A stretch of DNA of 64,000 bases from an uncultured Desulfospira sp. (GTDB lineage: Bacteria; Desulfobacterota; Desulfobacteria; Desulfobacterales; Desulfobacteraceae). How positions within the stretch are numbered: the first letter of the stretch is position 1; every line of letters starts with the position of its first letter. The notes below the pieces were generated by a model. The model made no database searches. It was given only the letters and a program-made list of their open reading frames with translations, and had not been told where the DNA came from. This document shows positions 1 through 64,000 of the stretch, in pieces. The stretch spans positions 2,912,001-2,976,000 of the forward strand of contig OY760175.1 in NCBI GenBank assembly GCA_963663165.1, given 5' to 3'. The position numbers were made by a program, and so were the translations under genes.

Positions 1-453
1 GCCGCATTCGTCACAGGTATCAAGTTTGGGAATGGAAATGGTTTTTTCGGTTCCAAAGGCCGCTTCCATGAAGTCAATGGTCATGTTGTACCGCAGGTCC
101 GACCCTCTCTGGACACGGCCGCCCCTGCCCCCCCGGGAACCGCCGAATCCAAAAAAGTCTTCAAAAATATCCCCAAAGCTTGAAAAAATATCCTCAAATC
201 CTGAAGGCCCTGAATGGCCGGCCCCTTCAAGTCCCTGGTGGCCGAACTGGTCATAGATCTGCCGTTTGTTATCGTCAGACAGGACCTCGTAGGCTTCGGA
301 AGCCTCTTTAAATTTTTCCTCTGCCTCTTTGTTGTCGGGATTTTTATCCGGATGATATTTGATGGCCAGTTTCCGGTAGGCTTTTTTTAATTCAGGTTTT
401 CCAACATCCCGGGAAACCCCTAGAATTTCATAGTAGTCACGTTTTTCTGTCAT
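1..453 (-). CDS. dnaJ: Molecular chaperone DnaJ, 5' part (runs off the window edge)
   Basis: Manual translation from ATG at 453: [13 protein letters not shown]...KYHPDKNP (J domain HPD motif), G/F-rich region, RGSDLRY, first CxxCxG zinc-finger repeat at the edge; absent from the ORF track because truncated. Confidence 0.96.
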
Positions 454-772
454 ATCCTGCCCAATTGCCGTTCTAACCGGTTTGAATTCCTCTTTGCCGC
501 CCGCTTTGGTTCTTTTTGCCGTTCATTGTGGCAGCAGCACTGTCTTTACCGGTTTTTAACCAGTGCCATGGTTTGTGAATCCAAGTGTTATGGTTTGTGT
601 TCTTGCTTCCTATATGCTATTTTGCCAACCTGCCGTCATCAAAGGCAAAGGAAACCGTGGCATCCTTTTTGCCCGAGAAGGTTAAGGCCCCGGCCCGGAA
701 ACCATATTGAAAGTCCGCAGCCGGTAAATTTAAAATTAACTTAAATTAATCCTAAAATTCAGGTTGTCAACG

Positions 773-1468
773 ATGAACAAAGAACTTGGTTTTGTCAAGG
801 ATATGTTTGACAAGATTGCCCCCCAATATGATTTTCTCAACCGGCTTCTCAGTCTCCGGCAGGATGTGGTCTGGCGGACCCAGATGGTTAAAGCCGCCCG
901 GGTAAAACCTGGCGGGCAGGTTCTTGACGTGGCCTGCGGCACCTGTGATGTGGCCATTGAGGTTTTAAAACAGCTCAAGGGGCGGATAAATGTTACAGGG
1001 GTCGATTTTTCTGTGGGCATGCTGAAACGGGGACAAAAAAAAACTATCCGGCACCCGCAAATCGGCCTGGTGAACGGGGACGCGCTGTGCCTTCCCTTTG
1101 GTTCCGGCACCGTTGACACGGTGATGATTGCCTTTGGCATCCGGAACATCATGAACCGGCAAGGCGCTTTGGAAGAGTTTGCCAGGGTTTTAAAGGATGG
1201 GGGGCGGCTGGCGGTCCTGGAACTAACCACCCCTGAAAAAGGGCTTTTAAGGGGTCTTTACCTGACTTATTTCCGGAAAATCCTGCCCCTGATCGGTTCA
1301 TTTTTTTCAAAGGACGCCCATGCCTATTCTTATCTTCCCGCGTCAGTTATCAAATTTCCGTCTGCCTTAAAATTTGCCGGAATAATGGCCGGTTCAGGGT
1401 ATACCGATATCCGGTTCAAGCCCATGACCATGGGAATTGTGACCCTGTTTGTGGGGACAAAGGAATAG
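773..1468 (+). CDS. ubiE: Demethylmenaquinone/ubiquinone C-methyltransferase (UbiE/MenG family)
   Basis: MFDKIAPQYDFLNRLLS, VLDVACGTCD SAM motif, FGIRN, YSYLPASV; ATG at 773 preferred over TTG at 764. Confidence 0.9.
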   Translation: MNKELGFVKDMFDKIAPQYDFLNRLLSLRQDVVWRTQMVKAARVKPGGQVLDVACGTCDVAIEVLKQLKGRINVTGVDFSVGMLKRGQKKTIRHPQIGLVNGDALCLPFGSGTVDTVMIAFGIRNIMNRQGALEEFARVLKDGGRLAVLELTTPEKGLLRGLYLTYFRKILPLIGSFFSKDAHAYSYLPASVIKFPSALKFAGIMAGSGYTDIRFKPMTMGIVTLFVGTKE

Positions 1469-1547
1469 TGTTTCTTGACAAGTTGAAGGGCCTGCCTTAT
1501 AACGGCTTGAATTATTACCTGTTTAACTTAAATATACCGGACAAAGT

Positions 1548-2219
1548 GTGAAATCGAATTTATGGTCCACCATTGAGGGAAAAATTCTGCTCCTTGGAAT
1601 TTTACTTAGCGGGATCCTACTGGGATACATCGGCTTTTATGTGGCGGTCGATCCAGGGACGGCAAAGGTTCTGGCCTTAGCCTTTATTGCCCATACCATC
1701 GGGGGCCGGGCTGCCGGCATAGGTCTTTGTATTTTAAACGAATTCGGGCCGGTGCTGACCATTGGGTATAATTTTTATTTAGAAATCCTGATTGTCTGTT
1801 TTACCTATTCCGGATTTATTTTAAGTACCACCAATTATCTTAAAATTGAATGGGTTTCCCGGTTTATGGGCCGGCTGGCGTTCAAAGCCATGGAACAAAA
1901 AGAAAAGGTCGCCTCCTATGGCTGGATCGGCATATTTTTATTTGTCATGGCCCCCCTGCCGGTTACCGGGCCTGTGGTGGGCTCCATCATCGGCTACATG
2001 ATCCGGCTGGGGGTGGTGAGAAACTTTTCAGCGACTTTTTTGGGAACCTTTACCGCCATTGGCATCTGGTATCTGTGCTTTGACTTTTTAGAGCAGCGGT
2101 TCCACATGATCCAGTACATCTTTGCCGCCATTGTACTGATGATTCTTATTCCCTACTTAAGAAGAATCAAACGGTTTATTGCCTACCTGATCAAAAAAGA
2201 ACCGGATGATTTAGGCTGA
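1548..2219 (+). CDS. Small multi-drug export-like membrane protein
   Basis: Several TM helices; GIFLFVMAPLPVTGPVVG motif typical of this family. Confidence 0.7.
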   Translation: MKSNLWSTIEGKILLLGILLSGILLGYIGFYVAVDPGTAKVLALAFIAHTIGGRAAGIGLCILNEFGPVLTIGYNFYLEILIVCFTYSGFILSTTNYLKIEWVSRFMGRLAFKAMEQKEKVASYGWIGIFLFVMAPLPVTGPVVGSIIGYMIRLGVVRNFSATFLGTFTAIGIWYLCFDFLEQRFHMIQYIFAAIVLMILIPYLRRIKRFIAYLIKKEPDDLG

Positions 2220-2240
2220 AGATTTTTAGACTGAAGGGGT

Positions 2241-2897
2241 TTAGCCGATATTAATTGAATTTTCTTCGCACCACTGAATAATTGCAGCTTGTTCTTTTTG
2301 TTTTTCGAAGTCATACCATTTCTGCAACAGGCCTTTGGAATCAAGCAGATCCTTATATCTTGAATAGGCCCCCCTTCTCCCAAATATATTGTAGACCCGT
2401 TCATAACTATCAGGGAGATATTTTTCTACAAATTTGAAAACAAGCTCCTTTCCCAAATCCAAATCATTTTTATGTGGGATTTCTATATGAATATCAGGAT
2501 TGTATTCATCTTCATCAAATTTTTCGGATTCTTCAAAATCTTCAAAATCTGATTGATAATATATCTTCCCGGTTGTCTTATCCAAAATAGCAGAATATTC
2601 ACCATATCCTGTATAACTTACAAACATTATTGCATTTTCTATATCACGAAAAAGCGGAGTGTCTATATGCTGTGCAGCTTCTTTTTCCTCAAAATCAGCC
2701 GGATTTAAGCTACACCCGTCCATATCATACTCATCAAAAACATCTTCAACTATGGAATAAGGCGGCCCATTATAATTGCGGGAATCCTGCTGATTAAGAT
2801 GAATCGCTACAATGACACGTGTTCCAATATCGGTACAACGCCATTTACCTGTCGCTGTATAGAATTCTTCCCCTATTTCAAAATCCTCTTTTTTCAT
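2241..2897 (-). CDS. AT-rich hypothetical protein with UPF0158-like C-terminal domain
   Basis: LDKTTGKIYY, RRGAYSRYKDLL, KWYDFE, WCEENSI resemble UPF0158; separate ~65-aa N-terminal domain. Confidence 0.7.
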   Translation of the reverse strand: MKKEDFEIGEEFYTATGKWRCTDIGTRVIVAIHLNQQDSRNYNGPPYSIVEDVFDEYDMDGCSLNPADFEEKEAAQHIDTPLFRDIENAIMFVSYTGYGEYSAILDKTTGKIYYQSDFEDFEESEKFDEDEYNPDIHIEIPHKNDLDLGKELVFKFVEKYLPDSYERVYNIFGRRGAYSRYKDLLDSKGLLQKWYDFEKQKEQAAIIQWCEENSINIG

Positions 2898-2952
2898 ATT
2901 TTCATTAATTCAAACAGGTCCGGTCATTGTTTGTGGCTAATAGCTAACAGCT

Positions 2953-3567
2953 CTATAGCAGCGAGCTTCTTTTCTTCTTGCGCGTACTCAACCCGATAAA
3001 AAGCCCCACAATAAACACCCCTGCCCCGCTGAGAAACCAGAGTTTCTCCTCGTTGTTCAGGTTCTTTTCCAGGGCCGCGATTTGATTTTTCTGTTCTTCG
3101 GATAAGTTGAGGACGGCTTTGTATTCAGCGTCCAGTTTTAAAAATTCGGCGGATTCAAGTTTAAGCTTGTTGTATTTTTCTTCGATATCCTTCAGGATAT
3201 TGTTTTGCCTGACCAGATCTTGATTTTTTTCTTCTAAAGTTGCCAGGGACGCCTCAATCTGCTCATTTTCCGCTTTTAATTTTTCCACGGTCCGGGTCAA
3301 GGGAACATCTTCGGTGAGAAACCGGGTCAACACCCATCCGATTTTGCCGTCTTCCGCCTTTACCCGGCACCAGTCCGGTTTATGTTCGATCACTTCAAGC
3401 TTGCTTCCAGACATGAGCATGGCAACAATTTTATGGTCCACGCCCGGTCCTGTCCGCATGGTTATCTTTGCAATCCCCTTGACATAGATATCCTGGGCCG
3501 CCACGGCAAAACCCGGCATTAAAAAAGTGAATCCCATAATCAAAAAGCAGATAACGAATTTTCTCAT
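2953..3567 (-). CDS. SH3 domain / coiled-coil / C-terminal TM protein (YgiM/TIGR04211-like)
   Basis: Signal peptide, ITMRTGPG...GWVLTRFL SH3b domain, coiled coil, WFLSGAGV TM and basic tail. Confidence 0.88.
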   Translation of the reverse strand: MRKFVICFLIMGFTFLMPGFAVAAQDIYVKGIAKITMRTGPGVDHKIVAMLMSGSKLEVIEHKPDWCRVKAEDGKIGWVLTRFLTEDVPLTRTVEKLKAENEQIEASLATLEEKNQDLVRQNNILKDIEEKYNKLKLESAEFLKLDAEYKAVLNLSEEQKNQIAALEKNLNNEEKLWFLSGAGVFIVGLFIGLSTRKKKRSSLL

Positions 3568-3651
3568 TTAGTCTCCTTAAAAACTTTCTTTATGGATTCA
3601 TCCTTTATCATTGCTCACGGGGTTTAATCAAGGCGGGAGTGAAGAAAATAA

Positions 3652-3754
3652 CAGACCGGAAGGCCGAAAGACGGAAACTGAAAGACCGGATCTGCTATGC
3701 CCCAAGGGCTGCATCTCCGGTCTTTCAGTCTTGCCGTTTCCGGTCTTCCGGTTT
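3652..3754. repeat. Imperfect inverted repeat built from short GACCGGA/TCCGGTC units
   Basis: GACGGAAACTGAAAGACCGGA ... TCCGGTCTTTCAGTCTTGCCGT; lies downstream of hsp20. Confidence 0.6.
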
Positions 3755-3767
3755 CCTTTTTTGGCTG

Positions 3768-4154
3768 TCAGGCCGCTTTAATCTCAATCATCCGGGGTTT
3801 GGCAGCTTCAGATTTGGGCAGATGGAGTTTCAGGACCCCGTTTTTAAGTTCTGCTTCCACTTTGGCCACATCAATGGTCTGGGGTACGGAAAACTTTCTG
3901 ACATATTCCACATCAGAGAACTCGGCCCAGGATGACACCCCTTTGGGTTCAAACCGTCTCACACCGGCCAGGGAAAGGGTGCCGTTGTCAATGTTTATAG
4001 ACACATTCTCTTTGACCACGCCGGGCATATCCACAAGCAACAGGATCTCGTCCTCATTTTCATAAATATCCACCCAGGGGATGGCGGTTTTTAACGCGCT
4101 TGTTTTTTCTACGGTGCTGCCTTGTTTTTCGGCTATATCTTTTCTGTCACTCAT
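3768..4154 (-). CDS. Hsp20/alpha-crystallin small heat shock protein
   Basis: PWVDIYE, DMPGV, AELKNGVLKLHLPK. Confidence 0.95.
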   Translation of the reverse strand: MSDRKDIAEKQGSTVEKTSALKTAIPWVDIYENEDEILLLVDMPGVVKENVSINIDNGTLSLAGVRRFEPKGVSSWAEFSDVEYVRKFSVPQTIDVAKVEAELKNGVLKLHLPKSEAAKPRMIEIKAA

Positions 4155-4335
4155 GAGAACCTCCTTTATCTGCCGCAGCCGGTTGAACTTTGGGTATTTA
4201 TGGCGGCGGCCGGTTTTATATTCACTTACACCTTCTAATTCAGGTGGTTAGACTGAAGGCTGAAGGCCAAAAGGATGCGATTGATAAACGTCGCCTTCGG
4301 CATAAACCCCTTCAGCCTAACCCACCTGTGTTATA

Positions 4336-4782
4336 TTAATGAACCGTAATCTGCCGGGGTTTGGCAGCTTCCGACTTGGGCAGGGACAGGTAGAGGATCC
4401 CGTCTTTCAGGGTGGCCTCAACCTTTTCAGCATCCACATCATCGGGCAGGGTAAAGCTTCTGGAAAAGGTGGCAGCGCTCCGCTCATTTTTATGGGCCTT
4501 GTACCCTTCGGGCGGGGTTACGCTCCGGTTGCCGCTGATCTCCAGGTAATTTCCCTGGATCTTGATATTCAGGTCGTCTTTTTCAACCCCGGGAACCTCT
4601 GCCTGGACTTCAAACCGGTCGCCGTTTTCAAAAATATTGGTTCTTGGAGAGTTGTAGGCCGTGGTAAGGGCCGGTCCATAAAGATACGCTTTTTCAGGGT
4701 CGCTGAAGATCCGGTCCATTTTATTGCGGAGCAGATCCATGGCCCCAAACATTCTGTCGATGTCGCTGATTCTTGTAAACAT
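4336..4782 (-). CDS. Hsp20/alpha-crystallin small heat shock protein
   Basis: AEVPGV, FSRSFTLP, ATLKDGILYLSLPK; AAGGAG RBS. Confidence 0.95.
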   Translation of the reverse strand: MFTRISDIDRMFGAMDLLRNKMDRIFSDPEKAYLYGPALTTAYNSPRTNIFENGDRFEVQAEVPGVEKDDLNIKIQGNYLEISGNRSVTPPEGYKAHKNERSAATFSRSFTLPDDVDAEKVEATLKDGILYLSLPKSEAAKPRQITVH

Positions 4783-4811
4783 AGTTCCGTCTCCTTTGTC
4801 TCATCCTTGTT

Positions 4812-4904
4812 TTATATGAAAGTCTCACTAACATCTTGAGAAGACTTTCATTATTTGTTGTGGGCGGTTCTTGGTTGGATAACCAAGGCGGCCCGTGGCC
4901 GTTA
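4812..4904 (+). repeat. Dispersed hairpin element family A, short form
   Basis: TTATATGAAAGTCTCACTAA...AGACTTTCA followed by core TTGTGGGCGGTTCTTGGTTGGATAACCAAGGCGGCCCGTGGCCGTTA. Confidence 0.9.
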
Positions 4905-5143
4905 TATGGGAGGCTTTTGTTGTTTTGCCTCCGGTCTGAGTTGAACATAAAATAGGCATAAATAATATTGTGTCAATAATATTTTTATTACTTTTATATT
5001 TTTTTTAAAAAAGTAATACACATTCGAATAAAAGCGTCGATCTCATAAAATTAACATATTTCTTATCTGGATCACGTGCTATAACAACAGATCATATGGC
5101 CGATAGACGGCCCCACACCTTTCTTTAAAAAAAGGGGCTACAT

Positions 5144-6103
5144 ATGAAATGGAATTTATCTCGACACATTGGAATGCCTGCGCTTTGCTGCATCCTGATC
5201 ATCAGTGTGTCAATCTCAACAGGCTTTGCCGGTGAAGGGGCAAAATCTGTTTACCTGATGGGGAAAGCCGGTCCTACTGCCGGCCTGATGCCCGGCCCCG
5301 GTTTATACATAAAAGATGATGTTTATTTTTATTCGGGCAGCACCGACGAACTGATCCCGTCATCGGGCCGGCTGGTGCAGGAACTTGACGCCACGGCACT
5401 GATCAACCTGACCACCATCACATGGGTTCCCGGCACCAAAATCGGCGGCGGAACATTGGGGCTTGGCCTTCTTATCCCTTACGGGTACCAGAATATTGAA
5501 GCGGATTTTGAACTGACAGGACCACAGGGCAACGTATTTTCCCGGGACCTTGGCGACAGTGTTACCAGTTTTGGCGATCCCATAGTCAATGCGGCACTGG
5601 GATGGCATGATGGATGCAGCCATTGGAATATCTACACGGCGGTATGGATCCCGGCAGGCGACTACAAAAAAGGGCGGCTGACCAACATGGGAACCAACCA
5701 CTGGGCCGGAGAACTTGGTGCCGGATATACCTGGCTGAACCCGAAGAGCGGCCTGGAAATTTCCGGAACCGCCGGCATCACCTTCAATGGGGAGAACCCG
5801 GATACCGATTACCAGACCGGCAGGGAGATCCACTTTGAGGGTGCCCTGATCCAGCATCTGCCCAACAAGATAGCTTTCGGCCTTGCCGGATATCTCTATC
5901 AGCAGCTGACCGGCGACAGCGGAGACGGGGCCGTTCTGGGCAGCTTTAAAGGCAGAACCATGGGTATCGGCCCCACATTGGCCTACACCTTTAAAAACAA
6001 TATGGCCCTTAATGTTCGCTGGTACCATGAATTTTCCGTTGAAAACCGGGTTAAAGGAGATGCGTTTTTTGCAACGCTGACCATCCCCTTTGCCCAGAAA
6101 TAA
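5144..6103 (+). CDS. Outer-membrane beta-barrel channel (SphA / phenol MetA-pathway family)
   Basis: Signal peptide, FGDPIV, PAGDY, GLAGYLYQQLTGDSG, alternating beta strands. Confidence 0.85.
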   Translation: MKWNLSRHIGMPALCCILIISVSISTGFAGEGAKSVYLMGKAGPTAGLMPGPGLYIKDDVYFYSGSTDELIPSSGRLVQELDATALINLTTITWVPGTKIGGGTLGLGLLIPYGYQNIEADFELTGPQGNVFSRDLGDSVTSFGDPIVNAALGWHDGCSHWNIYTAVWIPAGDYKKGRLTNMGTNHWAGELGAGYTWLNPKSGLEISGTAGITFNGENPDTDYQTGREIHFEGALIQHLPNKIAFGLAGYLYQQLTGDSGDGAVLGSFKGRTMGIGPTLAYTFKNNMALNVRWYHEFSVENRVKGDAFFATLTIPFAQK

Positions 6104-6157
6104 CCCGAAGCTTAATATATTTCGCACACTAACAAATCAAAAAAAGGAGATCCCCAA

Positions 6158-7558
6158 ATGATAAAAAAAATATGGCCTTCCTTTCTGGTGATGGTATGCC
6201 TGGCCATGCCGATCCTTGGCAGCCCGGCATCCGCCGCTTTAAACCAGGATGAGGAAATCGGGGCCCAGGCCTACATCTACGCTTTTCCAATGGTATTGAT
6301 GGAAATCACCCGGCGGTCCACCACCAATGTGGCTGAAGTCGGAGCAGGCGCATCCGGGCTCAATGCCCCCATGAACCAATTTTCCCATGTCCGGGACTTT
6401 CCGGATCACACCTTCACCGATGTGGTCCGGCCCAATGCGGACACCCTGTATTCCTGCCTCTGGTTTGATGTCACCAAAGAGCCCCTTGTCCTGTCCGTTG
6501 CCGATACAAAGGGGCGGTACTTTCTGCTCCCCATCCTTGATATGTGGACCGACGTCATTGCCTGCCCCGGCAGCCGGACCACGGGAACCGGAAACCAGAC
6601 CTACGCCATTGTGGGGCCGAACTTTGAAGGCCGCCTGCCCCAGGGGATCGAACCCATCCGCTGTCCCACGGGCATTGGCTGGATTATCGGCCGGACCCAG
6701 ACCAATGGCAAGGCCGACTATGATTATGTCCATCAGATTCAAGCCGGATACACGGTCGCTCCTTTAAGCCATTGGGGCAAGAATACCGCACCGGCCAAGG
6801 GCAGTGTCAATCCGGACTGGGACACCAAAACCCCGCCGCTCAAGCAGGTGCTGAACATGGAAACCACGGCATTTTTCCAGCTTTTTGCCGAACTGCTCAA
6901 GGACAATCCCCCCCATGAGATGGACTGGAATATGGTGGCCCAGCTCAAACAGATCGGCATGGTTCCGGGGCACTCCTTTGACGGCTCAGCCCTCACCGCC
7001 GAACAGAAAAAGGCCCTTGACCAGGCGGCACAAGAGGCCAAAAAACTAATTTCAAAAGGAAGCATGGGTGAAGCCGTAAACGGCTGGACGGTTTCCCGCG
7101 ACTTTATGGGAACTTACGCCACCTCCTATCTTCATCGCGCAGTGATTGCCATGATGGGGCTTGGGGCCAACCTGGCTGAGGATGCGGTGTATCCCTTAAC
7201 CCAGGTAGACCATGAAGGGAATGCTTACAACGGGGCCAACACCTATGTCATCCATTTTGACAAAGGCACCCTGCCGCCGGTAAAGGGATTCTGGTCCCTG
7301 ACCATGTACAATGAAAAAATGCTCTTTGTTGAGAACCCCATCGGGCGGTATGCCATCGGTGACCGGGACAAGCTTGAACTCAACCCGGACGGTTCCCTGG
7401 ACATCATCGTTCAGCATGCCTCGCCGGGAAAGGACAAAGAAGCCAACTGGCTGCCGGCCCCGGAAGGTAAATTTGACATGCTCATGCGCCTGTATTGGCC
7501 GGGTATGGATGTGCTTACCGGGGTGTGGATACCCCCGGCGGTCCAAAAGACAAATTAG
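6158..7558 (+). CDS. DUF1254/DUF1214 periplasmic protein
   Basis: AYIYAFP, VVRPNADTLYS, FWSLTMY, NWLPAP, MRLYWP. Confidence 0.93.
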   Translation: MIKKIWPSFLVMVCLAMPILGSPASAALNQDEEIGAQAYIYAFPMVLMEITRRSTTNVAEVGAGASGLNAPMNQFSHVRDFPDHTFTDVVRPNADTLYSCLWFDVTKEPLVLSVADTKGRYFLLPILDMWTDVIACPGSRTTGTGNQTYAIVGPNFEGRLPQGIEPIRCPTGIGWIIGRTQTNGKADYDYVHQIQAGYTVAPLSHWGKNTAPAKGSVNPDWDTKTPPLKQVLNMETTAFFQLFAELLKDNPPHEMDWNMVAQLKQIGMVPGHSFDGSALTAEQKKALDQAAQEAKKLISKGSMGEAVNGWTVSRDFMGTYATSYLHRAVIAMMGLGANLAEDAVYPLTQVDHEGNAYNGANTYVIHFDKGTLPPVKGFWSLTMYNEKMLFVENPIGRYAIGDRDKLELNPDGSLDIIVQHASPGKDKEANWLPAPEGKFDMLMRLYWPGMDVLTGVWIPPAVQKTN

Positions 7559-7573
7559 TGTTTGAACGAACAG

Positions 7574-8608
7574 TCACCCATCTGCAGGGGCGTTGGCCTC
7601 CTGGGGCGGGGCCTTTTGTTTTTTAAGGGAGACCTGGGCCGACATGCCCAGCTTTCTGAGTTCTTCGGTAAATGCAGCAAAAAAACCGGTATAGTAAAGG
7701 GGGACGGGGGGCTGGTCCCCTATGGCCATCTGAGTGGCCAGAAAAATATTATATTCCAGCCGGTATCCCCAGACCGTTATGGGCAGTTTAAATTCGTCCG
7801 GGGCACTGGCCTGGGCCGCAACCTGATCTTCTAGTTGTGAAAACCGGCCATCTTTGGGAATCATCTTTTCAAAGGCAAGCCCCTGGAGCAGGTCATGGGT
7901 ATGGCAGCCCTTAGGAATACCCGATGCGCCGATCAGCGCCCGTTTCATACCCGACAGCCATTGACGGTTGGCCCCGGGTCCCGGCATCAGGGCATTGATT
8001 TCCGATTTACTGTTTTGCAAAAACAGTTGATTTTTAATATTGTGGGACGCCTTTTCCGGAGAAGTGCCGCCCTGTGAGCGGCCTTTTTCCACAATGATGC
8101 CAAATCCAAGGCCGGCATAGTTTCTGGCATCGGAAAATTTAATCCCGGACAACAGGTACTCTATGCGGATCTTTTCCGGCGCTTTTTTAAACTGCTGGGC
8201 TTTCCAGGGTCCTTCCTCCCGGGTGCCGCTGATAATGGGTTCGGTACATGGCAGGCTGTTTTTATCCAGTTCCATATAAGTATCAAACAACGCAGACAGG
8301 TTATCTCTTCTTTTCAAATCCATCTGGTTCCAGAGGATAATGTCTTTTTCTTTTTGTGCGATTTTGCCTTTATAAATACGAAAACAGGCCAGGGTCGGGA
8401 TCGCAGTGACAACCAGGAAATACTGGAACAGGGACATGTAAAGGGAGCCGGGAAACAGACTCAGGCGATAAAAGAAAAACGGATAGGCCACCAAAATTGG
8501 CAGTGTATAGAGCAACGCCGTTCTTATCAAATAATTTCGGTTGTCACGCTGCCGTTCAAGGGCATATTGACTCATACTTTGCGGGTTTGACTCTTTTGAT
8601 GTTGCCAT
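7574..8608 (-). CDS. Hypothetical protein with two N-terminal TM helices
   Basis: 344-aa ORF with hydrophobic segments near the N-terminus; no family recognised. Confidence 0.65.
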   Translation of the reverse strand: MATSKESNPQSMSQYALERQRDNRNYLIRTALLYTLPILVAYPFFFYRLSLFPGSLYMSLFQYFLVVTAIPTLACFRIYKGKIAQKEKDIILWNQMDLKRRDNLSALFDTYMELDKNSLPCTEPIISGTREEGPWKAQQFKKAPEKIRIEYLLSGIKFSDARNYAGLGFGIIVEKGRSQGGTSPEKASHNIKNQLFLQNSKSEINALMPGPGANRQWLSGMKRALIGASGIPKGCHTHDLLQGLAFEKMIPKDGRFSQLEDQVAAQASAPDEFKLPITVWGYRLEYNIFLATQMAIGDQPPVPLYYTGFFAAFTEELRKLGMSAQVSLKKQKAPPQEANAPADG

Positions 8609-8709
8609 AAAGAAATAAGCCTATTGAAATTTCGTTCAGGCACCAATTAGGGCGGTTCGGTTTTGAGATGATGCTAAGTTATTGTCTTTTTACTGATCTT
8701 ATTGACGTT

Positions 8710-8858
8710 TTATAAGAAACTGGAGACAAGAAACAAGAGACAAGAGGGCGAAGCACCTGCGGGGCCCAATTTATAGTCTACCGTTGCTGGTATCTTCAGT
8801 TTCATTATTCGTTGTGGGCGGTTCTTGGCTGGATAACCAAGGCGGCCCGTGGCCGTTA
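8710..8858 (+). repeat. Dispersed element family A, long form (~150 bp)
   Basis: TTATAAGAAACTGGAGACAAGAAACAAG...TATCTTCAGTTTCATTA plus the family A core ending GGCCGTTA. Confidence 0.92.
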
Positions 8859-8978
8859 GTAAAGTTTAACCATCCCCTGCCGGAAAAATCAACACCCAAT
8901 TTACATAAATTTCCATTAATGATATGGCATCATCTTAACGGAACACCCTTAACCAGACGTTTATTTAGAGGTTTGCCC

Positions 8979-9203
8979 ATGGCTGTTTTTGGAAAAACCG
9001 GTTTTGTCCGGAAGCAGGAAATTCTTTTTGCGAAAAAACTTCTGGCATGGAAGTATGAAAATTCAGGCATGGAACTGCCCGATGATGCCGCCCTTTATGC
9101 CCATGCCGAAAAGGTTGTCGAGCAGGCCCACGTGATCGCCAGGAAAAGCGGTAAAAACGTACTGGAAATTTTAAACGAGCTTAAAGGGCAGGTAAGAAGG
9201 TGA
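8979..9203 (+). CDS. Small hypothetical protein (74 aa)
   Basis: GAGG RBS before ATG 8979; the longer track ORF is extended by repeat DNA. Confidence 0.65.
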   Translation: MAVFGKTGFVRKQEILFAKKLLAWKYENSGMELPDDAALYAHAEKVVEQAHVIARKSGKNVLEILNELKGQVRR

Positions 9204-9219
9204 GCCTGCCCCATCCGGA

Positions 9220-10326
9220 TCAGGATTCCACCCGGACAAACCCTGCCATGATCACCGCGCCGATAAAAAAGAATATTACGGCCATGCCGGCCTGGACCGG
9301 TGTCTCAGGAAGGACATTGATATTGGTATAAACCGGGACATTTTCAAGAAGCGCAATTCCCCCGGCCTGTTTGACATACTGCTCGGCCAGGACCATGACC
9401 TTCTTAAAGGGCCACAGGGCGTACAAAGAGCCTGCCATCAGGCCCGTCAGAAAGGCCATGGTGGCATCGTAATACCGGTTTAAAACATAGTTGACCAGCT
9501 TGGCAAACAGCAGACCGCCCACCACAATCCCTAAGCCGAAAGCCCCTAAAAATAAGAACGTATCGGCCTGGAAATGCCTTAAGGCCGAAATAGCGGAAAT
9601 CACCTCAAAATAGGCCCCCATGAGAATCAGGACAAGGGAACCGCTGATACCGGGCAGGACCATGGCGGAAATGGAAACCGCCCCGCACAACGCCGCATAG
9701 GCATATTCTTTGCCGGTATACTTCCCTGAAGATTCCACCGGCCCGGCCCCGGCTGTCCCGGCCGGGTCTGAGGCCTTGGCATACTGCTGTTTATAATGGT
9801 CTGATTTTATTTTGGCTTTGTCATAGGGATTGACCATGCCCGATACCATGATGGTCAGGCCGGCCCCCAGAATGGCCCAGAAAATCAGAACCGCTTTCAA
9901 CGATTTAAGCATCTTTACCGGGATCACTACAGAGACCAGAATCAATCCGAAAAACAAGGCATATGTCATGGAAAAATGGTAGAGCAGCAGGTACTTCATC
10001 AGGCTGGAAAGGGCCAGAATAGCCGCTACGGCCCCCAGCATGAGTTTAAACAAAAACAGAAAATCCGTGTCCTTTAGAAACCGGATCAATTGGGCCATAC
10101 TTTCCCGTGACCCCATTTTAACGGCCAGGTTTTTAACCAGCTTTAAACCAGTGAACAGATTGGCCCCGTTGATCCGGTTCAAAATGGCAAAAACCCGTTC
10201 ATAAATTTTAAACACCAGCAGAAAGGTGCCGCCGGAAACACCGGGAATGATATTGGCGGTTCCCAGACAGGCCCCTATGAGCAGTTCTTTGACAAGAGAA
10301 GATTGTTTATTCATTCGTGTAGACAT
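9220..10326 (-). CDS. DUF368 membrane protein (putative undecaprenyl-phosphate translocase)
   Basis: Repeated motifs ANIIPGVSGGT and AMVLPGISGS. Confidence 0.9.
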   Translation of the reverse strand: MSTRMNKQSSLVKELLIGACLGTANIIPGVSGGTFLLVFKIYERVFAILNRINGANLFTGLKLVKNLAVKMGSRESMAQLIRFLKDTDFLFLFKLMLGAVAAILALSSLMKYLLLYHFSMTYALFFGLILVSVVIPVKMLKSLKAVLIFWAILGAGLTIMVSGMVNPYDKAKIKSDHYKQQYAKASDPAGTAGAGPVESSGKYTGKEYAYAALCGAVSISAMVLPGISGSLVLILMGAYFEVISAISALRHFQADTFLFLGAFGLGIVVGGLLFAKLVNYVLNRYYDATMAFLTGLMAGSLYALWPFKKVMVLAEQYVKQAGGIALLENVPVYTNINVLPETPVQAGMAVIFFFIGAVIMAGFVRVES

Positions 10327-10391
10327 TAGGGGTTTAGACTAAAGGCATTCAGGCCAAAGGAATTCAGCCCTCCCACCGGCTCACTCTCTAA

Positions 10392-10487
10392 CTTACTCAC
10401 TTACTCACTTTCCCACTCTCCCACTCTCCCACTTTCTCACTTTCTCACTTTCTCACTTTCTCACTTTCCCACTTTCCCACTTTCCCA
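10392..10487. repeat. 8-bp tandem repeat array (ACTTTCTC/ACTTTCCC variants)
   Basis: About 12 degenerate units visible directly. Confidence 0.9.
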
Positions 10488-10496
10488 CCGGCCCAA

Positions 10497-11153
10497 CTAC
10501 GACTCCCACCCATGCTGCCCGATAAGCTTAACAAAGCGGCACCCGCCAAGGCTTTGGGTTTCCACCCCGTTCCGGGTCTTTCTCAGCTTGATCAGATCCT
10601 GGGTGAGCTGCCCGCCCACCGGCATGACAAGGCAGCCGCCCTCAGCCAGCTGATCCACTAACGGCGGGGGGATCTGGTTGCCGCCGGCGGTTACGATGAT
10701 GGCGTCAAAGGGGGCTTCCTGTTTCCACCCCTGGGTCCCATCGGAATACCGGGTAACAATGTTATGGTATTTCAGCCGGTCAAACAATTTGCGCGTCTGG
10801 AGAAAAAGGGCGTTATTCCGTTCAACGGTATACACCTTATAGACGATTTTTGAAAGCACGGCCGCCTGATAGCCGGACCCGGTGCCGATCTCAAGGACCC
10901 GTTCCCCGCCTTTTAATTCCAAATTCTGGGTCATCTCGGCAATGATATACGGCTGGGAAATGGTCTGGCCCTCACCAATGGGCAGGGGAAAATCCTCATA
11001 AGCGCTGTCCACTAAGGCTTCGCTCACGAACAAATGGCGGGGAACCTGGTCCATGGCCTTGATCACCAGAGGATCGGTCACCCCCCGGGCCATGATCTGT
11101 CTTTCAATCATATCCCTGCGCCGGCTGGTAAATTTTTTGGGCTCCGTATTCAT
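10497..11153 (-). CDS. pcm: Protein-L-isoaspartate O-methyltransferase
   Basis: VPRHLFV, GQTISQPY, VLEIGTGSGYQAA, APFDAIIVTA. Confidence 0.96.
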   Translation of the reverse strand: MNTEPKKFTSRRRDMIERQIMARGVTDPLVIKAMDQVPRHLFVSEALVDSAYEDFPLPIGEGQTISQPYIIAEMTQNLELKGGERVLEIGTGSGYQAAVLSKIVYKVYTVERNNALFLQTRKLFDRLKYHNIVTRYSDGTQGWKQEAPFDAIIVTAGGNQIPPPLVDQLAEGGCLVMPVGGQLTQDLIKLRKTRNGVETQSLGGCRFVKLIGQHGWES

Positions 11154-11331
11154 GAATGTCTTAATACCAGTAAGCTTGGGGAAGGTCAAGAAACATGAGA
11201 CCGGCAGCAACAAGTATTTTTCTTTTATGTCCAGCCCCCGTTTCCCGCCTCAGGTCTCCTGTCTCCGACTTTTGGCTCCCCGCTTCTTTGTCTTGCTTTT
11301 TCCTCAAAAGATCCGTATTACTGTTTTAGAT

Positions 11332-12342
11332 ATGAAACCCCTTTTAAAAATAGAAATCGCGGTGTTTGCGGCGGTCTGTATCTTTGGAATCGGCATTGGC
11401 GGATACATGCTTTTAGAGGGGTGGAATTTTCTTGACTCAGCCTATATGACGGCCATCACATTGAGTACCGTCGGCTTTATGGAAGTCCACGAAACCCATC
11501 ATCTGGGAAGAATTTTCACCATTTTGCTGATATTTACCGGGGGCGGCTACTATCTTTACATTGTCAGTGTGATCAGCAAATCCATCATTGAAGGTGAGAT
11601 AAAATCATTGCTAGGGAGGCAGCGATTGGACAAGCGGATACAAAAAATGCAGGGCCACTACATTGTATGCGGCTATGGCCGGATCGGAAAGGTCTTGTGT
11701 GACCTGATCAGTGAAAAAACCCGTGACCTGGTCGTCATTGAACAAAATGAGGCCATGCAGGCAAAGCTGGACAAAGACAAAATCCATTACCTGATCGGAG
11801 ACGCCTCCAGTGAAGACCTCCTGATCAAAGCAGGCATTGAACGGGCCAGCTTCCTGGTGGCCTGCCTGGCCACGGACACGGCCAATGTGTTTCTGGTTCT
11901 CACGGCCCGGCAGCTGAATCCGGATATTTATATCATGGCCCGGGCCAGCGGCCCCGAGGTCAGCAAGAAACTGATCGTGGCCGGGGCCAACAAGGTCGAG
12001 TCCCCTTATGACACCGGTGCCGTATCCATGGGGCTCAAACTGCTAAGGCCCAGTGTCAGAAGCTTTCTGGACACGGCCCTGTCCAGAAAAAAAGAGGACA
12101 TCCAGATCGAAGAACTCTATGTTCCGGCCTTATCCAAATACGCCAATGTGATGCTCAAGGACTCGGGCATCCGCCAGCAGTTTAACCTGATCATTATTTC
12201 CATTAAGAAAGAATCCGGACAGATGCTGTTCAACCCGCATTTTGAGACCTTGATTGAACCCATGGACACGGTCATCGTCATTGGGAAAACCCCTGACCTG
12301 GAAAAATTCCAAGAAGCCTTAAACCAGGAAAAAGAAGGATAG
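11332..12342 (+). CDS. Potassium channel protein with RCK (TrkA-N/C) domains
   Basis: ITLSTVGF pore filter, HYIVCGYGRIG Rossmann fold; start set at ATG 11332. Confidence 0.92.
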   Translation: MKPLLKIEIAVFAAVCIFGIGIGGYMLLEGWNFLDSAYMTAITLSTVGFMEVHETHHLGRIFTILLIFTGGGYYLYIVSVISKSIIEGEIKSLLGRQRLDKRIQKMQGHYIVCGYGRIGKVLCDLISEKTRDLVVIEQNEAMQAKLDKDKIHYLIGDASSEDLLIKAGIERASFLVACLATDTANVFLVLTARQLNPDIYIMARASGPEVSKKLIVAGANKVESPYDTGAVSMGLKLLRPSVRSFLDTALSRKKEDIQIEELYVPALSKYANVMLKDSGIRQQFNLIIISIKKESGQMLFNPHFETLIEPMDTVIVIGKTPDLEKFQEALNQEKEG

Positions 12343-12344
12343 GG

Positions 12345-13487
12345 CTACTCCCCTTTTAGCTGGGCCAGCTTCTTTTTTTTGGCCGCAAGGTCTTGTTCGT
12401 GGCTATAGATATATGTTGACTCTTTTTTAGAAGACCAGAAATCGTAAAACGCTTCTGCCCGGCCACTTTCAATATCATCTTCCAATTTCCGGATCTGATA
12501 TTCAAGCCTTGCGATTTCCGATGCAGTGGAGTCTGTTTCCGCGGTCCGGGCTGTCTGGGACCAGGTCTCACCGGATAGGACATTGTCTTCATCCAGGCGG
12601 CCTGCGGATGATGAACCGTCTGAATCATTTGAGTCCGAATCCGTTGAATCTGAGCCGGATGAATCGCTGGAATTAGAAGACACCAGGCCGGAATCTGAAC
12701 TATCCGTACTATCATCTGACGAACTTGCGGCCCGGGTCTGTGTCGAAGACTTTTTATCACCTGTTTTCAGTGCGGAACCAGTTCCTGTGGAATCTGTGCC
12801 GGAATGGGCACGGCTTTTCCCGGTAAGATACCGGGAAGATCTGCCGGGCGAATCCTGGGCCAGATGGCCTGATTCACGGGTATCATTGGAATTTGGATTT
12901 TTGTCAGCCGCCCAAGGGACTGGCCGGCCCCCATTGGCCTGATCAGTGGGGGGTGGCCCCATCCCGGGAGGGACAGGCGAGCCAAAGCGCTGGCGACTTT
13001 TTCCGGATTTTGACCGGCCCTTTTGATCGGGCGGGCCCGCGGCACTGCCGGGGGCCTGCCCCTTTTTGCTGACCTTTTCAGGGGGAAGCCAATTATTTTT
13101 TATGCTTTTGCCGGCCGGGCCGGTACCAACGGGGCTGAACGCATCGGCATCCGTGTAGGCGAAGCATCTGGCTGATTCAAAGTAATCATGGCTGTAAACC
13201 ACAGCATAATTATACCCTTTGAGCAATTTTTCCAGGACAGCTTCGAGGGGGACCCGGTCAAATGACAGGTCCTTTGAATAGTCGATAAAGGTTTCGGTAA
13301 TATAAATTTCAACATTGGCCTGATCGGCCAGGTCTATCAGAACCGATGCAACAGAGGCCTGGTTCTGATGGATACTCACAAGTCCCTGGTCACAGCTTAT
13401 ATTCAAAGGCCGGGCCAAAACCGGAACATCCGCCGCCCAGACAAGCAGGACAGCGGCAAACCATAGAATTTTAAACCCATCCTTCAT
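12345..13487 (-). CDS. Secreted protein: secretin-N/STN-like domain, Ser/Asp-rich linker, coiled-coil end
   Basis: Signal peptide; ASVASVLIDLADQANVEI...VPLEAVLEKLL; low-complexity S/D tract. Confidence 0.65.
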   Translation of the reverse strand: MKDGFKILWFAAVLLVWAADVPVLARPLNISCDQGLVSIHQNQASVASVLIDLADQANVEIYITETFIDYSKDLSFDRVPLEAVLEKLLKGYNYAVVYSHDYFESARCFAYTDADAFSPVGTGPAGKSIKNNWLPPEKVSKKGQAPGSAAGPPDQKGRSKSGKSRQRFGSPVPPGMGPPPTDQANGGRPVPWAADKNPNSNDTRESGHLAQDSPGRSSRYLTGKSRAHSGTDSTGTGSALKTGDKKSSTQTRAASSSDDSTDSSDSGLVSSNSSDSSGSDSTDSDSNDSDGSSSAGRLDEDNVLSGETWSQTARTAETDSTASEIARLEYQIRKLEDDIESGRAEAFYDFWSSKKESTYIYSHEQDLAAKKKKLAQLKGE

Positions 13488-13764
13488 TGCGTCATCGTTT
13501 GTTTCTCAGGAGTTGCCCTTAAAACCGCCTCAACGGCTTAACAACAGCGGCCTTACGGTCTATTCATCCTACATGAAGAACCCTTCGGGGACAATACTCT
13601 TTTTGGGCAGGGCCGCCGGCTATGGAGAAGGACGGCCGGAAAATTATGATTCCTTTGGACTGCTCGGTTGGTAACCGGAAACCAGATGTTGCCTACGCCC
13701 GGATTTGGTCTCCGGTCTCTTTTCTTCCGGTCTCCAGTCTCCGGTTTTCCGTCTCCGTTACTCT

Positions 13765-14691
13765 TTATAGAACAAAATCCTCCTTCTCCGCCAGGCCATC
13801 TCCTTGAAGAAGCTGTTCGGCCCCTGAAGGCACGGGCAGATGTTTAATCTTTTTGGGGACCCTGAACCGGGTCGGCGAAACCGGGGGCTTTTTCAGCAGG
13901 GTCCGCCAGCCGTTTTCCCGGTTGGCCCGGGCAATGTTTCCACTTCCAATGGGATCGAAATCAAGGGCCAGGGCCTGTTCAGGGGCTTGCAGCAGGTCAA
14001 TGACCAGACCATAGGAATAATTGAGTTGTGCGCCCAGATACTCCCGGTGATATGCGGGAACGATCTTTCTTGAAAATTCCAGAGACCGGACGAAAGACTG
14101 ATATTCCAGAAGTTCAATGGTGCCGTGGAACAGCTTTTTTTTAAATAAAAACCCGGGCTTTCCGGCTTTCATTTGTTTGCAAAGGGACCTGTCAGCCTCC
14201 CGGTTGGCCTGGCAGAAAAGTGCTGCGGCCTGGTTTGCCGGCCGGTTGACCCGGCTGTCGGCCAGCATTTCAATGTAGACGTGGCCCAGGCGCCCTGCCC
14301 TCAAACATCGGCCCATCAGATTGGGAACATAATAGTTATGGGCGGTAATATCGGCGGCCAGATGGGACAGATAGCCCAGGGCGTAAGTTTTGAGATAAGG
14401 GTTGTCTGCGGCGTCGTGCAAAAGGGCCAGACCGGTTTTCCAGTTATGGCTGTGCAACGGCTTGGCCCGGCTTCCCTTGCCGATGAAGATGTCCGCACTC
14501 AGGCATCCGTATAAAAAGACGGCCGGATCGGATAGAAGAAGCCGGGCGACCGCCAAAGGCAAAAGCTCAAGATTGTTCAGCACGGCATTGCCGATGGCCA
14601 TATGAACCCCCGGGCCCCATGCCAGGCAGACCGGGGCAACACCCAAAACGGCGATGAGGGTGTAAACCAATATCAGTGTCACTTTTTTCAT
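13765..14691 (-). CDS. Zinc-dependent phospholipase C family protein
   Basis: Signal peptide then WGPGVH; GYLSHLAADITAH; HVYIE. Confidence 0.88.
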   Translation of the reverse strand: MKKVTLILVYTLIAVLGVAPVCLAWGPGVHMAIGNAVLNNLELLPLAVARLLLSDPAVFLYGCLSADIFIGKGSRAKPLHSHNWKTGLALLHDAADNPYLKTYALGYLSHLAADITAHNYYVPNLMGRCLRAGRLGHVYIEMLADSRVNRPANQAAALFCQANREADRSLCKQMKAGKPGFLFKKKLFHGTIELLEYQSFVRSLEFSRKIVPAYHREYLGAQLNYSYGLVIDLLQAPEQALALDFDPIGSGNIARANRENGWRTLLKKPPVSPTRFRVPKKIKHLPVPSGAEQLLQGDGLAEKEDFVL

Positions 14692-14734
14692 GGTTTGTAT
14701 AGATCCTTCCCGGGCAGCGGCAGGAAGCTTTGTT

Positions 14735-16126
14735 TCAAAGCAGCGGCGCAACCAGGCGGGCAATCCCTTCCACCGTGTCCCGGGCGATTCCCACGGGCCG
14801 GGTACCTTCATCGCTTTGGGCCATAAGGCCCTGCACCCAGTTGCTCACCGCGATCACATCCGGTCCGGAGTAAGCGAGCATCACGATTTCGTAGTTCAGG
14901 AAAAGGCTGCGCATGTCCATGTTGGCCGATCCCACAACGGCCAGCCTCTCATCGGAAACAATCACCTTGGCATGGACCATGTGCGGATATTTCATAATCC
15001 TGCCGCCGCACTGTTCCAGCTCGCGCAGGTGGGTGCCCCGGGCCAGGTCGGCCAGCAGATGGTTGGACCGCAACGGCACCACCACCCGCACGTCAACCCC
15101 GCGCAGGGCCGCAAGGCGCAGGGCCTGGGCCAGCGCTTCGTCCGGGACATAGTAAGGGGTGACAATCCAGAATCTGTTGTTTGAAGTAAAGGCTGCGGTC
15201 AGCAGGGCATCATAAATGGGATCTCCTGGAACATCCGGCCCTGAAGGGACCACCTGCATGATCCCCGGGCCGCTTTGGGCCGGATAATCAAGGCCTTTGG
15301 GGATAATGTCGACTTTTTCGCCACAGGCAAAGCGCCAGTCCGACTGGAACACCTCAAGATAATGGTGGACCGCAGGTCCGGTCAAGACAAAGGAAAGGTC
15401 CGTCCAGCGCTCCTTGCAGGGATGGGGCCCGATATATTCCCTGGCAATGTTGGTTCCGCCGGCCAGCACCACTTTCTGGTCGGCAATGGCGATTTTGCGG
15501 TGGTTCCTGAGGTTGGCCTTTCCGTGAAAAGGCGCCCGGAACAGCGGCATGAAATAGCCCACCTGTCCACCGTTGTTCAGCAGGGGGGAAAGAAACCGGC
15601 GGGTGGTGAACATGGAACCGACATCATCCAGAAGCAGACAGACACTGACACCGGCCGCGGCCTTGCGGGAAAGCCGTTCCACGATGTCCTGGCCCACCTC
15701 GTCGCGGGAAAGGATAAACGTGGTGATCAGGATCTGGTGTTCGGCGGTTTCAATCAACCGGACCAGTTCATTGTACACCTCCACTCCGGTGGGGCAAAGG
15801 CAAACCCGGTTGCCGCCGGTGGCCCCGGGGATACCGTAGCCGCGCAGCAATGTGTCAATGGGATCAGCCTGCCCGGCCGGCACGGTTTCCTGGATCTTTA
15901 AATGAATGGCTTTTTTGGTGCCCGCGTCCCGTTTGAGTTTGCGGCCGCCCAAAAAAAGATACAGGGGCACCCCAAGATAAGGCGCAAATACAATGGCCAT
16001 GAGCCAGGCAAACGCCGCCGAAGACGTCCGCTGCCTTCGCAGCACGGACAGCGCCAGGGCCGCAGCCAGAATAAACCCTGCGACAACGGCCAGATGACCA
16101 ATTAAAAGGTGCCATTTCAAAAGCAT
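14735..16126 (-). CDS. cls: Cardiolipin synthase (phospholipase D family)
   Basis: Two HKD motifs (RNHRKIAIAD, HAKVIVSD) and N-terminal TM hairpin; GGAG RBS before ATG 16126. Confidence 0.93.
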   Translation of the reverse strand: MLLKWHLLIGHLAVVAGFILAAALALSVLRRQRTSSAAFAWLMAIVFAPYLGVPLYLFLGGRKLKRDAGTKKAIHLKIQETVPAGQADPIDTLLRGYGIPGATGGNRVCLCPTGVEVYNELVRLIETAEHQILITTFILSRDEVGQDIVERLSRKAAAGVSVCLLLDDVGSMFTTRRFLSPLLNNGGQVGYFMPLFRAPFHGKANLRNHRKIAIADQKVVLAGGTNIAREYIGPHPCKERWTDLSFVLTGPAVHHYLEVFQSDWRFACGEKVDIIPKGLDYPAQSGPGIMQVVPSGPDVPGDPIYDALLTAAFTSNNRFWIVTPYYVPDEALAQALRLAALRGVDVRVVVPLRSNHLLADLARGTHLRELEQCGGRIMKYPHMVHAKVIVSDERLAVVGSANMDMRSLFLNYEIVMLAYSGPDVIAVSNWVQGLMAQSDEGTRPVGIARDTVEGIARLVAPLL

Positions 16127-16216
16127 TCCAACTCCCCGGTATTTCCAGCAACAAAAACTTTGCAGAATATATCCCAACAGCAAAATAAATACCAGACTCA
16201 ACGCCGGCAGGCACAG

Positions 16217-16275
16217 GGCAATCCCATGTAAAAAAGCCATCCATTCCGGAATGGGAAATAAGGAGAACTCCAATA
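16217..16275. repeat. Repeat family D (CCATTCCGGAATGG palindrome), copy 1
   Basis: Matches 60972-61031. Confidence 0.75.
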
Positions 16276-16514
16276 TAACGGCCACGGGCCGCCCTGGTTA
16301 TCCAACCAAGCACCGCCCACAACAAATAATGAAACGGAAGATACCAGCAACGGTAGACTATAAATTGGGCACCGCAGGTGCTTCGCCCTCTTGTCTCTTG
16401 TTTCTTGTCTCCAGTTTCTTATAACGGCCACGGGCCGCCTTGGTTATCCAACCAAGTATCGCCCACAACGAATAATGAAAGTCTTATCACGCTGTTAGTG
16501 AGACTTTCATATAA
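16276..16514 (-). repeat. Family A tandem: long form (16276-16424) plus short form (16422-16514)
   Basis: Two cores in head-to-tail arrangement sharing TAA at 16422-16424. Confidence 0.92.
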
Positions 16515-16542
16515 AAATGTAGGGGGATTAGGCTGAAGGGAT

Positions 16543-18822
16543 TCAGCCTTCAGCCCCATCCCATTGGGCATACCGGTATCCGGGAGCGTAAAAAGACAGG
16601 GTTACCTCCCCGGGTCGGATGCCGGCGATTTGCCGCCCCATGTCATCAAAGGATATGTCATGGCTTAACCGGTCCGGGGAAAATGAATGGAAATGAAACA
16701 CATCAGCGGCTGACGGATCTTTGTAACTAAGGGTAATCACGCTGTCTTCGGGCAGGGCTGACAGCGTGACGGTAAACCCGGTCTGTTTCTGGATAACGTC
16801 CATCTCGACGGATTTGGGACAGGCCTTCCAGATTTCCAGGGAGGGGTCCCCCAGAACATGGTATATGGCAAAATGGCGTTTTATATTGATGCCGTCCCCC
16901 CAGTACCAGACCGGCAGGTATGCCTTGGCATAATTGAGGATATCGCCGATCCGGCTGTACCGGCCGGCGATAGGGGACACCGGGGGGGCGTTCTGTTCCG
17001 CATAAACCGGCAATATCCCGGGCCACAGGGCATCGAACAGGGCTTTCATCATCACGTCGCTGTACCAGGCACCGGCTTTGCGGGTGGCGGCGATCAGGGC
17101 CGGCACCCGGCCGGCCCTGATCAGGGCCTCGCTAAAGGCCCCCCGGGGGTTGGCGCTGTCAAAACATCCGGAAAGGCAGTTCAGGCTGAAAACAATTGAC
17201 GGTTCCTTGATGGTCCGGGTTCCCCGGTCCCTGGTTTCCTGGTCCATACCTAGGATATCCTGGTTGGTGAATCTGGGAATCTCCCATCCGTTGATATTGC
17301 CGTGTCCCCGGTGGGCCATGATCAGGCGGCCTTGCTTAAACGCGTTGAGGACGCTTGTTCTGGCCTGGTCCTCTGCCTGGAATTCAACGGTGCGGCGGTT
17401 GGTGCGCTCTATCTGGGCAATGGGCTGGCCGTTACAAAAACAGGTTGTCCGGTCATCCTCTTTAACAAAAATCTCCTCTGGTCTTAAATTAAATTGTTCC
17501 AAATGGTCATCAATGGATATCAGGGTTTTGACATAGTTGGTCACCGACCGTTCGGGATCCACCGCCTCAACCCCTTTTTCCAGTTCTCCGGCACAGGTGA
17601 TATTCTGATAATAGCCTGGATCCAGAGGCGGGTGCTGCTCATATTCAATGATTTGACGGATGACGGCCATGCCGGCACCATGGCCGTCATTGTCTGCTTC
17701 CAAAGGGATTCTGCCCACACTTACCCACGGAAACGAAAGCCCGGTTGCGGTTTCGTCTTCCCGGGTGGAATAATAATAATCCGTGAGTATGGTTTCGCCG
17801 GAAAGCCGGTCATAGGCGGGATCCGGGAAAATTTTCGGCTGAATATACCCCGTGTCCCCCATCAGCAGCAGATACCGAAGCCTTGCCCCGGGTGTGTCCC
17901 GGCATGTTTTGATATACGCCCTGAGGCGGTCCGGATCATCGGCCATGTTGCCGGCTGCCTTGACGGCCGTGGCCAGACCTTTCTGATTTTTCCACTTTGC
18001 CAGGGTAAGGGCCTCTTGTTCAAATGCCTCATGGTAAATGATCAGCAGTTCTGCCGCCGTGACATCCGCAGGTTCTTTGGGCGTTAACGTGAACCGGGGG
18101 CCGGGGCCTGAGCCCCGGGTCAAAGCCCCGGGCGGGTCTATCGGCGGTAATTTGGGGTTGATCAGCATGTTGTTGTAAAGGCCGTCAAGGGGCGGCAACG
18201 GGGCGGCCCTATCCAAAGGGACCATTGTCAACGGCATTTCAGCCTCAAGTTCGGCACAAAAGGTTAATTTGTCTTTCTGGGGGGTATACTGAAAGGGGGT
18301 GACATGAATGAGGATCACATGCTGCCCCTGGATTTCAAAAGAGCCTTCGGCCATGACCCGGTGTTTGGGAAAATGGTCATCATCGCCAAACCCGTCATAT
18401 CCCTGATCGTAATCATGGGCCTGGCCGGCATCCACTGTCCAGTTATCCTGGGAGGTCATTACCCAGGCATCTGCCGGCAGGCCTTTTTCCATGATCGCCA
18501 CATCAACGATGGGGGTCTCAGTAATGTCTTCAGGCAGGGGCACCCGGCAAGGTCCCGGCACACGGACATACCGGCCAAAGGACGGGATCAGCGGCTGTTT
18601 GTTCTTGCTGATATAACCGCATCCGGGAATACCGAGCTGAATCACATCTTTGGCTCTCTGGTTCTTAAACTGGACAGAGACATGGGAGGTCTGGTACCCC
18701 GAAAAAGCCACCGTAAACTTCAGGATCACGCCTTGGGCATGGCTGTCCACTATGTTGACTTGCCTGACAACAGGCCTTAAATCGTTTCCATTTCCCCCGA
18801 AAGCGACGGTTCTCACACTCAT
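16543..18822 (-). CDS. C25 family (gingipain-like, clan CD) cysteine peptidase with propeptide
   Basis: Propeptide-like PLIPSFGRYVRVP and VTPFQY; YLLLMGD, TDYYY, VGRIP; catalytic HRGHG and NCLSG; YHVLGDPSL. Confidence 0.9.
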   Translation of the reverse strand: MSVRTVAFGGNGNDLRPVVRQVNIVDSHAQGVILKFTVAFSGYQTSHVSVQFKNQRAKDVIQLGIPGCGYISKNKQPLIPSFGRYVRVPGPCRVPLPEDITETPIVDVAIMEKGLPADAWVMTSQDNWTVDAGQAHDYDQGYDGFGDDDHFPKHRVMAEGSFEIQGQHVILIHVTPFQYTPQKDKLTFCAELEAEMPLTMVPLDRAAPLPPLDGLYNNMLINPKLPPIDPPGALTRGSGPGPRFTLTPKEPADVTAAELLIIYHEAFEQEALTLAKWKNQKGLATAVKAAGNMADDPDRLRAYIKTCRDTPGARLRYLLLMGDTGYIQPKIFPDPAYDRLSGETILTDYYYSTREDETATGLSFPWVSVGRIPLEADNDGHGAGMAVIRQIIEYEQHPPLDPGYYQNITCAGELEKGVEAVDPERSVTNYVKTLISIDDHLEQFNLRPEEIFVKEDDRTTCFCNGQPIAQIERTNRRTVEFQAEDQARTSVLNAFKQGRLIMAHRGHGNINGWEIPRFTNQDILGMDQETRDRGTRTIKEPSIVFSLNCLSGCFDSANPRGAFSEALIRAGRVPALIAATRKAGAWYSDVMMKALFDALWPGILPVYAEQNAPPVSPIAGRYSRIGDILNYAKAYLPVWYWGDGINIKRHFAIYHVLGDPSLEIWKACPKSVEMDVIQKQTGFTVTLSALPEDSVITLSYKDPSAADVFHFHSFSPDRLSHDISFDDMGRQIAGIRPGEVTLSFYAPGYRYAQWDGAEG

Positions 18823-18869
18823 TTTATCCCCCTGCTGCCATTAAACCGGCATGTTCCGGAAACCTTCGA

Positions 18870-19262
18870 TTACCACTTCACACAGACCCTTCTGCCGCCG
18901 ATTCGAAAGCAGAAATTGTCCAGGGGAATAGCCAGAGGCAAAATTTCACCGACTTCGCATTCTACATTTGGAACAGCGTCACCGTTGGTGTCCTTAACCT
19001 CCACTGTCCAGCCGTCCTGAATTGAAAAATGAATTTTCCTTTTTGAGTTAACGGGGCTGAGCGCCTTGCCGTTGACCGTCACCAGGGGGAAATAATAGTC
19101 GTCGCCCTGGGCCAGATCATTGCACTCAAACTGCTTTGAAATCCACGACGTGACCATCTCGAAATCAATTTCAACGCCGTTTTTGTCTTTGATGGCAATG
19201 TCATAATCCTGGTTGGGATCAATCCCAATGCTGACCACGCGGCCGATGTAATCCATAGACAT
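18870..19262 (-). CDS. Small acidic protein with C-terminal cationic Cys-x8-Cys tail
   Basis: AAAGGAG RBS; 130 aa ending NFCFRIGGRRVCVKW. Confidence 0.8.
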   Translation of the reverse strand: MSMDYIGRVVSIGIDPNQDYDIAIKDKNGVEIDFEMVTSWISKQFECNDLAQGDDYYFPLVTVNGKALSPVNSKRKIHFSIQDGWTVEVKDTNGDAVPNVECEVGEILPLAIPLDNFCFRIGGRRVCVKW

Positions 19263-19288
19263 AATGTTTCTCCTTTATTTAATGGTTT

Positions 19289-19414
19289 GTGTTTGGACGA
19301 AAAGTCACCTGCCTGCTGCGTTGCAGGAAAATTTGCAATCCTCACAACCCTAATGGTTGCTCCGGTTGCAAATTTTCCTGCGCCTTGCATCTGGGCAACT
19401 TTTCGTCCAAACAC
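19289..19414. mobile_element. MITE-like palindromic element, family B (126 bp)
   Basis: Terminal inverted repeats GTGTTTGGACGAAAAGT / ACTTTTCGTCCAAACAC; inner IR GCAGGAAAATTTGCAA; end fragments at 7558 and 34780. Confidence 0.85.
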
Positions 19415-19500
19415 GGACAGATCTTCGTTCAGACATTATATAACTCACTGAAGGGCCGGACCATGCCGCCCTAAAAGCCTTCAGCCTGAACCCCTTCAGC

Positions 19501-22500
19501 CTAAAAGTGCCATGAGATGTTGACAAACACCTGACGTTCCGGATTGATCCTGGGGTTAAAGGGATCTGTGTCCTGAAATTCAAATGTGTTGTCAAAAATA
19601 TTGGTCCCGACAATGGAGACACTGCCCCCGGACTCCTGAAACCGCCACCCGATCTGGGCATCCACCACCCAGAACTGATCCGATATCCCGTTACCGGTTG
19701 CCCCCCGGTAATCCTGATGAAAGTATGAGGCCTTTAACCGGGCCAGAAACCCTGAGGGATGGAAAAACCCAAACCCCAGGGGGATGCGGTGGGTTTTGAT
19801 ATTGAGATAGGCTTCAGGGTCCGGGACATCGTCATCGGATTTTTGCCGTTCAAAAAAATACTCGGCACTCACCGCGACGGTCTTGCCAATGGGTCGGAAA
19901 ACATAGCACCGATATACGGTTTCTTCCCATTGATACCGGATCACATCGCCAAAGTTGAATTCATCAAACCACAGGTATAGCGGGGTGTCGTTTTCCCGGT
20001 GTAAAATTTCCATGCCGGCATACAGGCGGCCTGAAAACCGATGGTCCACCGCCATGCCGTACAGATTAGACACGGTGCCGGTATTGTCACTGTAAAATTG
20101 GTTAAACCCGGCCACCTGGGTGGGCTCTATGGTCTGGCCCGAGACAAGGGAGCGGACAACGGTTCTCGCCATGGCCCCGCGCACGGTGGTCTGTTCATTG
20201 AGGGTCCAGGTCAGGCCGATTTTAGGGTTGAGTTTATCCTCATCCGCTTCACGGCTGTCTATTGAATCCAGGCTCAGCCCCAGGCGCCAGACCATATTTT
20301 CAGGATACCGGCAGGACAGATACCCATACCCGTTGATATGCTCCGTCTTTGAATCCGATGTTTCCAGGTCACTTGAACGCAAAAGTTCACCCAAAATCTC
20401 ATGGGTGACCCGGGTATCCACACGGCTTTTCTCATCTGAATCCAGATGATAATAACCGACCCCGGAAATAAGGCTTATCCCGTTCTTTTGGAACCGGTGC
20501 TGGACTTCGGCCAGAACGCTGTCCTGGTCCAATGAAGCCTTGCTGTCCATCTCGGATTCAATGCCAAAACCAAACCCGTCCAGCTGGGTCTGGGCCGCAC
20601 TGAAGGTGGTGGTATAATCGGCCCGGTTAAAGACAGCCGACCCTAAAATCCGGGATTCCCGGCTCAGTGTGTGGGATACCCCGAGCCGGATTTTGCGGGT
20701 TGTCTCCTTCTGCCTTAAGGTGTCATGAATCGGGGAGGTTTCAAGCAGCTGCTCCAGAAACCCAAAAGTCCGGTCATCATACCGGCCCTCTAGTTGAAAG
20801 CTTGTTTCCGGGGTCAGGGCCATGTGGAAAAATGCATTGGCCATGTCTTTTTCAAGATCGTTATTTTCCCCGAAACCGTCGGTGCCATAATGATACTGGC
20901 CCAGGCTGTAAGCAATATTGTCCCGCAATCCATAATGAACGATCTCCTCTCCCCGGGTGTTGTTGCTGCCGGCCACACCGTTGACCTGGAAATCCAGCCG
21001 GTTTCGTTCAAACAAAGCGGTGTATTCATTCAAAGAGGCCTTGCTGGGCCATGTCCCGCCAAGGATGCCGGCAGATGTCGCATCTTCCAGCTGGGGCTGG
21101 ACAGGATTGGCCGTCACCGGCGATAGCAGCTGGGCCTGAAGCAGCTCGCTGACCCGGGCAATTTCATGGCGGGGCAGGACATCATAGGAATCGGCCAGAA
21201 ACCGATGGGCCGAATAATTATCCGGATCACTGGCAAGGGATTTATACCCCTCCAGCAGGGCCAGCTGCCCGAATCCCAGTACATCATAGATCCTTGCAAG
21301 GCCGGCACTGCGGGAGGCCAGGTCCTGATCCAGCAGGAACCTGGACCGGTAAACGGCCCGGTTGTCGTTGAGTTCAATGGATTTCTGGAGATCTTCCAAT
21401 GCCGCCACCGGCCGGTTGTCTGCCTGTTTTTGAAGGGCACTGTACAACCAGGGGGTGGGGTCATTGGGATCCAGGCTTTTGGCGGCATTGAATTGTTTTT
21501 CGGCCAGCCCGCCCTGATTTTCTTCATCAAAGGCCTTTCCCAGATAACTGCGAACCAAAGCATTGTCGGGATCAAGGCCCATAGCGGTTTCCATCTGCTG
21601 CCGGCCTTTGGCCAACTGGCCCCGCCGGATCAAGGCAAGCCCGAGCCCCAAACGGGGCAAGGGGTCGGTCTGGTCCAGGCGGATGGCCGTTTCAAAAGCG
21701 GCCATGGCCTGTTGGATCCTGGCGCCGGTAAGGCGGGTATACCCGAGAACCGTCTGGGTCCGGCTGATGTCAGGATTTAAGGCCACGGCTTTCTGGGCTG
21801 AGCTCCCGGCCGGTTCAATGTCGCCAAACGCCAGTTGAAGCTGGGCTAAACGGGCCCATAAAAGGGCGTTTTCCGGGTCCAGGGCCACGGCTTTTTTCTG
21901 GGATTCCAGGGCCCCTTTCAGGTCAAACACCGCCTGACGGGCACAGGCCTGCGCCGACCAGGCAACGGCCAGGTCCGGATCATGGGAAACCGCGTTTTCT
22001 GAAAGATTCACGGCGGCTTCTTTCCGGTTTTGTGCCGTGGCGATAATGGACAGCAGGGACAAGGCCAGGGCCGGGGCACTTGGCCTCAGGCGTTCAATAT
22101 CCGCTTTGGCCTTTTCCACACGGCCGGCAAACAGGAACAGTTCGGCCCGGTAGGCATAAAAGAGCGCTGAGCGCTGATGCATGGAAATCCGTTCAAGGAC
22201 CTCAACGGCCTCCACCAGCCGTCCGACCCGGCGAAAGGCCATGGACTGCTGAATAATTTCCCGGGCAGGCAAGGAAAATTCGCCAAGGCGAAAATCGGAC
22301 AGCGAAGGATAGTAAAGCGCCCATTGGACCGCATCCTTGGGTCTGACCATGATCAGCCTTGCCGGGGCCTTTCCTTCCAGGGCCCGGGCGGATTGGCCCG
22401 GTTCAAGGGCCAGCCGCCCCTGGGCATTGGCCACATGGACCCGCCCTGAATAAACCGTGACCCGGGACTGGCCGGGCAGAACCGTGACCAGAAATTGTGT

Positions 22501-22908
22501 GCCGTCAACGGCGGCGGTGGCAAAGGGGGTGTCAATCTTCAAATCCATGGCCTTTTGGCTGAAAAACAGGGCAGCTCCCTGCAAAAGCCTTGTCAGAAAA
22601 GGCCGGTCTTCCTCAATCCCTGGCAGGGAAAGCAGGGCATTCTGGTCCAGTTTAACCGTGGCCCCGTTGTTTAATTTGATGGTGACAGAGCCCAAGGCCC
22701 CGGTCCGGACCATATGGCCGGGACAAAGCATGGTATCCGGCCGGGCAGGATACCATGGGCCATCCGCGTTATCCTTTGTCTCCACCATCCCCTTTATGGC
22801 CAGCACCTGGGAGGGATGGTCACAAGGATACCCTGCCGTTATGCCTGTACATAAGACAACAACAGATATAAACAGGCCAAGCCTGGCTGATCTTTTTTTA
22901 GAAGCCAT
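19501..22908 (-). CDS. Outer-membrane receptor: FecR domain, TPR array, TonB-receptor-like beta-barrel (NsrA-like)
   Basis: Signal peptide, DTPFATAAVDGTQF FecR motif, many TPRs, barrel ending VNISWHF. Confidence 0.88.
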   Translation of the reverse strand: MASKKRSARLGLFISVVVLCTGITAGYPCDHPSQVLAIKGMVETKDNADGPWYPARPDTMLCPGHMVRTGALGSVTIKLNNGATVKLDQNALLSLPGIEEDRPFLTRLLQGAALFFSQKAMDLKIDTPFATAAVDGTQFLVTVLPGQSRVTVYSGRVHVANAQGRLALEPGQSARALEGKAPARLIMVRPKDAVQWALYYPSLSDFRLGEFSLPAREIIQQSMAFRRVGRLVEAVEVLERISMHQRSALFYAYRAELFLFAGRVEKAKADIERLRPSAPALALSLLSIIATAQNRKEAAVNLSENAVSHDPDLAVAWSAQACARQAVFDLKGALESQKKAVALDPENALLWARLAQLQLAFGDIEPAGSSAQKAVALNPDISRTQTVLGYTRLTGARIQQAMAAFETAIRLDQTDPLPRLGLGLALIRRGQLAKGRQQMETAMGLDPDNALVRSYLGKAFDEENQGGLAEKQFNAAKSLDPNDPTPWLYSALQKQADNRPVAALEDLQKSIELNDNRAVYRSRFLLDQDLASRSAGLARIYDVLGFGQLALLEGYKSLASDPDNYSAHRFLADSYDVLPRHEIARVSELLQAQLLSPVTANPVQPQLEDATSAGILGGTWPSKASLNEYTALFERNRLDFQVNGVAGSNNTRGEEIVHYGLRDNIAYSLGQYHYGTDGFGENNDLEKDMANAFFHMALTPETSFQLEGRYDDRTFGFLEQLLETSPIHDTLRQKETTRKIRLGVSHTLSRESRILGSAVFNRADYTTTFSAAQTQLDGFGFGIESEMDSKASLDQDSVLAEVQHRFQKNGISLISGVGYYHLDSDEKSRVDTRVTHEILGELLRSSDLETSDSKTEHINGYGYLSCRYPENMVWRLGLSLDSIDSREADEDKLNPKIGLTWTLNEQTTVRGAMARTVVRSLVSGQTIEPTQVAGFNQFYSDNTGTVSNLYGMAVDHRFSGRLYAGMEILHRENDTPLYLWFDEFNFGDVIRYQWEETVYRCYVFRPIGKTVAVSAEYFFERQKSDDDVPDPEAYLNIKTHRIPLGFGFFHPSGFLARLKASYFHQDYRGATGNGISDQFWVVDAQIGWRFQESGGSVSIVGTNIFDNTFEFQDTDPFNPRINPERQVFVNISWHF

Positions 22909-23048
22909 ACTGTCCCTTCTTTTTTAAAATGTCAGAATGATGTCAGAGATGGTTGCCAGTCAGAATGATACCGGGCTGTTTTCAGATTGTTGCGTTCAAG
23001 GATAGGGGTCATTGTATGAGAAATGACACGGTCTTGCAACCTAAAATA

Positions 23049-23078
23049 CGTAGGGGCGATTCATGAATCGCCCCTACG
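23049..23078. repeat. GTAG-type REP palindrome
   Basis: Perfect palindrome CGTAGGGGCGATTCATGAATCGCCCCTACG. Confidence 0.85.
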
Positions 23079-23122
23079 CCCCTGCAAACCCGGTCTCGCT
23101 TCTTCCCGTCTCCGGTTGCCGC

Positions 23123-25354
23123 TCATTTTCCCACCGCAATCCGCCCGTCCCATTCCCTGTCCGGCGCTGTTTTTTTATAGGCCTCACACAGCCCGAGATA
23201 GAACAGGGACGGGCCGTCATTCTCCCGGCAGGCCATGCATTCCGTGAACCCGTGTGCGGCCTTGTCAAAGTCGCCTTGTTTGAAAAGATCAAGGGCCTTT
23301 TCGAACATACCGCAAAGGGTTTCGTCCTGTGGGGTTGACTCGCCGGTACGGCCAATTAACTCGTAGACGGGAAGGGGCGCGGATTTTCCGGCCAGAACAA
23401 AATCCCCCAGTTTACGGCTTAAGATCCCGTCCACCCCGGACAGGACGTCCCCTGAAACCAGAACCCAGGTCCCCAGTTTCTTGTTCAGGCTTTCCAGGCG
23501 GGAGGCCGTGTTAACGGCATCTCCCATGGGGGTATAATCATAATGGTCGATGCTGCCGATATTTCCGTAAAAGAACTGGCCGGAATGAATCCCGATGCGC
23601 GTGGGCAGAACCGGGGCATTGGGCTGCAAATGGTGCTGTTCAACCGCACTGATAATGTCCAGGGCCGCAAGGCAGGCCTTTTTGCACAGGTTTTGATCAG
23701 GGGACAGGCCGACCCACAGCACCAGCATCCCGTCACCGACAATTTTGGACAAAATACCGCCGTGCCGGGCAATGGGTTTGGAAATTTCACCATAGTATTG
23801 GTTCATCAGCCGTCCCAGCTCCATGGGAGATACGGTTTCCGAAAGGGCTGTAAAGTGCTTTGCATCGGTGAACATGCAAGCCCCATGGACCATCTGGCTG
23901 CTATTCCGGATATCGGATACATTTTCCACCAGTTGATCCACCAGATGATCCGGGACATAATAGCCAAACACCTGGCGGATTCTGGCCCGCTCTTTTTTAA
24001 TCTGCCGGTTCTTCCATAAAACCGATAGAAAGAATGCTGCAGGCGCCTGTATGATAATGGGAATCACCAATGGATACCAGGCCCCTGAACGGCTGAATGC
24101 AAAAAAGGAGACGGTCAGCCAGGCGCCGCTTAAACCGGATACGGCCAAGGCTGAGACACGGGAGGAAGGAAACCAGCAGATCAGGCCCAGCAAGATCCCC
24201 CAGGCCAGAACAAACCACTGGTGATGCCCCATGGACAGACGTTGGATCTGGCAGTCCTCCCAAAAATTTGAAAAGGCCGTGGCCAGTATTTCAACCCCGT
24301 TTAAATCAACCCCGTCAGACCGGGAAAACACCGTGGGAAAACTGTCTTTCTGCTTGGCGGAAATAAGCTCGGAAAGGCCGACAAACACCACCGTTCCCGG
24401 CGGTATGTCCCTATCCATTGCCTCAACGCAGGACAGGGTGGCAAATGAGCCCGACGGTCCGTAAAAATTCAGGTACCGGGTGTTGCCCTGATATAATTTA
24501 ACAAGGGTTTTAAGGACCTTTCTTTTTCGGGGGTCCGCCTTGTCCGGCGGCTGCTTTTCCAGGTCCTCCAAAAGGAGTTGAAATTGATCCGGATGGGTGT
24601 CAAATAAATTTTTTACCCCGCGTATCCGGGTTTCGATCCGGTCAGAGGGCATATGGCCGGCATGGGTGTGAAGCAGCTTTTCTACGGCATCCGGGTCAAT
24701 TTTTCCCAACAGGCGATAAAAATCGCCATGATCCTGCCGGGATAAAAAATGAACCAGGATTACCGGCAGGGTGGGCCTGCCGTCAAGATCGGGTTTAAAG
24801 GTCCAGTACCGGCTGACCTGGCGCGGTGTCTTGGGCAGGGCAAACGGAGCACATGCCGCGGCATTTTGCCTGAGAACGGGAATCACGGGAAAAAACTTCC
24901 GGGCGGACAGCCCGGTTATCCGGCCGGACTGGTCCCTGAGACGAATCATTTCAAAGTCTTCATGCAGCAGAACGTTTCCGGCCTTTTGAATGGATTGGGC
25001 CAGGATGAGATCTTCTTGTTTTCGGCCCTCATGCTTAAAACTGACATCAAAGCATATGGCCGCTGCCCCATTACCGGACAAATGGTCAATCAGTCCGGCC
25101 AGAAAGGCCCTGGGCCATTCCGGGGTTTCAGACAAAGAATCCCCGCCCATGCGCTTGTCAAGGCTTACAATCAGGACGTTGGAAGGCGGCGGAACCGGCC
25201 CCCTTAGTTTGAACAGGAGGCCAAGGCCGTATCTTTCCTCTAATCCAAGCCCTCCTAAAGGGCCGGCGAAGAGCCCTAAAACGGCGGTAAACGCGCCCAG
25301 CAAGACGATGCGGGTAAGGTGCCGGCCCATGGAATTTCCCAAGATGCTCCCCAC
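23123..25354 (-). CDS. CHASE2-domain class III adenylate cyclase
   Basis: WPRAFLA/FDVSF/NGVEILA CHASE2 motifs, 3 TM, MFTD, KIVGDG, DYTPMGDAVNTASRLE (K/D pair indicates ATP specificity). Confidence 0.93.
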   Translation of the reverse strand: MGSILGNSMGRHLTRIVLLGAFTAVLGLFAGPLGGLGLEERYGLGLLFKLRGPVPPPSNVLIVSLDKRMGGDSLSETPEWPRAFLAGLIDHLSGNGAAAICFDVSFKHEGRKQEDLILAQSIQKAGNVLLHEDFEMIRLRDQSGRITGLSARKFFPVIPVLRQNAAACAPFALPKTPRQVSRYWTFKPDLDGRPTLPVILVHFLSRQDHGDFYRLLGKIDPDAVEKLLHTHAGHMPSDRIETRIRGVKNLFDTHPDQFQLLLEDLEKQPPDKADPRKRKVLKTLVKLYQGNTRYLNFYGPSGSFATLSCVEAMDRDIPPGTVVFVGLSELISAKQKDSFPTVFSRSDGVDLNGVEILATAFSNFWEDCQIQRLSMGHHQWFVLAWGILLGLICWFPSSRVSALAVSGLSGAWLTVSFFAFSRSGAWYPLVIPIIIQAPAAFFLSVLWKNRQIKKERARIRQVFGYYVPDHLVDQLVENVSDIRNSSQMVHGACMFTDAKHFTALSETVSPMELGRLMNQYYGEISKPIARHGGILSKIVGDGMLVLWVGLSPDQNLCKKACLAALDIISAVEQHHLQPNAPVLPTRIGIHSGQFFYGNIGSIDHYDYTPMGDAVNTASRLESLNKKLGTWVLVSGDVLSGVDGILSRKLGDFVLAGKSAPLPVYELIGRTGESTPQDETLCGMFEKALDLFKQGDFDKAAHGFTECMACRENDGPSLFYLGLCEAYKKTAPDREWDGRIAVGK

Positions 25355-25378
25355 TTGTTTTTAACGGTTGAACAACGG

Positions 25379-26416
25379 TTATTGGCCCAGGTAGGTTTTG
25401 GGGTTCTCGTTGGCTATTTTCCAGAATAAATCTTCGCCCAGGGCATACCGCAGATCTATGGACAGCCGTTTCTCCGAGTATTGTTCACACTCAGCCATAT
25501 AAAAATCAGACCCGAACAAAACCTTATCCAGCACATCGTTATTCTGGAGCAGCATTTTTAATAATGGAACATTCTCAGTCAGGTTAAACACTGTATAGGA
25601 GATATCTGTATACAAATTCGGATATGCGCGGCTTTTGATCATTTCCAGTATTTTCTGAAGCCAGGTTGATGCCGCCTGGTTCCGGGGAAAATCCAGATGC
25701 TTTTGCCATTCGCCGCTGCCGCCGAAATGGGCCAGGCAGATTCGAAGTTCAGGGTATGCCTTCATCACGGTTTGGTACCGGTCCGGATCTGCCAGGGCAT
25801 GGGCCGCCTGGGGGCTCAGCGCTTTGGAGGTCGCTGTCCCGGGAGAGCAGTGGGATAAAAGGGGGATATCCTTTTCTGCCATATAGGGGTATATCCGGTT
25901 CATCAAGACCTCATGGTCCGGGCTGTAGCCAAGGGGCGGGTAGATTTTAACCCCTTTGAACCCGTGATCCTCGACCAGGGTGCGCAGCCGGTCAAGGGCA
26001 TTGTTCCGTCTGGGTTCGATATGGGCAAAGGGAATCAGGATATCCTTGTAATCTTCCTTCTTTGAAAGCCTTGCCAGTTCGGCATGCTGCCCGTCAATGT
26101 CCTCAACAACGCTGCCCGCCCCCATAAAGGCCATATCCATGGGAAGGATAACAAATCTGGTTCCTGTAGGATAATATCCCATTAACTGCTTTAAATTCCC
26201 TTCCTGGGTTTCCCTGTATGCGGATTTCAAGAATGCCGCGTACCGGTTGATTTTATCGTTTTTTGTCCAGGGGACGATCCCTTTCATGATGCCGCTTAGA
26301 CCGGCCCGCAAATATTGATTTCGTATGGCGGCAACCAGACGGAACGGAAAGTAGCCGTCCGGAAGGTTTTCATGGGTAAAAATATGCGCATGGCAATTGT
26401 AAATCACACGATCCAT
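25379..26416 (-). CDS. Amidohydrolase family 2 metal-dependent hydrolase
   Basis: HAH, GVKIYP, LAHFG, YTDIS, LFGSDF. Confidence 0.9.
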   Translation of the reverse strand: MDRVIYNCHAHIFTHENLPDGYFPFRLVAAIRNQYLRAGLSGIMKGIVPWTKNDKINRYAAFLKSAYRETQEGNLKQLMGYYPTGTRFVILPMDMAFMGAGSVVEDIDGQHAELARLSKKEDYKDILIPFAHIEPRRNNALDRLRTLVEDHGFKGVKIYPPLGYSPDHEVLMNRIYPYMAEKDIPLLSHCSPGTATSKALSPQAAHALADPDRYQTVMKAYPELRICLAHFGGSGEWQKHLDFPRNQAASTWLQKILEMIKSRAYPNLYTDISYTVFNLTENVPLLKMLLQNNDVLDKVLFGSDFYMAECEQYSEKRLSIDLRYALGEDLFWKIANENPKTYLGQ

Positions 26417-26487
26417 TAAAGCCTCCTTTAGCGGGTTTGCGGCGTGAATATTTTTTTGGCGTTTTACCGTGGCCGTCTAATTTTTTT

Positions 26488-26639
26488 GTAACTATTCAGC
26501 TAATGCTGAAAACTAAACAAAACCAGGGGCCGTAACTGCTCATCAGTGCTTCATATTTGTTTAGTCAGGACTTCGTAGCATACTTTTGCTATGTGAGAAG
26601 GCCTGAATGAGCGAAGATGGGGCACTGCTGAACAGTTAC
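26488..26639. mobile_element. MITE family C (152 bp) with 8-bp target-site duplication
   Basis: TIRs GTAACTATTCAGC / GCTGAACAGTTAC; ATTTTTTT on both flanks; second copy at 33105. Confidence 0.9.
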
Positions 26640-26750
26640 ATTTTTTTTAAGAACGGGGAACCCAGCCGGCCGGGATATGTAAGGCAATCAGAGGTTGCAA
26701 TAATTTTTGTTTAACACACCTGCCATGTTAGGGACAAGCGGAATTTCCGC

Positions 26751-26868
26751 CTCCGGTCTCCGGTTTCCAGTTTCCGACCTCCTGTTTCCTGTTTCTTGCT
26801 TCCTGCTTCCTGTTTCTTGTTTCTTGTTCCCTGTTTCTTGTTTCCTGTTTCTTGTTTCTTGTTTCTTG
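26751..26868. repeat. 7-bp tandem repeat array (TTTCTTG/TTTCCTG)
   Basis: About 16 degenerate heptamers. Confidence 0.9.
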
Positions 26869-26939
26869 CCACTTGTTGACATTCCCCCAAGCTTTGGCTA
26901 TGGTACCCCGGGCCTGAAAATGTCAGGTCAAATTTGTTT

Positions 26940-27090
26940 TTGTTCTCAGGGCGGGGTGAAATTCCCCACCGGCGGTATCCCGGAGCAATTCTTCCGGGGA
27001 GCCCGCGAGCGCTTTGCAGCCATCTGCGAAGGCCAGCAGACCCGGTGAGACGCCGGGGCCGACGGTTACAGTCCGGATGAAAGAGAATAA
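26940..27090 (+). ncRNA. FMN riboswitch (RFN element)
   Basis: CTCAGGGCGGGGTGAAATTCCCCACCGGCGGTA...AGCCCGCGAGC...GCAGACCCGGTGAGACGCCGGGGCCGACGGTTACAGTCCGGATGAAAGAG, directly upstream of ribB. Confidence 0.97.
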
Positions 27091-27210
27091 TTACGGTACG
27101 CATTCTAACCAAAGCCGTCGGCCGTTAACAGCCGGTGTACGGTTTTGGGTTTTCCGTTTTTTATTCCCCCTGATTCATGACGGTTATGATTACTTTTAAG
27201 GAGATGTATC

Positions 27211-27867
27211 ATGAATCAGAGTCTGTTAACTCGATTTGGAAATTCTGAACAACGGGTGGAAAACGCGCTCAAATCCCTCCGGCAGGGCAATGGCGTCCTG
27301 GTGACTGATGATGAAGACCGGGAAAATGAAGGGGACCTTATCTTTAGTGCCCAGTCCCTTACCGCCGGCCAGATGGCCATGATGATCAGAGAATGCAGCG
27401 GCATTGTCTGCCTGTGCCTGACCCCCGGAAAAGTTGAATCCCTCAAGCTCCCCATGATGGTGGAAAACAACCAGAGCCGGTACCAGACCGCTTTTACCGT
27501 TTCCATAGAAGCGGCCCAGGGGGTAACCACGGGGGTATCGGCCAAAGACCGGGTCCGGACCGTTCAGGCTGCGGCAGCCGCCGATGCCAAACCCGAAGAT
27601 CTCAACAGTCCGGGCCATGTATTCCCCTTGCGGGCCAGACCCGGCGGGGTTCTTGAACGGGGCGGCCATACCGAGGCCACGGTGGATCTCATGCAGCTGG
27701 CAGGGCTTGACCCTGTCGGGGTCCTGTGCGAACTGACCAACCCCGACGGCACCATGGCACGGCTTGCACAAGTTGTGGCCTTTGCCGAAAAAAACGACTT
27801 CCCTGTGCTGACCATTGAAGACCTGGTCCTTTACCGGAAAAAAATGGACTTTCAAAAAGCCGGATAA
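27211..27867 (+). CDS. ribB: 3,4-dihydroxy-2-butanone-4-phosphate synthase
   Basis: [31 protein letters not shown]. Confidence 0.97.
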
Positions 27868-27902
27868 ACCGTAAAACCGTTAAAACGAAGAAGGAAGACA
27901 CC

Positions 27903-28358
27903 ATGACGGATTTAATTGAAAAGTTCAACCTGACCCCCCATCCTGAAGGCGGCTATTACCGGGAAATTCACCGGTCCGGCCTGATGGTGGCATCCGGCCC
28001 GGCAAATGCCCGTCGAAACGCCCTGACCCATATTTACTTTCTGCTCACCCAGGACGATATCAGCCGGTTCCACAAGGTCATCCACGATGAGGTCTGGAAC
28101 TTTTACCAGGGAGATCCCGTCAACCTCCTTCTTTATACCCAGGGCCGGATAACGGAAACTCTGCTGGGGCCGGACTGTCCGGCCCTGGTGGTCCCGGCCG
28201 GCACCTGGCAGGCAGCCGCCCCCACCGGAGCATACGGGCTGGTGGGCTGTTCCGTGGCCCCGGGGTTTGATTTTGCCGATTTTTCCTTTCTGTCGGATAC
28301 CCCCAAAGACCTGGCAGAATTCACCGCTGCCAGCGAAAAATATAAAAAATACCTTTAA
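27903..28358 (+). CDS. Cupin domain protein (DUF985/cupin_5)
   Basis: PHPEGGYYRE, SRFHKV, VAPGFDFADF. Confidence 0.92.
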   Translation: MTDLIEKFNLTPHPEGGYYREIHRSGLMVASGPANARRNALTHIYFLLTQDDISRFHKVIHDEVWNFYQGDPVNLLLYTQGRITETLLGPDCPALVVPAGTWQAAAPTGAYGLVGCSVAPGFDFADFSFLSDTPKDLAEFTAASEKYKKYL

Positions 28359-28520
28359 AACCGCTCCAAAATCCTTATTATTTTTCTTTAACGGCCAAAG
28401 GCCGGGCTTAGATATTTATCCAGGCCCGCGCAGAACCAAACATAAAAATCGATGAAGACTGCTGAACGGGCCATTTTCATCCTTCAGCCTTCATCCTTTC
28501 AAAAGGGGGGGGAGATAATA

Positions 28521-28871
28521 ATGAAAGCAGTAAACTATAAGGATATCCCGGCCACGGTGATTGAAAATAAAGGCGTGAAAAATGTCTCCGGAAGGGTGTT
28601 GATCGGCAAGGCCGATGGCGCCCCCAATTTTTGCATGAGAATGTTTGAAGTGGGGAAAGACGGCTTTGCCCCCCGGCACAGCCATGAGTGGGAACATGAG
28701 ATCTTTGTCCTTGAGGGTGACGGTGAAGTCCTGATCGGCGATACCTGGCATCCCCTTTCCCAGGGGTCGGTGGTATTTGTCCCGGGGAATCTGGAACACC
28801 AGCTCAAAAACACGGGGGATGGCACCTTCAGATTCATCTGCCTGGTACCGCCCCAGGCCCCGGAAATGTAA
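28521..28871 (+). CDS. Cupin domain protein
   Basis: HSHEWEHE and H-x-x-x-N cupin motifs; GGAG RBS before 28521. Confidence 0.9.
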   Translation: MKAVNYKDIPATVIENKGVKNVSGRVLIGKADGAPNFCMRMFEVGKDGFAPRHSHEWEHEIFVLEGDGEVLIGDTWHPLSQGSVVFVPGNLEHQLKNTGDGTFRFICLVPPQAPEM

Positions 28872-28955
28872 AGACAGGGGCTTAGGCTGAAACATCCCGT
28901 TCCTTATTGCCCTTCAGCCTTCAGCCTATCCACCTAATTTAAAAAAGGAACACTC

Positions 28956-30614
28956 ATGAATCTGCGCACCTGTGTCCATCCTGAAGGCCGGTTCATTGTC
29001 GGCCGCCACTCACCGGGTTTTAAAGTTAAAAACTTAAGGGAAAACGATTACCTGGAAGCTTTAGGATCCCTGGAAGACCGGACAGCTGTGGACAACCGGG
29101 CTAATTTCCCCATGGGCGACGTCCATGAACCCGGGGCAGACCTGATTTATGAGATCGCCAATCCGTTTCCCTTCAGGGGGGCCACCTTTATCAACTCGGC
29201 CTGGGCTGATCCCAAGGCCGGCAGGCCGGACACCATCGGGCTTGCCAAACCGGCCCGTTGCTCCCTGTTCAAGGCTCTGGAACAGTGGGACCCTGAACTG
29301 CCCCGGCCGGAAAAAATCAAATTTTTAGAGGCCCTGCCCCGGCCCTTGCGCCTGGCCCTGGCCCAGGCGTCTACGGATCCCGATGAACTGGCCGCCATGG
29401 CCGGCCTTTGCTGCGCCATCCAGTTTGATCCGGAGTCTAACGCACCGGTGGGATTAGGTTATAAAAAACACCCCACCGGACATGAAGTTCCCGATATCCG
29501 GGACCATGAGGTGTTTGAAGTCCTGGTCAATAACCCTCATCTGCCGGATCCTTATAAAAATGCCATGGTCCTCAAACCGGGGATCCAGGGCAAAAGCGAG
29601 ATCATTGGGGAGTATCTGTCGGAAGATAAGTCCACCCACGTGTTTGAGTACCTGAGAAGGAACTCATACATTCCCTGGGGCCACTTTGCCGCCAACATGG
29701 CCAACGACGCCATCCGGTACCGGGCAGCCGACTTAAGCCCTCAGGACATGACCGGGCTGCGCCATCTGTATTACCAGCGAATTTACGTCAGGGTTGCCCA
29801 AGAACTTTGCCTGCCGCTGCCTGGAAATCGCGGATGTCTGTCCCCCCAGGCCCTGGAAGTTCTGCGGACCGCCCTGGTTGCGGCCATCCAGAAAAACCCC
29901 GGCACCCCTCTGGGGTTTAATGCATCCCTGTGGGGATGGAATTACGGATTTGGAGCGGCCCAGTCCGGCCACAGGCTTCATGCCTCCCACCAGATGATCC
30001 ACCAGCAGAACGCCATGATCCCGGCCCGGATTCCCGATACCACAGGACAAACAGATTCCCCCTGTTTTGCCGCCGGAGACCTGGTCGCTGATTTTATCAC
30101 AGCATATGAGAAAGCCCACGGGGTTAATTTCTTTGACGCCTATATCAAGGCGATTCAGACCAATGAGCGGACCGACCAGCGGCCAACCGGCAGCGCTTCC
30201 CTGGTTGTCCACGAAGATGAGAATGTGATTCTGTTTGCCCCCAAGGCCCAGGTCAGCGAATGGGAGCTTCAGCTCATGGCCAAAACGCCCTGCGCCCACA
30301 TTCTGGAAGCGGACACGGCCATGCGGCAATCCCTTGATACGGGGATTTACATGGCCATACAGGCCTTGGAAGGGCTTGGGGCCACCATGGTCACGTCCAT
30401 AGAGCTGTCCGGCCGGCTGGACCGCTTTAATTCAGGCCAGCACCTGGTTTACGCCTTTATCCCAAGGCTTCCCTATGCGCCGGGCACCTTTTCCGAAGCC
30501 CAACTCAGGTTTATCAGCGGCTGTTTTCCCGAAGACTTTGCCCACGGTTGCCGGAAAAAACTCACCACTATTTTCAGGGCGGGTTCAGTACCTGCCCAAA
30601 GCGAGGGACCATGA
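28956..30614 (+). CDS. Hypothetical protein with GalT/HIT-like C-terminal region
   Basis: ASHQMIHQQ resembles GalT ASxxHxHxQ; VVHEDENVILFAPK and PEDFA match the GalT C-terminal pattern. Confidence 0.6.
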   Translation: MNLRTCVHPEGRFIVGRHSPGFKVKNLRENDYLEALGSLEDRTAVDNRANFPMGDVHEPGADLIYEIANPFPFRGATFINSAWADPKAGRPDTIGLAKPARCSLFKALEQWDPELPRPEKIKFLEALPRPLRLALAQASTDPDELAAMAGLCCAIQFDPESNAPVGLGYKKHPTGHEVPDIRDHEVFEVLVNNPHLPDPYKNAMVLKPGIQGKSEIIGEYLSEDKSTHVFEYLRRNSYIPWGHFAANMANDAIRYRAADLSPQDMTGLRHLYYQRIYVRVAQELCLPLPGNRGCLSPQALEVLRTALVAAIQKNPGTPLGFNASLWGWNYGFGAAQSGHRLHASHQMIHQQNAMIPARIPDTTGQTDSPCFAAGDLVADFITAYEKAHGVNFFDAYIKAIQTNERTDQRPTGSASLVVHEDENVILFAPKAQVSEWELQLMAKTPCAHILEADTAMRQSLDTGIYMAIQALEGLGATMVTSIELSGRLDRFNSGQHLVYAFIPRLPYAPGTFSEAQLRFISGCFPEDFAHGCRKKLTTIFRAGSVPAQSEGP

Positions 30615-31036
30615 TTCTCCACGATATCACCTATGAATGGGACGGAAAAACCCACACCGGCAAAAAACCCATTACCTGGTGGCCCGGGGCCTACCGGGTC
30701 AGAATCGTCCGGCTGGGAACCGACACGGGGAACGTCAGCTTTCTGACCCCGTTTGCCGTCATCTGCAAGGGCATCCCCAAAAAAGAGGTCCTGAATACGT
30801 CCTTAAGAAACTGTATTGAAAACTTCGCCAAAGCCATATCAAAAGAGTATCAGCTTGATATTGCCAAGGCCCTGTGGGTGGAATTAGGAGATCCGGTTAA
30901 AGTGGCCCTGTTCAAGAAAGGAGGGAATCTAACCGACGAAACCTTCTATACGGTCACCTGGCGCCCGGCCCGGCCCCCTGAACTGGCCATGATCGAACCC
31001 TATATTTCCGATATGAATCCGGCGGGACCACACTAA
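30611..31036 (+). CDS. Hypothetical protein
   Basis: ATGA overlap with the upstream stop suggests translational coupling. Confidence 0.7.
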   Translation: MILHDITYEWDGKTHTGKKPITWWPGAYRVRIVRLGTDTGNVSFLTPFAVICKGIPKKEVLNTSLRNCIENFAKAISKEYQLDIAKALWVELGDPVKVALFKKGGNLTDETFYTVTWRPARPPELAMIEPYISDMNPAGPH

Positions 31037-31200
31037 AAGCGATTGCCGTCTTTTTATCCCACCGCTATGCAATAGTAAGTAAAGTGGCCAGCCAGGAAAG
31101 ACCATTCAAGACATAGATCCCTTTGCACTCAAAGGATCAATAGCGACCCTTTTTCTAGGGAATTTTTTACATACCACTGTCGATTTCAAAAAACGACCAC

Positions 31201-31265
31201 ACTTGTACGAAATAGTGGACAAGTTTAAAATTAATCATTATACTTGTGCTATAAAAAGAACAAGT
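31201..31265. promoter_or_regulatory. Two ACTTGT-N12-ACAAGT palindromes, probable YefM-YoeB operators
   Basis: 31201-31224 and 31242-31265, just upstream of the antitoxin start. Confidence 0.7.
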
Positions 31266-31277
31266 TTGGAGAGCATT

Positions 31278-31532
31278 ATGAGAATTGTCAATTTTAGCGA
31301 AGCACGAAACAATTTAAAGACTGTTTTAAATCAAGTGGCAGACGATGCTGATTATACAATCATTACACGTCGTGATTCAGAGGACGCTGTAGTAATGTCA
31401 CTGGAAACTTTCAATAGTTTCATGGAGACTTTTTACCTTCTCAGGTCTCCTGCTAATGCGGCACATTTAACGAAATCTATCGAACAATTTAAAAATGGGA
31501 AGGTCCAGGAAAGAGACATAATAGATGGATAG
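31278..31532 (+). CDS. yefM: YefM/Phd antitoxin
   Basis: VNFSEARNNLK, IITRR, ETFYLLRSPANAAHL. Confidence 0.93.
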   Translation: MRIVNFSEARNNLKTVLNQVADDADYTIITRRDSEDAVVMSLETFNSFMETFYLLRSPANAAHLTKSIEQFKNGKVQERDIIDG

Positions 31533-31785
31533 AAAATTAGCCTGGACCGAAGAAGCATGGAAGGACTATATCTACTGGCAAACACAAGACAAAAAGACAC
31601 TGAAAAGAATTAACAAACTCATTAATGACACAATGAGGCAGCCATTTGAGGGCATAGGGAAACCAGAACCACTGAGAGAAAATCTGTCTGGGTTTTGGTC
31701 CCGAAGAATTGATGATACAAATCGTTTGGTTTACGCTGCCGATGATGAATATCTCACAATCATTTCATGCAGATATCAGTACTAA
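31525..31785 (+). CDS. yoeB: Txe/YoeB toxin
   Basis: AWKDYIYWQ, GIGKPEPL, WSRRIDDTNRLVY. Confidence 0.95.
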   Translation: MDRKLAWTEEAWKDYIYWQTQDKKTLKRINKLINDTMRQPFEGIGKPEPLRENLSGFWSRRIDDTNRLVYAADDEYLTIISCRYQY

Positions 31786-31931
31786 CGGCCACGGGCCGTC
31801 TTGGTTATCCAACCGAGAACCGCCCACAACGAATAATGAAACTGAAGATACCAGCAACGGTAGACTATAAATTGGGCACCGCAGGTGCTTCGCCCTCTTG
31901 CCTCTTGTTTCTTGTCTCCAGTTTCTTATAA
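31783..31931 (-). repeat. Family A long form
   Basis: Near-identical to 8710-8858 reversed; its terminal TAA is the yoeB stop codon. Confidence 0.92.
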
Positions 31932-31936
31932 AACCA

Positions 31937-32352
31937 TGGAATCGAACAAAACGGTGCAGGCACACCCGGGCAGGTGTTTCTTTGCGAGAGAGTCTGGAGA
32001 ATCTTTGAGGATAGGAAAGCAAATGACGGCAACAGCTGGTGCGGCCATCAGCAGCTTATGCTGTTAAAAGACTGCAAACGCGTATCGCAAAGGCTGCGAA
32101 AGCAGGAAGATCCGGGCGGGCCGTCCTCCAGTGGCTTCTGACCCACTCTTACCATGCAAAGCTGTTAGCTGTAAAACGTGTGACCTCCAATAAAGGAAAA
32201 CGCACTCCAGGTGTCGACAACGTCACCTGGAAAACCGCCAGGCAGAAATTCCAGGCGGCTTAGCCTTAGAAATGCTTGAGCCGCATGACGGGAAACTGTC
32301 ACGTACGGTTCTGAGCTAGCCTGGGGCAGTTAACTGCCTCAGGCTACCCGAT
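31937..32352 (+). mobile_element. Degenerate group II intron: RT N-terminal fragment plus domains V and VI
   Basis: VKRLQTRIAKA...LQWLLTHSYHAKLLAVKRVTSNKGKRTPGVD; DV GAGCCGCATGACGGGAAACTGTCACGTACGGTTC (32278-32311); DVI ending CCCGAT; 5' boundary uncertain. Confidence 0.9.
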
Positions 32353-32447
32353 TTTTAAAATCCAAACGATGCTGTCTTCTATATTGACATACTATTTTTT
32401 TGATATATATTTATTGATATATACTAACGGTTGGAGGGAAGGGAAAT

Positions 32448-32696
32448 ATGGATACAGCAAAATTATTTATCAATGGACGAAGCCAAGCATTAAGGCTACC
32501 TAAAGCTTATCGATTTGAAGGCGAAGAAGTTTATATTAAAAAAATTTCTCAAGGCGTTCTTTTAATACCAAAAAACAAAACGGCATGGGGTGTTTGGGAA
32601 AACAATTTGAAAAAATACGATAAGCCGTTTATGGCTGACAGGAATCAACCTGATTTACAGCAGGAAAGGGTTGGATTGAATGAATTATTTGATTGA
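32448..32696 (+). CDS. vapB: VapB antitoxin (AbrB fold)
   Basis: [20 protein letters not shown]. Confidence 0.93.
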
Positions 32697-33084
32697 TACA
32701 AATATTTGTATTTATATAATAAACAGACACCCACCTGGGGTTATTCAAAGGTTTAAGAATTATGAAATTGGTCAAATAGCTATATCCTCTATTACTGTCT
32801 CAGAGCTTAACTACGGTGTTGCCAAAAGCCAAAATAAAAAACAAAATGCAAAACGACTTGAAGAATTTCTCACTCCATTCAACATATTGCCTTATGATGA
32901 AGTTGCATCAAGATACTATGGAATAATCCGCTCAGAACTTGAAAGCCAAGGAAAAGTGATCGGACCGCTGGATATGCTTATAGCCGCCCATGCAATAAGT
33001 GAAAATTTGACATTAGTGACTAATAACGAAAAAAAATTTCAGAGAATTAAATCGTTAAAGGTCGAAAATTGGGCTGTTCAATAA
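32680..33084 (+). CDS. vapC: VapC PIN-domain toxin
   Basis: [25 protein letters not shown]. Confidence 0.95.
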
Positions 33085-33104
33085 TTCAAATCAATAAACA
33101 TAAC

Positions 33105-33256
33105 GTAACTATTCAGCTAATGCTGAAAACTAAGCGAAACCAGGGTCCGTAAGTGTTCATCAGTGCTTCATATTTGTTTGGCCTGGACTTCGCAGCATAC
33201 TTTTGCTATTTGGGAAGGTCTGAACGAGCGAAGATGGGGCACTGCTGAACAGTAAC
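33105..33256. mobile_element. MITE family C, second diverged copy
   Basis: Colinear with 26488-26639, same length; right TIR has one change. Confidence 0.88.
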
Positions 33257-33446
33257 AATTTAATTTAGGGGACGTATTGGGTTCTTGCTCCCCGGTCGGC
33301 TCAGCCCAATGACCTTTATTAAAAAAACAATAGGTTGGGGTGGGTTTGCTATTGTTTGGGGTTTATCCTTTTGCATTTTTAGCCGAAGCCCGGGGAAAAA
33401 GTGTCAATAAAACAACTAATTGACTCGGCACTCTTACGGATAACAA

Positions 33447-33748
33447 CGGGCTGGATGAGGATGCGCGTGAAAAACGCCCGTGCACCGATCACCCCGGCCG
33501 TTCTTGTGTGACATGAGGCCGCACTATTGGCTGTTTGGCAGGCCAGCCGGTCCTGAGCCAGCCCGGCATTTTCCTGCCTTCGCCTTAGGTGGCATGCGGT
33601 TCCCGATGCATCCGGCAACGGTGTAAAGCCCAACCGACAAAGGACCGAATTAACCCAACTGCAGAAAGGGCGGACGCCGTGAGGCGGATACCCTCCGGGA
33701 AGCCCCATTCCGGTTGAGGGCAAGGGGTTGGGGGACTTATCCCCTTTT
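33447..33748 (+). ncRNA. Candidate structured non-coding RNA, family not recognised
   Basis: Nested stems (CGGGCTGG/CCAGCCCG and others), GNRA-capped hairpins, upstream TTGACT, terminal GGGG/CCCC-TTTT hairpin. Confidence 0.5.
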
Positions 33749-33838
33749 CGGATTTCTTCTTTGTACTGGCCTTTTTTCCGTCAAACTGGTATTAAAAAAC
33801 ACAACCCAATTCAGCCAACCCTTTCAGGACATACAACA

Positions 33839-34780
33839 ATGACAGAAGATTTAAAAGTGTTCTCCGGCGGGTCCAATCAGGACCTGGCCCTGGAAATCTG
33901 CCGCCACATCGGCATCCCCTTAAGCCCCTTGAAAACCTCCCGGTTCTCCAACGACAATTTGTTTGTCCAGGTTCAGGAAAGTGTCCGGGAAAAGGATGTA
34001 TTTGTGGTGCAGTCGTTGACCGCGCCGGTCAGCGACCATATCATGGAGTTGATGATTACCCTGGATGCCCTTCGCAGTGCATCGGCCAAGCGGATCACGG
34101 CGGTCATTCCCTATTATTCCTATGCCCGGTCCGACAAAAAGGACGCCCCGAGGATTTCCATTACCGCCCGCCTGGTGGCCGATCTGTTGAAAACTGCCGG
34201 GGCTGACCGGGTCCTGACCATGGACCTTCATGCCGATGCCGTGCATGGGTTTTTCAGCATTCCCGTGGACCATTTAACGGCCCTTCCCATCATCTGTGAT
34301 TATTTTGCCGCCCACCTGGACCTGTCAAAGGTGGTGGTGGTGGCAACGGACGCCGGCGGGGCCAAACGGGCCGGCCGGTTTGCCAAATACCTGAACACCT
34401 CCCTGGCCATTATTGACAAGCGGCGCATCAGTGATTCAAAGGTGCAGCAGGGACTGGTCGTGGGAAATGTGGCCGGGCTGGACGCCATTATTTTTGATGA
34501 TGAAATATCCACTGGCGGCACCCTGGTCAGCACCGTTGAAACCCTCAAACAGGCCGGCGTAGGCCGGGTATATGTGGGGGCAACCCATCCGGTGCTTTGC
34601 GGCCAGGCCGTGGCAAACCTCAGTGGTTCACCCGTATCTGAAATCGTGGTCACCAATACGGTCCACATCCCTGAGAGCAAGCAATTTGCTTTGTTAACGG
34701 CTTTATCTGTGGCCCCGCTGTTTGCCCGGGCGATTCAGCATATTCATACCGGAGAAAGCGTCAGCGCCCTGTTTAATTAG
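33839..34780 (+). CDS. prs: Ribose-phosphate pyrophosphokinase
   Basis: PYYSYARSDKK, MDLHA, DAGGAKRA, DDEISTGGT. Confidence 0.95.
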   Translation: MTEDLKVFSGGSNQDLALEICRHIGIPLSPLKTSRFSNDNLFVQVQESVREKDVFVVQSLTAPVSDHIMELMITLDALRSASAKRITAVIPYYSYARSDKKDAPRISITARLVADLLKTAGADRVLTMDLHADAVHGFFSIPVDHLTALPIICDYFAAHLDLSKVVVVATDAGGAKRAGRFAKYLNTSLAIIDKRRISDSKVQQGLVVGNVAGLDAIIFDDEISTGGTLVSTVETLKQAGVGRVYVGATHPVLCGQAVANLSGSPVSEIVVTNTVHIPESKQFALLTALSVAPLFARAIQHIHTGESVSALFN

Positions 34781-34910
34781 TGTTTGGACGGCTCGTTAGA
34801 GCTTCAGCTCACGAACTCACCCATCTGTTTTCAGGACTCACCCCCCATGAAGAGCAGAAAGAATTCTAACTGAGGATTTTAAACCCTTACAAGCGTCATC
34901 AAGGGAACGT

Positions 34911-34980
34911 CCTGAGAAGACATTCAATATATGTTGTGGGCGGTGCTTGGTTGGATAACCAAGGCGGCCCGTGGCCGTTA
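34911..34980 (+). repeat. Family A partial copy
   Basis: Core intact, left module truncated or diverged. Confidence 0.85.
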
Positions 34981-34994
34981 TATCTTAAAACTCA

Positions 34995-35435
34995 TTAATG
35001 TTCTACGCCAATGGGTGTAAGGCCGGTTGAAGCGGCAAGTGACAACTGGCGGGCATCATTCGAAAAAAAAGAATCGGCTCTTAAAGTGCAGGCTGTGGCC
35101 ACATGAATAATGTCTAAAGACCGTGACCCGATTTTGTCTGAAAAAGTTCCGGAAAGATCAATGGCCTTGCGGAACACATCTGTCCAGTCCACAACCGGCC
35201 GGTGATAAACAAATTCGTCTTCATGATGCCGTATAAGTGATGTGATTTTTCTGAACTGCTCTAAAGTCAGTTCATTTCTGAACTTTTTTAACTGCAAGGC
35301 ATTTGTAATCTCAATTTCGTGAAAAAGGGTAAGCGGAATGGACAAATCAAATTTTCTGGCCTTTTTTGCGATCAGTTCCGAGTCCGCCTCCTTGACATAA
35401 AGTTTTATGATGACACTGGTATCCCAATAAATCAT
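34995..35435 (-). CDS. VapC-like PIN-domain toxin
   Basis: YWDTSVIIKLY, RSLDIIHVATA, SNDARQ. Confidence 0.9.
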   Translation of the reverse strand: MIYWDTSVIIKLYVKEADSELIAKKARKFDLSIPLTLFHEIEITNALQLKKFRNELTLEQFRKITSLIRHHEDEFVYHRPVVDWTDVFRKAIDLSGTFSDKIGSRSLDIIHVATACTLRADSFFSNDARQLSLAASTGLTPIGVEH

Positions 35436-35665
35436 AGCAACCTTTCATCCCGGTCTTCTACAATGATATCGCTTATGGGTTTGCCTTTCAGGTCTACAGC
35501 ATCTTTCATGAAATCGGGCCAGTTGATCCGGGTTTGAGGCCCCGCTGCTATAAATTTGCCCACAACCTTTCCATGTTTTGTCACAAGGATTTCTTCTCCG
35601 GCCTCTATCCGCTGAAGCACCCGTGAAAAATTTTTCTGGATTTCTCCCACACTGGCCATCTTCAT
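35432..35665 (-). CDS. Phd/YefM-family antitoxin
   Basis: NFSRVLQRIEAGEEILVTKHGKVV; ATGA overlap with the toxin. Confidence 0.9.
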   Translation of the reverse strand: MKMASVGEIQKNFSRVLQRIEAGEEILVTKHGKVVGKFIAAGPQTRINWPDFMKDAVDLKGKPISDIIVEDRDERLL

Positions 35666-35684
35666 TATTTTCTCCCCCCCATAA

Positions 35685-35707
35685 TTTACGCATATTCTAT
35701 GCGTAAA
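35685..35707. promoter_or_regulatory. Perfect inverted repeat, probable TA operator
   Basis: TTTACGCATA-TTC-TATGCGTAAA upstream of the antitoxin. Confidence 0.7.
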
Positions 35708-35807
35708 CTTTATCGAGGTCAATGTTTTTCAGCTCGACCGGCCAGGCTCGTTTGTTTTCTAAAAGTTTAACCCGGACTCAAACAGCAATGTACAGATCCG
35801 GATATAA

Positions 35808-35900
35808 ACTAACTTTTATTGATAATTATTTTTTATATGGATAAAAAAAGTTTTTTGGACTTTCTTTTAGGGGTTTTCCATGCCTGACGCATTATAAATT
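35808..35900 (+). promoter_or_regulatory. Fur-like box followed by putative ECF promoter motif
   Basis: TGATAATTATTTTTT segment homologous to the fecI upstream region (44593-44637), then TTTTAGGGGTTTTCCA...GCAT. Confidence 0.55.
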
Positions 35901-35917
35901 TACAGGAGGACACAAGG

Positions 35918-36130
35918 TTGCGTTGATCACGGGATGATCGCCTGGAATATGCTGCACACCGCCTGGTCCGGGCCGGTACGTCAGACTTCTCTGTCTGCCG
36001 GTATTAAACGCATAATCCAGGTTACAGTCCCAAAATTATCGTAACAGCGGCCTCTTAAAAAATGGAAAAGGACACCAACGAAACGATCACACTATCCGGG
36101 GAACCGGTTGCCCAAAGCCGGTCGTACAAT
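35918..36130 (+). pseudogene. Internally deleted fecR remnant
   Basis: Three blocks match the fecR start (45301), middle (~45637) and end (~46271-46362). Confidence 0.85.
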
Positions 36131-36187
36131 ATAAAGCACGGCCCCGGTAATGGTTGATCCGGAAAAACCAAAAAGGAAAGTTAAAAG

Positions 36188-38287
36188 ATGAACAAAACAA
36201 CTGTCAGGGTAAGCTTTTGCGCCACCATTATGCTATTGCTTTTATGTGCCGTACCCGTCTTGGCCGACCAGTCACCGGTTACGGTTCAATCCGGTACTGA
36301 AACCAAGGCGGAAAAAGATAAGGTGTATATGAAAATCGGGGACGTTACCGTCACCTCAAAAACCAGTTATGTGGCCTCTGCCGATGCCCCTGCATCAGTA
36401 GATGTTATCGGTTCCAGCGAAATTGAAATGGAAAATGTGGATTCCAGTATGGAATTGCTCAAAAAGGTGCCGGGGGCCTATTTTGGCGACTGGAACCAGG
36501 GGGGGCTTACCAGTTCATTTTCCCTGAGGGGGTATGATATCAACACGTCGGCTCCGGTGGCGCTGCTTATTGACGGCATTCCCGCATTTTACAGCAGCCG
36601 GAACATGATTGATATGGGGCCGATATTCCCCCTTGAAATCGATCAGATTGAGATGTTGAAAGGATCTTACGATCCCCGGTATGGCATCAACAATATTGCC
36701 GGCAGCGTGAATGTATATACCAAACGGGGCGGAGACTATACAAAGGCCCGTCTGCTTACGGGAAGTTATGACACCTACGACGGGCAGATAGCCGTTGGCA
36801 TCGAAGATGAAAATTTTTCCCAGAACTATTTTGCCGGGGCAAGGAGTTCGGACGGATACCGGGATCATTCCGAGACTGAAAGACAGGCCTTTTCCGGTAA
36901 ATGGTTTTATTCACTGGATGATCATAAAGGACAAATCGGGGCCATTGTCCGTTTTTTTAATATCACGGGAGATGCGCCCGGCTACCTTTCCCGGGATGAT
37001 GCCGACAACAATCCGACAAGCGCCGCCGCATACGCCCGCTCGGACGGCAGTGAACAGGAAAATAAGCAGGCCAGTCTCCATTTTGACTATGACTTTACCG
37101 AATCCCTTTACTGGTCTGTAAAAACCTATGCCCAGGAGATGGAGTGGGATAAGTTTTCACGCTGGAGCCTTACCGGGAGCCAAAGTGAAACCCTCATCAC
37201 CGAAAAACAATACGGTGCGGTTTCAACCTTAACCTTTGAGAAAAATTATCAAACCATTCAGCGCCTGAAAATTGACTGGGGGGTGGATTACCAGTACAGC
37301 GAGGCCACGGAACAGCGGTGGACAACCGTGGACAGGGTCCGGCAGGGCAGTGAATACCGGTATTTTGATTATGACATGCAGTATTGGGGCACCTTTGTCC
37401 AGGTGGACAGCGACATCAGGGACTGGCTGAGGATGTTCGCTGCCCTGCGTGTGGACAGTTTTGACGGAGATTGTATCAGCAAGGTCACCGGCAATGATTC
37501 CGACATGCTGGATCTTGATTTTATATGGCAGCCAAAGGTGGGGGCCGTGATCACCCCTTTCCAGGGGTATAATTTCTATGCCAACTGGGGCCGGACATTC
37601 CAGCTGCCCTCTACCCCGTACCGGTACGGGCAGGACACTTCCGGCAATCTTATATCAAGGGATCTGGCTGAATCTACAAATGACGGATGGGAAGTGGGGA
37701 TAAAAGCCTCTCCATTTGACTGGCTGTCCTTTCGGGCCGACGTATGGCAAATGGTCGCCAGCAATGAGGTCCGGAAAAAAGGCGACGGATCCGGGGACAG
37801 GATAAACGTGGGTAAAACCACAAGGGACGGCTGGGATGTTTCATTCAGTATCCGCCCCCATCCCTGGGTCTCCCTGTGGGGATCATACTCCCAGGTCAAA
37901 TCCGTGTACACGGATCCGGGAGAAGCGCTGGCGGCCGTTAAAGGAAAGGACATTGAACTGATCCCCAAAGAAACCGGAAAACTGGGCGTGGATTTTAATC
38001 ATCCCAAAGGCATCAGTAGCAGTATCTGGCTGGAACATCAGGGAGACTATTATGTGCTTGATGATGCCACAAATGAAAACGAACCCGTAGGCAACTACAC
38101 CGTTTTCAACTTTAAACTGGCCTATAAACTGGGACAGCTGACCAAAAAATTCAAAGACACCACCATTGGTTTTGAAGTCAAAAATTTATTTGATGAAGAT
38201 TACTATACCTATGTGTGGAACCTGGATAACGGATTTCAACCCGGCGATTCAAGAAGCTTTTATGTCTGGATGTCTGTGGAATTTTAA
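36188..38287 (+). CDS. TonB-dependent receptor lacking the N-terminal signalling domain
   Basis: Signal peptide, VTVT TonB box, plug IDQIEMLKG, C-terminal SVEF; paralog of 46423-48771. Confidence 0.95.
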   Translation: MNKTTVRVSFCATIMLLLLCAVPVLADQSPVTVQSGTETKAEKDKVYMKIGDVTVTSKTSYVASADAPASVDVIGSSEIEMENVDSSMELLKKVPGAYFGDWNQGGLTSSFSLRGYDINTSAPVALLIDGIPAFYSSRNMIDMGPIFPLEIDQIEMLKGSYDPRYGINNIAGSVNVYTKRGGDYTKARLLTGSYDTYDGQIAVGIEDENFSQNYFAGARSSDGYRDHSETERQAFSGKWFYSLDDHKGQIGAIVRFFNITGDAPGYLSRDDADNNPTSAAAYARSDGSEQENKQASLHFDYDFTESLYWSVKTYAQEMEWDKFSRWSLTGSQSETLITEKQYGAVSTLTFEKNYQTIQRLKIDWGVDYQYSEATEQRWTTVDRVRQGSEYRYFDYDMQYWGTFVQVDSDIRDWLRMFAALRVDSFDGDCISKVTGNDSDMLDLDFIWQPKVGAVITPFQGYNFYANWGRTFQLPSTPYRYGQDTSGNLISRDLAESTNDGWEVGIKASPFDWLSFRADVWQMVASNEVRKKGDGSGDRINVGKTTRDGWDVSFSIRPHPWVSLWGSYSQVKSVYTDPGEALAAVKGKDIELIPKETGKLGVDFNHPKGISSSIWLEHQGDYYVLDDATNENEPVGNYTVFNFKLAYKLGQLTKKFKDTTIGFEVKNLFDEDYYTYVWNLDNGFQPGDSRSFYVWMSVEF

Positions 38288-38297
38288 AAAGAAAAAA

Positions 38298-38352
38298 AGG
38301 GACCAAAATCACCTGAAGGGTTCCACTTGAACACCCTGGGATTTTGGTCCCT
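38298..38352. terminator. Intercistronic stem-loop
   Basis: AGGGACCAAAATC / GATTTTGGTCCCT; no U-tract on the + strand, so may stabilise mRNA rather than terminate. Confidence 0.55.
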
Positions 38353-38379
38353 GCACATATTTAACAGGGAATAAAAATA

Positions 38380-39186
38380 ATGATTTCATCGAAGCGTATT
38401 GCGGCAGGCCCCATCCTGGTCAAAATCAGTTTCATTTGTACGGTTTTGTTTTTAACTCTACCACCGGCATTTGCCCATGATTTCTGGGTTACCGTATCTC
38501 AAGGGGAAAACAAGATCTTCAAAGCCGACATCGGATACGGCCATGATTTCCCCAAAAGCGAACCCATCCCGGAAGACAGGGCACACCTTTTTGCTCCCTT
38601 AAAACTGGTGACTTCAGATGATGCCGTCACCCTTGACCAGGCCGGGGAGAATTATGCTTATCAGAAAACTCTGGATCTGAAAAAGGGAAGTTACATGGTT
38701 CTCGGGCTTTGCCGGTCAAGTTTCTGGTCTAAAGGCCCGGGGGGCTGGGCCATGAAAGACCGGATCCAGAGACCCGATGCCACCATCGTCCGGGAGGCCA
38801 TTTTGTGCACCAAGACCGTTTTTAATATAAAAGGTGCAACGGACACCCAATTAATCACAGATCCTGCCGGCCAGAGACTGGAGATGGTTCCCATGGTGAA
38901 CCCCGCCACTGTAACGGCGGGCAGCAAATTTCCCGTAAAAGTCCTGTGTGACGGCGAACCGGTTAAGACCACCAGTGTGACGGCCACATTTGCAGGGTTT
39001 TCAGACCAAAATTACCAGGCCTTTCAGGGAAAAACCAACCTTAAAGGAGAGATCGACATCATCCCCCTTAAACCCGGACTCTGGATTGCCAAAACAAAAC
39101 ACGTCCTTAAGCATCCGGATCAGGCAAGGGCTGATGAATATGTCCTGGTTGCGACCCTTACATTCAATATTCCGGCAAATCATTAA
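38380..39186 (+). CDS. DUF4198 periplasmic Ni/Co-uptake-associated protein
   Basis: Signal ending AFA then HDFW; GYGHDFP; LEMVP; ATLTF. Confidence 0.88.
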   Translation: MISSKRIAAGPILVKISFICTVLFLTLPPAFAHDFWVTVSQGENKIFKADIGYGHDFPKSEPIPEDRAHLFAPLKLVTSDDAVTLDQAGENYAYQKTLDLKKGSYMVLGLCRSSFWSKGPGGWAMKDRIQRPDATIVREAILCTKTVFNIKGATDTQLITDPAGQRLEMVPMVNPATVTAGSKFPVKVLCDGEPVKTTSVTATFAGFSDQNYQAFQGKTNLKGEIDIIPLKPGLWIAKTKHVLKHPDQARADEYVLVATLTFNIPANH

Positions 39187-39317
39187 CAGGGAAAAAACCA
39201 TGGGATTCGAGCACACCCTTCGGGTACGAATCCCGTGGTTTTTAGATTTTTTCAGATCAACAGTTCACAGCCGGGTGTTTCTTTCTTGAAACGCCCGGTT
39301 CTTCATTTCACCGATTT

Positions 39318-39926
39318 TCACATCAATGGTTGGCCTAATTTGTAAATGCCGTCACACAATCGGTTTAAAAGGGCGGCGTCATGGCTGACCACAATTAGCC
39401 CGATGTTTCTTTTTTTGCAAATTTTTAAGACCACCTGCCAGATTTTGGCCTGGGTGATCGCATCGACCATGGTCGTCATTTCATCGGCGATAATATATTT
39501 TGTCCCGGGATGCAGCGCCCTTACAATACAAATCCGCTGCAATTCTCCTCCGGAGAGTTCTATGGGCCACCGGCGCATCCAGTCCTGGCGGATTTCAAAA
39601 AGATCCAGAATATCCCGGTCCGGCGGATAAGATTCCTTTAAAAGTTCATTGATCCGCCATCTGGGGTTCACGGCTTTTTCAGGGTGCTGATGGATCAGCT
39701 GCACCGGCCGGAACCCTCTGGTCTTAACCGTTTTTAAATCTACTTTTACGTCACCGGTTCCGGGTCTGATATATCCGGCTAAGATTTTGGCAAGGCTTGT
39801 TTTTCCCGACCCGCTGTAGCCGGATATCCCAAGGACCTCGCCCGGGGCCACGCGAATTTGAACGTCTCTGAAAATCCAATTTTCTTTTTGATAAAAATGT
39901 CCCAGATTGTCACCGGTTAAACCCAT
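39318..39926 (-). CDS. Peptide/nickel ABC transporter ATPase
   Basis: GYSGSGKT, LSGGELQR, IADE. Confidence 0.93.
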   Translation of the reverse strand: MGLTGDNLGHFYQKENWIFRDVQIRVAPGEVLGISGYSGSGKTSLAKILAGYIRPGTGDVKVDLKTVKTRGFRPVQLIHQHPEKAVNPRWRINELLKESYPPDRDILDLFEIRQDWMRRWPIELSGGELQRICIVRALHPGTKYIIADEMTTMVDAITQAKIWQVVLKICKKRNIGLIVVSHDAALLNRLCDGIYKLGQPLM

Positions 39927-39944
39927 CTTAATACCTATCTTTAT

Positions 39945-40736
39945 TTAAACATGAAAATCATTTTGGGGAAGTGCCCGCCACAGCCTTTGGGCATACGCTG
40001 TTTTTAAGGCCCGGCCTTTTCCCTGAAATGCAGACGCCTCGCTGACCTCTATGGAACGCCCGTCCTTTACAACCGCCACCTTATGGGCCACCCTTAATGC
40101 CGCCGTGATGTCATGGGTGATGAGCATGACCCCGGCCCCCTGCTTTGCAAAACGGGCCAGTTGCTTAAGGATTTCAGACAGGGCTGACGGATGGATGCCC
40201 GGTGTGGGCTCATCTGCGATCACCAGCCTTACCCCTTTTCGGACACTGGTGGCAAACAGCACCCGGCGCAGCATTCCCCCTGAAAGTTCATGGGGAAACA
40301 ACCCGGCGTGTTTTTGTTCAAGGCCATACTGCTCGAACAGTTCTTTTTGAAATGTTTTGGCCGTTTTCTTCTCAAGACCGATGCGAACCTGCCGGCCCAC
40401 CGTCATCAGGGGATCAAGATAATTCACAGACTGGGGAATAAAAGAGATTTCCCGGCCCCGCAGCCGGCCGATTTCTTGGGTTGTCAATAATTCTCCCCGA
40501 TAAAAAATTTCCCCTCCGCATCGGGCATTGCCCGGCAGAATTCCCAGGATTGCATGGGCCAAAAGACTTTTCCCGGCGCCGCTGGCCCCTAAAACCGCAA
40601 GGATTTCTCCTTGGTCAATATCAATGGATATATCCGAAATAGGCTGGATCATTCGTTTTTGTGTCCATTTAAGATATTGAGAAAACCCAATGGATAAATT
40701 CTTAACCTGCAGTAATTTTTCTCTTTTTATACCCAT
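39945..40736 (-). CDS. Peptide/nickel ABC transporter ATPase
   Basis: GASGAGKS, ELSGGM, IADEPT. Confidence 0.93.
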   Translation of the reverse strand: MGIKREKLLQVKNLSIGFSQYLKWTQKRMIQPISDISIDIDQGEILAVLGASGAGKSLLAHAILGILPGNARCGGEIFYRGELLTTQEIGRLRGREISFIPQSVNYLDPLMTVGRQVRIGLEKKTAKTFQKELFEQYGLEQKHAGLFPHELSGGMLRRVLFATSVRKGVRLVIADEPTPGIHPSALSEILKQLARFAKQGAGVMLITHDITAALRVAHKVAVVKDGRSIEVSEASAFQGKGRALKTAYAQRLWRALPQNDFHV

Positions 40737-40746
40737 GGTTTTTTCC

Positions 40747-41574
40747 TTATTCGTTGGACGTTGCCGGATCCGTTAAAATACGAAATTGTTCACCAATATT
40801 ATCAAAACTTTTAATGACCATGATCAGCAGCATCCCGGGAAAAACAACCAGCCACCATTTCCCTGTAGAGATATGCCCCATGGCTTCTGAAAGAATGACC
40901 CCAACGGCCGGCGTCTGGGGGGAGAATCCAAACCCCAGAAACGTCAGCACGGCCTCATGAAGAATGACATGGGGAAATACCAGCAGTAAACCGATCAGAA
41001 TCTGGGGAAAAACCGCCGGCAGCAGATGCCGCCGTGCAATATACCAGGACGATTTGCCAAAGCTTTTGGATATGTGGATATATTCGGCATTTTTTTCCTG
41101 CATGACCTCGGCCCGGACAACCCTGGCAAGGGGGGTCCAGTGGGTGAGGGAAACACCTAAAATAATCCCCTGTATCCCGCCGCCTGCAATAAAGGAAATC
41201 AATATCATTGCCACCAGATGGGGCAGGCTGATGAACAAATCTATGATCCAGGAAATAACCTGATCCACGGACCGTCCGAAGGTAGCGGCACAGATGCCCA
41301 TGACACCGGCCATCCCCACACTGATCATTGATGTGAGCAATCCCACCGCCATGGACAGGCGAAGCCCTTTTATGGTACGGGTAAACATATCCCGGCCCAG
41401 CCAGTCCGTGCCAAACAGATGATTAAGGCTTGGGGCCAGGTTTTTGCTTTGGGCATGGATGCGAAGGTTTTGGTCTTCCAATGCAAACGCCGTGATAAGA
41501 ATCAGCAGCAGCAGGGAGGCGGAAAAAACAATCTGCCGTATTATTTTTTTTCTGATGTTGGAATTTTCTGTCAT
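40747..41574 (-). CDS. Peptide/nickel ABC permease (OppC/NikC-like)
   Basis: HLFGTDWLGRDMF, EAVLTFLGFG. Confidence 0.93.
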   Translation of the reverse strand: MTENSNIRKKIIRQIVFSASLLLLILITAFALEDQNLRIHAQSKNLAPSLNHLFGTDWLGRDMFTRTIKGLRLSMAVGLLTSMISVGMAGVMGICAATFGRSVDQVISWIIDLFISLPHLVAMILISFIAGGGIQGIILGVSLTHWTPLARVVRAEVMQEKNAEYIHISKSFGKSSWYIARRHLLPAVFPQILIGLLLVFPHVILHEAVLTFLGFGFSPQTPAVGVILSEAMGHISTGKWWLVVFPGMLLIMVIKSFDNIGEQFRILTDPATSNE

Positions 41575-41575
41575 T

Positions 41576-42559
41576 TTAGCTGCTCTTTCTCATTCGTGGG
41601 TCCACAATGATATTTAAAATATCCGCTATAAAATTGCCCGAAAAGACAAATACCGAACTGACCACAACAATTCCCAGCAACAGGGGAAGATCCCCTTTTA
41701 AACCGGCAATGGTCAGGGTGCTGCCAAGACCTGGATAGGCAAATACCTGTTCTGCCATAACCGACCCTCCGAAAAGTTCACCAAAATAGGCAAACTGAAG
41801 GGAAATGGCGGGTATGATGGAGTTTCGAAAACCGTGATTTTTAAATATCTGCCAGGCATTTCCCCCCCTTGCCTTTGCAAAAACAACGAATTCCGAATTT
41901 AGGATATCAATCATTTTTTCACGGGTATGCATGGCGATATTGGCAATTCCAAGGACGCTGAGGGTGGCTGCCGGCAGGATAAAATGCCTGATCCGGTCCA
42001 GAAAGGTGACGTCGGTATTCAGCATTCCCGCCGGAGCGGCCAGGCCAACGGGCAGCCAATTGAGCCAGACCGCAAAAACGATCATCAGAATCAGGGCCAG
42101 CCAGAAGGCCGGTGTGCTGACCAGGGTGTAGCTGTACCATTTGATGACCCTGTCAACGGGTCTTCCCCGGAACATGGCGGCAACCGCCCCTAGAACGTAT
42201 CCCAGCACACCCGACAGCAGCCATGCAACCCCCATTAACGCAAAGGAAATAAGGAACCGGTTTTTTATAATATCGGCCACCGGAATACGGAAAAGCTTTG
42301 AGACACCAAAGTTGCCCTGAAGGAGAGCCCCGGCCCAGGAAAGATACCTTTCTGCCGGGCTTTTGTTTAAACCCCAGTATTCCCTGATCCGGTCAACCTG
42401 GTCCGGTGATATGCTGCTGTCTGCGCTGATGTAGGCACTGACCGGATCCAGCGGGGATATTTCAAGCAGGGTAAAGGCCACCAGGGACAGCCCGACCATC
42501 AAAGTCACAAGCCGTACCAGGCGAACCGACAAAAATTTAAGCACTGATATTTTATTCAT
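41576..42559 (-). CDS. Peptide/nickel ABC permease (OppB/NikB-like)
   Basis: LPAATL, EQVFAYPGLG; start MNKISVLKF. Confidence 0.93.
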   Translation of the reverse strand: MNKISVLKFLSVRLVRLVTLMVGLSLVAFTLLEISPLDPVSAYISADSSISPDQVDRIREYWGLNKSPAERYLSWAGALLQGNFGVSKLFRIPVADIIKNRFLISFALMGVAWLLSGVLGYVLGAVAAMFRGRPVDRVIKWYSYTLVSTPAFWLALILMIVFAVWLNWLPVGLAAPAGMLNTDVTFLDRIRHFILPAATLSVLGIANIAMHTREKMIDILNSEFVVFAKARGGNAWQIFKNHGFRNSIIPAISLQFAYFGELFGGSVMAEQVFAYPGLGSTLTIAGLKGDLPLLLGIVVVSSVFVFSGNFIADILNIIVDPRMRKSS

Positions 42560-44156
42560 TCCATGTCCATTCGGTGATATTGCTGAACAAAGCCCACTCA
42601 TGGCCGTGGGAATGGATGGGCTGGCGTCCCAGGTCAAGCCGTTTGTCGGCCAGGTAAAGGTGATCCACCCGCACAAGCCAGACAATGGGCGCATCCCCGA
42701 TGCCGCTAAAACCGGTTTGGCCGTCCCACTGGGCCAGTTCAAAATATTTATGGGCCTCTTGCTGTGAGGACGCCCCCAGGGCCAGATCCAGATATTTGTC
42801 TACGGTGGGGTTATTCAAGCTGGTCATATTGCAGATCCCCTTGTTGATCATTTTGGAAGAGTACATGGTGTACAACTGGTGGGGATGATGCCGGCCACCG
42901 CCCCACAGTACAGCGGCCGCCTTGCCTTTCAGGAAAATTTCATCCCAGGTCGAACCAATGGCATTTATCTTGATCCCCAGGTCCAGGGCCTGGTCTGCCA
43001 CGGCCAGGGTTAGATCGCACCGAAGCTGGTCTTCACAGGAAAAATAAAGGATAAATTCGGCTTTACGGCCGTCTTTTTCCAAAATACCGTCATGGTCTGT
43101 ATCACGCCATCCGCCGGTTGAAAGGATCTTTTTGGCACGGTCAATATCACCGTCTTTAACAATGGTTTTTTCATTGAACCAGGGCAGATTATCGCAAAGA
43201 GAGTAGGCTTTTTTTGCATAGCCGTTCAATGCCACATCCAGGAGCTTTTGACGGTCAAGGCCCACATTGAGGGCCCTGCGTATGGCCCTGTCACAGGTCA
43301 CATCATTGCCCACGGCAACATCCACGCCGTTGGTTATTCCCTTGCCGCCGGCAGGGACTGTGGGCAGCGTGATCCCCCGGGAATCGATGCTTTCATAAGC
43401 ATGAAGGGTCATTCCGTCGACCTTTTGGTCTGCAAAGGCCGGCGGGACATAGGCGATATCCGCCTCTTTGGCCTTTGCCGAAGCCAGTGCCGCATCCTCC
43501 TGGTAAAGCAGAAAGATCAATCGTTTAAACCAGGGTTCCTTTCCAAACCAATAGGGATTGTAATCCATGATGATCTGCTGGCCGAAATTTTATTGGATCA
43601 CTTTGTAGGGCCCGGATCCAATGGGATTTTTAGAGTAATTATCGTCATAATATTTTGCCGGCACAATGCCGATTTCCGTAAGCTGGCCCACAAAGGTTGA
43701 ACGGGGATAAAAAAGCGTAAAGACAATGGTATGGGCATCCATAATATCAATGGACTTCACAAAGGAAAGATCGAATTTGATACCATCTTGTTTTAACATC
43801 TCGTATGTAAATTTAACATCGGCTGCCGTAACCGGTTCGGCATTGGAAAATTTGACATCATCCCTTAACTTGAAAGACCATCGCAAAGCGTCACCGCTCA
43901 CGGTATAGGACTTTGCCAGATCACCGGTTATTTTCTGGCCAGTGTCTATCTTTAACAAAGAGCTGTGGGTAAGCCGGATCTGGGCATGGGTTCCCCAGCC
44001 TTTTTTGGGGTCAAACATGCCATTGTCGGCATAGCCCACAGCCAGAACCAGGTCTCGTTTTTCACGAATGTTTGAATGGCCGGATGCCTGTCCGGGATGT
44101 TTCATGACCAGAAGAACAATGCCCAGGATGATTAGAATAATTGATGTGTTTTTCAT
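42552..44156 (-). pseudogene. Family 5 ABC substrate-binding protein split by one in-frame TAA
   Basis: ...GPYKVIQ-TAA(43592-43590)-NFGQQIIMDYNPYW... continues in the same frame. Confidence 0.85.
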
Positions 44157-44172
44157 GGTAATAACTAAATTT

Positions 44173-44357
44173 TTATTTGAAAGTCTCACTAACGGGCATG
44201 GCCCGATTGGATTATCCAGCCGAGCATCGGGTCACAACAAAAAATCAAAGTCTTTTCAGATTGTTAGTAAGACTTTCATATAAACCTCTTGAGAAGACTT
44301 TCATTATTTGTTGTGGGCGGTTCTTGGTTGGATAACCAAGACGGCCCGTGGCCGTTA
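44173..44357. repeat. Family A short form with a diverged inverted family A copy nested at 44190-44283
   Basis: Outer copy interrupted at its CTAAC; the insert is bounded by TAA on both sides. Confidence 0.85.
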
Positions 44358-44368
44358 TTGGGTAACAT

Positions 44369-44415
44369 AAAAAAACCACGAAAGCACTTTCCTAATACAG
44401 CAACTGCCTTCGTGG
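44369..44415 (-). terminator. Intrinsic terminator in the ABC operon leader
   Basis: Minus strand CCACGAAGGCA...TGCTTTCGTGG-TTTTTTT. Confidence 0.75.
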
Positions 44416-44719
44416 CCTGATTTTAGCCTTATATTTTACAGCTATATGATCGTCTTCCTGACGATAAATTATCGAGGCGTGTGCCCCCCTGTAGATATTA
44501 AGATGCACCAAGGTTGGAAAACCCCTAAAAGAAAGTTTAAAAAATGCCGTCTTAAGGAAATCGTGGGAGGAATGACTATCTCGTCCTATTAAAACCTAAC
44601 TTTTATTGACAATATTATTTTCATATGTCTAATAAAGATTTTTATCAAAAGGATAATATGTTAAATTTTCTAAAAAATTGCAGCTATGCCCCATATTACG
44701 CTCATGATTTGTTGAGGAT

Positions 44720-45232
44720 TTGATGAAAAACTCGGATCGATTGTGGCAACGGATTTTCGACACACATTATTATAATGTTTACGGATTTTTTCTGAAAAGA
44801 CTGGAGTCTCCTGAAGATGCAGCCGATGCTTCCCAGGAGACATTTATGCGGGTGGTCCGCCGCAATGGCACCGTAAGTCTGGATTCTCCTGCCGGATATA
44901 TTTGGCGCACCGCGCAAAATATGGTTAAGGAGATCAAACGGGCCAAAGCGGTTTCTTCTAAATGGATAAGTTCTAAAACCATTGATTTGGATCAGCAGAT
45001 TTCACCAGCGCCGACGCCTGAAAAGGCCATGGAAATCCAAAACATGAGTGACCATATCCTTGATGTTCTTAACCGGCTTCCGCCCCGATGCCGGGAGGTT
45101 TTTATTCTGCACCGTTTCAAAGGGTTATCTCACAAACAGATCGCCGAACAACTGAATATTTCACCCAAAACCGTTGAAAATCACATGGTCAATGCCCTTC
45201 TTTTTTTTCATAAACACCTGCAACGGCCTTAA
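44720..45232 (+). CDS. FecI-like ECF sigma factor
   Basis: DAADASQETF, LPPRCREVFILHRFKGLSHKQIA, TVENHM. Confidence 0.95.
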   Translation: MMKNSDRLWQRIFDTHYYNVYGFFLKRLESPEDAADASQETFMRVVRRNGTVSLDSPAGYIWRTAQNMVKEIKRAKAVSSKWISSKTIDLDQQISPAPTPEKAMEIQNMSDHILDVLNRLPPRCREVFILHRFKGLSHKQIAEQLNISPKTVENHMVNALLFFHKHLQRP

Positions 45233-45300
45233 AACGGTATTTTTTAATTTTTTTAGGGGGTTTTCAACATTGTGGCATAAATATAGAGGAGGGCACAACA

Positions 45301-46362
45301 TTGAGTTTATCACGGGATGACCGTTTGGAGCAGGCTGCACGCTGGCTGGTTCAGGCCCAGGACAAAACCTTTACATCCAAAGATCGCAAAATGATGGCGG
45401 AGTGGCTTAAAGAAGATCCAGCCAACCGGAAAGCATTTGAACAGATGGAAGGTGTCTGGCAGCATTTGGCCGTGGTGGAACCTGTTTTTTCACCCCCCCA
45501 AGAAAATGATCCCCAGGCAATGTTAACTCACCGGCGTGTAGCGGAAAGGAAAACCCACCCGAAAGGCATATTGAACCGATTTTTCAAACCGGATAAAAAA
45601 AGGGCCATAGCCTGTATATCCATGGCAATACTGGTACTTTTCTGCCTGCCGGTATTAAAAACACAATTGGTGGAACCTAAAAAAACCGTTCATCCTTACA
45701 CCACCGCCACCGGAGAACAAAAAACCGTCACCTTAAGCGATGGCTCCGTTCTCAAGATGAATGTCAGCAGTTCTATTTCCGTGTGCATGAGCAAAGGGTC
45801 CCGGCAGGTTCAAATGAACGACGGCGAGGTTTTCTTTATTGTCAAGCCCGATCCGGATCGTTTCTTTGAAGTGCATACCGCCAAAGGAGTGGTGCGAGTT
45901 CTCGGCACTGCTTTCAATGTCAGGGACCGCAACGAGCTGGTGGCTGTGGATGTGGATCATGGCAAAGTCCAGGTGCAAAGTGCGCCCAAAAGCCCGGGAG
46001 ATATGCGGGTCAGGACGGTCAAACTGCTTGCCGGCCAGGGAGCGGACATCGATTCAACCGGCCGCTTGGCCCCTGTACGCACCTCCAATATTCATGATGT
46101 TCTGGCCTGGCAGCGACATCAGGCTGTGTTTAAAAACGCCCCCATCAGCCGTGTACTCCAGGAACTGGCGCTGTATCACAAAATCAACATAAAACTGGCA
46201 TTTGAAGATTTGGGGAAAAAGAGAATAACCGGCACCTTTGATATGCATAATCTGGAGCAGACGCTTAGATTTATCGTCACAGCGGCCTCTTTAAAGATGG
46301 AAAAGGACACCAACGGAACGATCAGACTATCCGGGGAGCCGGTTGTTAAAAGCGGATCGTAA
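45301..46362 (+). CDS. FecR-like anti-sigma / periplasmic sensor
   Basis: EQAARWL, TM helix, LSDGS, VRVLGTAFNV. Confidence 0.95.
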   Translation: MSLSRDDRLEQAARWLVQAQDKTFTSKDRKMMAEWLKEDPANRKAFEQMEGVWQHLAVVEPVFSPPQENDPQAMLTHRRVAERKTHPKGILNRFFKPDKKRAIACISMAILVLFCLPVLKTQLVEPKKTVHPYTTATGEQKTVTLSDGSVLKMNVSSSISVCMSKGSRQVQMNDGEVFFIVKPDPDRFFEVHTAKGVVRVLGTAFNVRDRNELVAVDVDHGKVQVQSAPKSPGDMRVRTVKLLAGQGADIDSTGRLAPVRTSNIHDVLAWQRHQAVFKNAPISRVLQELALYHKINIKLAFEDLGKKRITGTFDMHNLEQTLRFIVTAASLKMEKDTNGTIRLSGEPVVKSGS

Positions 46363-46422
46363 AATATAACCCATGGCCCCGGCAAGAGTTGATCCGGAAA
46401 GATTAAACAGAAAAGCTGATAG

Positions 46423-48771
46423 ATGAACAAAACAATCGCCTGGATAAGTTCCTTCGCCACCACTATTTTATTGCTTTTATCTGCCATACCCGTCATGGCC
46501 GACCAGGCACCCATTACCATCAAACCCGGAACCCTGCAAGACGTTTTGGATGCATATGCCAAAACCACCGGAATAAAAATCGTTTATTTAAACGAATTGA
46601 TAGAAGGCAAAAACAGCCCCGGTACCCGAAATGCCTCCCCTGGAGATGCCCTGCCCCAAATTTTACAGGGAACCGGTTTAACCTTTCAAATGACAGGCAG
46701 CAACACCATTATCCTAAAGAAAAAGGACACTACGGAAAAACAACCCATTGCCCCAAAAAAAGAGGTTGTCAAATCGGGAACTGAGACCAGGGCGGAGCAG
46801 GACAGGGTTTATATGAAGATCGGGAACGTTACCATTACCTCACAAGCCAGGTATCTGGCTTCAGCCGATGCCCCTGCATCCGTAGATGTTATCGGTTCCA
46901 GCCAGATTGAATTGGAAAATGTGAATTCCAGTATGGAATTGCTCAAAAAGGTTCCGGGGGCCTATTTTGGCGACTGGAATCAGGGCGCGCTTGCCGGTTC
47001 GTTTTCCCTGAGGGGGTATGATATCAACACATCGGCTCCGGTGTCGCTGACGATTGATGGAATCCCTGCATTTTACAGCAGCCGGAACACGATTGATATG
47101 GAACCTGTCTTCCCCCTTGAAATTGATCAAATTGAGATATTGAAAGGGTCTTACGATCCCCGGTATGGCATCAACAATATTGCCGGCAGCGTGAATGTTT
47201 ACACCAAACGGGGCGAAGACTATACAAAGGCCCGTCTGCTTACGGGAAGTTATGACACCTACGACGGGCAGATAGCTGTTGGGGTTGAAGATGAAAATTT
47301 TTCCCAGAACTATTTTGCCGGGGCAAGGCGTTCAGGCGGATACCGGGATCACTCAATGGTTGAAAAGCAGGCCTTTTCCGGTAAATGGTTTTATTCACTG
47401 GATGATCATAAAGGACAAATCGGGGCCATTGTCCGTTTTTTTAATATCACGGGAGATGCACCCGGCTACCTTTCCCGGGATGATGCCGACAATAATCCGA
47501 CAAGTGCTGCCGCATACGCCCGCTCGGACGGCAGTGAACAGGAAAATAAGCAGGCCAGCCTCCATTTTGACTATGACTTTACCGAATCCCTTTACTGGTC
47601 TGTGAAAACCTATGCCCAGGAGATGGCATGGGATAAGTTTTCACGCTGGAGCCTTACCGGGAACCAAAGTGAGACCCTTATCACCGAAAAACAATACGGC
47701 GCGGTTTCAACCTTAACCTTTGAGAAAAATTATCAAACCATTCAGCGCCTGAAAATCGACTGGGGGGTGGATTACCAGTACAGCGAGGCCACGGAACAGC
47801 GGTGGACAACCGTGGACAGGGTCCGGCAGGGCAGTGAATACCGGTATTTTGATTATGACATGCAGTATTGGGGCACCTTTGTCCAGGTGGACAGCGACAT
47901 CAGGGACTGGCTGAGGATGTTCGCTGCCCTGCGTGTGGACAGTTTTGACGGAGATTGTATCAGCAAGGTCACCGGCAATGATTCCGACATGCTGGATCTT
48001 GATTTTATATGGCAGCCAAAGGTGGGGGCCGTGATCACCCCTTTCCAGGGGTATAATTTCTATGCCAACTGGGGCCGGACATTCCAGCTGCCCTCTACCC
48101 CGTACCGGTACGGGCAGGACACTTCCGGCAATCTTATATCAAGGGATCTGGCTGAATCTACAAATGACGGATGGGAAGTGGGAATAAAGGCCTCTCCATT
48201 TGACTGGCTGTCCTTTCGGGCCGACCTATGGCAAATGGTCGCCAGTAATGAGGTCCGGAAAAAAGGCGACGGATCCGGGGACAGGATAAACGTGGGTAAA
48301 ACCACAAGGGACGGCTGGGATGTTTCATTCAGTATCCGCCCCCATCCCTGGGTCTCCCTGTGGGGATCATACTCCCAGGTCAAAGCCGTGTATACGGATC
48401 CGGGAGAAGCGCTGGCGGCCGTTAAAGGAAAGGACATTGAACTGATCCCCAAAGAAACCGGAAAACTGGGCGTGGATTTTAATCATCCCAAAGGCATCAG
48501 TGGCAGTATCTGGCTCGAACATCAGGGAGACTATTATGTGCTCGACGATGCCACCAATGAAAACGAACCCGTAGGCGAGTACACCATTTTCAACTTTAAA
48601 CTGGCCTATAACCTGGGGCAGCTGACCAAAAAATTCAAAGACACCACCATTGGTTTTGAAGTCAAAAATTTATTTGATGAAGATTACTATACCTATGTGT
48701 GGAACCTGGATAACGGATTTCAGCCCGGTGATTCGAGAAGTTTCTATGTCTGGATGTCTGTCGAACTTTAA
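46423..48771 (+). CDS. TonB-dependent transducer with STN signalling domain
   Basis: LQDVLDAYAKTTGIKI...ILQGTGL STN domain ahead of plug and barrel. Confidence 0.95.
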   Translation: MNKTIAWISSFATTILLLLSAIPVMADQAPITIKPGTLQDVLDAYAKTTGIKIVYLNELIEGKNSPGTRNASPGDALPQILQGTGLTFQMTGSNTIILKKKDTTEKQPIAPKKEVVKSGTETRAEQDRVYMKIGNVTITSQARYLASADAPASVDVIGSSQIELENVNSSMELLKKVPGAYFGDWNQGALAGSFSLRGYDINTSAPVSLTIDGIPAFYSSRNTIDMEPVFPLEIDQIEILKGSYDPRYGINNIAGSVNVYTKRGEDYTKARLLTGSYDTYDGQIAVGVEDENFSQNYFAGARRSGGYRDHSMVEKQAFSGKWFYSLDDHKGQIGAIVRFFNITGDAPGYLSRDDADNNPTSAAAYARSDGSEQENKQASLHFDYDFTESLYWSVKTYAQEMAWDKFSRWSLTGNQSETLITEKQYGAVSTLTFEKNYQTIQRLKIDWGVDYQYSEATEQRWTTVDRVRQGSEYRYFDYDMQYWGTFVQVDSDIRDWLRMFAALRVDSFDGDCISKVTGNDSDMLDLDFIWQPKVGAVITPFQGYNFYANWGRTFQLPSTPYRYGQDTSGNLISRDLAESTNDGWEVGIKASPFDWLSFRADLWQMVASNEVRKKGDGSGDRINVGKTTRDGWDVSFSIRPHPWVSLWGSYSQVKAVYTDPGEALAAVKGKDIELIPKETGKLGVDFNHPKGISGSIWLEHQGDYYVLDDATNENEPVGEYTIFNFKLAYNLGQLTKKFKDTTIGFEVKNLFDEDYYTYVWNLDNGFQPGDSRSFYVWMSVEL

Positions 48772-48784
48772 AAAGGGAAAAAGG

Positions 48785-48818
48785 GGCCCGTGGCCGGTTA
48801 TATGAAAGTCTCACTAAC
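48785..48818 (+). repeat. Family A right-end/left-end junction fragment
   Basis: GGCCCGTGGCCGGTTA joined to TATGAAAGTCTCACTAAC. Confidence 0.75.
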
Positions 48819-49015
48819 AAAAGGAGACCCCTTCTCCTGCATCGTAAGTGTCGTATTCCGCCTCAATTAAACCAAGGGCTCCGGTCAGTTCAATGGTGTC
48901 GGTGAGCTGGTAGGCCACCTCCAGTTTAATTCCCTGGGAATGGCCGCTTTCGGCATTGTCCGTATAATAGGTGACCCCATCGGCCTTAAACACATGGACA
49001 TCCTCAATATCAGGT
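48819..49015 (-). pseudogene. Fragment of another TonB-dependent receptor barrel
   Basis: NAESGHSQGIKLEVAYQLTDTIELTGALGLIEAEY resembles TBDR beta strands; cut at the repeat. Confidence 0.7.
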
Positions 49016-49195
49016 ACTGAAGTGTGGGAATCCATACCCGGTACCAATCCTATGGTTCAAGAAGCCGCAGATCGTGGCATACTTTTAATTCAGGGTGATC
49101 CCTTTTAATTTATTAACGTGCCCTGACGCTGCCCTTTAATGGGCGACCCCGTGCCCCCCCAACCGGTATCAGGCCGGCAGGACTTTTACTTTATA

Positions 49196-49288
49196 TAACG
49201 GCCACGGGCCGCTTTGGTTATCCAACCAAGAGCCGCCCGCAACAAATATTGAAAGTCTTTTCAGGACCTTAGTGAGACTTTCATATAA
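49196..49288 (-). repeat. Family A short form
   Basis: Core plus TGAAAGTCT...AGACTTTCATATAA. Confidence 0.9.
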
Positions 49289-49315
49289 AGGCAATTCTGC
49301 GGACACCAAACAAAA

Positions 49316-49560
49316 TTATCTTTTCTTTCTTGGCCCTTTTGGGCCAATCTTCTTCTTTTTCAGCATCCGGCCAGTATCGGCTTCCAACTGAATAATAAAT
49401 TCATCCTTCCCAGGGGACGCCCGGTTCTCTCATGTTTTTGCATCGCATCCCTTTGGACCTTATCAACCGGGAGATTTACAAATTCGCCCCACGTATCAAC
49501 ATACGCCAATAAAGGCTCTGCCCTTACAAGAGGGCCTTTGGCGAGGTTAATGGCCAAAGA
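49316..49560 (-). pseudogene. C-terminal remnant of a Y1/RAYT-like transposase
   Basis: QKHERTGRPLG, frameshift, then KDEFIIQLEADTGRMLKKKKIGPKGPRKKR*; followed by REP-like GGTGTCCGCAGAATT. Confidence 0.7.
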
Positions 49561-49617
49561 ACAGTTCATTGAAAATCCGGAGTGTCAATGCGATTTTTCA
49601 ATGATAATAATCAAAGA

Positions 49618-50382
49618 TCACTCTATGGAAAAGAGGATGGCCACCATGTTCTTCAGGTACTGCTCATCGGACAGCCCGTCGGTGGCCTCGCCGGGAAAGG
49701 GCTGAATCTCCTTAAAATAAAGGGCCAGCTGCCGGAAAACCTCAACCCTTGCTTCCGGTGCCATGCTGTTTCTTCGAAGGATGGCCCCGAGGGCCACCTG
49801 GGATATCCCTGACGGGACCTTTTGCCTTAGCCGGGCGCAAAGATGGGGAAAGGATTTAAAGGAGTTAAATTTGTCGGGCCGGATCTGGCTTAGCTCGGGC
49901 CGGTCAACCGTTGGGGTCCGGATCACAATGGTGTTGGCGATCATATCCCCGATACGCTGCCCTTTGGCTGACCAGGCCGATGCCATGCCGCCGGCCATAT
50001 AGACCGCCGGCATGATATCAATGGCCCGCAGCAGATTGCGAATCACCACCTGGCCGGGTTGCAGCTCAAGGCCCTGGACATCCATTACCCTGAGGTTGAA
50101 CAACCGCTTTCCCAAAGTTTGCCCGTTCCAGAACCACTCCAAAAGAATCGGGTAAAACAGGGTTAAAAAAAAGTAAAACAACACCCAAAATCCGGTAAAA
50201 AGATCCTGGCTGACAATCTGAAGGACTGAAATCAGCTTGCCGGCAAAGGAAAACAGCGCCATGATGCACAAAAAGTCCACCAGCCAGGCCAGAAACCGGA
50301 CCACAGGGCCTGCCAGGATTAAGGAAAACCCAATCCCCTCGGGGGTGTTGATGGTTAATGTCTTTGTTTGATGACCGGCCAT
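49618..50382 (-). CDS. RDD family protein
   Basis: TPEGI, RFLAWLVD, GQTLGKR, QRIGD. Confidence 0.92.
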   Translation of the reverse strand: MAGHQTKTLTINTPEGIGFSLILAGPVVRFLAWLVDFLCIMALFSFAGKLISVLQIVSQDLFTGFWVLFYFFLTLFYPILLEWFWNGQTLGKRLFNLRVMDVQGLELQPGQVVIRNLLRAIDIMPAVYMAGGMASAWSAKGQRIGDMIANTIVIRTPTVDRPELSQIRPDKFNSFKSFPHLCARLRQKVPSGISQVALGAILRRNSMAPEARVEVFRQLALYFKEIQPFPGEATDGLSDEQYLKNMVAILFSIE

Positions 50383-50396
50383 GGCGTATGGGAACT

Positions 50397-51398
50397 TTAA
50401 GCGGCCTGTCTGCTCTGCAGGCCGCCAAAACCCAAAAAAGCGGTCAATAAACACAGCTGAATCAGGCCAACCCCGATTTTAAGGTTATAGGAAATAAAGG
50501 GCTGGTGGTATTGGGAGAGAAACGCCTCCACAAACCCGGCCCACAGCAGCATCAGGGCCACGCCGCCCATGAGGGTGAACACATCTTTGGATACTTTCCG
50601 CAGCCGGGATGTCAGGGTGATGGGTTTTCCCCAGCCGATTACGGCACTGCCCAGGACAAATCCGGCCTGGCTGGCCAGAATAATGGCCGGCAGTTCAATG
50701 GACCCGTGGGGCAACAGCCAGCCCAGCATGAATTGGGTCTGTCCGGCGACCATGTAATCGGCGATAACCGCGCCGAGATATACCCCGTTGCTGAACAGGA
50801 TCAGGATGGTGCCGATGCCCCAGGTCACCCCAAGGCTGAGGGCCAGAATCGACACCCGGGTATTGTTGGAGATCAGCTGGGAGGCAAAGGATGATTTTTT
50901 GCCGGCCATCTCATCTTTTTTACGGCCTTCTTCTTTGGCCACCCGGGAAGAAGGGTCCTGGCTTAAATGGGAAAATGGCATCAGGGCGTCCTTTGATTCC
51001 GGATCAATGGCCGTCAGGGTGCCGCCAAAGGCGCTGCCAAGGATAAAAATGGCCACGGCCAGGTAAAAGGCGGTGATGTGTTTTCTGAACGTTTGGGGAA
51101 ATTCCCTGAACAGCCACTGAAACACATTAAAGCGCCGGGGGCGGCGGCTGTTCTCATGAATGGCGGCAAAAGACCTTCCCACAAGGGACTCCAGATAACG
51201 CCGTATCTCATGGTCCGGGAAAAAATCCGTGAGCCTGGCCAGATCGGTGCTGGCCCGCTGGTACAGATAGTGGAACCGTTCCACCTGGTGGATATCCAGT
51301 TTAAGCTCCGGGTCATTGTTTAACCGGTTCAGCACGGATTCCAGCTGGGTCCAGGCCACCTGCCCCTCTTTGATAAAGGTATTGAGATCAAGAATCAT
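50397..51398 (-). CDS. SpoIIM/DUF95 family membrane protein
   Basis: YQRASTDLA, SNNTRV, LPHGSIELPAI. Confidence 0.92.
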   Translation of the reverse strand: MILDLNTFIKEGQVAWTQLESVLNRLNNDPELKLDIHQVERFHYLYQRASTDLARLTDFFPDHEIRRYLESLVGRSFAAIHENSRRPRRFNVFQWLFREFPQTFRKHITAFYLAVAIFILGSAFGGTLTAIDPESKDALMPFSHLSQDPSSRVAKEEGRKKDEMAGKKSSFASQLISNNTRVSILALSLGVTWGIGTILILFSNGVYLGAVIADYMVAGQTQFMLGWLLPHGSIELPAIILASQAGFVLGSAVIGWGKPITLTSRLRKVSKDVFTLMGGVALMLLWAGFVEAFLSQYHQPFISYNLKIGVGLIQLCLLTAFLGFGGLQSRQAA

Positions 51399-52750
51399 AT
51401 GGCCTGCCGCTGTTTGATGGTTAAATAATGGGAAATGGCCTGGTGGGTCAGCTCGCCGGACGGATGAAGAAAAAACCCGATGCCCATGCGGTGAAACGAG
51501 CGCTCCAGTTCCCGCAGCCATTTCCAGACCATGTGACCGCCCAGCCGGGTATAAATCTCATCTTCCGCTGCCACGCTGCCCGAAGAAAAGATGGGGGCTG
51601 CGTCAGGAGGCTTGACCATATTGATCACCAGCAGGTGGCGGCGGCTTAAAATATGAACATGGTCCACCAGATCTTTGGCAACGGCCCGGTCATCCAGGCT
51701 GGTCAGGAATATTAAAAGCGAGCGTTTGGTGATCCGGCTGCCGATAAAGGTGATCAGTTCGGTAAAATCCGGGGTGACCAGATGGGGGTGAAGGGTGTAC
51801 AGGATATCCTTGCAGGCCCTGAAATGGGAGGTTCGCCGGCCTGCCGGCATAAACTGCCGCACCTGGTCGCTGAATACCACCAGGCCGAATCTGTCGCCCT
51901 GTTTTTCAGCGGCCATGCCAATACAGAGTCCGGTGTTGATGTACTGTTCCAGCATGGTTTCTCCGGCGTCTTTATCAGACAGGCCTTTGCCGGCGGCCGG
52001 GCCGGAATCCCTGGCGCTTAACCGGGAGGCATCAATGATCACGTAAACATCCTGGGTCTGTTCAATCTGATAGGTTTTGGTCACGGGGACGCCCCGTTTG
52101 GCAGTGGCCTTCCAGTGGATATCCTCGTACAGATCACCGGGCAGGTATTCGCGCAGCCGTTCAAACTCGCGCCCCTTGCCCACCATCTTTTGGACATGGC
52201 TCCCGGTATGTTTTCCCGGCAGCCTGGATGCCAGCACCTTCCATTGGGAAAACAGGTCCGGGTATACCCTGACCTCACAGTGAACGGCCTGTTTTTTCCT
52301 CAGGGCCCAAAGCCCCCATACCGACTCAATTTCAATGTAACATGCCCTGAGAATGTACTGCCCCTGCCGGATGCCGGTAATGGGCCACTCTACTGAGGCC
52401 TTTTGCGCCTCTAATGTTACCGGCCTGGTCTGCCGGGCGTTAAATTGAACATCAGGAAAGGCCAACCCCACTTTAAGCTGATTTAAAGATTTATGGTTAC
52501 AGGCAACGGAAATCAAAAATGAGGCCTGCCGGTTTTTGGACATGCGGACCAATTCCGGAAAATCAACCTCAACCCCGGAAAGGACCGGTTTTGAAATCCA
52601 TATATCCAGGATTCCCATGCCCGCAGCCCCTAACAGGAGGATGCCCGAAAGGACAGTTCCGGAACTATAAAAAAGAAACAGATAAACCGCTAAGGCACAA
52701 AAGGCCAGATAGCAGAGCAGATTTCTTTTGCTGGGGGCAATGGTTATCAT
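51395..52750 (-). CDS. DUF58 (vWA-like) protein
   Basis: GREFERLREYLPGD, IHWKATAK, DASRLS. Confidence 0.93.
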   Translation of the reverse strand: MITIAPSKRNLLCYLAFCALAVYLFLFYSSGTVLSGILLLGAAGMGILDIWISKPVLSGVEVDFPELVRMSKNRQASFLISVACNHKSLNQLKVGLAFPDVQFNARQTRPVTLEAQKASVEWPITGIRQGQYILRACYIEIESVWGLWALRKKQAVHCEVRVYPDLFSQWKVLASRLPGKHTGSHVQKMVGKGREFERLREYLPGDLYEDIHWKATAKRGVPVTKTYQIEQTQDVYVIIDASRLSARDSGPAAGKGLSDKDAGETMLEQYINTGLCIGMAAEKQGDRFGLVVFSDQVRQFMPAGRRTSHFRACKDILYTLHPHLVTPDFTELITFIGSRITKRSLLIFLTSLDDRAVAKDLVDHVHILSRRHLLVINMVKPPDAAPIFSSGSVAAEDEIYTRLGGHMVWKWLRELERSFHRMGIGFFLHPSGELTHQAISHYLTIKQRQAI

Positions 52751-52764
52751 GGCATTTACCTGAT

Positions 52765-53730
52765 TTACCTGGGCACGGCCACATCCGTTAAGATCTGGCT
52801 GATGACCTCCTTTTCAGACAACCCTTCGATTTCATACTCGGGCCTGAGGATGATCCGGTGGGACAGTGCCGGGCCGGCCATTTCCTTGATATCGTCCGGG
52901 GTGACAAAATCCCGTCCGTTAATGGCGGCAACCGCCCGGGAGGAGAGGATCAGGCCCTGGGTGCCCCGGGGGCCTGCCCCGGTGAGAACCGCACTGTGGG
53001 CCCGGGTTTTCCGGACCAGGTCCACGCTGTACTGGATCAGCTCTTCACTGATGAATATATGCTCAAGGGCCTGTTTGAGCTCCGACAGGGAGGCCTCCCC
53101 CAACACCGGCTTTACATCCCCCGAAGCCAGGGTTTTTTCAGGAGAATCACTGCCTAAAATCCGGGTGGCAAGACACAGTTCTTCTTCCCGGGACGGGGTA
53201 TTCATGGTGATCTTGAGCAGAAACCGGTCTTTCTGGGCTTCGGGCAGGGGGTAGGTCCCCTCGAATTCAATAGGGTTCTGGGTGGCAAACACCGTGAAAT
53301 GTTCCGATAAGTCAAAGGTTTCCCGGTCAATGGTGACGTTTTTTTCCTGCATGGCCTGGAGCAGGGCCGACTGGGTTTTGGCCGGTGCCCGGTTGATTTC
53401 ATCGGCCAGAAGAAAGGTGGTAAACACCGGGCCCTTAACCAGTGAAAAACTATTTTCTTTTAAGTTAAACACATTGGTTCCGGTAATGTCGGCAGGCATC
53501 AGGTCCGGCGTGAACTGAATCCTTGAAAATTCACATCCCATGACATGGGCCAGGGTTTTGACCAGCAGGGTCTTTGCCACGCCGGGAACCCCTTCGATAA
53601 GGGCATGCTGGCCGGTAAACAGGACAATCAGGGCCATGTCAATGACATCGTCCTGGCCGATAATCACCTTGGCGACTTCCTGTTTTGTTCTGGCCAGGGT
53701 TTCTCTTAAAACAGCGGCAGGCTCATCCAT
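52765..53730 (-). CDS. MoxR family AAA+ ATPase
   Basis: EGVPGVAKT, RIQFTPDLMPAD, DEINR, ATQNPIE. Confidence 0.96.
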   Translation of the reverse strand: MDEPAAVLRETLARTKQEVAKVIIGQDDVIDMALIVLFTGQHALIEGVPGVAKTLLVKTLAHVMGCEFSRIQFTPDLMPADITGTNVFNLKENSFSLVKGPVFTTFLLADEINRAPAKTQSALLQAMQEKNVTIDRETFDLSEHFTVFATQNPIEFEGTYPLPEAQKDRFLLKITMNTPSREEELCLATRILGSDSPEKTLASGDVKPVLGEASLSELKQALEHIFISEELIQYSVDLVRKTRAHSAVLTGAGPRGTQGLILSSRAVAAINGRDFVTPDDIKEMAGPALSHRIILRPEYEIEGLSEKEVISQILTDVAVPR

Positions 53731-54934
53731 GATCGGTTTTCCTTTCCCATAAAATGCGGCTGATCCGGTTGTATTCATCCACCAGATTGGTTTTGGGGCA
53801 GACAGAATCCGGTGTTAAGCTTCGGTATCTTTTGGCGTAAGTGTCAGCGGATTCATTGTCAAATAAAAAAGCACCTTTCCAGGCGTTGATACACTCGCGG
53901 ATCAAGTCGGGTTTTTCAATGTGAATTTTTAACAGGTTCACCAGGCCTGCCATATGGTCTTTGGCAGAAGCCGACCCTTTCCGGGACTGGGCCATCCGGG
54001 CCTGGACCATCTCATTTTGTTTGTCCGGCGGTATCAGGCTGTAGGCATTTTTCCAGACAAACAGCAGCACGAAAATACCGAGCAGCACCACCGGTACGGC
54101 AAGGTTGTACTTCCGGATCAGGGTTGAAATCCCGGCCCGCCGGGTGACCCCTAAATGGGTCTCATCCAGAATGATCAACTGTTTGCTGCCGCAAAGGTAT
54201 GCCAACACGCTGCTGCCATTGTTTTTGAGCAAAGACTCATTGCTGAACACATATGAATCTGCGGCCAGGACAATGCTGCCGGTCTGATATCTTTTTTCCA
54301 CCACCACCGGCTGCTCCCCGGATACAAGGACGGATTTCCACTCCTCTGAAAAAAGATCGAACCAGAGGGGCGACGGCCATGGAAGGGGCCCTGCCCTTAA
54401 ATGAGCCGGCATCTGTTCGCCTGCTTCAGCCATCCTGCCCGGTCTTGCGGTTTTGTCATATTCCAGGGAAAGCTTAAATTCTTCAAAAAGATCCACACAG
54501 CAGTCCGATGGGGTATCCGGCTCATCGGCTTCTTCTTTGGGCGGCGTTTTTTCCTGTTTGGAAAACGATCTTAAGTTGCCCGGGGTAAAGGCAATGACCA
54601 GGCGGCAGCCCGAATTAACGAGGCCCATGATCTGATCCAACTCTTTTTGGGAGATCATGTGGGTTTTTTCTGAAACCACCCCGAGAACGAATATGCACGA
54701 TTGTTCAGGCAGCCGTTTAAAAGCATCATAGTTTCGCTGAACATTGATGGACGCCATCCGGCTTAAAGCGTCATACAAAGCTTTGGTCCCGAGTGGGTCA
54801 GCACGTAACGATGAATATTGGGGATAAATATCCCCGGATTTAAACCGGAGCCAGAACAAATGGGCCATGGCCAGGCAGAACAGGGCCATCAGGATAAACA
54901 GCAAAAGGGTAAATTTTTTGTTATCCCGCAACAT
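53723..54934 (-). CDS. DUF4350-like membrane-anchored protein
   Basis: TM helix, YSSLRADPLGTKALY, FSNESL, LDETHLG; position in the cluster. Confidence 0.8.
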   Translation of the reverse strand: MLRDNKKFTLLLFILMALFCLAMAHLFWLRFKSGDIYPQYSSLRADPLGTKALYDALSRMASINVQRNYDAFKRLPEQSCIFVLGVVSEKTHMISQKELDQIMGLVNSGCRLVIAFTPGNLRSFSKQEKTPPKEEADEPDTPSDCCVDLFEEFKLSLEYDKTARPGRMAEAGEQMPAHLRAGPLPWPSPLWFDLFSEEWKSVLVSGEQPVVVEKRYQTGSIVLAADSYVFSNESLLKNNGSSVLAYLCGSKQLIILDETHLGVTRRAGISTLIRKYNLAVPVVLLGIFVLLFVWKNAYSLIPPDKQNEMVQARMAQSRKGSASAKDHMAGLVNLLKIHIEKPDLIRECINAWKGAFLFDNESADTYAKRYRSLTPDSVCPKTNLVDEYNRISRILWERKTDHG

Positions 54935-56573
54935 TGGCAATCCTTTGATGGGCAGCAAAAAAATCTTCAAATATGGCCTGGTTTACCTTTCGCATACCGT
55001 ACCAGACCTGGTCAACCGTGTTGACCATATAACCGAAATCACGGACCAGCTGTTCGTTTTCATGGGCTTTTCTGCCAACCTCACGGGTATATTCCCGATT
55101 GGATTTGTGCCCGGCAATCCGGATAAAGTTCTTCCGGGCAAGGCGAGCCAGGGTTCCCAGATACACCGCGCGAAGGGCCAGCCTTAAATCGCCTTTTTCC
55201 ATCAATTCTCTGCCCAGATCCACCCATTGATCAGCCGGCAGCTGGTCTGCCAGCACCCCGTCATCAGAGATATCCGGGGCAGCGTCCATTTGTTGTGATG
55301 GTTTTGCCAGAGGGTCCCGTTTAAAAAGAGATCTTAAAAAAATCAACAGCAACACCAGGGCCAGCCCCAGCAGCCCTGCGGCCAGAAGCTTGGGGTTCAC
55401 AAGACTTCTGGGCTCCGGCGCCTGGGGAGTCCCGGGCGGTTTGGGCATTAATTTTTCCAGCCACTGCCAAAAGGCCTCCACCCAGGAGGCCACCATCCTA
55501 CAGGCCCCGCTGATCTGGGAAAAAATCCATTCCATGCTTTTGTAAAAAAAGCCGGGGGGGTCATCTAAGGTTTCCTTTTTTTCCATGGGCAGGCGCCAGG
55601 CATATTCCCTTTGGGCCATGGTCTGTTCAATGGCGGTTCCAAGCTTTTGGGCATCCACACTTAAGGTGACCGGCGCTTGCTTTTCATGGGGAATTCCGTC
55701 CTGGGCACGGGCATCCGGGCCCACCAGGAAGGGAAGGATACAAATAAACACGGCAAGAATTCTGGACGCTGATTTGATCAGGTTAAACCGGGCAATCAGG
55801 TCCTGGCCGGTTTCCCGGGACCTGTATTCGGCTGTCTCAAGAATACATATAATTTTGATAATGGGGTCAACACACAGATGGGTAATCACCACCACTGAAA
55901 ACAGATAGGTGGTGTTCATAGGATTAAAGCCGCCCATGGTAAAGACCGAATCAAGGCCGAAAAGCATTTTGGCCAGAAAGGGCAGGCTGTATAAGGTAAC
56001 GGCCACATTTACGGCCACAAAAAAACCGAACACCCAAAAAATCAGCAGCACCAGATGATTGATAACCCCATAGGCCTGGGCGGTTTTAACATTTTCTTTG
56101 ATCATTTCATTTAAGGGCACCCGCTCCCGGACCGGCTGGACCAGAACAAACTGATACAGGGTATAGGTAAAGACAAAGGGGATGGTCACCACCAGGGCCA
56201 CCGGCAGGATCACAATGCCCGTGGTCTGGACAATGGTCTGGGCCGTGACCAGCCGGAAAACCGATCCAATGGACCAGGGCGGCATCACCACCCGGCTGAC
56301 AAACGCATATGTTTTTAACGCAAACACGGCCTGCCAGGCCTTCATCCAGACAAACAGCAGGGCCAGGCCAAGGGATGCGGTGATGCAGTGGTCTTTGGCA
56401 TAAGCATTCTGGCTCATGTCGTTCCAGAAGTAGAGCAGCCCCAGCAAAAAGGGCATGGTCCCCAGACAATAGGGGATAAATGATGCCGCAGGCATTTCCC
56501 GGGCAACAAAAAACGCCTCTTCGATGAGGCTGATGGCCCGGGCGGCCCGGTTTTGTTTTATATCTGCTGCCAT
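54921..56573 (-). CDS. Polytopic membrane protein with C-terminal DUF4129-like domain
   Basis: Multiple TMs; ALRAVYL...KSNREY...VWYG. Confidence 0.8.
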   Translation of the reverse strand: MAADIKQNRAARAISLIEEAFFVAREMPAASFIPYCLGTMPFLLGLLYFWNDMSQNAYAKDHCITASLGLALLFVWMKAWQAVFALKTYAFVSRVVMPPWSIGSVFRLVTAQTIVQTTGIVILPVALVVTIPFVFTYTLYQFVLVQPVRERVPLNEMIKENVKTAQAYGVINHLVLLIFWVFGFFVAVNVAVTLYSLPFLAKMLFGLDSVFTMGGFNPMNTTYLFSVVVITHLCVDPIIKIICILETAEYRSRETGQDLIARFNLIKSASRILAVFICILPFLVGPDARAQDGIPHEKQAPVTLSVDAQKLGTAIEQTMAQREYAWRLPMEKKETLDDPPGFFYKSMEWIFSQISGACRMVASWVEAFWQWLEKLMPKPPGTPQAPEPRSLVNPKLLAAGLLGLALVLLLIFLRSLFKRDPLAKPSQQMDAAPDISDDGVLADQLPADQWVDLGRELMEKGDLRLALRAVYLGTLARLARKNFIRIAGHKSNREYTREVGRKAHENEQLVRDFGYMVNTVDQVWYGMRKVNQAIFEDFFAAHQRIANVAG

Positions 56574-56893
56574 AGATCCCTCCAGAGCGATCCTTCATGA
56601 AAGGATGCCGGCAGGGTCAGCAGCACCTGGCCCCCATAATAAAAAAAGAACCATAAAAACAGCACCGCCCCGAAGAACAGGGCGGTTTCCATGATCATAG
56701 AGGTAGAACGGGGGCTTTCTTCCGCCGCCGATATGGCTGAAAGACAGTTGGCGCACAACACCCGGTTTTCATGTTCGGTCACGCATTCCCGGCAAAAATA
56801 CCGGCCGCATTCAAGACAAACCGCCGCGGCCTCCCGGTCAGGGTGGTTAAAGCAGCGCTTTCTCCTTAAATCTGGAAACGTGGCGGCACCCAT
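56558..56893 (-). CDS. B-box-like zinc finger protein with TM helix
   Basis: CFNHPDREAAAVCLECGRYFCREC...CANC. Confidence 0.8.
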   Translation of the reverse strand: MGAATFPDLRRKRCFNHPDREAAAVCLECGRYFCRECVTEHENRVLCANCLSAISAAEESPRSTSMIMETALFFGAVLFLWFFFYYGGQVLLTLPASFHEGSLWRDLWQQI

Positions 56894-56896
56894 GGG

Positions 56897-57892
56897 TTAA
56901 TGCCTTTCGGATTTGCGGACACAGACAGTGCCTGAAATCCCCAGCAAAAGAAAAGAAACAATCAAAAAGATATCCACTCCCAGAATCACGGGATACTGGA
57001 ACGGGTCTGTCCGGGATAAGAGTTTGACCATTTCCCAGGAATTGTAGGAAATGGCCTGGGCATGCCGTATATCCTGAAACATGGCCAGAAACAGTTCCAC
57101 ATAGCCCAGAATCCCCGTCATCACCAGAAGCACAATAGAAAGAACCGTGATGGTTTTCACCCTTGAGGCAAGGGGACTGCCGATCTGCCTGATCACGGCA
57201 ATAATGCTGACGGCAAACCCGGCTAAAAACACCACCCCGGTCAGGATAGTCAACGCCGGCCACCTTAAAAACAGATAGGCCGTTGAAATCATGCCGCTTA
57301 GGATCAACACCCCAAATAAGGCCCTGTGCCAGGCCATGGTGACCGGCTCTTTTCTACCGTGTTTTACGAGGGTGGCGGGTTGTGCGGCCATCAGGTCTGT
57401 TTTGGCGGCCAAAGCCGCCGGCGACAGGCGTCCCTGGGCCGCTTCTATTTTCGGGACAATGAGATCCATGAATTTTTGGGCTGTTTTCATGGTGTTCACG
57501 CAGGAGAGTTTTTCTTTTTGAACCGAGGAATAAATCCAGCACTCACAGCCAGGCCCCTTAAGAAAGGAACGGACCGTAAAAAAAAGCCCGGCCAGGCACA
57601 GGACCCCCAAAATGATATCCATGGGCATTGCCCCGTTTTTCCAGCACACAACGCCAAGGGCACCGGTGATCAACACCAAAAGAAGCCGGAGCCACTTCCC
57701 ATAGGACGGCCCCTTTTGCCTGACCAGGTTTAAGGCCTGGATATCCTTAAAATAAAACCGCCGGTAGGTCTCAGAAATACCCGTGGACTGGACCAGCAGC
57801 AAATGGTCCCGGCCAATCCAGAGCCTGTCGTTTCCGATAAACTTCTTTTTTTTGGCACCAAATTTTTGATAATCCGGGGTTATAGATTCCAT
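56897..57892 (-). CDS. Hypothetical membrane protein
   Basis: N-terminal soluble beta domain (ETYRRFYFKDIQA) plus about 6 TMs. Confidence 0.75.
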   Translation of the reverse strand: MESITPDYQKFGAKKKKFIGNDRLWIGRDHLLLVQSTGISETYRRFYFKDIQALNLVRQKGPSYGKWLRLLLVLITGALGVVCWKNGAMPMDIILGVLCLAGLFFTVRSFLKGPGCECWIYSSVQKEKLSCVNTMKTAQKFMDLIVPKIEAAQGRLSPAALAAKTDLMAAQPATLVKHGRKEPVTMAWHRALFGVLILSGMISTAYLFLRWPALTILTGVVFLAGFAVSIIAVIRQIGSPLASRVKTITVLSIVLLVMTGILGYVELFLAMFQDIRHAQAISYNSWEMVKLLSRTDPFQYPVILGVDIFLIVSFLLLGISGTVCVRKSERH

Positions 57893-57902
57893 AAGCGGTA
57901 TA

Positions 57903-57989
57903 ATTTTAGCTGTTGGCTGTTAGCCTTTAGCTTTTAGCTGTTAGCCTGCGGGTATGCTAAAAAAAACTAACGGCTTACGGCTAATAGCT
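57903..57989. repeat. Inverted heptamer arrays (TTAGCTG / GCTAA)
   Basis: Seen directly between genes of the cluster. Confidence 0.65.
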
Positions 57990-58574
57990 CTATATAAATG
58001 GACCGTGAGCGACTCGCACAATCAGGCCTGCCCAGGCCACCACCTGGGCGCAGGACAGGACCAGGGCCGTAACGGCCCGCCACCGCCTGCCCCTGGGAAC
58101 AACAGATCCCTTGGATTTCCAATGTTTGAATGTAAAATAAATGGCCACCGGGGCGGTGATGCAGGTTGCCCAGGTAAATACCAGGCTGATCAGGGGCAGG
58201 ATACTCACCCTTAAAGCCAGGCTGTCATATAATACCCGGTGGGTCTCCAGCTGAACCAGCTGGTTCTTCTCTTTTTCAGAGGCCATGCAGGGAAAGCAGA
58301 TGTGGGTTCCGTCCATGTCAATATCACATAAGGAACATAAAAACCGGCCGCAGGTTGCACAGGCCACCACCGCCTTTTTGGACGGATGGTAATAACAGCC
58401 GGCATCATCAGCCACCACCAGGGTCTGATCCCTGTCTTTTTGCTTTTCCGGCCTTACAGCGGCAGGAAAAACATCGGTCCGGATCATGGCCCGGCAATGG
58501 GGACAGGGGCTGAACGTCCGGGTGTTGACGGCCCCTGGATCAATGGGAGCGCTGCATTTTTCACACTGTATCAT
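57990..58574 (-). CDS. Zinc-ribbon + B-box-like + TM protein
   Basis: CEKC...CPHC; CYYHP...CATCGRFLCSLC...CFPC; C-terminal TMs. Confidence 0.8.
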   Translation of the reverse strand: MIQCEKCSAPIDPGAVNTRTFSPCPHCRAMIRTDVFPAAVRPEKQKDRDQTLVVADDAGCYYHPSKKAVVACATCGRFLCSLCDIDMDGTHICFPCMASEKEKNQLVQLETHRVLYDSLALRVSILPLISLVFTWATCITAPVAIYFTFKHWKSKGSVVPRGRRWRAVTALVLSCAQVVAWAGLIVRVAHGPFI

Positions 58575-58593
58575 ATATAAAAATTACCAGGGG

Positions 58594-59391
58594 TTAGCCC
58601 TGCTTTTTAATCACCCTTGTGGCGCAGATTCTGTCATGCAGGGTCCTTTTTTCTGCATCAAAACCGGCCATGATATAACCGATCAAAAGGATCATGCCGC
58701 TGAGCATTTCCCCAAAGAACCGGGCAAAGGCCCTCAAATAAGAGACCTTCTGATTTTCAGCGGTCACGACCTGAAGCCCGCAGGCCATTTTGCCCGGCGT
58801 GGCCGAAAATTTTCCGATAAACCACGTGGCGTAAAAAACGGTAATCCCCCATTGGAGCAGGCTCAGGATAACCGATGGAATGATAACGGATTTAAACGCT
58901 GCAGGATCCGACATACCGGCAGGGTCCATTTTGGGCATGATCAGCCAGCCAAGGGGAATGGCAATGCCGTAATTGACAATGGTCATGATAATATAATCAA
59001 TGAGTTTGGCCCCAAAGCGGATCCAGAACCCCGCATATGCCATTGGCGTGGTCTGCACCCCCTCACGAAGTTTTTGCAGAAAGGCCGGTTTGCACGTCTC
59101 ACAGACCAGAGAGCCCTGAAACGAAACCAGCTCGTCCTGATAAAAGAGATTGCCGCACTCGGTGCAGATCTCCTTGAGCCGATGCTCTTCGGGCGCCTCT
59201 TCGGGCTCCTGGTCATCCGGAAGTTCAGCCCCTTTCAACGCCTCAACCCGTTCCCAGGCAGTCCACTCGTTAATGTCATCATTTTGCACCAGGGTTTCCG
59301 GCGTGACCGTCCCCTCGCTCACCAGGGAATCAAATTCTTCGTCAGTAAACGGCCCTTTGGTTTCCCCGTCAGCGGCATAATACCAGTCCAT
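58594..59391 (-). CDS. GYF_2 + zinc finger + RDD protein
   Basis: WYYAADGETKGPF; CTEC...CETC; AGFWIRFGAKLID...LHDRIC. Confidence 0.88.
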   Translation of the reverse strand: MDWYYAADGETKGPFTDEEFDSLVSEGTVTPETLVQNDDINEWTAWERVEALKGAELPDDQEPEEAPEEHRLKEICTECGNLFYQDELVSFQGSLVCETCKPAFLQKLREGVQTTPMAYAGFWIRFGAKLIDYIIMTIVNYGIAIPLGWLIMPKMDPAGMSDPAAFKSVIIPSVILSLLQWGITVFYATWFIGKFSATPGKMACGLQVVTAENQKVSYLRAFARFFGEMLSGMILLIGYIMAGFDAEKRTLHDRICATRVIKKQG

Positions 59392-59409
59392 GCGTTCCCC
59401 CTTTAAAAA

Positions 59410-60774
<1,365 letters not shown>

Positions 60775-60971
60775 TCATGTGATCAACTTTATTGAACCCG
60801 GCCGCCCTATTCCCGTGTTGCTGTTTTTTCGGGCACTCTCCTGACCCGTAATCTTATAGGGAGATTTTTAATTTTAACAGACCGGATAGATATCATGCCT
60901 ACTTTACCATAAAACCTGATACAGGTTAAATATTCTTTGAACATTAAATTGTGGACAGCATGGACTTGGCA

Positions 60972-61031
60972 GGCAATCACCTGTAAAAAAGCAATCCATT
61001 CCGGAATGGGAGATACGAATAATCTCCAGTA
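60972..61031. repeat. Repeat family D, copy 2
   Basis: Matches 16217-16275. Confidence 0.75.
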
Positions 61032-61124
61032 GAATTAGTTTTTGGCCATGATTTCGGAAAATGACCGCATACCATAGGCCGGTGACTTGGGGTAAAAGCG
61101 ACAGATGATACCATTACGGTCTAC

Positions 61125-61184
61125 TAACGGCCACGGGCCGTCTTGGTTATCCAACCAGGAACCGCCCACAACAAATAATGAAAG
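61125..61184 (-). repeat. Family A core-only copy
   Basis: Core intact, similarity ends after ATAATGAAAG. Confidence 0.88.
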
Positions 61185-61251
61185 CACTCAAAGGGATAGT
61201 CCGGGTGAGTTTTTGATAAAAAATCAGGTCCGAACTGGTAAAAGTCCACAC

Positions 61252-61611
61252 CTATTCTGAGACAATAGCCCTTACTTTAGCCAAGGATTCACTTACCGCA
61301 GAGGCCGGGGCTTTTTCAGCAAACGTCAAACCTCTTTCCACAAAATCAATTGTCTTGACCTGGTGGCAAAGGACAACTCCAGAAATTTTTTTTCCAGTTA
61401 GAGCTACTTCAAAACCATGCCCTCTAACCCGGCTTGTAACCGGGGCTACTAACGCCAGCAGAGTTTTTTTGTTAAAAACCGCAGGAGAAAGGACCAGGGC
61501 CGGCCGATGTCCCATCTGTTCGTGACCGGCTGCTGGGTCGAAGTCTGTCCAGACAAGATCCCCACGTTTAGGAATGTACTGCTGTTTTTCCGATTTTTCG
61601 GCCATTACCAT
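61252..61611 (-). CDS. mazF: MazF/PemK toxin
   Basis: PKRGDLVWTDFDPAAGHEQMGHRPALVLSP; start may be 61605. Confidence 0.94.
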   Translation of the reverse strand: MVMAEKSEKQQYIPKRGDLVWTDFDPAAGHEQMGHRPALVLSPAVFNKKTLLALVAPVTSRVRGHGFEVALTGKKISGVVLCHQVKTIDFVERGLTFAEKAPASAVSESLAKVRAIVSE

Positions 61612-61865
61612 TCCTTTCCTACTGGCTTGTCATTCAACCATGCTCTATCCTCAGAATCTAAGGCAACATTCTCAGGATCACATTGGCCCAAAAGCTCGTC
61701 AAGCGTATACTCTTTTCTCTTCTGGATCGGGGTGATAACAATCCTGCCGTCTTTCGCCTCAATGGTAACGGGCTGATCTTTTTCGAGCTGGACCATATCA
61801 GCAATTACTTTTGGTATCCTGGCAGCCAGGCTATTACCCCATTTTTTTATAACCAGTTCTGTCAT
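61605..61865 (-). CDS. mazE: MazE/AbrB antitoxin
   Basis: KKWGNSLAARIP, YTLDELL, PVGKEW. Confidence 0.94.
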   Translation of the reverse strand: MTELVIKKWGNSLAARIPKVIADMVQLEKDQPVTIEAKDGRIVITPIQKRKEYTLDELLGQCDPENVALDSEDRAWLNDKPVGKEW

Positions 61866-62024
61866 ATCTCTCTCCCTTGAAAGTTGAAACATTGTATAAA
61901 CATATTATAGCGCAAAAGGAAATGTGTCAACAAAGTATCAACTCTTTTAAAAATAAAGATTTTTCCTGACATGAGTTACAGGGATAGTCTGAGGTATTCC
62001 GGCGTGTAAAAAAATGAGATTGCC

Positions 62025-62114
62025 TAATTCGGGGGACACGTGGTAATTCGGGGGACACGAAACTAAAATATTTATCAGGCAATTTTAATTTTGTTTCGTG
62101 TCCCCCGAATTACC
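62025..62114. repeat. REP-like inverted repeat (AATTCGGGGGACAC family)
   Basis: GGTAATTCGGGGGACACGAAAC / GTTTCGTGTCCCCCGAATTACC plus an extra half-site; related sequence at 63793-63838. Confidence 0.85.
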
Positions 62115-62273
62115 CCAGACGGCTGAGCTCCCGGTTAAAGTGGAATCAATTCGTGATGATGGGATTGTAAAAAACGGATGAATCGCTACTGAGTCATTTA
62201 AATCTGTCATGAAACCTGATATCAAGGATATTGTCTGAATTTTTGGAACTGAAAGGAAACAAGTAAAGGACGT

Positions 62274-63212
62274 ATGTTATTTTTTAAAGACAAGAAAACC
62301 GGTAAAGATTGCCTTTCTTTTGTCGAGGATGACAGCAATCAAAACTATGAGTGTGTCTTTTCTGCTTGCCCCAATCCGACTTGTACTTGCCTGACCATAG
62401 ACATTGATCTTGCCTTCATGACTGGTCAGAGCCGTGGGAATCTGCCCAAACTTAGCCACAGTGTTAAAATTGATCTGGACAAAAGAAAACTGCACACGTC
62501 ACCCGAAATTGAATTACCGCCTGAGGAAAAGGCTTTTGGAGACCTGCTTTTATCCCAGCTTGGAGATGATGATTTTAAATTCCTGAAAACCAAGCATTTT
62601 GCCTATAAAAATAAGATTACAAAAGAAGCAGACATCAACGAAATAGAGGGCTATTTTGACTATGATGAAGTGGAGCTGAATGGGTTGATGTATGCTTACA
62701 ATGGTATTTTACCGTATGGTGACCAGATTCTGGTCGATATAAAAAAAGAAAAATACCTGATTGTAGACCAATTCTGCCTGCTGCCAAAGTGTAAATGCAC
62801 GGATACAATCCTGGATTTAGTACCTGCCGGGGAAAATGCAATGACAGCTGAACCCTGGTGTGCCTTTCGACTGAAATATGCAAAAAGGCACTGGGCCGCG
62901 ATGGAGGATTCTTTTCCTCCCATCCCCCTGGAGGAAATTCGAACCGCCATTGAAGCACAACATCCGGACTTTTACAAACTGCTTCGGAGGCGCCATGAAA
63001 AATTAAAAAAGATCTATTTGAATTGCCGCAGGAAACATTATTTACCTCCACAGATCGTAACAGACCCGAAAGTTGGCAGAAACGATCCCTGCCCCTGTGG
63101 AAGTGGGAAAAAATATAAAAAGTGTTGTTTAAAATCGACCACACCGGTTGGATTTCCAGACAACCGATCGGACATTTCCGGTTTTCAATTTCCTGGCGAT
63201 TTTAAACCATAA
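62274..63212 (+). CDS. SEC-C motif protein
   Basis: [20 protein letters not shown]; two internal CxxPxCxC motifs. Confidence 0.88.
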
Positions 63213-63271
63213 TGCTTTTTTGCATCAGGGTTAAAAAAGTATGAATGAGTTTTTGAAAAGATATTGACAAC

Positions 63272-63562
63272 ATGGACAGCGATTTTCCACAGTATGAAGC
63301 GGAATGCCAGGGCTGTGATACCTTTTTGCCGGTTAATGATTTAGGACTGTGTGAAGATTGTGCCGGCAAACTTGACCGCGATATGATCCGTAAACGCGAT
63401 TGGGCGTATTCCGTCCTTGCATTTGGATGCCCAAAAGACAAACTTGAAGATTTAAGGAACGATATTATCAAAAAGCACGGTAAAACATTTGAACTGATTG
63501 CTGATGAAAAACCTAAAAAGAAAAAACAGCGGAATAAACGCAAACGAACTCGAAAAAAATAA
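63272..63562 (+). CDS. Small zinc-finger-like hypothetical protein
   Basis: CQGC...CEDC, basic tail. Confidence 0.7.
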   Translation: MDSDFPQYEAECQGCDTFLPVNDLGLCEDCAGKLDRDMIRKRDWAYSVLAFGCPKDKLEDLRNDIIKKHGKTFELIADEKPKKKKQRNKRKRTRKK

Positions 63563-63641
63563 TGAGCCGCCAAAAATTAAAGGCAATAGGAAATAAGCAC
63601 CGGGCAACTTAGTGGGTTTATAATGATTCATTCAATTTCAA

Positions 63642-63790
63642 TAACGGCCACGGGCCGTCTTGGTTATCCAACCAAGAACCGCCCACAACAAACAATGAAA
63701 CTGAAGATACCAGCAACGGTAGACTATAAATTGGGCACCGCAGGTGCTTCGCCCTCTTGTCTCTTGTTTCTTGTCTCCAGTTTCTTATAA
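63642..63790 (-). repeat. Family A long form
   Basis: Near-identical to 31783-31931. Confidence 0.92.
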
Positions 63791-64000
63791 AAAATATTTG
63801 CAAGCCAATTTTAATTTTGTTTCGTGTCCCCTGAATTCGAATTACTGAATTCGTTGAGAAAAACACACAACGCCAAAGGAAACCCAATGGGAAAGGAAAT
63901 TGAACTTACCCGGCCCCCGGGAATGGGGTGGATTTTGATAAAAGGGCTGTTCAAATCAATGTTCAGGCCCGGCTCTGTGGATGACCCGGCCCGGGTGGAA

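Follow-up and report, generated by a model that had tools for sequence, protein, structure and literature searches.

The conserved unit at this locus comprises three genes rather than five: a CHASE2 cyclase, a distant homologue of the NsrA receptor and a small partner gene, whose hairpin-bearing product is likely the receptor's own signal. In the reading we propose, the receptor is the likely binding site of the hairpin, binding would switch the cyclase (whose product is predicted to be cAMP in this case), and the adjoining C25 peptidase is a local addition that may either trim the small protein or destroy it; taken as a whole, we give this reading an even chance. The five co-oriented genes listed by the first-pass annotation are all real ORFs on the minus strand of the window (the whole 64,000-nucleotide stretch of DNA that was analysed), and the contigs of run X1 show zero differences from the window across them. 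From the amidohydrolase to the C25 gene the intergenic gaps are 24, 214, 238 and 47 nt. The labels "pro-peptide" and "self-contained system" given to this set are interpretation. The gene behind the FMN riboswitch is presumably ribB-like, judging by its sequence. The idea that the long hairpin between the receptor and small genes is a regulatory RNA belonging to the module was ruled out, since it is a dispersed repeat found at about 100 places in the genome, with a shorter version in the relative; a promoter scan stayed at chance level (10 versus 7.8 by chance).

Table 1 Features of the receptor locus and its upstream border (window coordinates)
Feature	Position	Strand	Remarks
C25 peptidase, 759 aa	16543-18822	-	Propeptide_C25 + Peptidase_C25; H507/C549; accessory
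Small partner protein, 130 aa	18870-19262	-	matches no family; core gene 3, candidate ligand
Long hairpin repeat (MITE-like)	19289-19416	.	between receptor and small gene; incidental
Outer-membrane protein, 1135 aa	19501-22908	-	FecR + TPRs + weak barrel match; core gene 2
CHASE2 class III nucleotide cyclase, 743 aa	23123-25354	-	CHASE2 + Guanylate_cyc; core gene 1
Amidohydrolase, 345 aa	25379-26416	-	Amidohydro_2 match; accessory
FMN riboswitch	26938-27092	+	ahead of divergent gene; upstream border, outside module

The unit recurs across many bacteria that are distantly related to one another. Among the 109 receptor clusters having sufficient downstream DNA, the gene next to the receptor encodes a small protein ending in a Cys hairpin in 74 and a longer secreted protein in 21, while no partner gene was found downstream in 14. 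The cyclase lies immediately upstream of the receptor in 61 of the 83 clusters having sufficient upstream DNA, and cNMP regulators and class II phosphodiesterases are recurrent near the relatives' loci. A literature search returned no description of such a cyclase-receptor-hairpin module. The first-pass annotation had seen here a module with its own ligand precursor and its own maturation protease, and had suggested a neighbourhood survey for the co-occurrence of both with the receptor and cyclase. For the small gene the co-occurrence is there, a Cys-tailed gene following the receptor in 74 of the 109 clusters, so that the refuting case set out in the first pass does not hold for it. The protease half finds no support as a general feature: C25 was found in 0/140 other receptor regions and shows no association with the receptor at genome level, and it was rejected as a member of the conserved unit. 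The amidohydrolase is likewise excluded (0/140 regions), with 1011 relatives of its own in a large, widespread family. The presence of both C25 and the amidohydrolase at a receptor locus is common only to the window and a same-genus genome.

The receptor has a hydrophobic N-terminus (simple hydropathy test) and its model (pLDDT 86.6) consists of a FecR domain (30-190 AAs), a TPR region (190-600), a short segment (600-635) and a barrel (637-1134) of about 22 modelled strands; the structures in the PDB that the barrel matches best are TonB-dependent receptors. The similarity to NsrA is 25% in the N-terminal half, a barrel-only profile scores 38.7 bits, and the profile match spans the FecR, TPR and barrel parts. 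This homology is evident only by direct and profile comparison; a tblastn search of plasmids with the receptor gave no match, though NsrA lies there. The CyaK-NsrA arrangement recognized in the first pass is thus borne out by sequence and profile comparison of both partners. The predicted surface loops are variable (0.28-0.44 in five loops), whereas TPR2 is conserved (0.83). The barrel contains 71 D/E versus 47 K/R; by analogy with the acidic loops proposed for NsrA, a partner tail of charge +3 beside an acidic-rich barrel was counted in favour of a ligand role.

The cyclase shares ~27% identity with CyaK within the matched stretch. It carries the catalytic residues D497, D541, N615 and R619, and K537/T608, which we take to be the adenylyl-type specificity pair. 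This canonical pair is present in none of 74 close relatives (0/74), and on its basis the cyclase is predicted to produce cAMP. The fact that the residues are of the ordinary adenylyl type means that a standard cAMP reporter should work, which makes the locus useful on the bench, and a candidate processing enzyme carried alongside adds to this value. The D/N/Q plus R pair of the relatives was considered as the Pycsar uridylate cyclase type, an assignment not established by the available part of PMC11224242. There is no CRP-type receiver inside the module; elsewhere in the genome the best CRP-like match is at 32% and a GAF-sigma54 match at 48%.

The 130-aa protein has an acidic body and a basic C-terminal Cys-x8-Cys hairpin, and its ORF is preceded by a ribosome-binding site. 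Homology searches yielded a single match, the same-genus copy (92% identity; 19 synonymous versus 10 non-synonymous codon differences), with none in the Atlas and no paralogue in the genome; its AlphaFold model reaches a pLDDT of 36.9. Its gene is the first after the receptor, it is small, and its C-terminus fits the family pattern Cys-x(6-10)-Cys, including the Gly turn. Family profiles score it low, with 3.4 bits for the whole-family profile and 7.1-8.9 bits for the tail profiles (ranks 41 and 15 among 25,814 ORFs, with E of 9 and 2.5; not significant), although it ranks first among 970 intergenic small ORFs (E 2.5-9). We therefore assign it by position and tail motif, as a divergent member of the family. 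The tail pattern occurs in 29/50 family members versus 14/970 intergenic small ORFs of this genome, and leave-one-out profiles recover 36 of the 50 members (E<0.05). Except for one collagen repeat, neither Pfam (58 partner proteins) nor NCBIfam (11) returned a family above cut-off. Of the profile matches in the analysis, P0071 proved to be a tandem repeat and was left out.

As the first-pass annotation had noted, neither the small protein nor the C25 peptidase shows an obvious signal peptide, both lacking a hydrophobic N-terminus by a simple hydropathy test. On the receptor tree (FastTree) partner type tracks descent, the signal-less label changing 19 times versus a shuffled mean of 38.4. In three pairs of sister loci (L091/L109, L106/L028 and L094/L088) the partners are homologous but differ in having or lacking a signal peptide, which indicates an extracytoplasmic target; no export route was seen for 55/80 partners. 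In some relatives the Cys pair apparently shows substitutions by Sec residues. The absence of a partner in 14 of the 109 clusters, the 55 partners just mentioned and the fact that nsrA-cyaK of S. meliloti has no such neighbour were counted against a ligand role.

The co-prediction of peptide and receptor structures that the earlier annotation had proposed gave a pass, which counts as weak support: the tail and the receptor scored 0.53 versus 0.04 for the best control, with runs agreeing in at least 48% of contacts and a partner pLDDT of at least 50. The mark was reached by 116/157 solved and 2/215 mismatched pairs; passes at or below 0.60 comprise only 18 solved pairs and both mismatched ones, and 0.53 falls where the tool calls passes more often wrong than right, unless the pairing is likely beforehand. 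Tail and barrel covary weakly (partial r 0.115, p 0.043; only 1/10 tests <0.05).

For a signal of this kind, the small protein would have to get outside or to the periplasm, by Sec export in the relatives with signal peptides and by lysis or another route in the signal-less majority, which includes the window's protein. Beyond the reducing cytoplasm the two Cys (apparently Sec residues in some relatives) would close the hairpin; the barrel would bind it, TPR and FecR would relay the change to CHASE2, and the cyclic nucleotide may work via CRP-, BTAD- or GAF-sigma54-type regulators, encoded elsewhere in this genome. A far-reaching extension, which we hold to be quite improbable, would make this a self-signal widespread among Gram-negative bacteria: a small protein of the cytoplasm that gets out by lysis, whose Cys (or Sec residue) hairpin closes outside, fits a strain-specific NsrA-like barrel and raises the cyclic nucleotide in neighbouring kin, with this lineage and G766 each having separately enlisted signal-less clan CD peptidases (C25, C13) to free the hairpin, and with this lineage having reverted the messenger to cAMP.

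Gene adjacency is equally compatible with cargo, plug or output roles of the small protein. TPR-plus-barrel proteins are often exporters, and the barrel here has just a short plug-like segment, as might be expected if it exported, assembled or anchored the small protein. Alternatively, the cyclic nucleotide could simply induce the small protein. In either case the receptor would perceive some other signal, much as foreign uL2 is perceived by NsrA. An extra strong ribosome-binding motif before the partner (43/115 leaders versus 1.5 expected) would fit high expression, and in the available part of PMC5498481 the uncharacterized Clr targets beside cyaD1 of S. meliloti are not required for perception. 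Both the constant pairing with CHASE2 and the FecR domain of the receptor fit sensing, however, and the Sec route to the barrel from the periplasm is closed to most partners, since these are signal-less; we regard a cargo or output role as unlikely.

The C25 peptidase and its prodomain score above the Pfam cut-off. The intact His/Cys motifs reported earlier were confirmed: His507 and Cys549 align with the gingipain dyad and are kept in 62/64 and 63/64 relatives, respectively. The enzyme belongs to a clade of 700-790 aa proteins also found in Theionarchaea, Bacteroidetes and Thermoflexales records (closest relative P0003, 43%). In 6/8 other genomes the gene of this signal-less clade is part of a radical-SAM cluster, where it converges tail-to-tail on a precursor-like ORF of 73-85 aa; Pfam and NCBIfam assign no family to this small ORF, which we take, as an impression, to be of Nif11 type. 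The locus hence draws attention to a C25 clade, signal-less and so far undescribed, whose members are linked with small genes of precursor-like type. Since the clade usually adjoins another precursor-like gene and the hairpin gene of G766 (L078) is directly followed by one for a C13 peptidase without signal peptide, a processing role is possible, though that C25 acts on the small protein at all seems rather doubtful to us. A dedicated maturase cutting the hairpin peptide from a pro-protein in a self-contained four-gene relay would suit the close spacing of the two genes, the signal-less state of both products and the intact dyad. Its rarity at receptor loci speaks against this: C25 is absent from 14 further receptor-bearing genomes (0/14), and in a sample of 401 genomes the receptor was found in 41, C25 in 9 and both in 3; two of these three genomes belong to this genus, and in the remaining one the two genes are on separate contigs. 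A co-oriented peptidase adjoins the small gene in only 1/47 small-partner clusters with 3 kb downstream. With three Arg and one Lys in the hairpin, an enzyme of gingipain-like specificity would cleave within it; no alignment of the S1 pocket was obtained. We regard a dedicated maturase as quite unlikely. We give the same low chance to a role in which the small protein, as a resident plug or inhibitor, keeps the receptor off until its oxidation or its proteolysis by nearby peptidases (C25, C13, S8, S1) acts as the trigger. The weak co-folding pass, the Cys pair with its apparent Sec-residue substitutions and the unrelated peptidases scattered around relatives' loci fit this role, but peptidases are rare neighbours and a signal-less protein has no known route to the receptor of its own intact cell.

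Like the gingipains RgpB and Kgp and PorU (C25; PDB codes: 1cvr, 4ief, 4rbm, 6za2), the peptidase has a prodomain, a catalytic His/Cys domain and a short C-terminal domain. Its lack of a signal peptide by hydropathy, its place in the 700-790 aa clade and its PorU equivalog score of 50.7 against a cut-off of 420 bits set it apart from these T9SS-secreted enzymes. In Campylobacterota, the genes around a CHASE2 adenylate cyclase encode a phosphodiesterase, TPR proteins and outer-membrane proteins with FecR, and the cluster has spread by transfer; there FecR and TPR are on separate genes, and the available part of the report mentions neither a small partner nor a peptidase (PMC9239204). The closest parallel is the NsrA (SMb20775)-CyaK/CyaD1/CyaD2-Clr cascade of Sinorhizobium meliloti, as described in the available parts of PMC7529298, PMC13001267 and PMC5498481. 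Both cell extracts and a basic protein lacking a signal peptide elicit a response of NsrA-CyaK, and it was proposed that the protein is bound by acidic loops of the barrel (PMC7529298, available part). Both systems place a FecR-TPR-barrel protein, homologous over all three parts, next to a CHASE2 class III cyclase that keeps the adenylyl-type Lys. In the window, unlike in S. meliloti, the cyclase comes first and a Cys-hairpin gene follows the receptor, and this genome has no adjacent CRP gene. The sole described signal of NsrA is a host ribosomal protein, and this leaves open the ligands of many NsrA-like receptors in free-living bacteria. With a cognate gene beside most receptors, a candidate ligand short enough to be synthesized becomes available, as do receptor-ligand pairings from nature by the dozen; where NsrA perceives a plant protein, the candidate signal here would be self-encoded.

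The five minus-strand genes listed in the first-pass annotation are borne out (see the table), and recur in the same order only in another uncultured Desulfospira MAG (L016), with 88-92% protein identity; a third Desulfospira genome (G002) gave no match to either the receptor or the C25 peptidase. An FMN riboswitch with its gene lies upstream of the module in the opposite orientation. Four dispersed intergenic repeats flank or interrupt the module.

Features of the window and of the receptor or C25 loci (L numbers) collected from other genomes and metagenomes
Sequence	Coordinates	Strand	Feature	Remarks
Window	12345-13487	-	380-aa secreted-looking protein	STN-like N-terminus, long Ser/Asp-rich stretch; comes after cardiolipin synthase and zinc phospholipase C genes
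Window	16290-16520		Intergenic repeat	about 311 places in the genome
Window	16543-18822	-	C25 peptidase	
Window	18870-19262	-	130-aa small protein	
Window	19289-19416		Intergenic repeat	about 106 places
Window	19501-22908	-	FecR-TPR-barrel receptor	
Window	23040-23090		Intergenic repeat	about 11 places
Window	23123-25354	-	CHASE2 cyclase	
Window	25379-26416	-	Amidohydrolase	
Window	26480-26650		Intergenic repeat	about 87 places
L077	396-2298		Signal-less NAL1-like serine protease and 305-aa protein	divergent from GAF-sigma54 activator, beside module
L194	12586-14486		Same pair	same setting
L045 (genome G303)	7082-17033		RiPP-like conserved cluster: B12 radical SAM, signal-less C25 facing small ORF, second radical SAM, DDxxD isoprenoid-synthase-like protein (by eye), class III cyclase-AAA protein	also L046, L048, L049, L050, L227

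Receptor loci were drawn from genome samples and from the best 80 of at least 586 confirmed metagenome stretches. Two short receptor fragments were dropped from 134 loci (window included), the remaining 132 formed 121 clusters at 85% identity, and 12 clusters with fewer than 600 bases downstream were set aside, leaving 109. For each cluster, the nearest gene 3' of the receptor that has a ribosome-binding site was assigned by eye to a partner class. A small Cys-tailed protein is encoded next to the receptor in 74 of the 109 clusters (including the window's own and one whose ORF ends at a TGA ahead of its tail), a longer secreted protein comes first in 21, and no partner gene was found 3' of the receptor in 14. 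L031-L034 (more distant receptors or a contig end) stand outside this count; no small Cys-tailed gene was seen in the three distant-receptor loci among them. Among the 83 clusters that extend far enough upstream, 61 have a cyclase immediately 5' of the receptor and 9 have one at another place in the locus; in 13 none was detected at the threshold used. Within 90 nt after the receptor stop, 43 of 115 loci (L067, L068, L028 and L073, for example) have an extended Shine-Dalgarno-like motif with no evident ORF, versus 1.5 expected from shuffles; the motif possibly stabilises the partner mRNA.

The small partners, of about 60-185 aa, share a C-terminal hairpin: (N/S/D)-P-x-C, an aromatic strand, a Gly turn, an aromatic strand and C. 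A tail pattern is present in 29 of 50 family members versus 14 of the 970 small intergenic ORFs in the window's genome, and leave-one-out profiles, from an alignment built once from all rows, recovered 36 of the 50 at E<0.05. Against 1.84 billion representatives the tail profile found 45 clusters, 44 of them of 68-185 aa. Inspection by eye shows, in several of the long secreted partners, either this tail or an aromatic Gly-turn hairpin resembling it at the N-terminal end. Partner genes are in tandem, or partners duplicated internally, in L099, L118, L120, L196, L026, P0066 and P0091 (P, protein records). A TGA occupies the expected last-Cys position in seven relatives, with another stop within two codons after, and the first-Cys position in two, with a normal tail behind; most of these loci (L087, L090, L093, L108, L114, L129, L222, L116 and L159) have a common short downstream sequence, and the codon likely specifies selenocysteine. 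We found no account of hairpin partners or of the signal-less C25 clade in the main texts of a mostly openly accessible literature.

The window's 130-aa protein carries the tail pattern and ranks first of the 970 ORFs on the tail profile, but its tail-profile scores are low, at 7.1-8.9 bits (E values of 9 and 2.5), and a longer profile gives it 3.4 bits; on position and motif we treat it as a divergent family member. Read by eye, its sequence may contain the family's N-terminal strand motif twice. Its 50 C-terminal residues were co-folded with residues 200-1135 of the receptor, using alignments of our own and yielding a score rather than an interface; the score was 0.53 versus 0.04 for the best control, with contact agreement of at least 48% and partner pLDDT of at least 50. 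In the benchmark, 116 of the 157 solved pairs and 2 of the 215 mismatched ones reached the mark, 18 of those solved pairs and both mismatches lying at or below 0.60. The model hints that the tail may bind the receptor. Across 42 loci the tail covaries slightly more with the barrel than with the TPR; of ten tests, this one alone (partial r 0.115, p 0.043) fell below 0.05.

Of 81 small partners, 24 have a hydrophobic N-terminus; a broader scan found 55 of 80 lacking one, and an in-frame upstream check of these 55 revealed no hidden one. Since sister receptors have homologous partners with and without a signal (L091/L109, L106/L028, L094/L088), the partner's target likely lies outside the cytoplasm. 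The signal-less partners might, at a guess, be released by lysis, which fits the finding that NsrA responds both to uL2, a protein with no signal peptide, and to extracts of cells (PMC7529298).

The first-pass annotation had suggested that the C25 peptidase may be the maturation protease of the small protein in a peptide-to-cAMP relay. The small gene recurs beside the receptor; the peptidase, in the regions collected from outside this genus, does not. Neither a profile built from 64 C25 relatives nor the amidohydrolase had a match in the 140 receptor regions retrieved, which total 1.6 Mb and include some overlaps and near-duplicates, and samples of partly incomplete genomes show no association of the peptidase with the receptor. 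In the class sample of 401 genomes the receptor occurs in 41, the C25 clade in 9 and both in 3; without this genus the counts are 39, 7 and 1 of 399 (about 0.7 expected by our arithmetic), the two being on different contigs in that one genome. In the phylum sample (receptor 11, C25 2) both occur only in the window's genome. Pfam scans, followed by BLAST, covered 101 of 178 and 71 of 103 ORFs listed downstream, along with ten chosen ones, after removal of partners, CHASE2 proteins, duplicate entries and ORFs that looked like shadows. Other proteases near the receptor are a signal-less C13 peptidase directly behind the hairpin gene (L078), a convergent S8 peptidase (L026, by motif reading) and an S1-like cassette adjoining a GAF-sigma54 gene (L077 and L194); of the 47 small-partner clusters that have 3 kb of downstream sequence, one shows a window-like arrangement with another clan CD enzyme. 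The usual setting of the C25 clade, in 6 of 8 other genomes, is tail-to-tail with a 73-85 aa ORF that ends in Asp-Tyr and that no family names, together with radical SAM genes, a DDxxD protein and a cyclase-AAA protein; of the remaining two, one is cut off by the end of its contig and the other is arranged differently. Given this home beside the small ORF and radical SAM genes, the clade plausibly has a role in processing peptides. The radical-SAM cluster is missing from the window's genome, and the clade was possibly recruited to the window's module. Arg/Lys cleavage would fall inside the hairpin. A dedicated maturase lacks the conservation expected of it across these loci, and as a local arrangement we consider it improbable.

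Lys537 and Thr608, which we take to be the adenylyl-specifying pair, are present in the window cyclase and in its L016 copy; CyaK has Lys and Ser there. The Lys/Thr pair occurs in none of 74 matches of at least 38% in the catalytic domain (near-duplicates included), 49 of which have Asp, Asn or Gln with Arg; cAMP is therefore a reasonable predicted product for the window cyclase but not for its clade. Most cyclases of L067-L226 likewise have Asp/Asn/Gln and Arg at these positions. Genes for CRP, cNMP-BTAD, MalT-like and GAF-sigma54 regulators and for class II phosphodiesterases recur in the neighbourhood of the relatives; the window's genome encodes such regulators away from the module.

We give about even odds to an NsrA-CyaK-like system with a recurrent, unnamed candidate ligand gene. 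Related systems in the literature, so far as main texts go, are NsrA-CyaK and a Campylobacterota cluster (PMC9239204); a supplementary figure (S7 Fig) to the main text of PMC7529298 bears on the charge argument for ligand binding. The receptor model is confident (mean pLDDT 86.6) and comprises FecR and TPR regions, a short stretch at 600-635 and a barrel of about 22 strands, Foldseek placing TonB-dependent receptors at the top (10-14% identity). In the receptor tree the window's receptor falls among those with small partners, on a long branch. The proposed likeness to the Sinorhizobium meliloti pair holds on direct comparison with NsrA from annotated pSymB: the window receptor is distantly homologous to it throughout FecR, TPR and barrel (pairwise profile E 6e-50; 2.5e-14 for the barrel by itself), and the window cyclase shares about 27% identity with CyaK over the matched stretch.
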